From an uncultured Candidatus Saccharibacteria bacterium (GTDB taxonomy: Bacteria; Patescibacteriota; Minisyncoccia; Phycocordibacterales; UBA2100), in the NCBI GenBank assembly GCA_964654205.1, contig CAZZHR010000001.1, positions 65,953 through 129,952 on the forward strand: DNA of 64,000 bases. The letters run 5' to 3'. Positions 1 through 64,000 of this stretch are shown here, one piece after another. A program made the position numbers and the translations under genes. The number at the start of each line of letters is the position of its first letter. The first letter of the stretch is position 1. Below the pieces are notes generated by a model that saw only the letters and a program-made list of their open reading frames with translations, was not told where the DNA came from and ran no database searches.

Positions 1-3
1 ATT

Positions 4-1014
4 GTGACCGCGCGCAACCTCGGTGCCATGCTCACTGCCGGCCTCTCACTAGCTCGCGCACTTGCGGTCTTGGAGAGACAAACGAGGAATCCTCGACTCG
101 GCGAAGCGATATCCCAAATAGCAAGTGACGTACGGCACGGAGATACGCTGAACCAAAGTCTCGCGAAGTATCCGCGCATTTTCACGCCGCTCTTCGTAGC
201 TATGGTACGCGCGGGCGAGGAGAGCGGCGATTTGGCCGGCTCGCTCAAGGTCACTTCGGAGCAGATGGAACGCATGTACGACCTGCGGAAGAAAATACGT
301 GGCGCGCTCCTGTACCCGTGCATCATTCTCATCGCGATATTCGGTATCGGCGTCCTCATGATGACGCAGGTCGTACCGACTCTGGCGCAAACCTTCGCCG
401 AGATGGATGCGGAACTTCCCGCATCGACCCAGGCGGTCATCGCGACGAGCAACTTCCTCACACAGTATACGTACCTCGCAGCCGCTCTTTTCGCTGCGCT
501 TGTTGCTGCGATGTACACCGGATTACGGACGACTGCGGGGAAGCGTCTTGCCGAATTCACGCTCCTCCACATGCCCGCGATCAACACGATAGCGAAAGAG
601 ATAAACGCGGCTCGCACGTCGCGCACGCTCGCATCGCTGCTCTCTGCGGGAGTCGACGTGCTTTCGGCACTCGATATTTCTCGCGAGGTGGTGCAAAACT
701 CCTACTTTCAGGCCGTGCTCATCGAGGCCAAGAACAACGTGGGACAAGGAGAGCCGCTCTCAAAGGCGTTTGCTCGCAGCGAACACCTCTACCCGCCGTT
801 CGTGGGCGAGATGATGGCGGTGGGAGAAGAAACGGGGCAGACGTCGGACATGCTCAAGCGCCTCGCGGTGTTCTACGAGGAGGAAGTCGACCGTAAGACG
901 AAAGACATGTCGACCATTATCGAACCGTTCCTCATGGTCTTCATTGGTATCGCCGTTGGATTCTTCGCGGTCTCGATGATTACCCCTATCTACTCACTCT
1001 CGCAGAACATATAG
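4..1014 (+). CDS. pilC: Type IV pilus assembly platform protein PilC/GspF family (5' partial, runs off window start)
   Basis: 336-aa ORF reaching the window edge with GspF-type repeats and TM segments. It lies immediately upstream of three prepilin-like genes. Confidence 0.85.
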   Translation: MTARNLGAMLTAGLSLARALAVLERQTRNPRLGEAISQIASDVRHGDTLNQSLAKYPRIFTPLFVAMVRAGEESGDLAGSLKVTSEQMERMYDLRKKIRGALLYPCIILIAIFGIGVLMMTQVVPTLAQTFAEMDAELPASTQAVIATSNFLTQYTYLAAALFAALVAAMYTGLRTTAGKRLAEFTLLHMPAINTIAKEINAARTSRTLASLLSAGVDVLSALDISREVVQNSYFQAVLIEAKNNVGQGEPLSKAFARSEHLYPPFVGEMMAVGEETGQTSDMLKRLAVFYEEEVDRKTKDMSTIIEPFLMVFIGIAVGFFAVSMITPIYSLSQNI

Positions 1015-1054
1015 GCGGCTTATAGCGCATAGTTGCTAGCTTTTAGGTAAATGC

Positions 1055-2806
1055 ATGACCACTACAAGCTACAAGCTACAAGCTGCGAACTCGAATCGGG
1101 GGGTCACACTCATCGACACGCTCGTTGGCTCGGCGCTCATGCTTGTAGTGTTTCTCGGAATAGCCGCAGCGTTCGAACTCTCGGTCGAAGTTGTCACGAG
1201 CAACAAGGCTCGGGCGGGCGCCATCGCGCTCGCCAACGAGAGGATGGAGTACCTCAAGAGTCTTACGTATGCGCAAATTGGTGTCGAGGGAGGCATTCCT
1301 GCCGGCAACGTACCGCAGATCGAGGCGGTCTCGCTCAACGGTGTCGACTACACGAGGCGCACGTTCGTCTCGTACGCAGACGATCCGGAAGATGGGCTCG
1401 GCGTGGCCGATACCAACGACATCATTACCGATTTCAAGAACATTCGCGTCGAGGTCTCATGGGAATCACGGCAGGGGTATAGAAGCGTCGAGCTCATCGG
1501 ACGCGTCTCGCCGCCGGGTGTCGAGACAGCTGTCCCGGGCGGTACGCTCACCATCATCGTTGTGGACGCCGACGATGTACCACTCTCGAACGCGCAGATC
1601 CGCATCGCCAACACTTCGGTCTCGCCGAGTATCAATATCACGACGTTCTCAAGCGATGACGGCACCATCTCATTCATTGGCGCGCCAGCTGCGAGCAACT
1701 ACGAGGTCACAGTGACGAAGAGTGGATACTCGACCGCGCAAACATACGCAGCGACGGTCGCGAATCCCAATCCGACGCCGCGGCACCTGACGGTCACGAA
1801 CGACCAGACAACTTCGTCCACATTCGCGATCGATGTACTCGGCTCGAAAACTATTCGCGTGTACAAACAGGTAGTGCCGGTCTCATGGAACGATACGTTC
1901 AACGACTCATCCTTTATCGCGACGTCGTCGGACATTCTCGTGGGCGGCGGGGAAGTCTCTCTCTCGGGCGAGCCGTACGAAACAGAAGGCTTCTTGCGCT
2001 CCGTGGCCATCGAACCGAGCATCCTGGCAGGATGGAACGAACTCACCTGGATCGATACGACCCCTGCGGGTACCGATGTTATGTATCGCGTCCACGACGC
2101 TACGGGCGGTGTGGACACTCCTCTCCCGGACGGTGTGCTGCCCGGGAATAGTGGAGGCTTCACGGATGCGCCGATAGACCTCACCGGAATCTCAACATCG
2201 ACGTACCGCGCGCTTAAAGTGCATGCGGTGCTCACCACCTCGGATACGGGGGTGACACCGTCCATCCAAGACATCTCGCTTTCGTACGATTATGGACCGG
2301 AACCGTTCCCGAATTTCCTCTTTACGCTCCGAGGAGGGAAAACGATCGGCAATAACCCGACCGTTTACAAGTACAGCAGCGAGCTCACGAGTGACGCGTC
2401 CGCGCTCGTATCTCTGCCGCAAGTGGAGTGGGACTCATACACCATCGGTGTCACCTCGACCAGCACGTACGAGATAGCCGAGGCTTGCGCCCCGCAGCCT
2501 GAATCGCTTGAACCCGGGGCGAGCCAGACGACAAGCATTTTCCTCCTGCCGGCAACCGCGCACTCTCTCCTCGTAGATGTGAGGGACAGCAACGGTGCGC
2601 TCGTTCAGGGAGCGAGCGTCAATGTGATGCGCACGGGTTACAACGAGACCGAGCAGAGTTCTGCATGCGGGCAGGCATTCTTCTCGGGGTTGTCGGAAAC
2701 GACGTACACCATTCTCGTGACGAAGTCGGGGTACCAAGACAACACGACCGCGAGCTTCAACGTCTCGGGAGACACGCGGCTTTCCGTAGTCCTGCAATCG
2801 ATATGA
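1055..2806 (+). CDS. Large type IV pilin-like protein (prepilin N-terminus plus carboxypeptidase-regulatory-like beta-sandwich repeats)
   Basis: Leader MTTTSYKLQAANSNRG, then the class-III signal motif VTLIDTLVGSALMLVVFLG. The protein is 583 aa with repeated 'VVDADDVPL..A.I.I' and 'VDVRDSNGALVQGASVNV' beta-sandwich-like segments. Confidence 0.75.
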   Translation: MTTTSYKLQAANSNRGVTLIDTLVGSALMLVVFLGIAAAFELSVEVVTSNKARAGAIALANERMEYLKSLTYAQIGVEGGIPAGNVPQIEAVSLNGVDYTRRTFVSYADDPEDGLGVADTNDIITDFKNIRVEVSWESRQGYRSVELIGRVSPPGVETAVPGGTLTIIVVDADDVPLSNAQIRIANTSVSPSINITTFSSDDGTISFIGAPAASNYEVTVTKSGYSTAQTYAATVANPNPTPRHLTVTNDQTTSSTFAIDVLGSKTIRVYKQVVPVSWNDTFNDSSFIATSSDILVGGGEVSLSGEPYETEGFLRSVAIEPSILAGWNELTWIDTTPAGTDVMYRVHDATGGVDTPLPDGVLPGNSGGFTDAPIDLTGISTSTYRALKVHAVLTTSDTGVTPSIQDISLSYDYGPEPFPNFLFTLRGGKTIGNNPTVYKYSSELTSDASALVSLPQVEWDSYTIGVTSTSTYEIAEACAPQPESLEPGASQTTSIFLLPATAHSLLVDVRDSNGALVQGASVNVMRTGYNETEQSSACGQAFFSGLSETTYTILVTKSGYQDNTTASFNVSGDTRLSVVLQSI

Positions 2807-3405
2807 CGTGCGGTCGAAAAAGAAAACGGGGCATGACGCTCATCGAAGCAATGGTGTGGATAGCGGTGCTCGTTATTGTCTTCGAGGCGCTCGGGCTCAC
2901 ACTCACGTACTTCTATCGCACGAATCGCTACGCGCTGGAACAAGCGAGTGCAGTGACTTCAGGGCAACGCGGTCTCGAGCAGATGGTCAAAGTGATACGC
3001 GAAGCCGCATACTCGAGCCAGGGAGCATTTCCTATCGTCTCAATAGACGACGACGAGTTTATATTTTACGCGGACGTCGATTCGGACGCGCTCATAGAGC
3101 GCGTACGGTACTACGTAAGTGGCACCGAACTTCTCCGTGGCATCATCGACCCGAGCGGAAACCCGCCCGATTACGCGGGCGCGGAAAGTGTGTCGAATGT
3201 GGCGAGCTATGTACGGAACTCGTCGTTGGGTGCGCCCGTATTCACGTATTACGATGAGCTTGGCAACGAGATCACAGACTACGACAACTGGGCGTACGTG
3301 CGGTTTGTGCAGGTGGCGCTTATCGTGAACGTGGACGCGAATTCACTCCCGAACCAGCTCACGCTCACGTCGTCCGCAGCTCTGCGTAATCTCGTAGGGC
3401 AATAA
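2803..3405 (+). CDS. Pseudopilin / minor pilin (GspG/PulG-like)
   Basis: Leader MTCGRKRKRG followed by MTLIEAMVWIAVLVIVF prepilin cleavage/methylation motif. The start overlaps the upstream stop by 4 bp (ATGA). Confidence 0.75.
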   Translation: MTCGRKRKRGMTLIEAMVWIAVLVIVFEALGLTLTYFYRTNRYALEQASAVTSGQRGLEQMVKVIREAAYSSQGAFPIVSIDDDEFIFYADVDSDALIERVRYYVSGTELLRGIIDPSGNPPDYAGAESVSNVASYVRNSSLGAPVFTYYDELGNEITDYDNWAYVRFVQVALIVNVDANSLPNQLTLTSSAALRNLVGQ

Positions 3406-3409
3406 AGGT

Positions 3410-4891
3410 ATGAATGTAGAATATAGGACAAAAAATAAAGCGACGATGCAAAATCCTACATTCCACATTCCATATACTCGCGCACGGCGCGGGGTCACGG
3501 TGATGCTCGTCCTCGCGTTCATGGGGATTTTCACACTCATCCTCGGGACGATATCCAGCTACGCGCTCATGCAAGCGCGATACGGACGCGCAATCGCGGT
3601 TCGAGAGCAGGCGCTTCATATCGCTGAGGCGGGGCTCGAGTATTACCGATGGTTCCTCAACAAGAATCCCTCTATCCTCAACGCTGGAGTGGGTCTCGTG
3701 AGTCCCGATTCGTATACGCTCGTCGACCCGGAGGGGGGAGAACTCGGTACAGCAAACATCACCGCTACCGCGGACTTGCAGTGCAATGCGGTGCGCTGGG
3801 TCGACATCACCTCGCGCGGCGTCGCCTCACTCGACCCCGTGTTTCCGCGCACGCTGTCCGCACGGTACATGCGCCCGTCCGTCGCAGGGTACTCATACGT
3901 CGTGAACACAAACGTCTGGGCGGGTGCCGACCGCGTCATACGAGGGCCCTACCACAGCAACGGCGGCGTGCGCATGGACGGAACACACAATGCAGAGGTG
4001 ACGAGCTCGGTTTCGACGTGGCAGTGCACGTCCTCATACAACTGCAGTCCCACACAGAACAGTGCGCCGGGCGTGCTCGGGAGTGGCAGCAACCCCTCGC
4101 TGTGGGAGTACCCAGTCTCTACGGTCAACTTCGCTTCCATCGCGGTCGATTTTTCTGACCTCAAATCACGTGCGCAGACCGCGGGAGGCATCTACTACGG
4201 CCCGGCGTCGGGGAGCGTGAACAATCGCGGATATCGGCTCATTTTCAATGCGAACGGTACGGTGACGATATATCGCGTCACACAGACCACGGGCTTTCCG
4301 AGTTACTCTACGCAGTATGGAGACACGACAGAGTACAGCAGAATCAACAACCAGACGTTGCTCGGCACATTCAATATTCCGTCGTCGTGCAGCCTTATGT
4401 TCTTTGAGGACAGGGTGTGGATTGAAGGCACCGTAAACGGGAAAGTGACTGTGGTCGCTGCAACGCCCACGACGACGAGCACGAGTCCCGACATCTATCT
4501 CAACGGCAACATACTCTACGCAGACAACGACGGGAGCGACGGTCTCACGGCGATAGCGGAGCGCAATGTCCTCATTCCGCTCGTGGTGCCCGAGAACATG
4601 GAGATACACGGTATCTTTGTCGCACAGTCCGGGCACTACGGTCGCGACTACTTCTCGACGAGTGATCTCTCCTCAACATACGATCCATACGTGCAGCGAG
4701 CGTCTCTCACGACCGTCGGCACGGTGGTCTCCAATGGTCGCACGGGCACGTCGTGGAGTTGCAACGGCTCGTTCTGCTCGGGCTTCCTGCAGCGGTATGA
4801 CTACTACGACCAGCTCCTCGCGTTCTCGCCCCCACCGTTTACGCCGACTGCGTCGACCGATTACGAATTCGTTCTGTGGCGAGAGGATTAG
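3410..4891 (+). CDS. PilX-like minor pilin / pilus-associated protein
   Basis: N-terminal RGVTVMLVLAFMGIFTLILG hydrophobic segment typical of PilX-type minor pilins, and position within the pilus gene block. The true start may be the internal Met at 3446. Confidence 0.55.
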   Translation: MNVEYRTKNKATMQNPTFHIPYTRARRGVTVMLVLAFMGIFTLILGTISSYALMQARYGRAIAVREQALHIAEAGLEYYRWFLNKNPSILNAGVGLVSPDSYTLVDPEGGELGTANITATADLQCNAVRWVDITSRGVASLDPVFPRTLSARYMRPSVAGYSYVVNTNVWAGADRVIRGPYHSNGGVRMDGTHNAEVTSSVSTWQCTSSYNCSPTQNSAPGVLGSGSNPSLWEYPVSTVNFASIAVDFSDLKSRAQTAGGIYYGPASGSVNNRGYRLIFNANGTVTIYRVTQTTGFPSYSTQYGDTTEYSRINNQTLLGTFNIPSSCSLMFFEDRVWIEGTVNGKVTVVAATPTTTSTSPDIYLNGNILYADNDGSDGLTAIAERNVLIPLVVPENMEIHGIFVAQSGHYGRDYFSTSDLSSTYDPYVQRASLTTVGTVVSNGRTGTSWSCNGSFCSGFLQRYDYYDQLLAFSPPPFTPTASTDYEFVLWRED

Positions 4892-5042
4892 GGCGCGATC
4901 CCGCACTCCGCAGCGGTACGAAACTTCACAGCTGTGAAATTTCTCCGCTTACTCGACGCTCTTCGTAAGAATCTACTGCGGAGTGCGGGACGCGCTTGGG
5001 TTGGTCGTGAAATTCAAAATCAGGACATGTTACAATCGCCGC

Positions 5043-5795
5043 ATGAAATACATTCTTGTCGCCAACTGGAAGCTTTACCCGGCGACGTATAAAGAAGCGA
5101 AGAAGCTCCTCGAGGTCACCAAGTCGGCTGCGGAAAATGCGAGAAACGTGAGCGTCGTCCTCGCTCCGCCGTCTATCTATCTGCGAGAGCTCCGAGCGGT
5201 ATACAAAGGCAAGCGGCTCGCATTCGCCGCCCAGTCGACTCATTTCGAGAACGAGGGTTCATTCACAGGTGAGATTTCGCCCGCACAGGTGAAAGATGCG
5301 AAGATTACGCACGTTATCGTAGGTCACTCCGAGCGCAGGGCTGCGGGTGAGAGCGATGTAGATGTAAAAAAGAAAGTACTCTCCGTGCTCGATAGCGGCA
5401 TGACGCCGATACTTTGTGTGGGAGAAAAAAGGCGTACGCACGATGGGGAACATTTCAACTTCGTTCGCTTGCAGCTTACCGCGGCGCTGCGCGACGTGCC
5501 GCAGGCGAAAATCCCTCGCATCATTGTCGCGTATGAACCGGTGTGGGCAATCGGAGCTGAAAAGGCGATGGCCCCGCGAGACATGCACGAGATGGCCATA
5601 TTTATACGAAAAACAATAGTAGAAATGCATGGGGTGGTGGGGATGAATACGAAAGTGCTCTATGGTGGCGCAATAGACGAGACAAATGCGGCGCGCATGC
5701 TCACCGAAGGCGAAGTCAGCGGCCTGATAGTCGGGCGCGCGTCTGCAAATCCCTTCAAGATCAAGGCACTCATCGAGACAATCGCGGAAATATGA
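5043..5795 (+). CDS. tpiA: Triosephosphate isomerase
   Basis: MKYILVANWKLY N-terminus with GHSERR and AYEPVWAIG catalytic motifs. Start taken at the internal Met. Confidence 0.92.
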   Translation: MKYILVANWKLYPATYKEAKKLLEVTKSAAENARNVSVVLAPPSIYLRELRAVYKGKRLAFAAQSTHFENEGSFTGEISPAQVKDAKITHVIVGHSERRAAGESDVDVKKKVLSVLDSGMTPILCVGEKRRTHDGEHFNFVRLQLTAALRDVPQAKIPRIIVAYEPVWAIGAEKAMAPRDMHEMAIFIRKTIVEMHGVVGMNTKVLYGGAIDETNAARMLTEGEVSGLIVGRASANPFKIKALIETIAEI

Positions 5796-5912
5796 ATTCA
5801 GTGAGAGGCTACAGAAGACGGATACATATGTGTCAGACGGTGAAGCGTATTATGTGGGTCGAATGTGTATCAGAATCTAACGCGGGAAGTGTCGCTCTCT
5901 GCCTCTAACGAG

Positions 5913-7046
5913 ATGAAGTGCATTGATGAAGTTGCCCCGGCGGAATTGAAAGGCAAGCGTGTTTTCCTTCGCACGAGCCTGAATCTCCCGCTCTCCGCTG
6001 ACGGTTCCGTCAAGGAGATCTTCAGGCTCCAGCGCGCGCTGCCCACCGTGCGCTATCTCGTACAGTGCGGGGCAAAAGTCATCATCGTCGGGTACCTGGG
6101 GCGCAAGGGCGATTCGATGCGACCTGTCGCCGAAGCGCTCATCAAACTCACTCCCGACATTCGGATGTACTTCTTCGGTACGCCTTTTGAAATGGCCAAA
6201 GCCGAATCCGAGGCGCTCAAAGAGGGAGAATGCCTCATACTCGAGAGCACTCGGCGGCATCCTGGCGAAGAGACCAACGATCCGGCGTTCATTGACATGC
6301 TCGCGTCGCTCGCCGACATCTTTGTGAGCGACGCGTTCGCCGAGGCGCACCGCGACTACGCATCGAACGTCGCACTTGCGAAGAAACTCCCCGCTTTTAG
6401 TGGGCTCCTCATGCGCGACGAGGTCAAAGAGCTCTCCGCTGCGCGCGAACCCGAGAAACCCTCGCTCGCGATACTCGGTGGTGCAAAGTTTGAGACGAAG
6501 GCTCCGCTCATCAAGCAACTGCTCCGCACATACGATCACGTATTCATCACAGGCGCCCTTGCCAACGACGTGTTCAAGGCACGCGGTCTCCCCGTGGGTC
6601 GTTCGCTCATATCGGCGGAACTTCCAGGCATTGACGTGCTTGAGCACCCCAATTTCGTCGTACCGGTCGATGTCACAGTCGAGAGGCTCGACAAACAGGC
6701 GCGAGTCAAAAAGCCGAGCGAAGTCGAGGCGCAAGACAAGATAGTCGATATTGGACCCGACTCCGTTAAAGAGATAGCTCCGCTCGTAGCAGCCGCTAAG
6801 TTCATATTGTGGAACGGACCGACGGGTCTTTACGAAGAGGGATACAGCTCGTACACGTACGCTATCGCAGAACTCGTCGCGAAAAGTTCGGCGAAGAAGA
6901 TTCTTGGCGGAGGGGATACCATCGCCGCGATAAAGGATTCCGGTGTTCCCGACGACGAGCTCGGTTTCCTCTCGACTGGCGGCGGGGCGATGCTCGAGTA
7001 CTTACTGAAGGGCACCCTCCCTGGTGTCTCTGCTCTGGATTCGTAA
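5913..7046 (+). CDS. pgk: Phosphoglycerate kinase
   Basis: KGKRVFLRTSLNLP N-terminal motif, GGAKFETKAPLI and GGGDT nucleotide-binding motifs. Start taken at the internal Met MKCIDE. Confidence 0.92.
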   Translation: MKCIDEVAPAELKGKRVFLRTSLNLPLSADGSVKEIFRLQRALPTVRYLVQCGAKVIIVGYLGRKGDSMRPVAEALIKLTPDIRMYFFGTPFEMAKAESEALKEGECLILESTRRHPGEETNDPAFIDMLASLADIFVSDAFAEAHRDYASNVALAKKLPAFSGLLMRDEVKELSAAREPEKPSLAILGGAKFETKAPLIKQLLRTYDHVFITGALANDVFKARGLPVGRSLISAELPGIDVLEHPNFVVPVDVTVERLDKQARVKKPSEVEAQDKIVDIGPDSVKEIAPLVAAAKFILWNGPTGLYEEGYSSYTYAIAELVAKSSAKKILGGGDTIAAIKDSGVPDDELGFLSTGGGAMLEYLLKGTLPGVSALDS

Positions 7047-7108
7047 GCTCGACCCTCGAACTACGTCTTGATAGGTACCGCACACCTAGAAAGCGGTACA
7101 ATATCCAT

Positions 7109-8731
7109 ATGAACACGAGCATCCGCAATATTTTTATTGCATCGCTTATTTCAGCATCGATTATCGGCTCCGCTGCGCTCGCGACGCCCGCAGCTGCGCA
7201 GAGCGTAGGAGATATCCAGCGTCAGATTCAGGAACTCCTCGCCAAAATAGCGGCGCTGCAGGAGCAATTGAAGCTGACAGTTGCCGCGCAGGGGAACGCT
7301 TCATCGAGTTCGGCTCCTGTCGGCGACATCTCCTTTACGGCCGTGCCGCGCATATGCAAAATCTTTCCGGAACACGCGCTTTCATTCGGCAATCGCGGAG
7401 AGCAGGTGCTCGGGCTTCAGGAATTCTTGAAGGCGGAAGGTTACTTCAGTGCGGAAGGCACGGGTTTCTTCGGACCGCTTACGCGCGATGCGCTTGCGCG
7501 CTGGCAAGCAGCACAGGGCTTCGAGGCCGCTGGCGCGATGGGACCTCTTACGCGCGAGCGCATTCGCGCGCGCTGCGCGCAAAACGATGTCCTTTCGGTG
7601 CGCCCAACGAGCGGAAGCGCGCCGCTCACTGTCACGTTCTCAGCCAATGTGACGCTCACGAACAGTGCGATGATTGCCGACGCGGGAGAGTACAAAATAG
7701 TGTTTGGCGACGGCAACGAACAGAAACTTGAGTGCAAGGATACGGTGCTCGGAACGTGCCGCGGTCCCATCACAGTAAGTCACACGTACCAACGCGACGG
7801 CTCGTATACCGCGAGCCTGGTGCACTATGGTTTTTTCGGTCCGCCCGAAGCGAGTGTGAACGGTACCGTGCGCGGCAAAGTATTCGTACAGGTGGGCGGC
7901 CCGGTCGCATGCACAAAGGAATACATGCCCGTCTGCGGCGCGAAGCAAGTTGTGTGCATTACGACGCCCTGCAATCCCGTGCAGCAAACATACGGCAACC
8001 GTTGCATGATGGCGGCCGACGGAGCGTCCCTCGTGCACGAAGGAGCATGCCGCGCCGATACGTCAGACCCGGCCGCAGACGCGCGCTGCAGACAGTGGTA
8101 CGACGGATGCAACACGTGTTCGCGGCAGTCTGCCGGAGGTCCCGCGATCTGCACGCTCCGCGCGTGTACGCCGGAAAGTACTACGAAGCCGTACTGCTCC
8201 GAGTATTTCACCGATGTCGCCAACAAACCGCCGACCATCAGCGCGCTTTCTGGTCCCACCTCGCTCAAAGTTGGGGAGTCGGGTTCTTGGACAGTACAGG
8301 CATCAGACCCAGAGAACGGCCAACTCTACTACAGCATCGTGTGGGGCGACGAATCGGTCTATGCGTATGGTCTCAACACAGCTTCCGCACGAGATACATT
8401 CTCGCAGACCGCTACATTCAGTCATACCTATTCTCGCGAGGGTACCTACACTGTGATTGTAGTCGTACGCGATACGGCCGGGCTGGAGGCTAAAACGACC
8501 ATGTCCGTTCGCGTGTCGGCAAGCAGTCCGACGATATGCACTCTAGAGTACGCACCGGTGTGCGGTCGACCGACGGGTTGTGCCAACACCTGTCCACCAG
8601 GCCAGTACTGCGCCGCCATATGCCGCTTGCACGAGCCCGTCACCTACGGCAACCGCTGTCAGATGAACGCGGCGGGAGCAACCTTCCTCCACCAAGGCGA
8701 ATGCACGGCGAATAGTTCAAGCATTTACTAG
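7109..8731 (+). CDS. Secreted multidomain protein: signal peptide, PG-binding-like domain, two PKD-like domains, two Kazal-type Cys-rich domains
   Basis: Start MNTSIRNIFIASLISASIIGSAALA (signal peptide). PG_binding_1-like segment 'GNRGEQVLGLQEFLKAEGYFSAEG..GPLTRDAL..WQAAQG'. PKD-like 'APLTVTFSANVT..FGDG'. Kazal-like 'C..EYMPVCG..TYGNRC..GEC' twice. Confidence 0.7.
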   Translation: MNTSIRNIFIASLISASIIGSAALATPAAAQSVGDIQRQIQELLAKIAALQEQLKLTVAAQGNASSSSAPVGDISFTAVPRICKIFPEHALSFGNRGEQVLGLQEFLKAEGYFSAEGTGFFGPLTRDALARWQAAQGFEAAGAMGPLTRERIRARCAQNDVLSVRPTSGSAPLTVTFSANVTLTNSAMIADAGEYKIVFGDGNEQKLECKDTVLGTCRGPITVSHTYQRDGSYTASLVHYGFFGPPEASVNGTVRGKVFVQVGGPVACTKEYMPVCGAKQVVCITTPCNPVQQTYGNRCMMAADGASLVHEGACRADTSDPAADARCRQWYDGCNTCSRQSAGGPAICTLRACTPESTTKPYCSEYFTDVANKPPTISALSGPTSLKVGESGSWTVQASDPENGQLYYSIVWGDESVYAYGLNTASARDTFSQTATFSHTYSREGTYTVIVVVRDTAGLEAKTTMSVRVSASSPTICTLEYAPVCGRPTGCANTCPPGQYCAAICRLHEPVTYGNRCQMNAAGATFLHQGECTANSSSIY

Positions 8732-9141
8732 AACGACGCGCGTATCTTTTCTTCGAGGGATTGTGCTTCGCCTTCGTTGTAGTCGTTGTGTTTCCACTGC
8801 GTCAGCCCGTCGCCTCTGTAGCGCGGGATGACATGTATGTGCGGGTGGTCAATAACCTGCCCGGCATTCGAGCGATTGTTCATCATGATATTGACGCCGT
8901 CTGCGCCTGTGGCTTTTTCTACCGCGTGCGCGACCTTGCGCGCGGTCTCGGTGGTCGCGAGCCAGTCTTCGGGCGAGACATCGAAAATATTCTGGGTGTT
9001 TTCGGCCTTCGGGATGACGAGCGTGTGTCCGGGGTTCACCGGGTGAATATCGAGAAATGCGAGCGTTTTTTCGTCTTCGTACACTTTAAAGGAGGGGAGT
9101 TCTCCTCGGACGATTTTGCAGAACACGCAATCGTTGGCCAT
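8728..9141 (-). CDS. HIT-family protein (histidine triad nucleotide hydrolase)
   Basis: MANDCVFCKI N-terminus and HPHIHVIP histidine triad. The stop codon overlaps the convergent upstream gene's stop within a CTAG tetranucleotide. Confidence 0.85.
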   Translation of the reverse strand: MANDCVFCKIVRGELPSFKVYEDEKTLAFLDIHPVNPGHTLVIPKAENTQNIFDVSPEDWLATTETARKVAHAVEKATGADGVNIMMNNRSNAGQVIDHPHIHVIPRYRGDGLTQWKHNDYNEGEAQSLEEKIRASF

Positions 9142-9230
9142 AGGGATGTGTATGTTGTATCTAGTATGCCGTACGTAGTATGAAAATTGCGTACAAAATA
9201 CCAGATACCACATACTATATACTACGCGGG

Positions 9231-10886
9231 ATGGGACTTTCTGAGCTCGTACAGACACTCCTCAAAAAGCGCGGTATCGAAGACACCGCCGCATTCCTCT
9301 CTCCCGACTATGAGCTCCACACGCATTCGCACGCACTTTTTGCAGACATGGAAGCGGCAGTTTCGCGCGTGCTCGCAGCAGTAGAGAAAGGTGAACGCAT
9401 CGCTATCTACGCGGATTTTGATTGCGACGGTATTCCTGGCGCCGCACTTCTCTCTGACGTGTTTCAGAAAATCGGGTACGGAAACTACGAAATATACATA
9501 CCGCATCGCGACAAAGAGGGCTACGGCCTGCATACAGATGCTATCGATGCGCTGCGAGAGAGGGGTGTGACGCTCATGATAACGGTCGATGTGGGTACGA
9601 CAGCGGTAGACGCTGTTGCCTACGCGTCGGAGCGCGGTATCGACACGATTGTGACGGACCACCACGAGCTTGGCGCGGAGCTTCCGCGCGCTGTTGCAGT
9701 TCTCAATCCGAAGCGAGAGCCCTACCCGTACCCACATTTGTGCGGTGCCGGGGTCGCGTTCAAGTTTGCGCAGGCACTCATCGAAGCGGGCAAGAAGCGT
9801 GGCGTAGCGGGATTCGCGCCTGTTGCTCCAGGGTGGGAAAAGTGGCTCCTCGATCTCGTAGCAATCGCCACGGTGGCGGATATGGTCCCACTCATCGGCG
9901 AGAATCGCGTGCTTGCGCACTGGGGACTCACCGTGCTCCGTAAGTCGCCGCGGCCGGGCATTACAGCGCTTCTCTCGCAGCTCCGCATGCGGAAAGCGGA
10001 ACTCACCGAAGAGGATATTGGATTTTCCATCGCGCCGCGCATCAATGCCGCGTCGCGTATGGACAATCCTGACCTTGCGCTGAAACTCCTCACGGCCAAA
10101 GACCCGAAAGAAGCAGAAGAGATTGCGGCGAGCCTCGAGAAACTCAATGCGTCGCGCAAGGGTGTTGTCGCGGGAATCGTGCGCGAAGCAAAAAAGCGAA
10201 CGCGCGCGCGGTTCCAGCCGGGCGAAGTTGTCGTGCTCGGCGACCCTGAGTGGAAGCCGGCACTCCTTGGTCTCGCTGCAAATTCAATCATGGGTGATCG
10301 CGGTGGTGTCGTGTGCCTGTGGGGACGCGATGCGCTCGGTCGCATCAAGGGCTCGTGCCGTTCCGACGGGGAAATGTCCGTCGTCGAACTTCTCACCGGC
10401 GCGGGGGATGCCTTTACGGAATCGGGCGGGCACGCTGCGTCGGGAGGATTCACTGTTGCGGAGGGGGCAGTGCACACGCTCCCGGAGAGGCTTGCGAGTG
10501 TCGCGCAGAATCTCGTGCGCAAGACGGCCGCGGAGGTGGCGCGTGAGGATGCATCCATAGCGCTCCGCGAGGTTTCGTTCGCGCTTCTGCGTGACATCTC
10601 ACAGCTCGCGCCGTTTGGTATTGGCAACCCGAAGCCCCTGTTTCGTATACGCCGCGTTCGCGTCTGCGAAGTGCGCCGCTTCGGCAAAGAAAAGAACCAC
10701 GTCGAGGTGACGCTCGCGTGTCGGGAGACCTCTGCGACTGCGCGCGGATTTGATTTTTTCCGAGCCCCTGAGGATTTTACTTATGCACCCGTACCGCAGG
10801 CTGAGGCATCGGTGCTTGCGACGGTGGAGCGCGATACGTACCGCGGCGGCCTCGCGCTCAGATTGGTGGACATACTGCCCGCCTGA
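9231..10886 (+). CDS. recJ: Single-stranded-DNA-specific exonuclease RecJ
   Basis: DHH motifs (IYADFDCDGI, TVDVG, VTDHHE) and a DHHA1-like C-terminal region. Confidence 0.85.
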   Translation: MGLSELVQTLLKKRGIEDTAAFLSPDYELHTHSHALFADMEAAVSRVLAAVEKGERIAIYADFDCDGIPGAALLSDVFQKIGYGNYEIYIPHRDKEGYGLHTDAIDALRERGVTLMITVDVGTTAVDAVAYASERGIDTIVTDHHELGAELPRAVAVLNPKREPYPYPHLCGAGVAFKFAQALIEAGKKRGVAGFAPVAPGWEKWLLDLVAIATVADMVPLIGENRVLAHWGLTVLRKSPRPGITALLSQLRMRKAELTEEDIGFSIAPRINAASRMDNPDLALKLLTAKDPKEAEEIAASLEKLNASRKGVVAGIVREAKKRTRARFQPGEVVVLGDPEWKPALLGLAANSIMGDRGGVVCLWGRDALGRIKGSCRSDGEMSVVELLTGAGDAFTESGGHAASGGFTVAEGAVHTLPERLASVAQNLVRKTAAEVAREDASIALREVSFALLRDISQLAPFGIGNPKPLFRIRRVRVCEVRRFGKEKNHVEVTLACRETSATARGFDFFRAPEDFTYAPVPQAEASVLATVERDTYRGGLALRLVDILPA

Positions 10887-10898
10887 TATTCTCTACCC

Positions 10899-11609
10899 AT
10901 GTCCCGCATCATTATTTTCTGCGACGGTGCATCGAAGGGCAATCCGGGAAGCGGCGGATGGGGTGCTCTCGTCGCGACAGAGACGCACGTCGAAGAGCTC
11001 GGCGGAGCCGAGGCGCAGACGACCAACAATCGCATGGAACTGAAGGCCGCTTTCGAGGCACTCGCAAAAGCAAAAGGCTTTGGCGCGGAGACCGTCGATG
11101 TATACGCAGACTCGCAATACGTCATCGGCGGAGCGACGGCGTGGGGCAAAGGATGGCGGCGCAATGGATGGATTACTTCTACGAAGCAGCCAGTCCTCAA
11201 TCGTGACCTGTGGGAGCCACTTCTCGATTTGCTGGATTCTATGGACGCAAAAATTAGTTGGCACAACGTCGGCGGACACGTCGGCATCGGGGGCAACGAA
11301 CGAGTCGACGAAATTGCGTCCGGATTTGCGACGAATGGTGCACCACCGCTCTACTCAGGCGCGCGCGGCGAATACCCCATCGACCTTTCCAATATCGACG
11401 TCGACGAATCACTGCAAAAAAAGAAGTCCGAATCCAAAAGTCGCTCAAAGGCCAAGGCGTATTCGTACGTAAGCGAAGTCGATGGCGTCGTGGAGGTGCA
11501 TAAGACGTGGGGTGAGTGCGAAGCGCGCGTTCGCGGCAAAAAGGCTCGCTTCAAGAAAGCTCTCTCGGAACAGGAGGAAAAGATGATTGTAGAATCATTC
11601 TCGCGCTAA
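10899..11609 (+). CDS. rnhA: Ribonuclease HI with C-terminal hybrid-binding (caulimovirus viroplasmin-like) domain
   Basis: RNase H catalytic motifs (IFCDGASKGNPG, NNRMEL, YADSQYVI, GHVGIGGNERVDEIA). The C-terminal 'YSYVSEVDGVVEVHKTWGECEARVRGKKARFKKA' matches the HBD pattern of RNase H1, which is normally N-terminal. Confidence 0.85.
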   Translation: MSRIIIFCDGASKGNPGSGGWGALVATETHVEELGGAEAQTTNNRMELKAAFEALAKAKGFGAETVDVYADSQYVIGGATAWGKGWRRNGWITSTKQPVLNRDLWEPLLDLLDSMDAKISWHNVGGHVGIGGNERVDEIASGFATNGAPPLYSGARGEYPIDLSNIDVDESLQKKKSESKSRSKAKAYSYVSEVDGVVEVHKTWGECEARVRGKKARFKKALSEQEEKMIVESFSR

Positions 11610-11619
11610 GATTTGTTGA

Positions 11620-13143
11620 ATGTCCGGCAGAATAGTCTGGGCGGTGTGCGTAGGATTCCTTGCGGGAATTCTGCTCCGCTCGTTCTTCTTCCTCTCGTGG
11701 CCGTTCGCGGCTCTGCTCATTTTTCTCGGCGCAGTGATGCTGATATATCGCTTGACCGATATATCACGAAGCGGTATGTACGTGGCCTTGGCTGTTGCGT
11801 GTATCGCATGCAGTGCAGGAATACTTCGTATGGATTCCGCGGGGCTTGTGCACGACCCGAATCTGTACGAACGATTGAACGAAGATGTCGTCCTGGTTGG
11901 AAAAGTAGTTGCGGAGCCTGACGTCCGAGAGAAAAACGTCAGGTTGCGCGTGCGGGCAAGCGATATGATATATCATAACGCTACGACCTCTGTTGATGCC
12001 GGCGTGCTCGTCGTCGCGCCGCTTCACTCCGAAGTCTCATACGGTGACACTATCCGCGCGGAGGGGAGACTGCGACTTCCCGAGGCGTTCGATACCGGTT
12101 CCGGACGGGTGTTCGATTACCCGATGTTCCTCGCAAAAGACGGAGTGCTCTACGAGCTCGCGTTTGCGGAAATCGAAGTGCTCGAAACAGGCGGCGGCGA
12201 TGTTGTAAAGAAGGCTGCGCTTGGAATCAAGCAGCTGTATCTCACCGGATTGCAGCGCGCACTCCCGGAACCTGCGGCGGGACTCGCGGGCGGCATCACG
12301 GTGGGGGACAAACGCTCCATCGGAGAAGAGCTTTCGCAGGCTTTCATCAATGTCTCGCTCATCCACATCGTCGTCCTCTCCGGTTACAACATGACCGTCG
12401 TCATCAATGCGGCGGCGCAGGGGATGAAGTACGTCCCCGGCGCGACGCGCTCGGTGCAATTCGCGGTGAGCGGCGTCATCGTGCTTTTCTTCGTGCTTAT
12501 GACGGGAGGTGCGGCGAGTGCGACACGCGCGGGTGCGATGGCGCTCATCGCCACGTATGCGCGACTTTCGGGGCGTTCCTTTCTCGCGCTGCGCATCCTC
12601 GCGGTTGTCGCGGCGGCGATGGCACTCTGGAACCCATTTATCGTCGCGTTTGACCCCGGCTTCCAACTATCGATTCTCGCGACCGCAGGACTCATCCTCT
12701 TTACGCCGCTCATTGCGCCGTACCTCCCGTTCGTCACTGAGCGGTGGGGACTGCGTGAGATAGCCGCATCGACACTCGCGACGCAAATGGCGGTGCTCCC
12801 ACTCCTCTTGTACCAGAATGGACTCCTCAGTATTTCCGCGATACCGGCGAATCTCCTTACGCTCATCTTCGTTCCGGCTGCAATGCTCTTTTCATTCATC
12901 GCATCTCTCGCGGGACTTATTCTCGGCTCATTCGGAACGATTGTCGCGCTTCCCGCGCTCGCGCTCCTCACGTACATCATAAAAGTAGCGGAGATTCTTT
13001 CTACAATTCCCTATGCATCTGTCACCGTCCCCGCATTCGGCGTCTGGCTCATGGTGGTGATGTACATCTTGCTCGCCGCCGGCTACGTATGGCTCAAAAA
13101 CAAAGCGCCCCCGACGGAGTCCGGGGACGCTGGTCGCCGATAA
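11620..13143 (+). CDS. comEC: ComEC/Rec2 DNA-uptake channel, competence domain only (no MBL domain)
   Basis: Polytopic membrane protein with the competence motif region 'LSQAFINVSLIHIVVLSGYNMTVV'. It ends without the usual C-terminal metallo-beta-lactamase domain. Confidence 0.8.
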   Translation: MSGRIVWAVCVGFLAGILLRSFFFLSWPFAALLIFLGAVMLIYRLTDISRSGMYVALAVACIACSAGILRMDSAGLVHDPNLYERLNEDVVLVGKVVAEPDVREKNVRLRVRASDMIYHNATTSVDAGVLVVAPLHSEVSYGDTIRAEGRLRLPEAFDTGSGRVFDYPMFLAKDGVLYELAFAEIEVLETGGGDVVKKAALGIKQLYLTGLQRALPEPAAGLAGGITVGDKRSIGEELSQAFINVSLIHIVVLSGYNMTVVINAAAQGMKYVPGATRSVQFAVSGVIVLFFVLMTGGAASATRAGAMALIATYARLSGRSFLALRILAVVAAAMALWNPFIVAFDPGFQLSILATAGLILFTPLIAPYLPFVTERWGLREIAASTLATQMAVLPLLLYQNGLLSISAIPANLLTLIFVPAAMLFSFIASLAGLILGSFGTIVALPALALLTYIIKVAEILSTIPYASVTVPAFGVWLMVVMYILLAAGYVWLKNKAPPTESGDAGRR

Positions 13144-13199
13144 CGCGGCGACAAATGTTCTTGCTGCAACCGTCGGCCTTACGCGCCGACGCGCTGCCG

Positions 13200-13937
13200 T
13201 TAGTTGCTGCCGTAGGCAGCCTGCTCGGTCGCGGCCGCGCGCTTCGCCTCGGCGCTGTCCGGCGCCGGATTCTGCCCGCTAGCGAGCGACGGGTGCTGCG
13301 CCTGCCAGTCCGCGCCCTGCTCCTGCGTCGGCGTGTCGGCGAGGAAACCGCCCTTCGGCAGTTCCTCGGCGTTGCCGGTCGCCGGCGCATCGGCGCCGTC
13401 GAGCGTCTCGACGAAGGCCAGCACGGTGGTGAGCTCGGGCTCGGTGACCTGGAGCAGCTTCGCGAGGTCGCTGATCTTGGTGGTGAGCGGCTGGCTCTGG
13501 CCCTGCGTGACCACATCCGGCAGCACGGTCGTGATGCCGAAGAACACGGTCCGGTACAGGCTGGCGTGGGACGGATTGGCCTTCGCCGCCGTCTCCAGGT
13601 CGGTCAGCACGCGGATCGCGCCGGCGCCCGTGTGCATGTCGCCCTCAAACGAGCCGAAGAACAGCGCCTGGGCGCCGAGCCGGCGCAGATAGGTCTGGAC
13701 GTCGGCGTGCTGCTCGATATCGAACTTCGCGATGGTCGGCGCGACGATGGCGATGGCCGGGATGTGGTTGGCCTGCACGGTGATCTGCGCGAGCGACTGA
13801 ATCAGCGCAAGCGCCGTACCCATGTCGGTCGACGTGGCGACGAGCCGCGTGATGGCCGTCTCCGGCTGGATGCCGGCCAGCAGACGGCTGGTCATGTCGC
13901 TCATGGTCGGCTTGCCGTTGGTCTTGGGTTTCGTCAC
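13200..13937 (-). CDS. Hypothetical protein on a compositionally distinct high-GC island
   Basis: 245-aa ORF with balanced amino-acid composition in a ~70% GC segment. The opposite-strand ORF is Arg-rich, i.e. an antisense artefact. A TTGACA-16-TTACTG promoter-like element lies upstream on the minus strand. Confidence 0.5.
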   Translation of the reverse strand: MTKPKTNGKPTMSDMTSRLLAGIQPETAITRLVATSTDMGTALALIQSLAQITVQANHIPAIAIVAPTIAKFDIEQHADVQTYLRRLGAQALFFGSFEGDMHTGAGAIRVLTDLETAAKANPSHASLYRTVFFGITTVLPDVVTQGQSQPLTTKISDLAKLLQVTEPELTTVLAFVETLDGADAPATGNAEELPKGGFLADTPTQEQGADWQAQHPSLASGQNPAPDSAEAKRAAATEQAAYGSN

Positions 13938-14049
13938 TGGATCGTTCCTTCTGTGTTGGGTCAGGCCGCTCAGCGGCCTGATCTCTCAGGCCACAGCGGC
14001 TGCTGTGACTGGGCGGGACAGTAACACTACTGATTTGTCGTGTCAAATG

Positions 14050-14080
14050 CAGACGGCGCCCCAAGGAGGGGCGCCGTCTG
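14050..14080 (-). terminator. 13-bp perfect stem-loop (CAGACGGCGCCCC/GGGGCGCCGTCTG) downstream of the minus-strand membrane protein gene
   Basis: Perfect inverted repeat read directly. It lies 20 bp beyond the stop of the 14101..14538(-) ORF. Confidence 0.6.
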
Positions 14081-14100
14081 AAGAATCAAGAGTGACGAAC

Positions 14101-14538
14101 CTACATTACCGGCGCAGGAGCAGAGGAGCCGCGGCCTTTCCACCAGCCGACGAGAGCGGCCGGAACCACCCAGTAGCAGAGGAGGACGACTGTCGACGCG
14201 CTCAAGAGGAACGGACCGAAATTCGGGATGACCGATACCATCTGTGAGAGCGAACCGGTCTGCGTGAGTACGCCTGCGATACCAGAGATGAAGGCGACAA
14301 CGAGCGAGAGCGCAAAGCCCAATGCCCCGAATATCACGCCTGTCTTGAGGTCGCGCACGCCATACCACATCGCGAGGAGGGCTACGACGATAGCGGAGAG
14401 AACGACAAACGCGATGTACTGCGGCGTGAGCATGCCAGGCGTAGCGCTGGGCGGGATGAGCGCGATTATTGCCGCGACTACCGTGTTGGTGAGGTAATTG
14501 CCGAGAAACGTGACAAGGATTGCCTTTTGATAATTCAT
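14101..14538 (-). CDS. Small integral membrane protein (4 predicted TM helices)
   Basis: 145-aa hydrophobic ORF with no recognisable motif. Confidence 0.55.
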   Translation of the reverse strand: MNYQKAILVTFLGNYLTNTVVAAIIALIPPSATPGMLTPQYIAFVVLSAIVVALLAMWYGVRDLKTGVIFGALGFALSLVVAFISGIAGVLTQTGSLSQMVSVIPNFGPFLLSASTVVLLCYWVVPAALVGWWKGRGSSAPAPVM

Positions 14539-14726
14539 AGAGCGCTGTGAGTGCTAATACCTACAGGATATCATGCGCTCGCCGCAGTAAAGCGCTTTTC
14601 CACTGCTTCGCTCCTAGCGTAGCGAAGAAGGTCGACAGTGTCCTGCGAAGCTGTACGCCGAGCAGGGCTATGAGCTGTTTTCCCCACAAGTCAGTACGAG
14701 CTTCGCAGTGCAAGCACACATAAGAG

Positions 14727-15335
14727 CTAAGTTGCTTGCTCGAACCTCTTTTCGATAACGCCCCAGTTGAGATTCTTGAAGAATGCATCTATATATTGTG
14801 TCTTCCCCGCAGGCAGCGCCCCATAATCGAGGACATATGAATGCTCCCACACGTCGAGTGCGAGGATGATGGGGAGTGTGGCAAAGTGCCCCTGGTGCTG
14901 CTCACCGACGAAGCCGCCGAGAAACTGTCCCGCCCGCCCGCCCGCTGGCGGATCCCAGTAGAGCATTGCCCACCCGGGTCCGCGCATCTTGGCGATGGCT
15001 TTCATGTACTCCACCAGGTACTCGGGCTTGTGATAATCCCTCACTATCGCGTCGTAGAACGCGCCACTTGTAGGCATGGGAGATGTGCCGCCTTCGAACT
15101 GCGGGAAGTAGAGCTCGTGCAGTCGCATTCCGTCGAATTCGAAAGAGCGACGACGAAGGAGCTCGGAGAGTGCGTGCACATGCTTCTCGCTGTCTTTCGC
15201 GTATTCGGCGAGGAGCGAGGATATCGCATTGAAATTCTTGACGTACCCCTCATACAGACCGATGTGTTCGTCAATCGATTTTTTTGATATCCCATCGAGT
15301 TCAGGTATCGAGAATTTCTTCGGTTGGTATTCCAT
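14727..15335 (-). CDS. Fe/Mn superoxide dismutase
   Basis: Metal-ligand context 'HH..H' and 'DVWEHSY' (family motif DVWEHAYY). Length 202 aa. Confidence 0.9.
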   Translation of the reverse strand: MEYQPKKFSIPELDGISKKSIDEHIGLYEGYVKNFNAISSLLAEYAKDSEKHVHALSELLRRRSFEFDGMRLHELYFPQFEGGTSPMPTSGAFYDAIVRDYHKPEYLVEYMKAIAKMRGPGWAMLYWDPPAGGRAGQFLGGFVGEQHQGHFATLPIILALDVWEHSYVLDYGALPAGKTQYIDAFFKNLNWGVIEKRFEQAT

Positions 15336-15378
15336 TGCATCAATATAACATCGCCGTTCGTGAAGCTAGAATGTACGG

Positions 15379-16233
15379 ATGCGCTCTTCGTCGAAGTTCG
15401 TCGCTTTCCTCCTCGCCCTCCTTGTCCTCGTGCTCGGATGCATTGCATACGCCATCGCGCACGAAGACCGAGGCGGACTCCTCACCGTATCGTTCCTCGA
15501 CGTAGGGCAAGGCGATGCGATTTTTATCGACGCACCGTCGGGGCGACAGGTGCTCATCGACGGCGGACCGAACGCGCAGGTGCTTCGCGCATTGTCCCGC
15601 GAAATGCCGTGGTACGACAGGCATATCGACGTCGTGCTCGCGACGCATCCGGATGCCGACCACATCGGCGGACTCGTGGACGTACTCGAACGCTATAAGG
15701 TCGACACGATTGTGCGTTCGAGCGCGGAAGGCGATACCGCGCTCGCCGAGACGTTTGATAGTCTCGCCACTTCTGGCAGATATGCGACTTTTTTCGCAGA
15801 GCGCGGACATATCCTCGACCTCGGGGAGGGCGCGCAGCTGGAAATACTCTTTCCGGACAGGCCGGTTCCTGGACTCGAAGCGAACGTCGGGTGTGTCGTC
15901 GCGCGACTGACGTACGGCGACACCGCATTCATGCTCCCGTGCGATACGCCTGATGAAATAGAGCTCTACCTTGCCCGACTAGGTCGCGACCGTTTGAAAG
16001 CAGATGTGCTCAAAGCTGCGCACCATGGCTCAAAAACGTCGTCGGCCGCGGCGTTCGTCGGTGCCGTGTCTCCGGCGTACGCGGTATTCTCGCGCGGCTG
16101 CGAAAACAGCTACGGACACCCACATCCGGACGTCGTTGCCACATTTGAGCGGTTCGAAATCTCGACACTCGACACGTGCGAAGAGGGGACGATTACGTTT
16201 GTGAGCGATGGACAAACGGTGTCGCTTCGGTAG
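15379..16233 (+). CDS. ComEC-type metallo-beta-lactamase-fold domain protein (stand-alone, membrane-anchored)
   Basis: N-terminal TM segment, 'LTVSFLDVGQGDAIFIDAP' and 'ATHPDADHIGG' motifs of the ComEC C-terminal MBL domain, plus 'KAAHHGSKTS'. Confidence 0.8.
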   Translation: MRSSSKFVAFLLALLVLVLGCIAYAIAHEDRGGLLTVSFLDVGQGDAIFIDAPSGRQVLIDGGPNAQVLRALSREMPWYDRHIDVVLATHPDADHIGGLVDVLERYKVDTIVRSSAEGDTALAETFDSLATSGRYATFFAERGHILDLGEGAQLEILFPDRPVPGLEANVGCVVARLTYGDTAFMLPCDTPDEIELYLARLGRDRLKADVLKAAHHGSKTSSAAAFVGAVSPAYAVFSRGCENSYGHPHPDVVATFERFEISTLDTCEEGTITFVSDGQTVSLR

Positions 16234-16278
16234 TGTTGGGAAGGCATGCACTCCCGTGCATGAACCCGAGGAGGCCGT

Positions 16279-16425
16279 ATGAAAAAGTTTTTCATCGCAC
16301 TCGCCAAATTCATCGGATATGGCGGAGCACAGGGACTTGTCGACCCATCGCGTGTCGAGGGTCGTGACCGCCCGAGGGTGAGGACAATCGTCATCGAGGG
16401 CAAGCGGAGAAGCTGGACGTTCTAA
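16279..16425 (+). CDS. Candidate small protein (48 aa)
   Basis: GGAGG 5 nt upstream of the ATG. It ends ~20 bp before a GC hairpin with a T-tract (16446..16473). It is not in the ORF track because it is shorter than 60 aa. Confidence 0.3.
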   Translation: MKKFFIALAKFIGYGGAQGLVDPSRVEGRDRPRVRTIVIEGKRRSWTF

Positions 16426-16445
16426 GACTCCGTTGGTCTACACGC

Positions 16446-16473
16446 GAAAAAGGCCGCCTTCGGGCGGCCTTTG
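16446..16473. terminator. Rho-independent terminator (GGCCGCC-TTCG-GGCGGCC plus T tract), flanked by A-run and T-run, bidirectional
   Basis: Read directly. It serves minus-strand rpmB and the plus-strand small ORF. Confidence 0.7.
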
Positions 16474-16511
16474 ACTTTCATGGATGAGAGAACGTTGCAG
16501 GTCGGCGCTTG

Positions 16512-16757
16512 TTAGGCAAGAATCCCCGCTTTCTTGAGCGTCTGGAAGGCGCCGCGCTTTTTCATCGTCTTGAGGCCCTTGGCCGAGACATGTACGGTGA
16601 TTTTCTTGCCGAGCTCGGGGAGAAAAATGGTCTTTTTCTGGAGGTTCACCTGGCGGCGGCGCGCACCCGTCGGGTTGAATTTGGTAGCACGAACACGGTT
16701 GGAGTACCCGCCCCCAACCTGGCTCTTCTTTCCTGTGATGTCGCAGACCTTGGCCAT
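16512..16757 (-). CDS. rpmB: 50S ribosomal protein L28
   Basis: MAKVCDITGKK..GYSNRVRATK..RRQVNLQ pattern. Start taken at the internal Met. Confidence 0.88.
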   Translation of the reverse strand: MAKVCDITGKKSQVGGGYSNRVRATKFNPTGARRRQVNLQKKTIFLPELGKKITVHVSAKGLKTMKKRGAFQTLKKAGILA

Positions 16758-16894
16758 ACGTCGGCGAACTGTACCGCAGGGGGTGTATAAAGTCAAAAAA
16801 CAGGAGGCAAAAGTGTATACCCCATGAGATACCCCACTCTAGATTCTGGCGATATATTCGAATCTCACTATCTCACGGGGTATACTGATGCACT

Positions 16895-17521
16895 ATGGAA
16901 TTCAGCGACACGATATTCCTCATCGTGGTTATCATATTCTCGGCCGTCATACACGAGGTGATGCACGGCGTTGCGGCAGATAAACTGGGCGACCCTACAG
17001 CGCGCTATGCGGGTCGGCTTACGCTCAACCCCATCCCGCACCTCGACCCCATCGGCTCTGTGCTCGTCCCGGTACTCCTCGCGTTCTCGGGTGCGTCCTT
17101 TTTCTTCGCCTGGGCGAAGCCAGTGCCGTACAATCCGTACAATCTTCGACCCGGTCGCTTTTCAGAAGCGATCGTCGCATTTGCAGGACCACTCTCCAAC
17201 CTCGTCATCGCGCTCGTCACGGGGCTCCTCATGCAGACCATAGCCTTCGCACCGGAGGTCACCGCAATCCTCTTCCTCATCGTCGCGGTCAACGTGATGC
17301 TCTTCCTCTTCAACCTCTTCCCTATACCGCCGCTCGATGGCTCCAAAATACTTTCTTCTCTTCTGCCTGGCGCCATCGGCCGCACCTACGATGGGTGGCG
17401 CGCACGCATGGAATACAACCCCTTCCTTGGCATGGGGCTCGTGCTCGTGGTCATTGTCGTCTTCGGCCAGGCGTTCGGCACGTTCGTCTTCGGGGTAGCG
17501 CGTCTCATCGCGGGAGTATAG
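16895..17521 (+). CDS. Peptidase M50 / site-2-protease-family membrane metalloprotease (minimal form)
   Basis: HEVMH zinc motif within a TM helix and 'LNPIPHLDP', with several TM segments. Confidence 0.75.
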   Translation: MEFSDTIFLIVVIIFSAVIHEVMHGVAADKLGDPTARYAGRLTLNPIPHLDPIGSVLVPVLLAFSGASFFFAWAKPVPYNPYNLRPGRFSEAIVAFAGPLSNLVIALVTGLLMQTIAFAPEVTAILFLIVAVNVMLFLFNLFPIPPLDGSKILSSLLPGAIGRTYDGWRARMEYNPFLGMGLVLVVIVVFGQAFGTFVFGVARLIAGV

Positions 17522-17593
17522 GGCTCATCCTTGCGCCCGCAGGGCATTAATAGTAGTATCTCGGCATTCCCCTCGGGGGATTTTTGATTGACA

Positions 17594-18010
17594 ATGGCTA
17601 CGATAAACCAGCTCGCACGCAAAGGACGCAACCCGCGCGTGTACAAATCCAAGACCGGCGCGCTCGCGCGCGGTTTCAACACGCTCAAGAACCGCCCCTC
17701 TTTCTACCCGGCGCCCTTCAAGCGCGGTGTGTGCACTCGCGTCACGACCAAGACGCCTAGGAAGCCCAACTCCGCCATCCGCAAAATCGCCCGTGTCCGT
17801 CTTTCCAATGGGATGGAAATCACCGCCTATATCCCGGGCGAGGGGCACAACCTCCAGGAGCACTCGGTCGTCCTCGTGCGCGGTGGTCGCGTGAAAGACA
17901 TCGGCATCCGCTACACTATCGTGCGCGGTAAGCTCGACGCGACAGGAGTGGAGAAGCGCCGCCGCGGTCGCTCACGATACGGGGCCAAGAAGCCGAAGGC
18001 CGCCAAGTAA
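17594..18010 (+). CDS. rpsL: 30S ribosomal protein S12
   Basis: [12 protein letters not shown]-terminus and 'PNSAIRK..RVRL' core. Confidence 0.95.
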
Positions 18011-18050
18011 TTTCCTATAACCTACAACCTGTTCCCTCTAAACTATCTCT

Positions 18051-18512
18051 ATGCGACGCCCCGTAAAAAATCGTAAACAGCCGCAGCCCGACGAAGTGTA
18101 CGGGTCTCTGAAAGTTGCGAAGCTCATCAATTACGTGATGGAGCGCGGCAAGAAGGACACTGCGCGCAAGATCGTCTACAAGGTGATGGAGGAGCTCAAG
18201 AAGGAGGGTGACCCTGTCGCCATTCTCGAAGAGGCGCTCGACAAGGCGGCTCCGTCGGTAGAAGTGCGCTCACGCCGTGTCGGCGGCGCCAACTACCAGG
18301 TCCCGCGCGAGGTGCGCCCAGAGCGTCGTCTCGCACTCGGGCTTCGCTGGATAGTAGAGGCGGCCGAGGGTACGAAGGGGGTTCCGATGGCTGATGCTCT
18401 CCTCAAGGAAATACAGGCAGCATACAAAGGAGAGGGCAGTGCGGTCACCAAGAAAGAAACCACGCACCGCATGGCGGAAGCCAACAAAGCATTCGCTCAC
18501 TTTGCCTGGTAG
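18051..18512 (+). CDS. rpsG: 30S ribosomal protein S7
   Basis: S7 family pattern (KLINYVMERGKKDTA, GANYQVP.EVRPERR). Confidence 0.95.
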   Translation: MRRPVKNRKQPQPDEVYGSLKVAKLINYVMERGKKDTARKIVYKVMEELKKEGDPVAILEEALDKAAPSVEVRSRRVGGANYQVPREVRPERRLALGLRWIVEAAEGTKGVPMADALLKEIQAAYKGEGSAVTKKETTHRMAEANKAFAHFAW

Positions 18513-18579
18513 GGGAGAAGCTCCGCTTTATGGCGCGTGCAGGCCGACCGGTTTCTTTGGTGACGCATTCATGTATCAT

Positions 18580-18603
18580 CATCTGATGTCCTATCGGACA
18601 TCA
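18580..18603. terminator. Hairpin (CTGATGTCC-TATC-GGACATCAG) between convergent rpsG and PaaX-like gene
   Basis: Inverted repeat read directly. Confidence 0.5.
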
Positions 18604-18613
18604 GCAAGGCATA

Positions 18614-19162
18614 TCACAGATCAAAGAGCTTCTTAAGAGCATTCTCATTATCTATCCGCTCCAGGACGCCGTAGAGAATATGAGGCGAAAGGCGCGACTC
18701 TTCTCTGATCAACTGTGCAAGTTCTTCGCAGTCGTGAGGAAATATCCACACGCTTTTCTGTAACTGCGCAAATCCTGCTCGCTGTAAGACACTCCGGACT
18801 TTCCGCCGTAAGTGTGCATGTCGCTCGGGGACGTCGAACGTAACAATGCGCCACTTCTTGTCCCACCGAGCCTTGCCGAGAAGTTTTCGCGTTGAATCGG
18901 AGAGTATACCGAGTGCGGAACGGCCGAAATTAGTAAGAAAGAGTCGGTCTCCCTTGCGCTCGATGTACTGCTCGTCGACAAGCCGATCAATCGCGCACTT
19001 TCTTCTATATCGATATGCGGCGCGCTCTCTGGCCATTCGGTACATTCGCCCTGTCGAGTGAGCAGAGAGAAGAAAACCGTAGAGCAGGTCGCCTGCGGTA
19101 AGCTCATGCATCATTGAGAGCTCTATACTGCCCAACCGTCGCGCCTTTCGAATTCGAGACAT
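18614..19162 (-). CDS. PaaX-family-like putative transcriptional regulator (wHTH plus 'W.KKWR..FD.PER' middle domain), paralog 1
   Basis: 'WDKKWRIVTFDVPERHAHLRRKVRSVLQRAGFAQLQKSVWIFPHDCEE' parallels the E. coli PaaX 'WDGKWLLLL..' region. The pattern is shared with ORF 59026..59589. Confidence 0.55.
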   Translation of the reverse strand: MSRIRKARRLGSIELSMMHELTAGDLLYGFLLSAHSTGRMYRMARERAAYRYRRKCAIDRLVDEQYIERKGDRLFLTNFGRSALGILSDSTRKLLGKARWDKKWRIVTFDVPERHAHLRRKVRSVLQRAGFAQLQKSVWIFPHDCEELAQLIREESRLSPHILYGVLERIDNENALKKLFDL

Positions 19163-19227
19163 TGGTGCAGTATAGCATCTTTCAATGTCCGAGCGGACAC
19201 TGGACGATGGTATGGTACACTCGCGGC

Positions 19228-19893
19228 ATGAGCGCGGTGAAAATGGAGCCGAGCTGGAAAGCGCGTCTTTCCGAAGAATTCGAACAGGAATATTTTAAAC
19301 AGCTCACCGATTTCGTTCGTGAGGAATACAAGCGTGCCACAGTGTATCCACATCCTGCAAAAATCTTTCGCGCGTTCGACGAGACTCCGTTTAGCAAGGT
19401 AAAGGTGGTCATCTTGGGCCAGGACCCGTACCATGGCGAAGGCCAGGCCAACGGCCTGTGCTTTGCGGTGAATTCCGGCGTGCGGCCGCCACCATCACTT
19501 CAAAATATTTGGAAAGAATTGGAATCGGACTTGGGCAAACCTGTTGTGCGCGACCCAGACCTCTCAAGGTGGGCAAAGCAGGGGGTACTTCTATTGAATG
19601 CGACGCTCACGGTCAACGCAAGGACTCCGGGGAGTCATCAGGGAAGAGGTTGGGAACAATTCACCGATGCAGCTATCAAGAAGCTGGCAGAGGAGCGCGA
19701 AGGCCTCGTTTTTATCCTCTGGGGCAACTATGCGAAGCAGAAGGGCTCGCATATAGATAGGGCGAAGCACCTGGTTATCGAGAGCGCGCATCCTTCCCCT
19801 TTTTCGGCCAATTATGGTTTTTTCGGCAGCAAACCATTCTCTCGCACCAACGACTATCTCGCGGGGCGCAATGAAGCCCCTATCGAATGGTAA
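19228..19893 (+). CDS. ung: Uracil-DNA glycosylase (family 1)
   Basis: 'KVVILGQDPYHGEGQANGLCFAV' water-activating loop and 'HPSPFSA' motif. Start taken at the internal Met MSAVKMEPSWK. Confidence 0.9.
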   Translation: MSAVKMEPSWKARLSEEFEQEYFKQLTDFVREEYKRATVYPHPAKIFRAFDETPFSKVKVVILGQDPYHGEGQANGLCFAVNSGVRPPPSLQNIWKELESDLGKPVVRDPDLSRWAKQGVLLLNATLTVNARTPGSHQGRGWEQFTDAAIKKLAEEREGLVFILWGNYAKQKGSHIDRAKHLVIESAHPSPFSANYGFFGSKPFSRTNDYLAGRNEAPIEW

Positions 19894-19941
19894 GAATCAG
19901 TCTTCAGAGGAGTCTCATAGGGGAGCATCCATCATGCGCGT

Positions 19942-20037
19942 ATGTCCCTCTTCTCGATTTTCGTCATATTTCTCCTCGTCGCTGTGTTTGGTGCGCTCAT
20001 CGCTGTGGCGATAGATGAGGAGTTCTGGCTCAAATAG
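19942..20037 (+). CDS. Candidate 31-aa hydrophobic micropeptide (MSLFSIFVIFLLVAVFGALIAVAIDEEFWLK)
   Basis: Single TM-like ORF between ung and the terminator. No clear SD. Confidence 0.2.
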   Translation: MSLFSIFVIFLLVAVFGALIAVAIDEEFWLK

Positions 20038-20085
20038 CGTCTGGCCAACTTGTTTTTTGGGACGTTTTCCGCTACATTGTGCCCA

Positions 20086-20105
20086 CCTGCCTGCCGGCAG
20101 GCAGG
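20086..20105. other. Perfect 20-bp palindrome CCTGCCTGCCGGCAGGCAGG
   Basis: Read directly. It lies just upstream of the ung/fusA intergenic terminator. Confidence 0.6.
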
Positions 20106-20114
20106 CGCCACTGG

Positions 20115-20140
20115 CACCGCCGACCGGCGGATTCTTTTTT
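20115..20140 (+). terminator. Rho-independent terminator (CCGCCGACCGGCGG plus ATTCTTTTTT)
   Basis: GC hairpin followed by a T-run, downstream of ung. Confidence 0.65.
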
Positions 20141-20178
20141 AGAGAACAGGCCTTAACGTAATTTTGAATACAGCACGT

Positions 20179-22320
20179 ATGAGTAGAGATTACCCACTCG
20201 AGAAAGTCCGCAACTTCGGCATCGTCGCGCACGTCGACGCAGGCAAGACGACCACGTCGGAGCGCATCCTCTACTACACCGGAGAGAGCCACAAAATAGG
20301 CGAGGTGCACGAGGGCAACACGGTCACCGACTGGATGGAGCAGGAGCGCGAGCGCGGCATCACCATCACGGCAGCTGCTATTACGTGTTTCTGGAACCCC
20401 TCGTACATGGGCGCTGACACCTCGTACAAACATCGCTTCAACATCATCGACACCCCGGGACACATCGACTTCACTTCTGAAGTGAAGAGAAGCATGCGCG
20501 TGCTCGACGGTGCGGTCGTCGTATTCGACGGTGTCGCGGGCGTGGAGCCGCAGTCGGAGACCAACTGGCGTTATGCTGAGGAGGCAGAGGTGCCCCGCAT
20601 CTGCTACATCAACAAGCTCGACCGCACCGGCGCATCGTTTGAAAAGTCGTACGCTTCGATTCTCGACAGGCTTTCCACGAAAGCCGTTCGTCTCCAGATT
20701 CCTATCGGTCTCGAAGATCAGTTTGAGGCGGTCATCGATGTTCTCGAAATGAAGGCGTATCGCTTCGAGGGTGAGATGGGAAAGAACGTCGTGCCGTTCG
20801 AGATTCCGGATCAGTACAAAGCCGATGCGGAGAAGTATCACAACGAAATTGTTGAGCGCATCGTCGAGACCGACGACGCACTTATGGCCGAGTTCCTCGA
20901 CGGTAAGAAGCCCTCTCTCGAGGTGCTCAAAAAAGCACTTCGCCAGGCCGTCGTCACCAACAAAATCTTTCCCGTCCTCACGGGCTCGTCGCTCAAGAAC
21001 AAGGGTGTGCAGCGCGTACTCGATGCGGTGGTGGATTACCTCCCGTCTCCCCTCGACTTGCCGCAGGCAAGAGGCGTGAACCCCGACACCGGCGCAGAAG
21101 AGACCCGCCCAGCCGACGACTCAGCACCGTTTAGCGCACTCGTCTTCAAGCTCCAGGTAGACCCGTTCGTCGGTGCGCTCACGTTCTTCCGCGTATACTC
21201 CGGCTCTATCAACACCGGCGACACCGTCTACAACTCCGCCAACAATAAAAAAGAGCGCATCGGCCGCATGGTGCGCCTCCAGGCCGACAAGCGCGAGGAA
21301 ATAAAGAGCGTGCACGCGGGTGAAATCGCCGCCGTGGTCGGCATGAAAGAGGTGAAAATCGGCCACACGCTCTGCGTCGCAGACCACCCTATCGTGCTCG
21401 AGAGCATTGTCTTTCCGGAGCCGGTGGTCTCGATGCGCGTGGAGCCGAAGACGAAGGCGGACCAAGAGAAGATGGGCATCGCCCTCTCCAAGCTCTCCGA
21501 CGAAGACCCGACGTTCCGCGTCCACTCCGACCCTGAGACCATGGAGACGATTATCTCGGGCATGGGTGAGCTGCACCTGGACATCATCGTCGACCGCATG
21601 AAGCGCGAATTCAGCGTCGAAGCGACGACAGGCAAGCCGCAGGTCGCGTACCGCGAGACTATCCAGGGTCAGAGCGACGTGGAGTACAAGCACATCAAGC
21701 AGACAGGCGGCCGCGGCCAGTACGGACACGTGAAAATCAAGGTCAAGCCGCTCGAGCCGGTCGTCGAGGGTGAGAAGGTCAAGAACAATGTCGACCGCGA
21801 AGAGCACTTCGAGTTTATCAACAACATCAAGGGTGGCGTCATTCCGCAGGAGTACATCCCGGCCGTCAAGAAAGGCCTCAAAGAGGGTATGGAGCGGGGC
21901 GTTCTCGCTGGTTTCCCGCTGGTAGACGTGTCGGTCGACCTCTACGACGGCAGCTACCACGATGTCGACTCGTCGGAAATCGCCTTCAAGCTCGCGGCAC
22001 TCAACGCGTTCCAAGAAGCGATACAGAAGGCGAAGCCGGTCATTCTCGAGCCGATTATGAAGCTCGAAGTCGTCATGCCCGAGAAATTCATGGGCGACGT
22101 GACTGGTATGATCAACTCGAAGCGCGGCACAATCGAAGCGATGGGCGAGCGAGGCCAGGCCCGCGTCGTCACTGCGAAGGTCCCACTCTCCGAGATGTTC
22201 GGCTTCACCACGCAGCTCCGCTCACTCACGGAAGGCCGCGGCGTCCCGAATCTCGAGTTCTCGCACTACGCAGTAGTTCCGCGCAATGTGCAGGACGAAA
22301 TAGTGACCTCAAGAAAGTAA
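20179..22320 (+). CDS. fusA: Elongation factor G
   Basis: '[16 protein letters not shown]' G1 motif, 'DTPGHIDF' and 'NKLDR', with full-length EF-G domain pattern. Confidence 0.97.
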
Positions 22321-22340
22321 GCAACGCCTGTCCCGTAGCC

Positions 22341-22363
22341 AAAGCCCGCGTATGCGGGCTTTG
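22341..22363 (+). terminator. Rho-independent terminator (AAGCCCGC-GTAT-GCGGGCTT plus T)
   Basis: Immediately after the fusA stop. Confidence 0.65.
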
Positions 22364-22605
22364 TGGTACCGGAGTACAAGATGAGATCGTGGCGAATCGG
22401 AAATAGCAACGTGTGCCTCAAGCGCATTTCCATTTCGCGAGCATCGAATACGACGGGGTGAGATGAATCACTGGAAGATATCACAGGCGTAAGAGTGTGC
22501 GCTTTGCGGCCGCGCAATATTTCCCGATCCACAGTACATAGACATTTCATTGATCTCGGTGGGGGTAAGTCCCAACAGTATGTCTTCGCGGGCTATAATT
22601 GAGAT

Positions 22606-24393
22606 ATGAGGTTATATGCCGTCGTGCTCCTCCTCGTGTTGGCGCTGCCGTCGACTGCACGTGCAAGCTACGAACTCATCACGACGACGGGCACGTGGAC
22701 AGTCCCGCCAGGCGTGTATTCACTCAATGTGTTTGCGGTAGGCGGAGGAGGCGGCGGCGGCGGAAATGCGGCCGGGTGGGGAAGCGGCGGTGGTGGCGGG
22801 TGCGGCGGTGCAATCAACGGGACAAGCATCAACGTGAGCCCCGGCCAGCAGATCGCAGTCACTGTCGGTGCGGGCGGCCTCGGCGGGCAGGGCGCCGGCA
22901 ACGGTTCGAGCGGCGGCACGACAAGTTTCGGATCATACCTATCGGCTGCGGGGGGGAGTTGGGGAAGGAGCGGATACTACAATTTATATGGTAGCTACTA
23001 CGGTGGTTCGGGGGGAGGCTCTAGTGGAGGCGGCGGCGGCAACGGCTGGTCGGGGTTCTATGCGATTCCGGGAGATGGTGGCACTGCGGGGGGTGCTACC
23101 AATAGTCATGGTGCGGGGGGCGATTGTATAGGTGGCGGATGGAGTGTAAACCCCGCGAGTTTCATTACGCAGGCCGCGTGGAGCGCTGGTGTAGGCGGTG
23201 ACGTACCCCAAAGTTACAACTACTACGGCGGTGGCGGTGGCGGAGGTGTCGTAATCGCTGGAAGTGCTGTACAGGGCGGGAGCGAGGGCGGCACGCCGGG
23301 CGGCTCAGGATACGGCGGTGGCGGCGGCGGCCACTGCTGGACATGCGGAGTCTCGGGGAATGGAGGGAGTGGCGCGAGCGGCGTCGTGTACGTGGAGTAC
23401 ATTGATCCGCCCCCCTCATGCACGATCTCGCTGGCACCGAGCAGTGTCAATGAGCCTGGTTCCGCCACCCTCTCGTGGAACTCTACGAGCGGCCAGAGCT
23501 TTTACATATCAAACGTCGGATACGTCTCGGCGAGCGGTTCGACGACCATCGCCCCCTCGCTTACCACGACCTACAACGGGACAGTAGAGGGTTTGGGCGG
23601 TACTGCCACGTGCGAGAACACGCTGACGGTCAATGCGCTCTGTACGCTCGATGGAGAAGAAGTCTCCCACGGTTCGTCGATTACGGCGTACGAGAGCGAG
23701 ACCGTGCCGTACGGAGAAGGGTGTGCGTCGGAGGTGCGCACGTGTACGAATGGAACGCTCTCGGGCGCGTTCGCGTACACATCCTGCGTGGTGGACGAAC
23801 CAGCTTCGTGTACGCTTGATGGTGTTACTGTCGCACATGGCGACTCGCGCACCTTCTACTCTGTCTCGGACGCCGTAGCGGGGCAGCTCTGTTCCGATCA
23901 CGCGCTCAGCCGCACATGCAACAACGGTGTCCTCTCCGGCAGCTCCGCGTACGAGTACGCCACATGCGGCTGCACGCCCTTTTACTCGTGCTCAGGTCAG
24001 ACTATCCAATACACCAACGACCTGTGTAGCACATCACCCGTGACCACGTGCGTCACCCCGTTCTTCTGTTCGTCGGGTGCTGCCGTGTGTCTCAATGCGC
24101 CGCCTTCGTTCAATGCGCAGGGATCATTCTCAGGTCACCTACAGATTCGACCGCAGATTCTTCCTGTAGGAGGGCGCGCACGTGTGCACTGGGATCTTTC
24201 CAACGTGGAGAGCTGCACGGTTGAGGGCAGCAACGGCGACTCGTGGACGGGCGAGGCGTCGGGGGCGAGCGGCAGGCAGACGTCGCCTATCGTGCAACAC
24301 ACCCGCTACACACTCCTCTGCGAGGGCTCAGATGGCTCGTCGGTATCGGAATCTCAGGTCGTGAACATCCTTCCCGTGTTCCTCGAGCGCTGA
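22606..24393 (+). CDS. Secreted glycine-rich-domain protein (copy A) with Cys-rich middle region and conserved C-terminal module
   Basis: Signal peptide MRLYAVVLLLVLALPSTARA. 'TWTVPPGVYSLNVFAVGGGGGGGGNAAGWGSGGGGGCGG' glycine-rich motif. Paralogous to 29464..31179. The C-terminal ~80 aa are shared with 41256..42218. A perfect TATAAT lies 6 nt upstream of the ATG. Confidence 0.7.
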   Translation: MRLYAVVLLLVLALPSTARASYELITTTGTWTVPPGVYSLNVFAVGGGGGGGGNAAGWGSGGGGGCGGAINGTSINVSPGQQIAVTVGAGGLGGQGAGNGSSGGTTSFGSYLSAAGGSWGRSGYYNLYGSYYGGSGGGSSGGGGGNGWSGFYAIPGDGGTAGGATNSHGAGGDCIGGGWSVNPASFITQAAWSAGVGGDVPQSYNYYGGGGGGGVVIAGSAVQGGSEGGTPGGSGYGGGGGGHCWTCGVSGNGGSGASGVVYVEYIDPPPSCTISLAPSSVNEPGSATLSWNSTSGQSFYISNVGYVSASGSTTIAPSLTTTYNGTVEGLGGTATCENTLTVNALCTLDGEEVSHGSSITAYESETVPYGEGCASEVRTCTNGTLSGAFAYTSCVVDEPASCTLDGVTVAHGDSRTFYSVSDAVAGQLCSDHALSRTCNNGVLSGSSAYEYATCGCTPFYSCSGQTIQYTNDLCSTSPVTTCVTPFFCSSGAAVCLNAPPSFNAQGSFSGHLQIRPQILPVGGRARVHWDLSNVESCTVEGSNGDSWTGEASGASGRQTSPIVQHTRYTLLCEGSDGSSVSESQVVNILPVFLER

Positions 24394-24399
24394 TGGTGC

Positions 24400-24903
24400 G
24401 TGTCGTACAGATATAATCTAGCTATGCACATGACACAGAAAGAACTCTATCTCGGTGTAGGCGCGCTCGTCGTGATTGCGCTGTCTTTCTACCTGCTCTA
24501 TGCCGAAAGTGGTCTCGAGGCAATACGCGGCAGCGATCATCAGGAGCAGGAGGTGCCCGCGATGACAGCGCTCATGAAAGAGGTGCTCGAGAAGAGCACA
24601 GGCTTCCAACTCCTCGTCTCCTACACAGATCGCGGATTCGAGCCCGCGCACGCGTCGATCAAAGTGGGTGATGCGGTACGTTTTACCAACAACTCCTCAC
24701 GAGAACTCTGGGTGTCGTCTGCTGCGGTACACAGCGCCAACATATACCCGGGCGGCGCAGACTCGTGTGGGCAAAGCTCGTTCGACTCATGCGTGACGCT
24801 CCAGCCGAAGGAATTTTGGGAGTTTACGTTTGAAGAATCTGGCAGGTGGGGATACATCAACGTCGCGGAAACTTCTCACAGCGCCGCACTCGAGGTGATT
24901 TAG
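24400..24903 (+). CDS. Small membrane-anchored beta-sandwich (cupredoxin-like) protein, copy A
   Basis: N-terminal TM helix, then 'LLVSYTDRGFEPAHASIKVGDAVRFTNNSS'. Paralog of 28992..29453. It starts 6 bp after the glycine-rich gene. Confidence 0.55.
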   Translation: MSYRYNLAMHMTQKELYLGVGALVVIALSFYLLYAESGLEAIRGSDHQEQEVPAMTALMKEVLEKSTGFQLLVSYTDRGFEPAHASIKVGDAVRFTNNSSRELWVSSAAVHSANIYPGGADSCGQSSFDSCVTLQPKEFWEFTFEESGRWGYINVAETSHSAALEVI

Positions 24904-24943
24904 CAATTCTTGACGCTCTAGGTCAGTTTGTTACACTGCCCCC

Positions 24944-24969
24944 ACGCACGCTCTGTGCGTATTCTTTTG
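24944..24969 (+). terminator. Terminator (CGCACG-CTCT-GTGCG plus TATTCTTTTG)
   Basis: Hairpin plus T-tract after the 24400..24903 gene. Confidence 0.55.
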
Positions 24970-25118
24970 CCCGGATGTGTCTTCGTGCGGATTAGCGACC
25001 CGCATGAAAGCGAAGATAAAGCCGCAGGAGAAGTACCGGAGCACTCAACGCGTTGGCACAATTATTAGTGGTCTGTTAGCTAGTCCCTAACAGCTACAAG
25101 CTATAAGCTATTAATCAT

Positions 25119-26318
<1,200 letters not shown>

Positions 26319-26342
26319 TTTCCTCCCTAGGAACTCGCTAAG

Positions 26343-26370
26343 AAAACCCGCCAGCAATGGCGGGTTTTCT
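26343..26370 (+). terminator. Rho-independent terminator (AAAACCCGCCA-GCAA-TGGCGGGTTTT)
   Basis: Immediately after the tuf stop. Confidence 0.75.
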
Positions 26371-26423
26371 CATGCACAGAGCTGTATTGTGCTCAGGTGC
26401 GCCGATTGTAGGATTATTCATAT

Positions 26424-26705
26424 ATGGCACTCATCAAATGCATGGAATGTGGCAAGGATGTCTCCGACCACGCAAAGTCCTGCCCAAATTGTGGTCATCC
26501 GGTAAATTCAATCGCCGTCACGACAGTAGAGCTGACAAGCAAGAAGTGGAAAAAGCTTACACTTATAGCCTTTGGGCTACTTGTCGTTGGTATTCCACTG
26601 GTACTCATGGGGGAAGGGTATGCAATTGCTGGTTCGTATTTGCTCTTTGGCGCCCTAGTTGTTTGGATAGCTGCGCGAGTCGGTGCGTGGTGGACGAATT
26701 CGTAG
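26424..26705 (+). CDS. Zinc-ribbon membrane protein (CxxC..CxxC N-terminus plus 2 TM helices)
   Basis: MALIKCMECGKDVSDHAKSCPNCGH followed by two hydrophobic helices. Confidence 0.6.
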   Translation: MALIKCMECGKDVSDHAKSCPNCGHPVNSIAVTTVELTSKKWKKLTLIAFGLLVVGIPLVLMGEGYAIAGSYLLFGALVVWIAARVGAWWTNS

Positions 26706-26762
26706 CTCGGCTCTCTGCTAATAGAGCGTCTTTCAAAAAACAGAGAGATATATGATACTGCC

Positions 26763-27635
26763 GTGATGCTAACTTCGCAGTATCTTCGGGACCTTTTCTC
26801 ATTCGATTTTCAAGATTTCAATAGCCCCATTCCGTGGCATGACGCAGCCGGAATTAGTCGCGTTCGGAAATACACTAACGGGTATGCCTCACTTTTCAAA
26901 TTGGGCACGGTGTCGAGTGAGTTAGCGAATGCCAGTTCGAGAAAAAAGCTTTGGGTAAGTATAAGTTACGGAGAAGAGACTGACGGTGGCATTAAGGTAT
27001 CGTCAGGGAATCGCTACACTGACCCCATTGACCTCGATTTCAGTGATGAGTTCTACTTTGACATGGGAACGCACGAGTTTTTTCGCGGTGAGAAAAAAAC
27101 AACGCCTCAACAAATACTAGACGAAGTAAATGAGGCGCACATGCGACCGCTGAAACCACTAGGTGGTTTCTATCTAAGATCTCGCCTTATCCTGTGGCGG
27201 TCAATCCTTCCGATGATTGTTCGGGTTTTTGATGTAGGCGCAATCCTTATTCTATATGTGGTTTCAGGAGAGCGGGTCAAAGATGACGTCATTAGCCGCC
27301 TGTTCGGGAGTTATCGAGATAGACCGGAAATTCCACTTAAGGACATCGAGTTCGAGAAGCCACAAACAATTAACTTCTTTGGATATCCCGCAAAGAGGTG
27401 GTCTGTCATCTTTTACTGCTTGATTCACCTACTTCTACTCTTTTGGTTGTATTTTGCCTATCCTGCCGCGTACCAGTTTATCCGTGACCACTCAGCAAAC
27501 AACTTTCTTGCGCTGCTATATGTCCCTGTGTCATTCGCTGTCTCAGAGGCATTATTACCGGGTCTTCTCAAAAGCCTTCTAAGAGGTACGCCGAAATTAT
27601 ATGGTGCGATTGCATTTCGCACGATTAAGGTCTAA
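26763..27635 (+). CDS. Hypothetical membrane protein encoded on a low-GC (about 45%) segment
   Basis: 290-aa ORF with C-terminal TM helices. GC is markedly lower than the flanks. Confidence 0.5.
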   Translation: MMLTSQYLRDLFSFDFQDFNSPIPWHDAAGISRVRKYTNGYASLFKLGTVSSELANASSRKKLWVSISYGEETDGGIKVSSGNRYTDPIDLDFSDEFYFDMGTHEFFRGEKKTTPQQILDEVNEAHMRPLKPLGGFYLRSRLILWRSILPMIVRVFDVGAILILYVVSGERVKDDVISRLFGSYRDRPEIPLKDIEFEKPQTINFFGYPAKRWSVIFYCLIHLLLLFWLYFAYPAAYQFIRDHSANNFLALLYVPVSFAVSEALLPGLLKSLLRGTPKLYGAIAFRTIKV

Positions 27636-27795
27636 CGAAGCCAGGCATTTTCTAGAGACTCGCTCTTTGAGCGTCTCCTATAAAAACGGCTTAAAAGCCG
27701 CAAGAATTCGGGGGCGTAAAATCAAAGACCGCGGCGGATTGACCTTTCCCCTCGATTGCGGAAGTATTCCCGGTAGCAAACGTGGAGATAATCCA

Positions 27796-27981
27796 ATGTC
27801 GACGAAAGATAGAGGCTACGAAGGCGAGGCGTGTAGCGACTGTGGTGCCTTCACGCTCTTGCGTAATGGCACCTTCGTCAAGTGCGACACGTGCGGTGCG
27901 ACATCGGGGGAAAGTGCACCCACAGCTCAGAAGCTTCCTCCCATCGGCACTGTCGAGGGTCCGAAGGGCAGCTTCTCGTAG
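27796..27981 (+). CDS. Small zinc-ribbon protein (61 aa)
   Basis: GGAGA RBS 6 nt upstream. 'CSDCGAF..CDTCGAT' double CxxC. Confidence 0.55.
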   Translation: MSTKDRGYEGEACSDCGAFTLLRNGTFVKCDTCGATSGESAPTAQKLPPIGTVEGPKGSFS

Positions 27982-28075
27982 CCCGTATGCGCTCGAAACA
28001 AATGCGCTCGAGCGGCCGCATTGGTGCGGCCGTTTTGTTTTGGAGATGGGAAAACAAAGTTGGTATAGTACGAAC

Positions 28076-28162
28076 ATGGCGATCAAGGGCATTCTGTTTG
28101 ACTTCGACGGTGTTGTCATCGAAGATGCGCATGACACGGTTCGCGTAATTCAGGGATTCTGA
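28076..28162 (+). pseudogene. Remnant of a HAD-superfamily hydrolase gene (28 codons, motif I only)
   Basis: MAIKGILFDFDGVVIEDAHDTVRVIQGF then a stop, i.e. the HAD motif I DxDG. It is preceded by an extended -10-like TGGTATAGT. Confidence 0.5.
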
Positions 28163-28248
28163 ATGCGTGCGCGGCTGCCGTGCCAGGCTTTTCAAGGACG
28201 ATAGAGCAGTGCATAGTGTAGATAGAACCACCCGAAAGGAGGCCAGGA

Positions 28249-28458
28249 ATGCAGATCCTTGCGGATTTGTTTCTCGCACTCATGCCGTGGTTGGCGAGTC
28301 CGCCCCCGCAGGTGGTCCGGCCGCACTCGGTGATTGTGCTCCCGCTGCGCGCTTCGCTGCCGCGCGAACGACCTCCCGAAGCGCCGCTTCGCCTGCAGAT
28401 CGGGCCGTACTTGGTGCCTGCGCAGACGGACGAGGAAGCAATGCGTTTCGTCGGTTGA
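28249..28458 (+). CDS. Hypothetical small protein (69 aa)
   Basis: AAGGAGG 7 nt upstream of the ATG. It is followed by an intrinsic terminator at 28478..28510. Confidence 0.4.
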   Translation: MQILADLFLALMPWLASPPPQVVRPHSVIVLPLRASLPRERPPEAPLRLQIGPYLVPAQTDEEAMRFVG

Positions 28459-28477
28459 GCATCTGTGATGCGCAAAA

Positions 28478-28510
28478 GGGGGCGTCCCGTGGGACGCCCC
28501 TTTCTTGTTT
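28478..28510 (+). terminator. Rho-independent terminator (GGGGCGTCC-CGTG-GGACGCCCC plus TTTCTTGTTT)
   Basis: Read directly. Confidence 0.7.
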
Positions 28511-28551
28511 GCCTTTTCTGGCGCTTTGGTGCATACTCCACCCGTTCTATG

Positions 28552-28914
28552 ACAGCGGAAAAGACGGCGAAAAAGCCTCGCGCGAAAGCCGCGAAGAAAG
28601 CAGAGGGCGCTTCACGCCTGCGCATACGCGTGCGTGCTTACGAGCACGGAGTCCTCGACCGCGCAGTCAAGCAGATTATCGATGTGGCTGCACGCCACAA
28701 TGCCGAAGTCGTCGGCCCCGTCCCGCTCCCCATTGATATCAAGAAATACACGGTCAACCGCTCGTCTTTCATCGACAAGGATTCCCGCGAGCAGTTTGAG
28801 ATGCGCATCCACAAAAGAATGATTGATATTTTGAATCCTGCCGCAAAAGTTATTGAAGCTCTGACGAATATAGACCTACCGTCTGGTGTGTCTATTGACG
28901 TAAAAATGATGTAG
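28552..28914 (+). CDS. rpsJ: 30S ribosomal protein S10 (with Lys/Ala-rich N-terminal extension)
   Basis: 'RLRIRVRAYEH..LD..V..I...A...A...GPVPLP' and 'HKRMIDIL' S10 pattern. Confidence 0.92.
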   Translation, partial: TAEKTAKKPRAKAAKKAEGASRLRIRVRAYEHGVLDRAVKQIIDVAARHNAEVVGPVPLPIDIKKYTVNRSSFIDKDSREQFEMRIHKRMIDILNPAAKVIEALTNIDLPSGVSIDVKMM

Positions 28915-28991
28915 CGCGGTAAGGTTGATCGCGCGTTTCAGTCACCAGATACCCACGCGCGCACGCTTGGGGGCGTGAGTGTGCGTTATAC

Positions 28992-37250: not shown

Positions 37251-38881
37251 CGACGTCTCAAGCAATACAGATCGTTCGCATGAGTCGGGACGTACAATAG
37301 TCCTGACGCGGGGTCGTGCGCTATCTTATTCACAATCCGCTCCGTGGCGGGGAAAATACCTAGCTCCTTGCCAGTGTCTTTGTCGAGCTCATACATGATG
37401 CCGTCGTTGCTGCCAACGAACACAGATTGGCCTGCGACATGGGGACTGGAGAAAACGCGCCCTCTCGTGCGAAACTTCCATGCGATTTTTCCAGTATCAA
37501 CATGGAAGCTGTAGACGTTCTTGTCAGTTGACCCTACGAAGAGTCGATCGTGATCGAGCGCCGGTGTCGAAAAAATCGGCCCCAATGTCTCAAGGGTACG
37601 GACTAATGTGCCGGTACGAACGTCGACAACGTGGACGTATCCGTCAAAGCATCCGAAAAAGACCAAGCTGCGCGAATCGTCAAATACACATGACGCCTTG
37701 ACTTCACTGCCAACGGAATATTTCCAGATGAGCTTCCCCGTCGATGTGTCAAGACAGTACACGTCTCCACTGTTGCTGCCGCATATTACAACACCCAGAG
37801 AGTCCGAGACAGCTGGTGAGGCATGAACGAGCGAGGGGATTCGGTACGACCAGCGCAACTTCCCCGTTCGTGCATCAAGTGCAGCGATACCGCCTCGCTT
37901 ACTCCATAAGCCGAATTCGAGACCGATGAAGACGGTTTGCTGTCGTGGGCTAACGCAAGGAGACGAACCGACCCAGTCCGCATCCCGGTACACCCACCGC
38001 GCCCGTCCATCCTGAACATTGAGTGCGTATACGTTGCCATCGTAGGCCCCAAAAAAGAGCATATCGTTTTCTATTGCTGGGGAAGAAAAGATTCGTTTCG
38101 CGCCCTCACCCAATAAAGTCTTGAACTCCCACAACGTTTCCCCGCTCGCCTTGCAGAAGGCGCGCATACGACCTCTGTCGTCCCCCATATATACACGCTC
38201 GCCATCGACTGCCGGCCCCGATTTTGGAAGTACATGAAAAAAATTCGCATCTTTGCCGGTCGAACGCCAGACCACTTCGAATACAAGCCGGTCGTGAAGT
38301 GCTCGAGGCGGGGTATCTTCGAGTCGTGCGGTTGGGAAATCAGACAACTCGAACAGTGAGAGTATTCGCACCCCCCGTTGTTCGAGCTCAGCATAGTACG
38401 CTCGTGCGCGAAAACGCAGTATCACGAATACCGCCTTCACGTGCAGACCCTCTTTCTCGAGGATGTTGATTTGCTTGAGAATGCTTTGGCCTGAATTCAA
38501 AATGTCGTCCACGAGGACGACAGGCTGCGAGTTCAGATCACCCTCGATATTGTTTTGTAGCCCGTCCTTATCCCGTGATTTGCGAATGTAGAATCCGTTT
38601 ATGTCGTGACCTGATTCTCGTCCTTTCAGTACGAGGGCGGTAATGAGGGGGAGGGACGCGGTCTCCATTCCGCCTACCTGAAACGGTGCAAGGGATTTGA
38701 TTTCCGACCAGGCGAGTGCGGTTATTGTCTCGAGCATCTCGCCGCGCAGCATAATCTTTCTGAAATCAAATATCCACTTCATGGGCATGCCGGAGGGCGA
38801 GACGATCGGCCGGTCGGCGTGCGTAGCGAACACTCGTGTATCTATCGCAGATCTCAACATCTCCTTGCGCGACGGTGCTTC
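37229..38881 (-). CDS. Fusion protein: N-terminal type-I phosphoribosyltransferase domain plus C-terminal PQQ-like beta-propeller repeats
   Basis: PRTase 'PVVLVDDILNSGQS' PRPP-binding motif. Six or more repeats of the 'G.VY..D..TG...W.' PQQ/BamB-type pattern. Start taken at MEAPSRKEM (the ORF extends to 38959). Confidence 0.65.
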   Translation of the reverse strand, partial: EAPSRKEMLRSAIDTRVFATHADRPIVSPSGMPMKWIFDFRKIMLRGEMLETITALAWSEIKSLAPFQVGGMETASLPLITALVLKGRESGHDINGFYIRKSRDKDGLQNNIEGDLNSQPVVLVDDILNSGQSILKQINILEKEGLHVKAVFVILRFRARAYYAELEQRGVRILSLFELSDFPTARLEDTPPRALHDRLVFEVVWRSTGKDANFFHVLPKSGPAVDGERVYMGDDRGRMRAFCKASGETLWEFKTLLGEGAKRIFSSPAIENDMLFFGAYDGNVYALNVQDGRARWVYRDADWVGSSPCVSPRQQTVFIGLEFGLWSKRGGIAALDARTGKLRWSYRIPSLVHASPAVSDSLGVVICGSNSGDVYCLDTSTGKLIWKYSVGSEVKASCVFDDSRSLVFFGCFDGYVHVVDVRTGTLVRTLETLGPIFSTPALDHDRLFVGSTDKNVYSFHVDTGKIAWKFRTRGRVFSSPHVAGQSVFVGSNDGIMYELDKDTGKELGIFPATERIVNKIAHDPASGLLYVPTHANDLYCLRRRQPNTIE

Positions 38882-38993
38882 CATGGAGTCGTTGCAGGAT
38901 ACCACGGTAGATATTCCCCACGCGCCAGCAAGTCCAAGATGGATATCCACACGAAGCACGTACCGTAAAATGTGACCGTGATAGCATCAGCGC

Positions 38994-39260
38994 ATGGCGG
39001 ATAGAGCTGTACGAACAGTTAAGTTCTTTAGGATTTTAATTGCCGTTGTATTTAGCGCCATCGGCATATTTGTGCTTGCGGTACTGGGAGATCGAAAGAA
39101 CGACAACCTCGGCTCCGGATTCGTCGATAAGGCGTTCGCGGATGCTCCGTATGCCCAAGGCAGTTATTTCGATGAAGGTGGGGGTGCCGTCGCGGGAGAC
39201 GGAGGGTGCGGATGTGATGGATCTGACGGGAGTGGAGGCGACGGAAGCGATGGGGGTTGA
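38994..39260 (+). CDS. Candidate small membrane protein with Gly/Asp-rich tail
   Basis: One TM helix. Tail 'GGGAVAGDGGCGCDGSDGSGGDGSDGG'. The stop overlaps the start of the next gene. Confidence 0.3.
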   Translation: MADRAVRTVKFFRILIAVVFSAIGIFVLAVLGDRKNDNLGSGFVDKAFADAPYAQGSYFDEGGGAVAGDGGCGCDGSDGSGGDGSDGG

Positions 39261-39262
39261 TT

Positions 39263-40432
39263 ATGGATGAGTTGGCGACACAGTCAGATCAAAATACTTC
39301 ACAAGGTCGGTACCTTTCTGTCGCAATAATTGTGATAGTGGTTATTCTGTCAGTACTCCCTGCGTTCGCATACTACGTTCTGGTCTTGTTGCAGGAAAAC
39401 GACACACCCCTCGCGGATGAGTATCAGTTCTCGGGCTCGTACCAGTCTGAAGTGCCGAAAGAACTCATCCAGCTTCGGTCTGAGGGGAAGCTCGCAGAGG
39501 CTGTAACCGAACTTGAGCGTTTACAGTCGACACTAGCGGAGCCGAACGCGCAAGCCCTCGCGACGTTTAATGCCACCATGCTGCGTTTTCAACTTACAAG
39601 CGATTTCTCTACGTACCTTGAAGACATACGAAATTTAAAAAGTGTAGTCCTAGACCCGGATGTAGATCAGTGGGTGCGCATCAAGGCTCTAAACTCAGTA
39701 TCCGCAGCGTACTGTCGATCGGGGCGCGATCCTCGCGCTTTTGAGGAAATATACAAGGGGGAACCATTCGAGAAGTACCTTGTACCCGGGGATCCAGATC
39801 TCTCTGCTCGCAAACTTGCGGAGTGGTCTTACAGTATTCGTCCCACATCGTTTGCGGCAGCTCGGATAGCGCGCTGGTATTCCGAGACAATCATGCACGA
39901 CGATTCGCTTGATGAAACAACGCGCAATCAGTACTTGGAGGAAACGACGTTTTGGATTAGGGAGGCTGATAGGCTCGTTGCCAGGGAGCTTCGCGATCCC
40001 ACGTTTATAAACACCATGCAGTACGCGACATACGACTTGTGGACGACGGTGGCCACAGGTCGGCTCGCTGCAGTCGTGGGGGAGCCCTACAGAAGCGAAT
40101 ATCGGTCACGGTTTGAGAATCTTTTCGCGACGCTTAAGAACAATCCGAACTACAACACAGAAGAGTTTGTTTTCCTGGGGCTGCATTTCTACGCGCAACT
40201 ACTCGAAAGTGTAGACAGCGACACGGCGGCGGCCAAGGCGCGGGCAGATGAGCTTGCGGGCATGATCGATTCCTTGGAGAATCCCGAGATCATGACCTAC
40301 GTGCGTTTCTTACGAAATGAGTATGCACATCGAAGCAGCGGGTACATTTGGCAGAACACGCTTGCTTTAATGAATATTTCGCCCGCATACAAAGCATCTG
40401 TGGAACGGTTGCTCGCCGTTTCAAATCGTTAG
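39263..40432 (+). CDS. Membrane-anchored alpha-helical hypothetical protein
   Basis: N-terminal TM 'YLSVAIIVIVVILSVLPAFAYYVLVLL', then helical repeats. No motif recognised. Confidence 0.5.
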   Translation: MDELATQSDQNTSQGRYLSVAIIVIVVILSVLPAFAYYVLVLLQENDTPLADEYQFSGSYQSEVPKELIQLRSEGKLAEAVTELERLQSTLAEPNAQALATFNATMLRFQLTSDFSTYLEDIRNLKSVVLDPDVDQWVRIKALNSVSAAYCRSGRDPRAFEEIYKGEPFEKYLVPGDPDLSARKLAEWSYSIRPTSFAAARIARWYSETIMHDDSLDETTRNQYLEETTFWIREADRLVARELRDPTFINTMQYATYDLWTTVATGRLAAVVGEPYRSEYRSRFENLFATLKNNPNYNTEEFVFLGLHFYAQLLESVDSDTAAAKARADELAGMIDSLENPEIMTYVRFLRNEYAHRSSGYIWQNTLALMNISPAYKASVERLLAVSNR

Positions 40433-40447
40433 TTTCCAATCGTTGTC

Positions 40448-41230
40448 ATGCGACATGCGAAGTATGTCACTGCTATCGCGTCGCTTCTTCTGCTTGTGGC
40501 GATTGTCGCCTCGACTACCGGGGCGTACTTTCCACTTCGACTGTCATACGCGCTACGCCCCACACCAGAGCGTGCGCTCACCCTCGGTAGCATGCATTTC
40601 GATTCAACGCGTCCATACTTGTATGACATAGACGATGCGGAGAGATTCTTACATAGTGCCTACGACCAAGACCCCAACCTCCCTACCATTAGTCACCAAC
40701 TTGCGCGCATCGCATTCTTGCGCGGCGATTTCAGACGGGCAATGGCATTTATAGACCAAGAGATCAGCCTACAGGGAGAGTCGTTCCCCAACGCGTTTTA
40801 TATGAGAGGACTGATACGGGGATACCAGGGACACTATCACGAAGCGGCGTTAGACTACGTGGTGTACCTGAAACATGATCCACATAATTGGTCGGCGCTC
40901 ACCGATTACGCATGGGTACTCACGAAGGCAGGGAGAACTGACGACGCTCGCAATGTACTCAAGGGGGCAGTCAGTTCCTTCCCGCATAACCCATGGCTCT
41001 TGAATTTGTACGCAGTTGTTCTTTATGAAGTTGGAGAGTACAGAGAGGCCCTCATTCATGCGCATGCTGCTCAGAGAGCTTTAGAGAATCTCACGGAACA
41101 AGATTGGCTCGTAGCGTACCCGGGCAACGATCCTGCCACAGCGAGATCGGGCATCCGAGCTCTGAAAGATGCCGTGGATACGAATATGCACATGGTCGCA
41201 AGGGTGCTAGCAGTCCATGACGTACAATAG
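40448..41230 (+). CDS. Membrane-anchored TPR-repeat protein
   Basis: N-terminal TM. TPR-like 'A..Y..A' periodicity ('AMAFIDQEISLQ', 'NAFYMRGLIRGYQGHYHEAALDYVVYLKHDP'). Confidence 0.55.
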   Translation: MRHAKYVTAIASLLLLVAIVASTTGAYFPLRLSYALRPTPERALTLGSMHFDSTRPYLYDIDDAERFLHSAYDQDPNLPTISHQLARIAFLRGDFRRAMAFIDQEISLQGESFPNAFYMRGLIRGYQGHYHEAALDYVVYLKHDPHNWSALTDYAWVLTKAGRTDDARNVLKGAVSSFPHNPWLLNLYAVVLYEVGEYREALIHAHAAQRALENLTEQDWLVAYPGNDPATARSGIRALKDAVDTNMHMVARVLAVHDVQ

Positions 41231-41255
41231 TCGTGTGAGGTCTTCTCTGCAAATA

Positions 41256-42218
41256 ATGCGCGCGTACTCAAATTATCAACTCGCTGTTTGGTTGCTTCTC
41301 CTGATTGCGGGTCTGTGCGGCCTCTCACTGTTCATTAGTGGCTTCACAAAGCCTTTCGAGTCGTCAGAACTTGCGTTTACAGACAGGTCGCCCGCGGGTC
41401 TTAGTATAGTTCCGGCTTCGTGCCCCTCAAACCCGCACTACGCGGGAGAGTGCGGGGTTGACGGAAGCGGGCCTGGGCCAGCGGGCAGCGGGTCGCCGGG
41501 TTCGACACCTCCGAGTGTGTCGAGCGGCAATGCGTGCGTGATTGGCCTGAGCCCCTCGACGGTCGTGGTAGGTGGCTCCGCCGTGCTCTCATGGTCTTCG
41601 AACTACCAGATTTTCGGCATTCCGTTTCCGGTTGCGGGTACGATTTCACCGTCGCCCGGGGCTGTTGCCGCGTCGGGGGTGACTACAGTCGCGCCCCCCG
41701 GGTCGGTCAACTATACGGGCACCTTCACTCCAACGGGCTCTCTCAATGGCATTCCGCAAAATTGGCTAACACCCGTCACCTGCAGTTCGCTGCTTACAGT
41801 GTTGCCCGGGACTCCGGGGGTGGCACAGTGCGCACAGCAGAATTTCTGCGTCGGACAGGACATCTACCAACAGTCGACAAGCTGCACGAATACATTCATT
41901 CAGCGCTGCCCGTATGGGTGCGCGAATGGTGTGTGCCTCGGTCCTCAGCCTCCGGTGGGATTCATACGAGTCCGACCCTCGCTCCTGAGGACGGGGGATT
42001 CGACAATCGTCGAGTGGAGTGCGTCAAACGTGTCGTCCTGCGTAGTTGCTGAGAATAACCCGCTCATCAATGATTCGTGGACGGGGGCAGACGGCGTGCA
42101 GGCCTCGAGCCCCATCAGCGGCCAGACTGTCTACACACTCTCCTGTGCGGGTCTCGATGGAAGCACGCTCGGCAGAAGCGCGACCGTCAACATCACGCCG
42201 ACCTTCGACGAACAATAG
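41256..42218 (+). CDS. Secreted protein sharing the C-terminal module of the glycine-rich proteins
   Basis: Signal/TM 'LAVWLLLLIAGLCGLSLFISGF'. C-terminal 'IVEWSASNVSSCVVAENNPLINDSWTG..SSPISGQTVYTLSCAGLDGS' parallels the C-termini of 22606..24393 and 29464..31179. Confidence 0.6.
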   Translation: MRAYSNYQLAVWLLLLIAGLCGLSLFISGFTKPFESSELAFTDRSPAGLSIVPASCPSNPHYAGECGVDGSGPGPAGSGSPGSTPPSVSSGNACVIGLSPSTVVVGGSAVLSWSSNYQIFGIPFPVAGTISPSPGAVAASGVTTVAPPGSVNYTGTFTPTGSLNGIPQNWLTPVTCSSLLTVLPGTPGVAQCAQQNFCVGQDIYQQSTSCTNTFIQRCPYGCANGVCLGPQPPVGFIRVRPSLLRTGDSTIVEWSASNVSSCVVAENNPLINDSWTGADGVQASSPISGQTVYTLSCAGLDGSTLGRSATVNITPTFDEQ

Positions 42219-42221
42219 GAT

Positions 42222-42698
42222 ATGCGAGGTGGTATCATTACAAACATGAATGCGTTTCGCCCCACTCTTATCGTGGCGTTTGTCTGCGCGGCGTTCGCGC
42301 TGCCACTCTTCGTATCCGCACAAGCGAGCGACGAGGCCGCTCTAAGCAGTACGATACGCGCAGCCATTCTCTCCGACCCGCGTTCGCAGTCGATGACGGA
42401 AGCGGAAGTGGATGCGATGGTCGTCGCGCTTACGCGCCAGGCGCAGTCGGTCGGCATGACGGCGGATGATATCGTATGGCGACCTGCTGAAACTGGAACT
42501 GTTGGAGACGGCGCGGCAGGGGAGTGCGGCTTCCTCTGTGCGCTCAATCACGCGTTTGGCTTCGATGGCTCCGATTACACGATTCCGATTTGGCTCGGAG
42601 CATGCTCGCTTATGCTGATATTCCTTATTGCTGCAATCTGGGAATACCAGCACCTGCACAAGCGTCGTGCCGCTTCCCAGCCTCCGCAGGTGCAGTAG
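42222..42698 (+). CDS. Small exported/membrane protein
   Basis: Signal peptide 'MNAFRPTLIVAFVCAAFALPLFVSAQA' and a C-terminal TM helix. Confidence 0.45.
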   Translation: MRGGIITNMNAFRPTLIVAFVCAAFALPLFVSAQASDEAALSSTIRAAILSDPRSQSMTEAEVDAMVVALTRQAQSVGMTADDIVWRPAETGTVGDGAAGECGFLCALNHAFGFDGSDYTIPIWLGACSLMLIFLIAAIWEYQHLHKRRAASQPPQVQ

Positions 42699-42791
42699 TT
42701 GCATACTGAGTCTCTCCTGTGTATAGTGCCTCGACCCACGTCCCTCCGCCGACTGGCGGAAGGGACCAATAGGCAAAGATGCGATAGCGTC

Positions 42792-42816
42792 GCGCCTATG
42801 GGCGCGTTTTCTTTTT
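42792..42816 (+). terminator. Terminator-like hairpin (GCGCC-TATG-GGCGC plus GTTTTCTTTTT) ending 9 bp before rplC start; possible leader attenuator
   Basis: Read directly. A second imperfect hairpin (CCCTCCGCC..GGCGGAAGGG) lies just upstream. Confidence 0.5.
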
Positions 42817-42824
42817 CAACATCT

Positions 42825-43436
42825 ATGAAATATATGCTTGGCACCAAAGGCCGCATGACCCAGGTCTTCGACGACCGGGGTGTCGTTCGCGCTGCGACGA
42901 TTGTCTCCGCCGGGCCTCTTACGGTGACCCAAGTGAAGACCAAGGATGTGGACGGCTACGATGCCCTGCAGGTCGGCCTCGGCAAGCGCGCTGAAAAGAA
43001 CGTCGCAAAGCCTCAGAAAGGTCATCTCAAAGACCTCGCCCTCCCGGCTGTCATGCGCGAGATCCCTCTCTCCGGCGAATCAAAGCGTGGTGACACACTG
43101 GATATATCTGTGTTCGTCCCGGGCGATATCGTGGAAGTGTCTGCCATCTCAAAGGGCAAAGGTTTCCAAGGCGTCGTGAAGCGCCACGGCTTTAGCGGTG
43201 GCCCACGTTCGCACGGTCAGAAGAACAAGGAGCGTGCTCCGGGCTCTATCGGCGGCGGAGGTCGCGCAGGAGGCCGCGTGGTAAAGGGTATGCGCATGGC
43301 GGGGCGCATGGGCGGTGACCGCATCACAGTGCGCAACCTCCAGATTCTCCAGGTAGACGCGGAAAACAATCAGCTCCTCATCTCGGGTGCTATTCCGGGA
43401 CGTCCGGGCACACTCGTCGAAGTAAGGCAGAAGTAA
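42825..43436 (+). CDS. rplC: 50S ribosomal protein L3
   Basis: 'MLGTKGRMTQVFDD' N-terminus (the family starts MIGL.GKKVGMTR.F) and a Gly-rich C-terminal loop. Confidence 0.93.
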   Translation: MKYMLGTKGRMTQVFDDRGVVRAATIVSAGPLTVTQVKTKDVDGYDALQVGLGKRAEKNVAKPQKGHLKDLALPAVMREIPLSGESKRGDTLDISVFVPGDIVEVSAISKGKGFQGVVKRHGFSGGPRSHGQKNKERAPGSIGGGGRAGGRVVKGMRMAGRMGGDRITVRNLQILQVDAENNQLLISGAIPGRPGTLVEVRQK

Positions 43437-43437
43437 T

Positions 43438-44121
43438 ATGAAAACAGACATTTACAACATTCAGGGCAAAAAGGCCGGCTCCGTGGATCTCCCGGAGAAT
43501 GTCTTCGGACTCGCGTGGAACAACGCGCTCATGTACCAGGTCGTGACGGCGATGCAGGCCAACGCCCGCACGCCGGTGGCGCACACCAAGGGCCGCGGCG
43601 AAGTACGCGGCGGCGGCAAGAAGCCATGGCAGCAGAAAGGTACCGGCCGCGCACGCCACGGCTCTATCCGCTCACCGATATGGAAAGGCGGCGGCGTGAC
43701 GCATGGTCCGTCAAACGATAAGGTCTACGCACGCGAGATCCCCAAGAAAATGCGCGCGAAGGCTCTCTTCATGGCGCTCTCGAAAAAGCTCAAGGACGGC
43801 GAGCTTATCCTCGTCGACTCTTTCGGGTTCAAGAGCCCAAAGACCGCAGAGGCAAAAAAAGCGCTCACGGCACTTTCCAAGGAATTCAAGAACCTCTCCG
43901 CGAAGCACAATGCGGCGTTCATCGCGCTTCCCGAGAAGAACGAGGCAACAGAGAAGTCGTTCCGCAATATCGCGTCGGTCACATGCGGCACGGTCGGGAG
44001 CATGAATCCGGTCGCGGTGCTCAAGCATAAGTACGTGATTCTCGAGAACCCAGATGCGTCGGTGAAGATTGTTGCGAAGCGCGCCGAGAAGCGAGCAAAG
44101 AAAGCTCAGAAGGCCGCCTAA
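43438..44121 (+). CDS. rplD: 50S ribosomal protein L4
   Basis: 'RGGGKKPWQQKGTGRARHGS' motif. Confidence 0.93.
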   Translation: MKTDIYNIQGKKAGSVDLPENVFGLAWNNALMYQVVTAMQANARTPVAHTKGRGEVRGGGKKPWQQKGTGRARHGSIRSPIWKGGGVTHGPSNDKVYAREIPKKMRAKALFMALSKKLKDGELILVDSFGFKSPKTAEAKKALTALSKEFKNLSAKHNAAFIALPEKNEATEKSFRNIASVTCGTVGSMNPVAVLKHKYVILENPDASVKIVAKRAEKRAKKAQKAA

Positions 44122-44157
44122 CTATCACCGGAAACCTACTACCTGTAATCTATCTTT

Positions 44158-44541
44158 ATGGCACTCTTCAGCAGAACAAAGAAAACCCCCTCCTCCGCGA
44201 AAGCTTCGGAGGGCAAGGAAAACAAGGACAGGCTCGTCTTGCGAAGCTTTAGCGAAGCAAGAGACCTCACTCCTGTCCTCAGGCATGCGCGCATCACTGA
44301 GAAGGCGACCGTCGCACAGGGCAACAATGTGTATGTGTTCGATGTGAATACGTCGGCGAGCAAGCGCGACATCGTGCAGGCAGTAAGGACTCTCTACGGA
44401 GTGTTGCCACGCAAAGTCGCTGTCGTGAACATCCGGAAGAAGGCCATTCGCAACGCCCGCACCGGCCGTGTGGGGGTCAAGGGTGGCGGGAGAAAAGCGT
44501 ACGTGTATCTCAAAAAGGGTGATTCCATCACACTTGCCTAA
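44158..44541 (+). CDS. rplW: 50S ribosomal protein L23 (N-terminally extended)
   Basis: Core 'ITEKAT..QGNNVYVFDV..ASKRDI..AV..LYGV....V.V.N' L23 pattern. Confidence 0.88.
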   Translation: MALFSRTKKTPSSAKASEGKENKDRLVLRSFSEARDLTPVLRHARITEKATVAQGNNVYVFDVNTSASKRDIVQAVRTLYGVLPRKVAVVNIRKKAIRNARTGRVGVKGGGRKAYVYLKKGDSITLA

Positions 44542-44566
44542 AACCTAGCACCTATAACCTATTCGT

Positions 44567-45415
44567 ATGGCAATCAAAAAATACAAACCAACGTCGAAGT
44601 CGCAGAGGCAGCACACCTCCATCGACTACCGCAAGATGCTCTCCGGCCACAAGCCGCTGAAGGCACTTCTCAAGGGCAAAAAGCGCATGGGTGGCCGCAA
44701 CAGCTTCGGCCGCATCACGACGCGTCACCAGGGTGGCGGTCACAAGAAGCGCATGCGCGATGTCGACTTCACCTTCGACAAGAAGAACATCCCGGCAAAG
44801 ATTGCATCTATTGAGTACGACCCGTTCCGCTCGGCCTTTATCGGCCTCGCAGTCTACGCCGACGGCGCGAAGCGCTACGTCGTTCTCCCGCGCAATGTGC
44901 AGGTGGGGGACACGTTCGTCGTGTCTGAAAATGCTCCTATCAAGACGGCGAATCGCCTCATCCTCGGCAACATGCCCGTCGGTACATTTGTCTACAACAT
45001 CGAGCTCAAGCCGGGCGCAGGCGGCAAAATCGCGCGCTCCGCCGGCAACTATGCGGAAGTCGTGGCGCAGGACGCGGGATACACACATCTCAAAATGCCG
45101 TCTACCGAAGTGCGCCGCATTATATCGACCGCGTGGGCGACCGTAGGCGAGGCGAGCAACGAAGAACACCGCCTCGAGAACTGGGGCAAGGCTGGCCGCA
45201 CGCGCTGGAAGGGTATCCGCCCGACCGTGCGCGGTACCGCGATGAATCCGGTCGACCACCCGCACGGCGGAGGTGAAGGCCGTCAGGGTCGCGGCCACAG
45301 GCGCCAGCGCACCATGTGGGGCAAGCCGTCCGGCAAGGGCCAGAAGACCCGCCGCCCGAAGAAGTATTCAAACGTGTTTATCGTGACTCGGAGACGCGTA
45401 GGCAAACGAAAGTAG
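44567..45415 (+). CDS. rplB: 50S ribosomal protein L2
   Basis: 'GRNS.GRIT.RH.GGGHKKR', 'NPVDHPHGGGEG' motifs. Confidence 0.95.
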   Translation: MAIKKYKPTSKSQRQHTSIDYRKMLSGHKPLKALLKGKKRMGGRNSFGRITTRHQGGGHKKRMRDVDFTFDKKNIPAKIASIEYDPFRSAFIGLAVYADGAKRYVVLPRNVQVGDTFVVSENAPIKTANRLILGNMPVGTFVYNIELKPGAGGKIARSAGNYAEVVAQDAGYTHLKMPSTEVRRIISTAWATVGEASNEEHRLENWGKAGRTRWKGIRPTVRGTAMNPVDHPHGGGEGRQGRGHRRQRTMWGKPSGKGQKTRRPKKYSNVFIVTRRRVGKRK

Positions 45416-45487
45416 CCGAGAGCCTGCCCCGTTAGAACGCGAAGCGTTTCTAATGGGGTCGGCAAGCGAAAGTAATAAAAAAGAAAC

Positions 45488-45510
45488 AAGCCCGGGATAA
45501 TCCCGGGCTT
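45488..45510. terminator. Hairpin AAGCCCGGG-ATAAT-CCCGGGCTT flanked by A-rich and T-rich runs (terminator for the minus-strand gene, possibly bidirectional)
   Basis: Read directly. Confidence 0.6.
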
Positions 45511-45535
45511 GTGCGTTCTGCCACGAGGCGCAGCG

Positions 45536-45757
45536 CTACGGACGCGTCAGGTCGGCTCCGGTATCATCGTAGACCCGGTACGAGTCGTCGCCCTCGCGAC
45601 ACGCGAGGTTGTGCTCGCTTGCCAGCCGTACCTTCTCCGTAAGCTCTGATTCGGGAACATCGTCTATCAGATAGTAGCCTTGCCCGCGTGCGTCGAAACC
45701 CACGGTTCGCACCATGCCTTTCGGGGCGCGCAGAGCAATTGTGATCGGTGTATCCAT
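45536..45757 (-). CDS. Small hypothetical protein (73 aa)
   Basis: AGGAG RBS 6 nt upstream of the ATG and a downstream terminator. Weak similarity to the adjacent 45963..46208 product ('GQGYYLIDDVPESELTEKV' vs 'NGSYYRREETANLSPETVNG'). Confidence 0.45.
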   Translation of the reverse strand: MDTPITIALRAPKGMVRTVGFDARGQGYYLIDDVPESELTEKVRLASEHNLACREGDDSYRVYDDTGADLTRP

Positions 45758-45962
45758 CAGGCGCTCCTGTGACCGCAACAGCCGATACCGTAGCACACTC
45801 GTCGAGTAAACAAAAAGGGCTTACAGGTCGCCCCGCTCCTGCGGCTCCCGCGCCGGCTGGCCGTTACCTTTTCGAACACGCTGCGTACTCAAATAGAAAG
45901 GCCCGGTCCGCCGGCTGGCGGATCCGGGGCCTTTTCGTCGTGGCTGTAGACGGCACTTGTCG

Positions 45963-46208
45963 TTAGAGGGTAGCCCGTCGCTTCCAGTAAATGGAAAGTC
46001 GCGATGGCGCAAAGAACTCTTGTTGGCAGACGATGCCGTTGACCGTCTCAGGGGAAAGGTTGGCAGTTTCCTCGCGCCTGTAGTACGAGCCGTTTCGCTC
46101 GACCACCTCAGCCGCCTTCCAACCGTTTCTTGAAGATACGAGGGCGTAGGCCGCATCTCCCCGGAGGAAAACGAAGTCCTTGTCACCAAGTGGGATGAGT
46201 CCTTTCAT
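45963..46208 (-). CDS. Small hypothetical protein (81 aa)
   Basis: GGGAG RBS upstream. It lies between rplB and rpsS on the opposite strand. Confidence 0.4.
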   Translation of the reverse strand: MKGLIPLGDKDFVFLRGDAAYALVSSRNGWKAAEVVERNGSYYRREETANLSPETVNGIVCQQEFFAPSRLSIYWKRRATL

Positions 46209-46270
46209 GATACGAAACTCCCGCGAAAGCTAATGCAGAAAATACCAGACATTGCGCTAGATGCAAAAAA

Positions 46271-46298
46271 TTGACAGGAAGCTCGGACAGGTATACAT
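46271..46298 (+). promoter_or_regulatory. Sigma-70-like promoter TTGACA-16 nt-TATACA upstream of rpsS
   Basis: Read directly. Confidence 0.5.
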
Positions 46299-46308
46299 TG
46301 TCCGCACT

Positions 46309-46370
46309 CCCAGCCCCAGTTTTGGACGTTGGAAAAGTAACCAATTTTCAAAACTGGAGCTGGGTTTTTC
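46309..46370 (+). promoter_or_regulatory. Leader stem-loop (CCCAGCCCCAGTTTTG ... CAAAACTGGAGCTGGG) followed by TTTTTC, 8 bp before rpsS start; attenuator-like
   Basis: 16-bp arms with 1 mismatch and a 24-nt loop. It is related in sequence to the inverted repeat at 49201..49306. Confidence 0.5.
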
Positions 46371-46378
46371 TAAGAAAT

Positions 46379-46720
46379 ATGGCGCGAAGTCTCAAAAAGG
46401 GTCCGTTCGTCGACGAGAAGTTGATGAAGAAAGTCCAGAGCCGCAAGTCCGGCGCTGGTTCTATTAAGACGTGGGCCCGCCGCTCGCAAATCGCTCCCGA
46501 ATTCGTGGGGTACACATTTGCAGTACACACCGGCAAAAACTTCGAGGAGGTGCTCGTGACCGAGGATATGGTGGGACACCGCCTTGGCGAATTCGCCCCG
46601 ACGACCAAGTTTGTCCGTCACGGCGGCAAGATGCAGAAGGAGATTGAGATGGCAAAGCAGCAGAGCGAGATAGCTGCTGCGCAGGCCGCGAAAGCGACCG
46701 CTGCTACGGCGAAGAAATAG
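46379..46720 (+). CDS. rpsS: 30S ribosomal protein S19 (with Ala/Lys-rich C-terminal extension)
   Basis: '[15 protein letters not shown]..' and '[23 protein letters not shown]' S19 pattern. Confidence 0.93.
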
Positions 46721-46738
46721 TCTGGTTACTTCTCACCT

Positions 46739-47167
46739 ATGAAAGCGCTTCTTACAAATTTTCACCAGTCTCCGCGCAAGGTGCGCCTCGTCGCCAACCT
46801 CATCCGCGGCAAGTCGGTGCCGGTCGCTCACACGACGCTCTCATACGACCCGCACAAATCGTCGGCAGCCATATTGAAGCTCCTTGAGAGCGCGATAGCA
46901 AACGCGCGTCAGAAAGGCGCTTCACCCGAGGACCTCTTTGTGAAGACCATCACCGTCAACAAAGGTGCGGTGCTTCACCGCTTCATGCCGAAGGCCCGCG
47001 GCCGCGCTGCGCGCTATGCGAAGACGATGAGCATTATTGCCCTCGAGCTCGGTGAGAATGCTGCGCCAAAGAATCCGCCAGCTGGCGGAGCGAAAAAGGC
47101 CGCCAAGAAAGCTTCGAAAAAAGCTGCAAAGAAAGCCGCAAAGCCCGCGGAAGCGAAGACTGAATAA
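46739..47167 (+). CDS. rplV: 50S ribosomal protein L22 (C-terminal Lys/Ala tail)
   Basis: 'SPRKVRLVANLIRGKSV..A...L' L22 pattern. Confidence 0.92.
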   Translation: MKALLTNFHQSPRKVRLVANLIRGKSVPVAHTTLSYDPHKSSAAILKLLESAIANARQKGASPEDLFVKTITVNKGAVLHRFMPKARGRAARYAKTMSIIALELGENAAPKNPPAGGAKKAAKKASKKAAKKAAKPAEAKTE

Positions 47168-47173
47168 ACACAT

Positions 47174-47851
47174 ATGACACACACCGTACATCCATACGCA
47201 CATCGCCTCGGAATCATCCGCGACTGGAAGAGCCGCTGGTTCGCCAAGACGCCTGCGGAGTACCGCATGAACGTCATGATAGATGCGGCCATCCGCCGCT
47301 TCCTCAAGAAGCGTCTGCGCGGTATGTTCATCACCTCGACGGAGATTGAGCGTAGCCAGAACACCATCCGCATCCTCCTCAAGACCTCGCGCCCGGGACT
47401 CGTCATTGGTCGCGGCGGAGAGGGGAGCACGAAGGTCACAAAAGAGATAGAGAAGATCATCGGCTCCGTGAAAGGCGCGCCGAAAATGCAGGTCCGCCTC
47501 GATATCGAGGAAGTCCGCTCGCCTGAGAGCCAGGCACCTGTCGTCGCCTATATGGTCGCCGAGGGGCTCGAGAAGCGCCAGACGTTCCGCCGTGTGCTCA
47601 AGCAGACGGTAGAGAAGGTGATGGCCAACCGCGACGTGCAGGGTGTCCGCATCGCAGTATCCGGCCGCCTCGGCGGAGCGGAGATGTCTCGCCAGGAGGA
47701 GATAAAGAAAGGTCGTGTGCCGCTTCAGACCCTGCGCGCTGACATCGACTTTGCGCGCGAACAGGCGTATCTCCCGTACGGCGTTATCGGTGTCAAAGTC
47801 TGGATATACCGCGGCGAAGTCTTCGACAAAAAAGAAACTGACCGCGCCTAA
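47174..47851 (+). CDS. rpsC: 30S ribosomal protein S3
   Basis: 'VHPYAHRLGII..W.S.WFA' KH domain start and 'GRLGGAEMSRQE' motif. Confidence 0.95.
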   Translation: MTHTVHPYAHRLGIIRDWKSRWFAKTPAEYRMNVMIDAAIRRFLKKRLRGMFITSTEIERSQNTIRILLKTSRPGLVIGRGGEGSTKVTKEIEKIIGSVKGAPKMQVRLDIEEVRSPESQAPVVAYMVAEGLEKRQTFRRVLKQTVEKVMANRDVQGVRIAVSGRLGGAEMSRQEEIKKGRVPLQTLRADIDFAREQAYLPYGVIGVKVWIYRGEVFDKKETDRA

Positions 47852-47881
47852 CACCGACAACCTGTAACCTAAAACCTATCT

Positions 47882-48304
47882 ATGTTGGCACCGAAAAAAA
47901 CAAAATTCCGCAAATGGCAGACCGGCCGCAAGCAGGGAGCGCGCCGCACGAAGCCGGAGACCCGCGGCATCACCGTGGCGTTTGGTTCCTTTGGCCTCAA
48001 GTCGATGACGCAGGCGCGCATCACGTCGAACCAGATCGAAGCAGCCCGACGCGTTATCTCGCGCGCCGGCGGCAAGAGCGCCAAGGTCTGGGTGCGCATT
48101 TTCCCGGACAGGCCTTTCACCCGAAAGCCGTCGGAGGTGCGCATGGGTAGCGGTAAGGGCGATCTTGCGGGATACGTGATGGATGTACGCCCGGGACGCA
48201 TTCTTTTTGAAATAGATGGAGCCACCGAACCGGTAGCGCGCGAAGCGCTCCGCAAAGCCGGTACCAAGCTCCCGGTAAAGACGCGCGTCGTCACTCGTGA
48301 ATAG
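47882..48304 (+). CDS. rplP: 50S ribosomal protein L16
   Basis: 'MLAPKKTKFRK.Q.GR..G' N-terminus, 'RITSNQIEAARR' motif. Confidence 0.95.
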   Translation: MLAPKKTKFRKWQTGRKQGARRTKPETRGITVAFGSFGLKSMTQARITSNQIEAARRVISRAGGKSAKVWVRIFPDRPFTRKPSEVRMGSGKGDLAGYVMDVRPGRILFEIDGATEPVAREALRKAGTKLPVKTRVVTRE

Positions 48305-48308
48305 GCAT

Positions 48309-48527
48309 ATGGCAGACCTCAAGAAAATGGAAACCACGGAGCTCGTGAAGGGCGTCGCAGACAAGCGCGAGGAGCTTCGCTCTATGCGCTTTGGTGCAGC
48401 CGGTAGCCGCTCCCGCAACGTGCGCGAAGGCCGCACGATTAAAAAAGAGATTGCGCAGATGCTCACCGAGCTCAGCGCCCGTCGCATTGCAGAGGGCAAG
48501 CTTGCCCGGCCAGGCGAAACCGCGTAG
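48309..48527 (+). CDS. rpmC: 50S ribosomal protein L29
   Basis: Short helical protein 'ELVKGVADKREELRSMRF..AAGS..R' at the canonical position. Confidence 0.85.
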   Translation: MADLKKMETTELVKGVADKREELRSMRFGAAGSRSRNVREGRTIKKEIAQMLTELSARRIAEGKLARPGETA

Positions 48528-48544
48528 AGTAGCGATTCATTGAT

Positions 48545-48787
48545 ATGACAAGTGAAACGAAACAGGGAAAGACATTTGAAGGCATCGTCGTGAAGTCGGC
48601 GATGAAAGACACTGCCACCGTGCAGGTGGAACGCTTCGTCATGCACCCCAAGTACAAGAAGTATATGAAGCTTTCCAAGAAGTTCCTCGCGCACGATGCT
48701 GGCAATACTGTGGAGGTAGGTACCAAGGTTACCATCAGGGAGGTAAAGCCGATGTCCAAGCGCAAGCGCTTCGTGATAGTGAAATAA
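48545..48787 (+). CDS. rpsQ: 30S ribosomal protein S17
   Basis: 'KTFEGIVVKSAMKDTATVQVER..HPKYKK' S17 pattern. Confidence 0.93.
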   Translation: MTSETKQGKTFEGIVVKSAMKDTATVQVERFVMHPKYKKYMKLSKKFLAHDAGNTVEVGTKVTIREVKPMSKRKRFVIVK

Positions 48788-48791
48788 ATGT

Positions 48792-49163
48792 ATGTTGCAA
48801 GATAGAAGCCTCGTTAAAATAGCGGACAATTCGGGCGGCCAGATAGGACGCGTCTTCAAGATCCTTGGCGGCTCGAAAAAGCGCTACGCGGAAATAGGGG
48901 ACGAGGTCGTCCTCTCCATCCAGACCGCGCAGCCTCGTAAGGCGGTGAAGAAGAAAGACGTGCACCGCGCTGTCGTCGTGCGCCAGAGGAAGCCCTTCCG
49001 TCGCAAGGACGGCAGCTACATCCGCTTCGATGAGAACGCGGTCGTGCTCGTGGAAAAAGACAAGAAGGAGCCAAAGGCCAACCGCGTGTTCGGTCCTATC
49101 CCGCGCGAAGTCGTCGAACGTGGCTACCAGAAAATCGGCTCGCTTGCGCCGGAAGTCGTTTAG
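48792..49163 (+). CDS. rplN: 50S ribosomal protein L14
   Basis: 'MLQDRSLVKIADNSGGQ..RV.KILGGS' L14 pattern. Confidence 0.95.
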   Translation: MLQDRSLVKIADNSGGQIGRVFKILGGSKKRYAEIGDEVVLSIQTAQPRKAVKKKDVHRAVVVRQRKPFRRKDGSYIRFDENAVVLVEKDKKEPKANRVFGPIPREVVERGYQKIGSLAPEVV

Positions 49164-49200
49164 TCGCGCTTACTGAGCGCAGCGAAGTAGCGCGACTTAA

Positions 49201-49306
49201 CCCAGCACCAATTTTGAAAATTGCGAAAGATATGCAAAACTACCGTACTCGGTCCCTTTCCAGAAGTTTCCAGCACATCATGCTGGTACTCAAAATTGGT
49301 GCTGGG
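49201..49306. repeat. Inverted repeat CCCAGCACCAATTTTG / CAAAATTGGTGCTGGG (16-bp perfect arms, 74-nt spacer) in the rplN–rplX gap
   Basis: Read directly. Same consensus as the rpsS leader repeat. Confidence 0.6.
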
Positions 49307-49349
49307 TGTAAGAGCTTCTAAGCTCGTAAACTCGCTAAGAATCTCTAAC

Positions 49350-49415
49350 ATGAAACTCAAAAAAGGAGACCCCAGTACCACAACGCTTCGCGTTGGCTAC
49401 GGGGCAGGCAACTAG
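49350..49415 (+). other. Duplicated 5' end of rplX (decoy/upstream ORF 'MKLKKGDPSTTTLRVGYGAGN')
   Basis: ATGAAACTCAAAAAAGGAGAC vs the genuine ATGAAATTAAAGAAAGGAGAC at 49426. The first 7 codons are identical, then divergent, with a stop after 21 codons. Confidence 0.45.
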
Positions 49416-49425
49416 AATAATCACT

Positions 49426-49737
49426 ATGAAATTAAAGAAAGGAGACAAGGTGGTAATTATTGCGGGTAAGTCTCGCGGTGAGACGGGCACTATCTCGCGC
49501 GTCTTGCCAAAGGAGAACCTCGTCGTCGTAGACGGCGTTAATCTCGTCAAAAGACACCGCCGCGCGACTCGCGCCGGCGGCAAGGGGCAGATAGTCGAGA
49601 AGCCGATGGCGCTACACGCGAGCAACGTGATGCTCGCCGACCCGAAAGGCGGCAAACCGACGCGCATCAAAATCACGCGCGACAAGGAGGGCAAGAGGCA
49701 GCGCGTAGCGGTAAAGAGTGGAAGCGAACTCAAGTAA
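49426..49737 (+). CDS. rplX: 50S ribosomal protein L24
   Basis: 'MKLKKGDKVVIIAGKSRGETG.I..V....N.VVVDGVNLVKRH' KOW motif. Confidence 0.93.
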   Translation: MKLKKGDKVVIIAGKSRGETGTISRVLPKENLVVVDGVNLVKRHRRATRAGGKGQIVEKPMALHASNVMLADPKGGKPTRIKITRDKEGKRQRVAVKSGSELK

Positions 49738-49744
49738 CACGAAT

Positions 49745-50281
49745 ATGAACGCAACAGTCACAAAGAAGAATCGGGTATTCGATGCTATGAAAGGCGACTT
49801 CGGCTACACCTCAGTCATGCAGGCGCCGAAAATCCAGAAAATCGTCGTCTCGACCGGCGTGGGCAAGACCAGCAAGGACAAGAAGCGCATGGAGCTCATC
49901 GTCGACCGCCTTGCTCGCATTACCGGCCAGGCTCCGGCAGAGCGCGCGACAACCAAATCCATTGCCAATTTCAAGACCCGCGTGGGCGATCTCTCGGGCT
50001 ACCAGGTCACGCTCCGCGGGGCGCGCATGGAGAGCTTCCTCGACAAGCTCATCCACGTCGTCTTCCCGCGCGTCAAAGACTTCCGCGGCATTCCGACCAA
50101 ATCAGTCGACGAGATGGGCAACATCTCCATCGGTATCAAGGAGCACACGGTCTTCCCCGAGACGTCGGATGAAGACGCAAAAGATGTCTTTGGCCTCAGC
50201 ATCACCATCACGACGACCGCGAAGGATAGGAAAGAAGCGGAAGCGTTCCTCAGGCACGTGGGAATACCCTTCAGGCAGTAA
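49745..50281 (+). CDS. rplE: 50S ribosomal protein L5
   Basis: 'YTSVMQAPKIQKIVVSTGVG' and 'RGIPTKS.D..GN.S.GI.E' L5 motifs. Confidence 0.93.
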   Translation: MNATVTKKNRVFDAMKGDFGYTSVMQAPKIQKIVVSTGVGKTSKDKKRMELIVDRLARITGQAPAERATTKSIANFKTRVGDLSGYQVTLRGARMESFLDKLIHVVFPRVKDFRGIPTKSVDEMGNISIGIKEHTVFPETSDEDAKDVFGLSITITTTAKDRKEAEAFLRHVGIPFRQ

Positions 50282-50321
50282 GCAGAGTACCGCGCCGAAA
50301 GGCGCGGTATGCTTTTGAGAT

Positions 50322-51014
50322 ATGGCACACAAGGAATTCTGGGATAGGGAATACAGGACGAGCGAGCACCTCGCGCTCTCGACCACGCACTCGGAAGACC
50401 TCGAGAAATTTTGCCGCTACCTCGTGCGACACCACAAGTACCAGTACCTCAACGAAGCGGCGACCGCGCTCGACCTCGGCTGCGGCAACGGCCGCAACCT
50501 CATATTCCTCGCCGAGAATTTTGGCATCCGCGGCACCGGACTTGATATCTCGGACGTGGCGATAGACCACGCGGTGCGGGCGACGGGGGAGTTACCCATA
50601 AAATACGAAGTTCGCTCCATCGCGGAGCCGCTCCCTGTGGCCGATGAATCCCAAACACTCGTGCTCGACATGATGACCTCGCACTTTCTGAAAAAAGCTC
50701 AGCGTGAGGCACTTAGGGCGGAAATCTACCGCGTGCTGCGCCCGGGCGGGTGGCTTTTCTTCAAGTCGTTCCTCGCCGACGAAGACGTGCACACGCGCCG
50801 CATGCTGCGCGAGAGCCCGGCCGACGAAGAGGGCGCATATATTCACCCCGAGCTTGGCGTGTATGAGTACGCGTGGACGCAGGAAGCCGTCGAAGAATTC
50901 TTCTCCGGTCGTGAGTGGGAGCTTCATAAGCTGCACAAATCGCACCGCCACATCCTCAAAAAAGGCCGCCCTGGCAAGCGCCGCACTTTCTCCGCCTACG
51001 TGCAGAAGTTCTAG
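50322..51014 (+). CDS. Class I SAM-dependent methyltransferase
   Basis: Motif I 'ALDLGCGNGRN', motif post-I 'GLDISDVAI', motif II 'VLDMMTSHF', 'VLRPGGWLF'. Confidence 0.75.
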   Translation: MAHKEFWDREYRTSEHLALSTTHSEDLEKFCRYLVRHHKYQYLNEAATALDLGCGNGRNLIFLAENFGIRGTGLDISDVAIDHAVRATGELPIKYEVRSIAEPLPVADESQTLVLDMMTSHFLKKAQREALRAEIYRVLRPGGWLFFKSFLADEDVHTRRMLRESPADEEGAYIHPELGVYEYAWTQEAVEEFFSGREWELHKLHKSHRHILKKGRPGKRRTFSAYVQKF

Positions 51015-51016
51015 GT

Positions 51017-51487
51017 ATGAGACGTGCCATTCTCACGCTCTGCATTATTCAACAGCAGTCGCGAGTTCTCCTCGGGATGAAAAAACGCGGATTTGGCGCA
51101 GGGCGCTGGAATGGTTTCGGCGGCAAGGTTACGGACGGAGAGAGTATTGAAGATGCGGCAAGGCGCGAGATGCGAGAGGAGGCGGGTATTGAGCCCGAGA
51201 ATCTTGAGAAGATGGGAATTATGGAATTTAGTTTCGAACAGAGGCCTGGGGAGGTGCTCGAGGTACATATTTTTCGCAGTACAGCATTTACAGGTACACC
51301 AGTGGAGACGGAGGAGATGGCGCCCGCGTGGTACCCGGAGCGCGAATTGCCGTACGACACAATGTGGCCGAGCGATACGCTGTGGCTCCCTAAGCTTCTC
51401 GCCGGCGAGAAATTCCGCGGCCGCACGCATTTCGGAGAAAAAGACGCAATTCTTGAGAGTTCGGTGCAGGTGGTAGACGACCTGTAA
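51017..51487 (+). CDS. NUDIX hydrolase (MutT/8-oxo-dGTPase-like)
   Basis: NUDIX box 'GGKVTDGESIEDAARREMREEAGI' and 'RWNGFGGK'. Confidence 0.8.
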   Translation: MRRAILTLCIIQQQSRVLLGMKKRGFGAGRWNGFGGKVTDGESIEDAARREMREEAGIEPENLEKMGIMEFSFEQRPGEVLEVHIFRSTAFTGTPVETEEMAPAWYPERELPYDTMWPSDTLWLPKLLAGEKFRGRTHFGEKDAILESSVQVVDDL

Positions 51488-51534
51488 AACAAAACGGGCG
51501 CCCACCGGGCGCCCGTTCGATTTTGCTTCCGCGG

Positions 51535-51771
51535 TCAGCACTTGTTCATGCGGCGGTAGAGCGTGGAGCGGCCGACCTGGAGGACTCGACTGACCTCGGA
51601 GATGTTGCCGACCTCACGAGTGACGAGCTCGAGGATTTCCTGCTTGAGCTCTTCCATGGTCTTGAAGGTGCCGTCCTTCTTCTTGAGGTTGAGCGTGACG
51701 TCCTGCGGGATGCCGTCTTGAAGGTCGATGCCATGAAGAGGGCCTGACTCAAAGCTCGTCTGTGCGTCCAT
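51535..51771 (-). CDS. Small Fis-type helix-turn-helix DNA-binding protein
   Basis: C-terminal 'GNISEVSRVLQVGRSTLYRRMNKC' (HTH_8/Fis family pattern). Confidence 0.55.
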   Translation of the reverse strand: MDAQTSFESGPLHGIDLQDGIPQDVTLNLKKKDGTFKTMEELKQEILELVTREVGNISEVSRVLQVGRSTLYRRMNKC

Positions 51772-51883
51772 GAAAGCCTCCTGGCTGGGACTACTGGCAG
51801 CGTAGTACGCGTGGCGATGAGTCGCAAGCAAAACGGGCGCCCGGGTCTACGCCCTTTCCACTAGGGAATCTCTCAAACGTGAC

Positions 51884-52339
51884 GTGATACTCTATACCGA
51901 TATGAACGACTCATTCCCAAAGTTTTTCACTGTCGGTCCAGACGACTTGGTCGTTCGTGTCGATCGCGACGTAAAATCCGACGAAGTCTCCGGCACCGTT
52001 GTGTCCACCGGTTTTCCGTATCCGCCGGCCAAGGTATTTGTCGAGGGAAACGAAATATCCGCAGCGGAGGCGTCGCGCCGCATGAGCACATCCGGTTCAC
52101 ATACAGAAAGCACGTCCGCTCGTGCACGCGTCGTTAAGGAGGCCAGTCCGAAAGAGCGTAAAGTCGGTACGATTTTGGAAATGCTGAGGACTGTTCTATT
52201 CGCGATATTCGTCGCCACGGTCTCTTTTTGGATATGGCGAATTTTCTTGCCGTATCCATGGGCAGACATCCTCGCGATATTGGGGGGCGTTTCTGTTCTT
52301 TTGAGCAAATACGTTCATCCCAAACGCGGCCGAATGTGA
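51884..52339 (+). CDS. Hypothetical protein with C-terminal TM helices
   Basis: 151-aa ORF. 'ILEMLRTVLFAIFVATVSFWIWRIFLPYPWADILAILGGVSVLL' hydrophobic tail. Confidence 0.4.
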   Translation: MILYTDMNDSFPKFFTVGPDDLVVRVDRDVKSDEVSGTVVSTGFPYPPAKVFVEGNEISAAEASRRMSTSGSHTESTSARARVVKEASPKERKVGTILEMLRTVLFAIFVATVSFWIWRIFLPYPWADILAILGGVSVLLSKYVHPKRGRM

Positions 52340-52523
52340 CGTTTGACTTCCCAGGGCATAAAGACTATATTGTGCAGGCCTCGTAAGGGGCTTTGTTTTT
52401 TAGCAAGTCCCCAGATACATTCTTGGGATACTGCGAGAAACAGAGCACGGATTGAGTTTCTTTAACCCAACATCCGAAAGGTGGGGTGCCGGACTCAAAT
52501 CACTCCTTCTCAGGCGTACACTC

Positions 52524-52709
52524 ATGGCTAAGAAATCAATGATTGTAAAGGCGAATCGAGCCCCGAAGTTCAAGTCGCGGGTCGTGCGTCGCTGCTTCAA
52601 GTGCGGCCGCCCGCGCGGTTTTATGCGTGATTTCAACCTCTGCCGCATCTGCTTCCGCGAAGAGGCGCTCGAGGGCAACATCCCGGGCGTTAAGAAGTCC
52701 AGCTGGTAA
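52524..52709 (+). CDS. rpsN: 30S ribosomal protein S14, zinc-binding type (S14 type Z)
   Basis: 61 aa. 'C.KCGRP....R.F.LCRIC' Cys4 motif. Confidence 0.92.
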
Positions 52710-52713
52710 ATCT

Positions 52714-53109
52714 ATGGTAAACGATCCTGTCGGTGACCTCATAAATCGTCTCAAGAACGCGGGTGCGGTGAAGCATGCGTCTGTTTCCGTGCCGTTCTCC
52801 AACTTCAAGCTGGCTATTGCGGAGAAGCTCAAAGATGCGGGCTACGTGCAAGCGGTAGAGAAGAAGGGCAAGAAGGTCAAGAAGACGCTCGATATCGTCA
52901 TCAAGTACACGGACGCGGGTACGCCGGTCATCAAAGGTGTGAGGCGCATCTCCAAGCCCGGGCGCAGGCTCTACAAGAGTGTGCACGACATCGTGCCGGT
53001 CAAATACGGTCACGGTGCTCTTTTCCTCTCGACCCCAGGAGGCATTAAGACCGACAAAGAGGCTCGCAAGGAAAAGGTGGGAGGGGAAGCCCTTTTCGAA
53101 ATTTGGTAA
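52714..53109 (+). CDS. rpsH: 30S ribosomal protein S8
   Basis: 'DP.GD.INR.KNA......V.VP.S..K..IA..L...GY' S8 pattern. Confidence 0.93.
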   Translation: MVNDPVGDLINRLKNAGAVKHASVSVPFSNFKLAIAEKLKDAGYVQAVEKKGKKVKKTLDIVIKYTDAGTPVIKGVRRISKPGRRLYKSVHDIVPVKYGHGALFLSTPGGIKTDKEARKEKVGGEALFEIW

Positions 53110-53117
53110 ATATATTT

Positions 53118-53657
53118 ATGTCACGAATTGGTAAAAGAGAAATACAAATCCCGGCGGGCACCGAAGTGAAGGTGTCGCCTGCGGAGCTGAGCGTAAAAGG
53201 CAAGGGGGGTACCCTTGTGCGCGCCATGCACCCCGCGATATCGATTACGGTCGAGGGCACCGTCGCGAAAGTGGAGCCGAAGAATGATACCCGTCTCGCG
53301 AAGGCGCTCTGGGGTACCTATTCGGCGCATCTGCGCAACATGGTTGCGGGTGTCAACACGCCGTTCGTGAAGAAGCTCGACGTACAGGGCATCGGCTACC
53401 GCGCGGAGCTTGCAGGCAAGCAGATCAAACTCTCGGTCGGCTTCTCGCACCCGGTCCTTGTGAATATCCCAGAAGGCATTACGGTCGGGGTAGACAAGAA
53501 CATCATCACTGTCACGGGAGCCGACAAGGAAGCGCTCGGTCAATTCGCCGCATCGGTGCGCGCGGTGAAAAAGCCGGAACCCTACAAGGGCAAGGGCATT
53601 CGCTACGAGGGCGAGGTTGTCCGCATGAAGCAGGGCAAGAAAGCCGCAACAGCATAA
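53118..53657 (+). CDS. rplF: 50S ribosomal protein L6
   Basis: 'MSRIGK..I.IP.G.EV' start and two alpha/beta repeats. Confidence 0.93.
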   Translation: MSRIGKREIQIPAGTEVKVSPAELSVKGKGGTLVRAMHPAISITVEGTVAKVEPKNDTRLAKALWGTYSAHLRNMVAGVNTPFVKKLDVQGIGYRAELAGKQIKLSVGFSHPVLVNIPEGITVGVDKNIITVTGADKEALGQFAASVRAVKKPEPYKGKGIRYEGEVVRMKQGKKAATA

Positions 53658-53663
53658 TCACGT

Positions 53664-54011
53664 ATGGCTACTTCCAACAAACAAATCGCAAGACAGGTCA
53701 GGCACAAGCGCGTGCGCGCGAAAGTTTCCGGCACGGAATCGCGACCGCGCCTCGCCATCTATCGCTCCAACACGCGCCTCACCGCACAGCTCATCGACGA
53801 CACCAAGGGCACCACGATTGCAGCGGTTTCTTCGGCGGGCGAGAAGGGCAAGACGCCGCGCGAGCGCGCAGAATCTGCTGCGACGACCATCGCGAAGAAA
53901 GCGGGTGAGAAGGGGATTACAGCGGTCGTGTTCGACAGGGGCGGCTTTCAGTACATCGGTACGGTGAAGGCCTTTGCGGATGCGGCTCGCGCAGCGGGGC
54001 TGAAATTTTAA
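53664..54011 (+). CDS. rplR: 50S ribosomal protein L18
   Basis: 'R.KRVRAK..GT..RPRL.I.RSN....AQLIDD' L18 pattern. Confidence 0.92.
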
Positions 54012-54020
54012 AGCAACATT

Positions 54021-54656
54021 ATGATGACCGACACCAACGAAACGAATATGGAGCAGAATGTGACGACGACGGAGGCGCCGGTCGCTGCTGCTGCGCCGAC
54101 GCAAGACAGACGTCCTGCGCGCGGAGGCCAGGGCGGTCGCCCTGGCCGGGCAGGCGATAGGCGGGGAGGTCCTCGCGGCGGTCGCGGCCCAAGGGGCGGC
54201 CAGCGCGATGAGCGAAGAAGTGAGTTTGATTCCAAGATGATAGGCATTCGTCGCGTCGCCCGTGTCATGGCAGGCGGCCGCCGCTTCAACTTCTCCGTCG
54301 CACTCGTGCTCGGCGACAAGAAAGGCCGCGTCGGCGTCGGCGTTGGCAAGGCTGCGGACACCGCGCTCGCCATCGAGAAAGCGACCCGCGCCGCGAAGCG
54401 TCACATGATCCAGCTCAACCTCACCAAGAACCGCTCGATTCGACACAACGTGAGCGCCAAGTACTGCGCCTCGGTCGTCGAAATCCGTCCGAGCCCCGGC
54501 CGCGGACTTGTCGCGGGTTCTTCGGTGCGTACTGTGCTCGAACTCGCGGGTGTGAGCGACGTCACCGCGAAGCTTCTCTCCCGCAGCAAGAACAGCATCA
54601 ACAACGCGCGCGCCGCAGTCGAAGCGCTCAAAAGCATCACCGTAAAGATCAAATAG
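54021..54656 (+). CDS. rpsE: 30S ribosomal protein S5 (Arg/Gly-rich N-terminal extension)
   Basis: 'IGIRRVARVMAGGRRFNFSVALVLGDKKGRVGVGVGKA' S5 dsRBD core. Confidence 0.93.
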   Translation: MMTDTNETNMEQNVTTTEAPVAAAAPTQDRRPARGGQGGRPGRAGDRRGGPRGGRGPRGGQRDERRSEFDSKMIGIRRVARVMAGGRRFNFSVALVLGDKKGRVGVGVGKAADTALAIEKATRAAKRHMIQLNLTKNRSIRHNVSAKYCASVVEIRPSPGRGLVAGSSVRTVLELAGVSDVTAKLLSRSKNSINNARAAVEALKSITVKIK

Positions 54657-54657
54657 T

Positions 54658-55098
54658 ATGGCGTCTCTCAATTCACTCAAAAGGACAGGCAAGCGCCCCT
54701 ATCGCCGTGTCGGTCGTGGTCAGTCCTCGACGCGCGGCAAGCAGTCGGGTCGCGGCGGCAAAGGTCAGAGCGCGCGCGCTGGTCACAAAATCCGCCCGGC
54801 CATCCGCGATATCATCAAGAAGCTCCCGAAGCGCCGTGGCTTTGGCAAGAATCGCGGCCGCACGGTGAATCCGACGAAGCCGGAAGTCGTCGCGGTATCG
54901 CTCACAAAACTCACCGCAGTTTTTGACGGCGGGGATGTTACGCGCGCGCTTCTCATCGAGCGGGGCATTATCGGGCGCAAAGAACGCGCAAAGATAGTCG
55001 GAGGAGAAACTGCAAAAAAATTCACGCTCAAGGGCATCAGCGCCTCTACTTCGGCGAAAGCGGCGATAGAGAAGGCGGGCGGCAGCGTCGTTGCATAA
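54658..55098 (+). CDS. rplO: 50S ribosomal protein L15
   Basis: 'L..LK..G.RP..RVGRG.SS..GK.SGRG.KGQ.AR.G' L15 N-terminus. It directly follows S5, so there is no L30 gene. Confidence 0.92.
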   Translation: MASLNSLKRTGKRPYRRVGRGQSSTRGKQSGRGGKGQSARAGHKIRPAIRDIIKKLPKRRGFGKNRGRTVNPTKPEVVAVSLTKLTAVFDGGDVTRALLIERGIIGRKERAKIVGGETAKKFTLKGISASTSAKAAIEKAGGSVVA

Positions 55099-55102
55099 GA
55101 CT

Positions 55103-64000: not shown

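Follow-up and report, generated by a model that had tools for sequence, protein, structure and literature searches.

A single gene in the window (the whole 64-kb stretch of DNA that was analyzed) codes for what we consider, with reasonable though far from full confidence, to be a peptidoglycan-tethered, three-headed canonical serine-protease inhibitor. From N to C terminus, its 540-aa product comprises a signal peptide, a helix, a PG_binding_1 domain, a PKD domain, a Kazal module (Kazal-1), a pacifastin-like module, a second PKD domain, and a second Kazal module (Kazal-2), and it probably shields the cell surface from proteases. For every module, Pfam, PDB-profile, and fold matches point to one and the same identity, and the reactive loops are nearly identical to those of the proven inhibitors OMTKY3, OMTKY3-Lys18, and PMP-C, which supports the inhibitor reading. 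The gene and its parts are as follows.

7097..7102, + strand: -10-like hexamer TACAAT, 6 nt 5′ of the ATG, read from the sequence
7109..8731, + strand: whole gene, from the ATG at 7109 to the stop codon ending at 8731 (540 aa plus stop)
7109..7201, + strand: Sec-type signal peptide, ~aa 1-31 (MNTSIR, hydrophobic core, PAAAQ; by inspection)
7205..7297, + strand: long α-helix, aa 33-63, with a heptad-like Q/I/L pattern (AlphaFold2)
7355..7576, + strand: PG_binding_1 domain, Pfam match at aa 96-151 (PF01471)
7586..7894, + strand: PKD-like β-sandwich 1, aa 160-262 (PKD, PKD_4, AlphaFold2)
7904..8053, + strand: Kazal-1, aa 266-315 (Kazal_1 HMM, PDB profile matches, Foldseek)
8081..8212, + strand: pacifastin-like module, aa 325-368 (Pacifastin_I HMM, PDB profile, Foldseek)
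8222..8512, + strand: PKD domain 2, aa 372-468 (PKD_4, PKD, PDB, Foldseek)
8531..8707, + strand: Kazal-2, aa 475-533 (hhalign against Kazal-1, PDB profile matches, Kazal_1 HMM)

The open reading frame is real and its coordinates are exact: public assemblies contain an identical 540-aa product (P0001, 100% identity), and the initial annotation of this DNA had placed both ends of the gene correctly. The TACAAT hexamer may possibly be the gene's own promoter, giving a leaderless mRNA. For a custom -10-to-ATG pattern, TAnAAT-N5-7-[AG]TG, the window contains 16 sites, several of them at ORF starts, where 4.8 ± 2.0 would be expected; a sigma-70 and terminator scan of positions 4800-9400 was uninformative, with one promoter-like site against 2.4 expected.

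By inspection, the signal peptide has a basic N-region, a hydrophobic stretch of ~19 residues, and an Ala-X-Ala site, with no lipobox Cys; A30 is nearly invariant in the orthologue alignment, and AlphaFold2 models the region as a helix (residues 4-20) at low pLDDT. In the helix that follows, Q37, I40, L43, and L50 show little or no variation, and the helix may form a coiled-coil stalk. The peptidoglycan-binding-like module claimed in the initial annotation is borne out by a PF01471 match over residues 96-151 (38.2 bits; cut-off, 23), with relatives in the PDB that include SleB, endolysins, and an L,D-transpeptidase. It is modelled as a three-helix fold (helices 98-110, 123-135, and 146-158; pLDDT 89-97) and is flanked by the invariant C83 and C156. 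Two PKD-like β-sandwiches had also been proposed, and both stand as PKD domains (PF00801/PF18911), the second strongly and the first at the cut-off. PKD domain 1, searched alone, scores 23.5 bits with PKD, equal to the Pfam cut-off, and 23.7 bits with PKD_4; it contains one Cys pair, C209/C217, and AlphaFold2 gives a seven-strand β-sandwich with mostly high pLDDT. PKD domain 2 scores 50.6 bits with PKD_4 and 44.8 bits with PKD, and it resembles both PDB 4xed (profile match E 6.7e-8; Foldseek TMt 0.81) and the PKD domains of ColG/ColH (Foldseek TMt 0.75-0.78).

The two modules of the Kazal family (Pfam PF00050/PF07648, MEROPS I1) are non-classical. Residues 268-314 of Kazal-1 read CTKEYMPVCG-AKQVVCITTPCNPVQQ-TYGNRC-...-EGAC, and residues 477-532 of Kazal-2 read CTLEYAPVCG-RPTGCANTCPPGQYCAAICRLHEP-VTYGNRC-...-QGEC. 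Both segments carry the Kazal consensus put forward in the initial annotation, but 5 and 4 residues, rather than 6-8, separate PVCG from the following Cys, and the GEC ending applies to Kazal-2, whereas Kazal-1 ends in GAC. Each module has a four-Cys core, equivalent to Cys2, Cys3, Cys4, and Cys6 (C268, C276, C299, and C314; C477, C485, C517, and C532), so that the six-Cys Kazal pattern with disulfides 1-5, 2-4, and 3-6 is not found, Cys1 and Cys5 having no counterpart. Each also has an insert, of 16 residues bearing C283 and C288 in Kazal-1 and of 24 residues bearing four extra Cys (C491, C495, C501, and C505) in Kazal-2. The reactive loops are A-C-T-K270-E-Y (ACTKEYMPVCG; P1 Lys) in Kazal-1 and I-C-T-L479-E-Y (ICTLEYAPVCG; P1 Leu in this protein) in Kazal-2.

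Against the Pfam Kazal_1 cut-off of 21 bits, Kazal-1 scores 25.9 bits alone and 15.4 in the full protein, and Kazal-2 scores 15.0-15.3 bits intact and 22.1 once its four-Cys insert is removed; a precomputed PF00050 match is present in ~40% of orthologues. The two modules align to each other with an hhalign probability of 99.5 (E 2.7e-22), and their family profiles match 52 and 47 PDB sequences, only or almost only Kazal; the Kazal-1 profile finds GmSPI-2 (6.8e-6), infestin (6e-5), and many ovomucoids, and the Kazal-2 profile finds GmSPI-2 (1.6e-7). AlphaFold2 places strands at residues 275-279, 291-295, and 307-311 and a helix at 298-303 in Kazal-1, and the top Foldseek fits of the model are Kazal inhibitors (4hgu, TMt 0.78, probability 1.00; 2kmo, 0.73), with weak E-values (0.09-2) because the domains are tiny. 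The two Kazal-type domains of the initial annotation are supported by PDB-profile and fold matches. The Pfam searches it had suggested as a check gave matches for Kazal, PG_binding_1, and PKD, and no HMM assigned the Cys-rich segments to another fold, the outcome it had named as speaking against Kazal domains.

GmSPI-2, the top PDB match of both Kazal profiles and the top fold match, has the same four-Cys, two-disulfide core without the Cys1-Cys5 bridge and the same loop and helix motifs (vCTtEwdPVCG ... kTYsNlC ... hEGeC); with its four Cys, it has been proven to inhibit subtilisin and proteinase K strongly (PMC4169406). Since GmSPI-2 inhibits with only two equivalent disulfides, a reduced Cys core can work. 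It is, however, a free 36-residue insect protein, whereas the modules here lie within a 540-aa bacterial protein predicted to bind the wall and have, between PVCG and TY, the 16- or 24-residue inserts with two or four extra Cys. The third domain of turkey ovomucoid, the classical Kazal inhibitor OMTKY3 (MEROPS I1; ACTLEYRPLCG), is identical to Kazal-2 from P3 to P2′ (C-T-L-E-Y), as is OMTKY3-Lys18 (ACTKEYRPLCG) to Kazal-1 (C-T-K-E-Y), followed in both cases by xP[VL]CG, and the TYGN(K/R)C motif is common to both; OMTKY3 differs in having six Cys and three disulfides. In OMTKY3 structures, the P2 Thr, P1′ Glu, P2′ Tyr, and the Asn of TYxNxC keep the Kazal loop canonical. The same residues are present in nearly all of 115 orthologues (P2 Thr in 113, P1′ Glu in 112, P2′ Tyr in 114, and the Asn in all 115), with T269, E271, Y272, P274, Y295, and N297 invariant or nearly so.

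The initial annotation counted two Cys-rich heads; those two hold, but a third, at residues 325-368 between them, had been missed. Its pattern is C327-x6-C334-N-x-C337-x-R339-x8-C348-T-L350-R-A-C353-x9-C363, and Leu350 is the putative P1. With Pacifastin_I (PF05375), the module scores 27.1 bits alone and 20.5 in the full protein, short of the cut-off of 27.9, and a precomputed PF05375 match is present in 3 of 120 among the homologues listed. All 11 PDB matches of the module profile are pacifastins (PMP-C, E 2.1e-4), and Foldseek aligns the AlphaFold2 model, which has three short strands, to 7sao, 7sap, 1gl1_J, and 7snc (rmsd 2.1-2.3 Å, 43-44% identity over 28-32 columns). An identity as Toxin_13 was rejected (14.5 bits; cut-off, 21). 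The comparison set of locust PMP-C/LCMI-II and its SGPI and CTI homologues (1GL1, 1PMC, 7SAO, 7SAP, and 7SNC; PF05375, MEROPS I19) shares the core D-x-C-N-T-C ... A-x-C-T-L-(K/R)-A-C, gap-free over a 20-residue stretch; PMP-C, a chain of which was solved in complex with chymotrypsin, has CNTC...CTLKAC where the module has CNTC...CTLRAC. The reactive-site pattern C-T-P1-P1′-x-C is therefore present by sequence.

The canonical pacifastin signature is C1-x(9-12)-C2-N-x-C3-x-C4-x(2-3)-G-x(3-6)-C5-T-x3-C6. The module departs from this signature, and from the locust proteins, in that C4 is replaced by the invariant Arg339, the C1-C2 spacing is 6, and an additional invariant Cys, C363, lies 9 residues past Cys6, besides occurring in a bacterium and falling just below the Pfam cut-off. 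In one orthologue (P0014), C334, C337, C348, and C353 are lost together while C327 and C363 are kept, consistent with a relocated C327-C363 bridge; C363 is presumably the partner of Cys1 (C327), and we infer the disulfide pairings from homology and from this loss of Cys in concert. The pairs predicted for the three modules are C268-C299, C276-C314, and C283-C288 in Kazal-1, C334-C353, C337-C348, and C327-C363 in the pacifastin-like module, and C477-C517 and C485-C532 in Kazal-2, where C491, C495, C501, and C505 would make up two more. A word-indexed search with the 51-residue module profile gave 10 candidates and one match, such an index being ill-suited to short queries, but an exhaustive search of 1.84 billion representative proteins retrieved 979 proteins (clusters), canonical 14- and 18-domain pacifastins among them. 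At least 124 of the best 144 of these 979 matched clusters have the variant Cys framework. In other prokaryotic proteins the variant module is fused to wall anchors, PG_binding_1 or SLH, and in P0258, a mosaic protein, it stands alongside inhibitor domains of the WAP, Kazal, and antistasin types; both kinds of fusion support a tethered inhibitor. Proteins of SAR protists (Vaucheria litorea, Strombidium inclinatum, and Crypthecodinium cohnii) and P0258 share the pattern C-x2-W-[YF]-DGCN-x-C-x-R ... C-T-x3-C ... C, but they are eukaryotic transcripts with 2-13 tandem modules and acidic linkers, and without PG_binding_1 or PKD. A fungal label on P0130 was set aside; its MMETSP TAXON_ID, 87120, now belongs to a fungus in the NCBI taxonomy, an implausible source for data of that kind.

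We identified more than 300 full-length homologues with 44-85% identity, and those with a named source all come from Candidatus Kaiserbacteria or Paceibacterota, in keeping with the CPR origin guessed earlier. Nearly all of the 115 orthologues preserve the Cys framework, with 8 of the 24 Cys positions invariant; the pacifastin-like module is missing in seven and Kazal-2 in several. Conservation is highest in the three Cys modules (mean column entropy of 0.87, 1.19, and 1.27 bits, against 1.35-2.23 bits for the remaining regions), although their P1 positions behave differently. Kazal-1 has Lys at P1 in 96 of the 115, and the pacifastin-like module has Leu in 102 of 108 (with Arg or Lys at P1′ in 99), whereas P1 of Kazal-2 is hypervariable, with Met, Ala, Leu, and others and an entropy of 2.80 bits. 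That the exposed P1 is conserved in Kazal-1 and the pacifastin-like head but hypervariable in Kazal-2 argues for selection on the loops, not on the scaffold alone. Inheritance of the gene is vertical, and most full-length loci have it at tpiA-pgk-[gene]-HIT-recJ; one lineage has at the same site a 95-aa reduced form consisting of the signal anchor and the pacifastin-like module alone.

What the analysis shows are the domain identities, the loop sequences, their conservation, and the synteny; inhibition, its targets, attachment to the wall, and the physiological role are inferred, as are the inhibitor, adhesin, and host-directed roles suggested in the initial annotation. As we envisage it, the inhibitor would be exported by the Sec route, its signal peptide cleaved near Ala30, and its twelve disulfides formed. 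PG_binding_1 would then tie it non-covalently to the cell's own wall, with the preceding helix perhaps giving a stalk or an oligomer and the PKD domains acting as spacers between the three inhibitor heads. Each head is predicted to insert a rigid substrate-like loop into the active site of S1 (trypsin/chymotrypsin fold) or S8 (subtilisin) proteases and to bind them tightly without turnover, by the standard mechanism. The P1 residues predict trypsin-like targets for Kazal-1 (Lys), chymotrypsin-, elastase-, or subtilisin-like targets for the pacifastin-like head (Leu), and a lineage-specific target for Kazal-2, where P1 varies. Its likely role would be protective: in a very small bacterium that presumably has no outer membrane, it would shield the pili, the surface proteins, and the exposed envelope against extracellular serine proteases, which could stem from a host, from grazers, or from neighboring microbes. 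Bacteria have other canonical-loop inhibitors of S1 or S8 proteases outside the cytoplasm, such as ecotin, which shields the envelope from foreign proteases, and the Streptomyces subtilisin inhibitor (SSI); these have unrelated folds, one head per chain, and no peptidoglycan tether.

Some features sit less easily with inhibition. The HMM scores given above for Kazal_1 and Pacifastin_I are borderline in the full-length context, Cys1 and Cys5 of the classical Kazal are absent, both Kazal modules have Cys-bearing inserts, and Cys4 of the pacifastins is replaced by Arg. The strong P1 conservation in two heads is also unlike the usual hypervariability of arms-race inhibitors, and it fits an endogenous partner better than an arms race. 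It is conceivable, though unlikely, that the protein inhibits, at the wall, serine proteases that the cell itself secretes or carries in its envelope, as SSI does with subtilisin-like enzymes; the conserved P1 residues of Kazal-1 and the pacifastin-like head and the stable, core-gene-like position agree with such a partner, but the hypervariable P1 of Kazal-2 suggests shifting external targets, and no S1 or S8 protease was found in the window or in the flanks of related loci. A crude, non-exhaustive motif scan of the 64-kb window found no credible S1, S8, HtrA, or S41 protease signature, and non-exhaustive Pfam scans found no protease among 20 large ORFs, so that no target is indicated. That no protease gene adjoins the gene also speaks against inhibition as such.

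Tandem arrays of PKD and other Ig-like domains are a typical feature of adhesins and matrix proteins, and Foldseek matches include RbmA, S-layer proteins, and cadherins, which raises the question of whether it is instead a surface adhesin or structural envelope protein, in which PKD domains and disulfide knots make a rigid, protease-resistant stalk or a partner-cell binding surface and the loops are non-inhibitory. Type IV pilus-like genes lie upstream, and there is a weak NCBIfam match to the CPR pilus protein PamR; an identity as PamR was rejected (24.9 bits; cut-off, 300). Non-inhibitory proteins with Kazal-like modules are known, among them follistatin, agrin, and SPARC. A purely structural role nevertheless leaves unexplained the near-invariant exposed P1 Lys and Leu, the residue-for-residue match of the loops to archetypal inhibitors, and the module's company with WAP and antistasin inhibitor domains elsewhere, and we think it improbable. 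A cell-wall remodelling factor, in which PG_binding_1 would do the work, as it does in SleB or endolysins, and all other parts would be accessory, is very improbable indeed: the top NCBIfam and PDB neighbors of residues 90-155 are peptidoglycan hydrolases, but the protein has no catalytic domain, the hydrolase matches span the binding module only (32 bits against a family cut-off of 236.5; an identity as SleB or another peptidoglycan hydrolase was rejected on this ground), and the 95-aa reduced orthologue keeps the pacifastin-like module and not PG_binding_1.

Returning to the wall-tethered inhibitor that we favor, its modules have counterparts in other microbes. In one scan of species-representative genomes, Kazal-like modules were found in SR1/Absconditabacteria, Gracilibacteria, and Peribacteria, as well as in DPANN and thaumarchaeal archaea, Polyangiaceae, and a cultured Ensifer; the initial annotation overstated their rarity in bacteria, and they are not as uncommon among prokaryotes as it assumed. 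The literature, searched for Kazal inhibitors from bacteria or from CPR members, yielded nothing on this protein family. Pacifastin-like domains have been reported, mainly by structure search, in CPR metagenome-assembled genomes and Myxobacteria (Rodriguez-Aguilar et al. 2026, PMC13388995); that paper describes 24 bacterial proteins from Woesebacteria, Uhrbacteria, WS6, Sorangium, Chondromyces, and others, with source genomes of 35-49.5% or 68.5-71.5% GC and a canonical six-Cys core required. Kaiserbacteria are absent from its text and supplements, and no wall-anchored Kazal-plus-pacifastin architecture was found in the parts searched.

Should the heads prove active, the protein would be the first bacterial one described, as far as we have found, to join Kazal and pacifastin-type inhibitors on its own wall. 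Protists and a new bacterial lineage would then be added to the 2026 argument against pacifastins as an arthropod invention, a variant disulfide framework of pacifastin-like modules would be defined, and a function could be given to several hundred database entries whose only label at present is "peptidoglycan-binding protein," "PKD domain-containing protein," or "hypothetical protein." Small disulfide-stabilized inhibitor modules with inserts are also possible engineering scaffolds. For Kaiserbacteria, active heads would provide a concrete surface-defence or host-interaction factor. More tentatively, and as a possibility we put below an even chance, Kaiserbacteria may possess a vertically inherited, fixed-position, peptidoglycan-tethered hybrid of two supposedly animal inhibitor families, its middle head drawn from a large, unnamed Cys4-to-Arg subfamily, with a relocated disulfide and a new C-terminal Cys, that is common to SAR-group protists and to PG_binding_1 or SLH proteins of prokaryotes. 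If true, microbial eukaryotes and ultra-small bacteria would have exchanged inhibitor modules, and surface-tethered multi-specific inhibition might be a general survival route for cells without an outer membrane facing the proteases of hosts, grazers, and competitors.

The gene under study, called as an ORF at 6809..8731 (+), has its biological start at the ATG at 7109, and the orthologues start at the equivalent Met. The ORF ending at 8731 that was picked out from sequence alone is real, and the same 540-aa product is called in public assemblies (database protein P0001, 100% identity). The product has 24 cysteines in total, and by inspection its N-terminus appears to be a typical Sec signal with no lipobox Cys, running from MNTSIR through a hydrophobic core of ~19 residues to PAAAQ. 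The gene order is type IV pilus-like genes, tpiA, pgk, the 540-aa gene, a HIT-family gene on the opposite strand, recJ, rnhA and comEC, with the following features in the window.

4-4891, type IV pilus-like set (Pfam), directly upstream of tpiA
5865..7046, pgk, whose 3′ end lies 62 nt before the ATG at 7109
7109..8731 (+), the 540-aa gene, whose stop codon has a 4-nt overlap with the HIT-family gene
5031-5045, 7097-7111, 15367-15381, 22594-22608, 32186-32200 and 59014-59028, among others, TAnAAT motifs at start codons

Pfam was scanned twice, with the whole 540-aa protein and then with single regions alone.

Pfam matches in the whole 540-aa protein (score; cut-off)
PG_binding_1, aa 96-151: 38.2 bits; 23
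PKD_4, aa 372-467 and a second, weaker stretch: 50.6 bits; 27
PKD, aa 372-467 and a second, weaker stretch: 44.8 bits; 23.5
Pacifastin_I, aa 329-359: 20.5 bits; 27.9
Kazal_1, aa 267-278: 15.4 bits; 21

The initial annotation had proposed two Kazal domains, a peptidoglycan-binding module and two PKD domains. The last three are borne out by the PG_binding_1 and PKD scores, with aa 160-262 scanned alone giving PKD 23.5 bits, exactly the cut-off. For the Kazal domains the Pfam score depends on what is scanned: alone, segment 1 (aa 266-315, Kazal-1) scores 25.9 bits with Kazal_1, above the cut-off, and segment 2 (aa 475-533, Kazal-2) scores 15 bits intact and 22.1 bits only without the 24-residue, four-Cys insert that separates PVCG from TYGNRC. 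The list is supported but incomplete, having missed a pacifastin-like module at aa 325-368; this middle Cys-rich region scanned alone reaches 27.1 bits with Pacifastin_I, slightly below the cut-off. NCBIfam has no model for the 540-aa protein, and the PG-binding module alone matches hydrolases weakly.

Both outer Cys-rich segments are Kazal modules of a non-classical, four-Cys kind, a reading on which PDB profile matches, their mutual match, the loops and the predicted fold agree. Family profiles matched 52 PDB sequences for Kazal-1 and 47 for Kazal-2, almost all of them Kazal inhibitors; GmSPI-2 is the top match for both (E = 6.8e-6 and 1.6e-7, respectively), followed by infestin, Anemonia elastase inhibitor, CrSPI-1, many ovomucoid third domains, LDTI and PSTI. 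The two modules match each other with an hhalign probability of 99.5 (E = 2.7e-22). As aligned, their reactive loops are very nearly the ones of the archetypal inhibitor: ICTLEYAPVCG in Kazal-2 resembles ACTLEYRPLCG of OMTKY3, and ACTKEYMPVCG in Kazal-1 resembles ACTKEYRPLCG of the OMTKY3 Lys18 variant. Orthologues show little or no variation at the P2 Thr, the P1′ Glu, the P2′ Tyr, the Pro, and the TYxNxC Tyr and Asn. Neither module has a counterpart of the classical Kazal Cys1 and Cys5. This core of four Cys and two disulfides is shared with GmSPI-2, which strongly inhibits both subtilisin and proteinase K (PMC4169406). Of PDB folds, those that an AlphaFold2 model of aa 255-375 (36-sequence alignment, pLDDT 77) matches best are GmSPI-2 (TMt 0.78, probability 1.00) and then LDTI (TMt 0.73). 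Unusually, an insert separates PVCG from TY in both modules: that of Kazal-1 has 16 residues, bears C283 and C288, and is modeled as an extended hairpin; the Kazal-2 insert, 24 residues with four Cys, is swapped in at least 10 orthologues for a shorter one in which three of the four Cys positions are gone.

The module between them reads C327-RQWYDG-C334-N-T-C337-S-R339-QSAGGPAI-C348-T-L-R-A-C353-TPESTTKPY-C363. All 11 PDB matches of its family profile are pacifastin-family inhibitors, led by PMP-C/LCMI-II (E = 2.1e-4) and then SGPI-1, SGPI-2 and CTI homologues, and it aligns with PMP-C/LCMI-II without gaps (ksWyDGCNsCsRstpggpamCTlraC versus ktfkDkCNtCrCgadgksaaCTlkaC). In the fold search with the aa 255-375 model, ranks 3-7, behind the two Kazal matches, are pacifastins (rmsd 2.1-2.3 Å, 43-44% identity, 28-32 columns), and lower ranks are noise. 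The putative reactive site C-T-L-(R/K)-(A/Y)-C is kept, and 102 of 108 orthologues have its Leu. Unlike the pacifastin signature, however, the module has an invariant Arg in place of Cys4, a shorter C1-C2 spacing and an extra invariant Cys past Cys6. The four inner Cys are lost jointly in the related protein P0014, which retains C327 and C363, and all six are deleted jointly in seven orthologues; these losses fit the disulfide pairs C334-C353 and C337-C348 and a relocated C327-C363, which we infer for the module.

A database search found 337 homologues. The 120 matches listed are nearly all full length (~475-600 aa, 44-85% identity) and are named 'Candidatus Kaiserbacteria', 'Paceibacterota', 'peptidoglycan-binding protein', 'PKD domain-containing protein' or 'hypothetical protein'; none of these 120 is named 'inhibitor'. 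Nearly all of 115 aligned orthologues keep the Cys framework, with 8 of the 24 Cys positions strictly invariant. Variability is lowest in the three Cys-rich modules, with mean column entropies of 0.87 bits (Kazal-1), 1.19 bits (pacifastin-like) and 1.27 bits (Kazal-2), versus 1.35 bits for the PG-binding domain, 1.48 for PKD 2, 1.79 for PKD 1 and 2.23 for the N-terminus.

Two further Kaiserbacteria assemblies (~50% protein identity) share the order tpiA-pgk-[gene]-HIT-recJ, as do most of ~19 full-length loci in species-representative genomes. The pilus-like set, comprising T2SSF (PilC-like), a 583-aa CarboxypepD_reg/SpaA-fold protein, an N-methyl pseudopilin and a 493-aa ORF without a Pfam match, also lies upstream of tpiA-pgk in related genomes L003 and L004. 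In one lineage the slot between pgk and HIT is occupied exactly by P0121 (L004 8001-8288; Logan ERR14949496, 17-kb contig), 95 aa with a signal anchor and a single pacifastin-like module (loop CTTMAC); it is a drastically shortened orthologue in which the pacifastin-like head alone is left. Expanded forms (P0008 and P0017), with three Kazal and two pacifastin-like modules, are encoded elsewhere in the genome. No protease gene was found nearby, either in the 64-kb window (Pfam scans of 20 large ORFs and a motif scan for S1, S8, HtrA and S41 signatures) or at related loci. The Kaiserbacteria-type gene also occurs in many ENA TPA assemblies labeled 'uncultured Candidatus Saccharibacteria bacterium' (L008-L015, L019, L020, L024 and L026), with tpiA-pgk-HIT-recJ flanks in most, though not L024; these automated bins have probably been given the wrong organism name.

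The hexamer TACAAT lies 6 nt upstream of the ATG at 7109, and −10-like TAnAAT motifs 5-7 nt before a start codon occur at 16 sites in the window versus 4.8 ± 2.0 expected, 14 of the 16 on the + strand and several at starts of long ORFs. This position and enrichment suggest that the 540-aa gene is transcribed from a promoter of its own, as a leaderless mRNA, and leaderless mRNAs may be widespread in this Kaiserbacteria genome.

Elsewhere in the window, two ~595-aa proteins (22606-24393 and 29389-31179) contain Gly_rich_2 (PF21722), which is joined to PG_binding_1 in a 1762-aa protein upstream of tpiA at the related locus L001. A YcaO cyclodehydratase-family gene (34964-36604, −) beside a 513-aa ORF without a Pfam match (region 33421-36604) may mark a CPR locus for peptide modification (RiPP or thioamide), and a 933-aa ORF (61188-63989) weakly matches TraG-D_C, TrwB and T4SS-DNA_transf (type IV secretion coupling). 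At 12001-14000, a stretch covering the 3′ end of comEC and the next ORF (311 aa, no Pfam match), GC content rises to 63.5%, versus ~57% elsewhere, and the AT skew is strongly negative (−0.167).

When 1.84 billion representative proteins were searched exhaustively (E ≤ 0.001), the pacifastin-like profile matched 979 of them. Among the 144 best newly found matches, 124 have the variant Cys pattern alone and 17 are canonical multi-domain pacifastins, two of which score 493 and 624 bits in Pfam with 14 and 18 domains. Where a variant-group member has a named source, it is a SAR protist (Vaucheria litorea, Strombidium inclinatum or Crypthecodinium cohnii); the proteins of these protists have 2-13 tandem modules and score 30-82 bits as whole proteins, above the Pfam cut-off. 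Further variant-module proteins with wall anchors look prokaryotic: P0137 and P0140 join the module to PG_binding_1, and P0135 and P0141 fuse it to an SLH wall anchor, P0141 (527 aa, on an NCBI contig of 1.33 Mb) also having a thioredoxin domain. SLH is a different anchor from PG_binding_1 on the same theme. In the eukaryote-like P0258, pacifastin occurs together with WAP, Kazal and antistasin domains. Pacifastin-like domains were already reported in 2026 from 24 bacterial proteins of Myxobacteria and several CPR groups (PMC13388995), with a canonical six-Cys core as a requirement; the CPR genomes of that paper have 35-49.5% GC, and its text and supplements include no Kaiserbacteria.

Kazal domains, initially described as rare in bacteria, are less rare in prokaryotes than claimed. 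In one scan of species-representative genomes the Kazal-like module turned up alone in Absconditabacteria/SR1, Gracilibacteria, Peribacteria and Magasanikbacteria, in Nanoarchaeota, Nitrosotenuis and Thermoproteota, and in Polyangiaceae, Cellvibrionaceae, Hellea and three cultured Ensifer strains. A 100-aa secreted protein of Absconditabacterales has one module with a CITxPC insert as in Kazal-1. Ensifer adhaerens SD006 encodes a 189-aa lipoprotein-like product (L087 2857-3426, LSAC lipobox) with three tandem, plain four-Cys modules and putative P1 residues Met, Arg and Arg.

The component families Kazal, pacifastin, PG_binding_1 and PKD are known already; new are their occurrence together on a wall-binding protein of a bacterium, the inserts with Cys in both Kazal modules, the apparent relocated disulfide of the pacifastin-like module and the conserved genomic position in Kaiserbacteria. 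The main rivals to an inhibitor are a role in adhesion or structure alone, and control of the cell's own proteases instead of defence against foreign ones. Best supported is a predicted peptidoglycan-tethered, three-headed canonical serine-protease inhibitor, whose heads are predicted to have Lys, Leu and one variable residue as P1 specificities, because the loops are nearly identical to those of proven inhibitors, the exposed P1 residues are conserved beside one hypervariable head, GmSPI-2 with the same core is a proven inhibitor, and the module turns up elsewhere alongside wall anchors and domains of other inhibitor families. The E. adhaerens ORF, from a cultured alphaproteobacterium, could be a tractable model for the function of Kazal modules in bacteria.

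Follow-up and report, generated by a model that had tools for sequence, protein, structure and literature searches.

ComEC in this locus is encoded by two separate genes, one for a channel protein (ComEC-N) and one for a membrane-anchored metallo-beta-lactamase (MBL) protein (ComEC-C), and we consider it very probable that the locus is the ordinary one for ComEC in a Kaiserbacteria-type genome (Paceibacteria, Patescibacteria/CPR), where ComEC is made as two proteins with the nuclease supplied in trans. The genes lie 2.2 kb apart, with opposite-strand genes between them, in a window of 64,000 nucleotides (GCA_964654205.1, CAZZHR010000001.1:65953-129952), which is the whole stretch of DNA that was analysed. 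An earlier note on this DNA had described the ORFs with their strands and domains, a ComEC present as two separate genes and an MBL half with its own membrane anchor, and all of this was confirmed (Table 1), the two-gene assignment by Pfam and TIGR00361 matches and the anchor by an N-terminal hydrophobic segment.

Table 1. Features of the ComEC locus, in window positions
Feature	Positions	Strand	Content or basis
RecJ-like ssDNA exonuclease	9180..10886	+	DHH, DHHA1, RecJ_OB domains
RNase H with C-terminal extension	10899..11609	+	PF00075, E 3e-38
ComEC-N, 507 aa	11620..13143	+	OB-fold (DUF4131) and transmembrane Competence channel domain
Terminator-like hairpin and T-run, minus-strand transcript	13104..13131	-	Inside ComEC-N 3' end; consensus scan only
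hyp245, 245-aa ORFan, the high-GC island	13200..13937	-	Hypervariable slot downstream of mem145 gene
Conserved expression region of slot gene	13938..14100	-	Sequence, repeats, three-genome alignment
mem145, 145-aa membrane protein	14101..14538	-	About four hydrophobic segments
Fe/Mn superoxide-dismutase-like (SOD-like) gene	14727..15335	-	PF02777 Sod_Fe_C, E 1.3e-14
Promoter-like element of MBL gene (putative)	15345..15372	+	ATAACA, 16 nt, TAGAAT; consensus scan and sequence
ComEC-C, membrane-anchored ComEC-type MBL nuclease half, 284 aa	15379..16233	+	PF00753, E 8e-12
Ribosomal protein L28	16512..16796	-	Conserved downstream block boundary; tblastn synteny, called genes in L001 and L086

The channel gene and the candidate nuclease gene

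ComEC-N matches DUF4131 (PF13567, E 9.5e-19, residues 27-187) and the polytopic membrane domain Competence (PF03772, E 2.9e-44, residues 227-493), and Pfam and NCBIfam searches found no MBL domain on the same polypeptide, which ends with a stop codon at 13141-13143. Its best 120 homologues are all proteins of 430-540 amino acids with the same two domains, none of them fused to an MBL domain, and both homologues and loci come from sources named as Kaiserbacteria, Paceibacterota or Patescibacteria; with DUF4131 and Competence only, in a Patescibacteria genome, ComEC-N is a CPR-type unfused ComEC. Upstream, the RecJ-like gene is a conserved neighbour found in nearly all of 80 related loci, and the RNase H gene ends 10 nt before ComEC-N starts, its tail resembling the RNase H1 hybrid-binding domain PF01693 weakly and below the cut-off (E 0.012). 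The terminator-like hairpin in the 3' end of the channel gene has an 11-pair stem followed by TTGTTTTT.

The two proteins tile the fused protein without overlap. The 663-position TIGR00361 model is covered at positions 82-408 by ComEC-N (70.6 bits) and at 441-663 by ComEC-C (E 1.9e-32, 112.3 bits), both scores being below the equivalog cut-off of 190 bits, and the solved full-length ComEC 30bt_A aligns at residues 9-482 with ComEC-N residues 9-483 and at residues 514-789 with ComEC-C residues 14-279 (E 5e-31). Purifying selection acts on both halves (dN/dS 0.09-0.13 for ComEC-N and 0.09-0.11 for ComEC-C, each at dS ~1).

ComEC-C residues 35-280 also align with the ComEC C-terminal-domain structure 9ic4_A (E 7e-32). 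The protein carries FLDVGQGDA, THPDADH and HHGS; its HPDADH, D189, HHGS and GHPH line up with both structures, and GQGD, DH, D189, HHGS and GHP are conserved in an alignment of 24 members of the stand-alone MBL family. The metal-binding motifs of the ComEC C-terminal-domain type (HxDxDH, a bridging Asp, HHGS and a C-terminal GHP) are all present, and ComEC-C is a candidate nuclease. Its single N-terminal hydrophobic segment (residues 1-30, with R2 and K6 in front) aligns with the 30bt_A helix from residue 514 onward, and from the positive-inside rule the MBL domain is predicted to face the outside of the membrane. The best 120 ComEC-C homologues are all stand-alone proteins of about 284 amino acids, as are about 138 of the top 150 representatives of 50%-identity clusters, among which fused proteins (788-848 aa) appear only at 42-46% identity; the fused ComEC proteins found with ComEC-C sit in unrelated gene contexts. 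The promoter-like element, which may serve the MBL gene, ends 6 nt 5' of its ATG.

Gene order in related genomes

The order RecJ, RNase H, ComEC-N(+), mem145(-), SOD(-), MBL(+), L28(-), M50, S12 recurs in loci with ComEC-N identities from 83% to 38%. In 60 related species-level genomes ComEC-N is followed by 4 kb or more of sequence. Of these, 57 have an MBL gene on the same strand no more than 4 kb downstream, and three have no nearby MBL gene; the two halves flank the SOD-like gene in 55 of these 57 loci and mem145 in 40. At one locus (L088) the MBL gene is on the opposite strand, the SOD/MBL pair being inverted.

Because this layout and two of the three intervening genes are common to dozens of relatives, the two-gene ComEC is an old and lineage-wide arrangement and not the product of a recent insertion, and with a SOD-like gene between the halves in nearly every locus, ancient conserved synteny accounts for about 1.5 of the 2.2 kb. 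One of the two options in the earlier note was that a fused comEC had been split here by a recent insertion, 2.2 kb long, on the opposite strand and with the GC island as its mark, a reading that draws on the three opposite-strand genes between the halves, one of which is a compositional outlier. It is refuted by the synteny survey and we regard it as extremely improbable: the same split, with SOD and mem145, is found in relatives down to 38% ComEC-N identity, there is no fused homologue among the nearest 120, and the outlier is just a 738-bp coding sequence, lying in a variable slot that already existed and whose flanks are conserved. Searches for integrase or transposase domains and for flanking direct repeats found none, the only repeats being short ones as expected by chance, and there is no tRNA in the window. 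The earlier note's other option, a naturally bipartite ComEC later invaded, came nearer, but the event lies deep in the lineage and the GC island was not involved; the relatives, when compared as had been suggested, are unfused. Fission and an ancestral two-gene state are both possible origins of the split, and the absence of ComEC-MBL fusion in CPR bacteria is already reported in the relevant passage of Meheust 2019 (PMC6744442).

Of the intervening genes, mem145 has no family match in Pfam and NCBIfam searches and is 88-91% identical in the related loci L001 and L002. In the SOD-like protein, which contains the motif DVWEHSY, the C-terminal SOD domain alone passes the Pfam threshold, and NCBIfam scores are below equivalog cut-offs (68 bits against a 300-bit cut-off). 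The SOD-like and MBL genes form a divergent pair, 43 bp from start to start here and with a median of 84 bp over 69 loci. Beyond L28 lie an M50 peptidase gene and then rpsL and rpsG.

We propose that ComEC-N would supply the DNA-binding OB fold and membrane channel, ending in a short positively charged tail past its last membrane helix, and that ComEC-C would begin with the helix matching the last membrane helix of fused ComEC. The MBL nuclease domain would thereby be exposed on the outer side of the membrane, most likely docked onto the channel, where it would most likely degrade the non-transported DNA strand, like the fused C-terminal domain in Bacillus and Moorella. The MBL gene would be expressed from its own promoter region, head-to-head with the SOD-like gene. 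Throughout the clade the SOD/MBL pair, usually with the small membrane-protein gene, has been kept beside the gene for the channel. The GC-rich island is unrelated to the split; it is one slot gene, with a coding sequence that turns over completely between close relatives. That the halves co-function, as had been suggested, is plausible, both being under constraint and complementary with their motifs kept, although their physical association, like the use of the promoter, is presumed. Co-regulation of the two would be conjectural, because ComEC-N and the MBL gene, with opposite-strand genes between them, never share a transcript. The tight MBL/SOD-like pairing may point to a nuclease under joint control with oxidative-stress defence, not with the channel.

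An MBL protein independent of the channel, acting as a surface nucleotide-scavenging or defence nuclease and lying nearby through inherited gene order, is improbable in our judgement. It would fit the gene's own promoter region, its pairing with SOD and not with ComEC-N, the inversion of that pair in L088, partial matches to defence MBL models (LmuA, DRT-associated, Avs1a) and the view, put forward in a passage of PMC6744442, that CPR bacteria scavenge DNA. The defence-model matches, however, cover only about 70 N-terminal residues, whereas ComEC matches the whole protein including the membrane helix, 57 of 60 genomes keep the linkage to ComEC-N even though the region has been rearranged locally, and sequence constraint is equal in both halves. 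The two ideas overlap, as an outer-face nuclease could serve both uptake and scavenging.

The high-GC gene and its variable slot

The GC island of about 70% reported in the earlier note, with its minus-strand gene, is real; it is modest in bulk and extreme at the codon level. The kilobase 13001-14000 has 67.2% GC, the highest of 64 one-kilobase bins (window mean ~57%), with a peak of 71.7% in a 300-nt window, and hyp245 has GC1/GC2/GC3 of 0.65/0.49/0.93, compared with a GC3 of 0.80 or less in real genes elsewhere in the window. Its choice of CTG (12/23 against 18/160 in the host) and AGC (8/13 against 7/74), differing with P ~1e-6, and of CGG is unlike that of average and of highly expressed host genes. 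An antisense ORF at 13089-14024 (+, 311 aa) was rejected as a shadow of the real minus-strand frame, because its high GC at codon position 1 (0.875) mirrors the minus-strand GC3. For hyp245, searches of Pfam, NCBIfam, PHROG and PADLOC and of phages and plasmids gave no match, and the homology search with its product that had been called for returned nothing but the protein itself among 5.8 billion proteins. Of the marks of a genomic island, hyp245 has the host-unlike composition and codon usage and lacks the mobility features.

The high GC and this lack of any homologue in the searches would suit an assembly chimera or contamination, a worry of the earlier note that now has next to no probability. 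Logan assemblies from two different runs, SRR15237804 (12,738 bp overlap) and SRR15237806 (1,044 bp overlap), are 100% identical to the window and cover both island junctions, and as three independent assemblies are identical there the island is not a chimeric join. Synteny is moreover conserved on both flanks, and the promoter, UTR and RBS of the gene are common to L001 and L002.

Within the slot gene's expression region are a perfect 13-bp hairpin at 14050-14080, unique in the window where chance predicts none, a second hairpin at 13961-13981, and a promoter-like TTGACA (14041-14046) separated by 17 nt from TACTGT (14018-14023), followed by a putative ribosome-binding site (RBS) GAAGGAA and a GTG start at 13937. 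In the three-genome alignment of the window, L001 and L002, conservation extends through the likely promoter, 5' UTR and RBS as far as the start codon but not into the coding sequence: DNA similarity breaks at the start codon and at the stop codon of hyp245, and L001 and L002 have different slot genes, of 128 and 136 aa, each with a GC3 of 0.91. The genome-specific part is only the hyp245 coding sequence (~0.74 kb), and the slot gene is small and non-essential-looking.

Horizontal transfer of hyp245 from a high-GC donor, replacing the slot occupant by recombination in the conserved flanks, is a serious possibility, if one that we rate somewhat short of even. The GC3 of 0.93 and host-unlike codon choice, the end of similarity at the coding-sequence boundaries and an organism that encodes DNA-uptake machinery would all suit it; yet no donor or homologue turned up in 5.8 billion proteins or among phages and plasmids, L001 and L002 have non-homologous slot genes that are equally extreme in GC3, slot ORF GC3 exceeds that of ComEC-N in 16 of 20 loci, and the L001 slot gene weakly matches a resident slot family (E 0.0013). 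Local fast divergence with GC-biased gene conversion fits the GC3 pattern at least as well. As to the presumed cause of turnover, a cassette-like slot may be kept by transformation-driven recombination with GC-biased gene conversion. Taken together, the two furthest-reaching readings, a working split transporter-nuclease that supplies the missing nuclease of the CPR radiation and a cassette-like hypervariable slot, we hold to be unlikely. A GC3-0.93 orphan in a conserved expression context is a small curiosity as regards gene turnover in reduced genomes.

Comparison with known ComEC systems

The main value of this analysis is a correction, as the apparent disruption of a gene by an invading island is how ComEC is ordinarily laid out in a large group of ultra-small bacteria. 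The window shares with canonical ComEC/Rec2 (Bacillus subtilis, Moorella; PDB 30bt, 9ic4; TIGR00361) three modules in identical order, namely the OB fold/DUF4131, the Competence channel and the MBL nuclease, and the HxDxDH, HHGS and GHP motifs and the membrane helix before the MBL domain are kept. Unlike in canonical ComEC, a break separates the last two membrane helices (near 30bt_A residues 483-513), and the parts are two genes with independent promoter regions.

The CPR-type unfused ComEC family fam000603 (Meheust et al. 2019, PMC6744442), as described there, belongs to the same lineage and has the same DUF4131 and Competence architecture; the passage on this family does not mention a separate, membrane-anchored, syntenic MBL half, and the linkage is added here, with the nuclease half retained as a separate, membrane-anchored and strongly conserved gene within a few kb of the channel. 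Helicobacter pylori ComEC likewise ends just before the point at which a nuclease domain would start, and nothing closely related to the ComEC MBL domain is encoded in that genome (PMC5031224), unlike the window, which has such a domain downstream.

The missing nuclease of "CTD-less" ComEC proteins is an open question according to Silale et al. 2021, and ComEC-C is a concrete candidate for degradation of the non-transported strand in ComEC without a C-terminal domain; if the MBL protein does dock in trans, the missing nuclease would be supplied for the very large CPR radiation. Biochemistry that bears on metal-dependent DNase activity is reported in PMC8579336, and the related experimental evidence on DNA import concerns a Saccharibacteria comEC only (PMC10633639). 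The CPR "MBL-like" genes of PMC10459063 are, like ComEC-C, stand-alone MBL-fold proteins widespread in CPR, catalogued there as possible beta-lactamases or multifunctional enzymes with competence and ComEC unmentioned. ComEC-C differs in being specifically of the ComEC C-terminal-domain type, by full-length alignment and synteny. The retention of the nuclease half also suggests that many "MBL-like" genes for which a beta-lactamase role has been considered in CPR encode nuclease halves of ComEC.

Two separately encoded halves of ComEC

The channel half of ComEC (ComEC-N) and a metallo-beta-lactamase (MBL) protein corresponding to its nuclease half are both encoded on the plus strand and are separated by three minus-strand genes, encoding the ORFan hyp245, the membrane protein mem145 and a Sod_Fe_C protein (SOD). 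The earlier note had placed the open reading frames exactly, and the split ComEC and high-GC segment that it described were borne out, with GC peaking at 67.2% in kilobase 13001-14000 when the window (approximately 57% GC) is divided into 64 one-kilobase bins. Just 3' of the MBL gene lies a 48-aa open reading frame, which is called as a gene at the equivalent position in the related locus L001 and in the Logan assembly L086 too.

Features of the split ComEC locus and of related loci (window positions, or positions within the related locus)
Feature	Locus	Position	Strand	Remarks
RNase H	window	10899-11609	+	
ComEC-N	window	11620-13143	+	507 aa; DUF4131 E 9.5e-19, Competence E 2.9e-44; TIGR00361 positions 82-408 of 663
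hyp245 (slot gene)	window	13200-13937	-	245 aa; no family match
Conserved region upstream of slot gene	window	13938-14100	-	
Conserved region upstream of slot gene	L001	9969-10106		
Conserved region upstream of slot gene	L002	9972-10132		
Second hairpin	window	13961-13981		
13-bp hairpin	window	14050-14080		
mem145	window	14101-14538	-	145-aa membrane protein
SOD	window	14727-15335	-	Sod_Fe_C protein
SOD/MBL intergenic region	window	15333-15381		
Promoter-like element	window	15345-15372		
Predicted -10 box	window	15367-15372		TAGAAT
MBL protein	window	15379-16233	+	284 aa; MBL fold; TIGR00361 positions 441-663, E 1.9e-32
48-aa ORF	window	16279-16425	+	no family match
Translation genes with top GC3	window	17588-18010, 20164-22320, 25119-26318, 44567-45415		
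Extra small genes, RNase H/ComEC-N gap	L001	7484-7924		
Extra small genes, RNase H/ComEC-N gap	L002	6865-7296, 7446-7910		
Extra small genes, RNase H/ComEC-N gap	L004	7532-7900		
IPxxH family	L019	5292-5651	-	
IPxxH family	L033	11520-11993	-	
IPxxH family	L044	1062-1583	-	
IPxxH family	L051	11548-12069	-	
IPxxH family	L056	11505-11894	-	
Weak IPxxH-family match	L001	9582-9968	-	E 0.0013
Locus with adjoining ComEC halves	L084	9956-12305		
Locus with inverted SOD/MBL pair	L088	5329-8311		

Residues 9-483 of ComEC-N aligned with residues 9-482 of a full-length ComEC (30bt_A, E 3e-24), and residues 14-279 of the MBL protein aligned with 30bt_A residues 514-789 (E 5e-31), including the membrane helix preceding the nuclease domain; the two matched regions did not overlap and left almost no gap between them. 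From these alignments, ComEC-N and the MBL protein together appear to make up one ComEC. Residues 35-280 of the MBL protein also aligned with 9ic4_A, a structure of the ComEC C-terminal domain alone (E 7e-32). It has one N-terminal hydrophobic segment and carries GQGD, HPDADH and HHGS motifs; HPDADH, the bridging Asp, HHGS and GHPH aligned with the solved nuclease, and the metal-motif positions were kept in 24 stand-alone members of the family, the most distant at 36% identity. Models of defence-system MBL proteins gave partial matches to the first ~70 residues only, leaving the full-length ComEC match uncontested, and the MBL protein is not considered a lipoprotein, as the N-terminal Cys in LGC is not conserved. 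Values of dN/dS between the window, L001 and the related locus L002 were similarly low for the two genes (ComEC-N 0.09-0.13, MBL 0.09-0.11; dS ~1-1.9), showing that purifying selection acts equally on both halves.

ComEC-N ends in a hydrophobic helix followed by KNK...GRR, and the MBL protein starts with MRSSSK followed by a helix. By the positive-inside rule the break would lie in a cytoplasmic loop and the MBL domain would face outward, like the C-terminal domain of fused ComEC, which is extracellular (PMC8579336).

Conservation of the split in related genomes

The earlier note had proposed that a 2.2-kb insertion might have split an ancestral fused gene. Comparison with relatives showed that the best 120 homologues of ComEC-N were all of 430-540 aa with DUF4131 and Competence domains only (those with a named source coming from Kaiserbacteria, Paceibacterota or Patescibacteria), while the best 120 MBL homologues were all stand-alone proteins of ~284 aa, several of them named by JGI or NCBI as "competence protein ComEC" or "ComEC/Rec2 family". 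Among the 150 best MBL matches from 1.84 billion cluster representatives searched, approximately 138 were stand-alone, and fused MBL-containing proteins (788-848 aa) were first met at 42-46% identity. The split is thus lineage-wide and not local. Two of these fused proteins that were looked up lay in unrelated gene neighbourhoods, and so they do not indicate whether fission or fusion was the direction of change.

In the three closest relatives (ComEC-N identity 83%, 82% and 64%) the order was ComEC-N(+), mem145(-), SOD(-), MBL(+), L28(-), flanked by RecJ and RNase H upstream and by M50, S12 and S7 downstream. A scan of species-representative genomes gave 80 loci, whose ComEC-N was 83% to 37% identical, and tblastn with the proteins of the window found its gene order in nearly all of them. 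Where at least 4 kb was available downstream of ComEC-N (60 loci), the MBL gene lay on the same strand within 4 kb in 57, at a median distance of 1,652 bp; a minus-strand SOD separated the halves in 55 of these 57 linked loci and a recognisable mem145 did so in 40. The start codons of SOD and MBL are head-to-head, 43 bp apart in the window and a median of 84 bp apart over 69 loci. Two of the three intervening genes, SOD and mem145, are conserved residents, so that ~1.5 kb of the supposed insertion is ancient and a recent insertion splitting ComEC is refuted.

Three departures from this order were informative. In L084, where ComEC-N is 38% identical, the ComEC halves adjoin or overlap each other in different frames of one strand, and SOD is missing from between them; this layout may represent the split in its simplest form, or else SOD may have been lost secondarily. 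In L088 (MBL 43% identical) the head-to-head SOD and MBL pair is inverted as a unit, and the MBL gene converges on ComEC-N with a slight overlap of its 3' end; L089 had SOD only.

The gap between RNase H and ComEC-N, only 10 nt in the window, holds one or two additional small hypothetical genes in relatives, one of whose products is conserved (143-146 aa, starting MCDYSLE), making this a second variable spot beside the channel gene. RNase H itself has a C-terminal extension of ~60 aa that matches the hybrid-binding domain PF01693 below threshold (E 0.012); in RNase H1 this domain usually lies N-terminally.

The high-GC slot gene

The third intervening gene, hyp245, occupies a variable slot downstream of mem145. 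Its minus-strand frame has GC1/GC2/GC3 of 0.65/0.49/0.93 and is the real one, whereas in a 311-aa plus-strand ORF over the island the GC peak falls at codon position 1, mirroring the minus-strand GC3. Logan assemblies of two different sequencing runs carry hyp245, with overlaps of 12,738 bp and 1,044 bp that are 100% identical across both junctions, and so the chimeric contig join considered in the earlier note is ruled out. A homology search with the protein found only itself among 5.8 billion proteins; there was no match in Pfam, NCBIfam, PHROGs or PADLOC, no tblastn match in phage and plasmid collections and no paralogue within the window. A single-sequence AlphaFold2 model (pLDDT 56.7, pTM 0.55) was an all-helical bundle with a disordered tail, for which Foldseek against the PDB returned generic helical-repeat matches only (E >0.1, TM <0.3), and these were rejected.

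No real gene elsewhere in the 64 kb equals hyp245 in GC3, with EF-Tu, S12 and EF-G coming closest at 0.78-0.80. Its synonymous codon choice is unlike both the average and the highly expressed host genes: CTG makes up 12 of 23 Leu codons compared to 18 of 160 in host genes (P 2e-6), and AGC 8 of 13 Ser codons compared to 7 of 74 (P 5e-6). It stands out because the host bias is to C-ending codons, with Leu strongly biased to CTC (0.83). Host GC3 was highest in translation genes (S12 0.79, EF-G 0.78, EF-Tu 0.80 and L2 0.78).

Moving from ComEC-N into the slot, the DNA remains similar to that of L001 past the ComEC-N stop codon and as far as that of the slot gene (13202); similarity to L001 is regained at 14040, and similarity to L002 at 13945, right by the start codon. 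A perfect 13-bp hairpin and a TTGACA-17-TACTGT element are common to the window, L001 and L002, and a second hairpin and ribosome binding site are shared with L002 as far as the start codon, where similarity stops. The earlier note's other proposal was that an already bipartite ComEC had been invaded, but the GC island did not enter the locus as a foreign transcription unit, its upstream expression region being shared with relatives. There were no signs of a mobile element at the island (no tRNA, Rfam match or meaningful flanking repeats); across the window (1-64000) no tRNA genes or Rfam families above threshold were found, despite its large ribosomal-protein and translation-factor region.

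The slot genes of L001 and L002 (128 and 136 aa, both GC3 0.91) do not align to hyp245, the slot is empty in L004 (64% identity), and the distance from ComEC-N to its next conserved neighbour varies from 0 to ~2 kb across loci. In 16 of 20 cases the GC3 of the slot ORF exceeded that of ComEC-N. This pattern could reflect either a coding sequence replaced by horizontal transfer or one that diverged very fast in place with GC-biased conversion. The adjoining mem145 has unusually low dS compared to L001 and L002 (0.28-0.54, where its neighbours ComEC-N, SOD and MBL have 0.9-2.1), which could reflect recent recombination beside the slot or synonymous-site constraint.

In five loci the slot is taken by one family of small proteins with an IPxxH motif near residue 50-70 (leave-one-out E 1e-7 to 1e-13). 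The family is fast-evolving, lies downstream of mem145, and has a low-complexity tail and no Pfam match. Using a seed without L001 and L002, L001 matched weakly and hyp245 was rejected as a member (E 2.5, not significant).

A proposed nuclease in trans and comparison with known ComEC systems

The best-supported model is of a channel with a trans-acting, membrane-anchored nuclease, in which the MBL protein would dock onto the channel and, on the outer membrane face, remove the strand that is not transported. Its observed basis is that the halves are complementary, the motifs retained, the sequences constrained and the linkage persistent; these points make the co-function suggested in the earlier note plausible, with docking, nuclease activity and topology being presumed. 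A rival, less probable reading, that of an independent surface nuclease scavenging nucleotides, fits most of the data. The MBL gene and ComEC-N are never in one operon, and a recent study found MBL nuclease activity to be higher with the OB fold on the same chain (PMC12455585). A promoter-like element fitting the consensus ends 6 nt before the MBL ATG, and because its predicted -10 box is this close and there is no obvious Shine-Dalgarno, the MBL mRNA may be leaderless.

Literature searches found nothing relevant on a split or separately encoded ComEC nuclease and no statement that in CPR bacteria the nuclease half has been kept as a linked, anchored gene, and a survey of CPR "MBL-like" genes nowhere mentions ComEC (PMC10459063). 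Silale et al. (2021) reported that almost half of ComEC proteins are without the C-terminal domain, with strand degradation there being an open question (PMC8579336), and in this radiation the linked MBL gene suggests itself as a candidate answer. Novelty is thin, as public annotation already labels both halves ComEC. The locus is ordinary for its lineage; its interest lies in the trans-nuclease idea and in the hypervariable, GC3-extreme slot gene. The ComEC of the window differs from canonical ComEC in not being one polypeptide and in falling below the TIGR00361 cut-off, and it fits the published CPR-type unfused ComEC (Meheust et al.). Helicobacter ComEC differs in that its genome is without any MBL relative (PMC5031224), whereas this locus has a linked MBL gene and would resemble a working canonical system, but with the nuclease supplied in trans.
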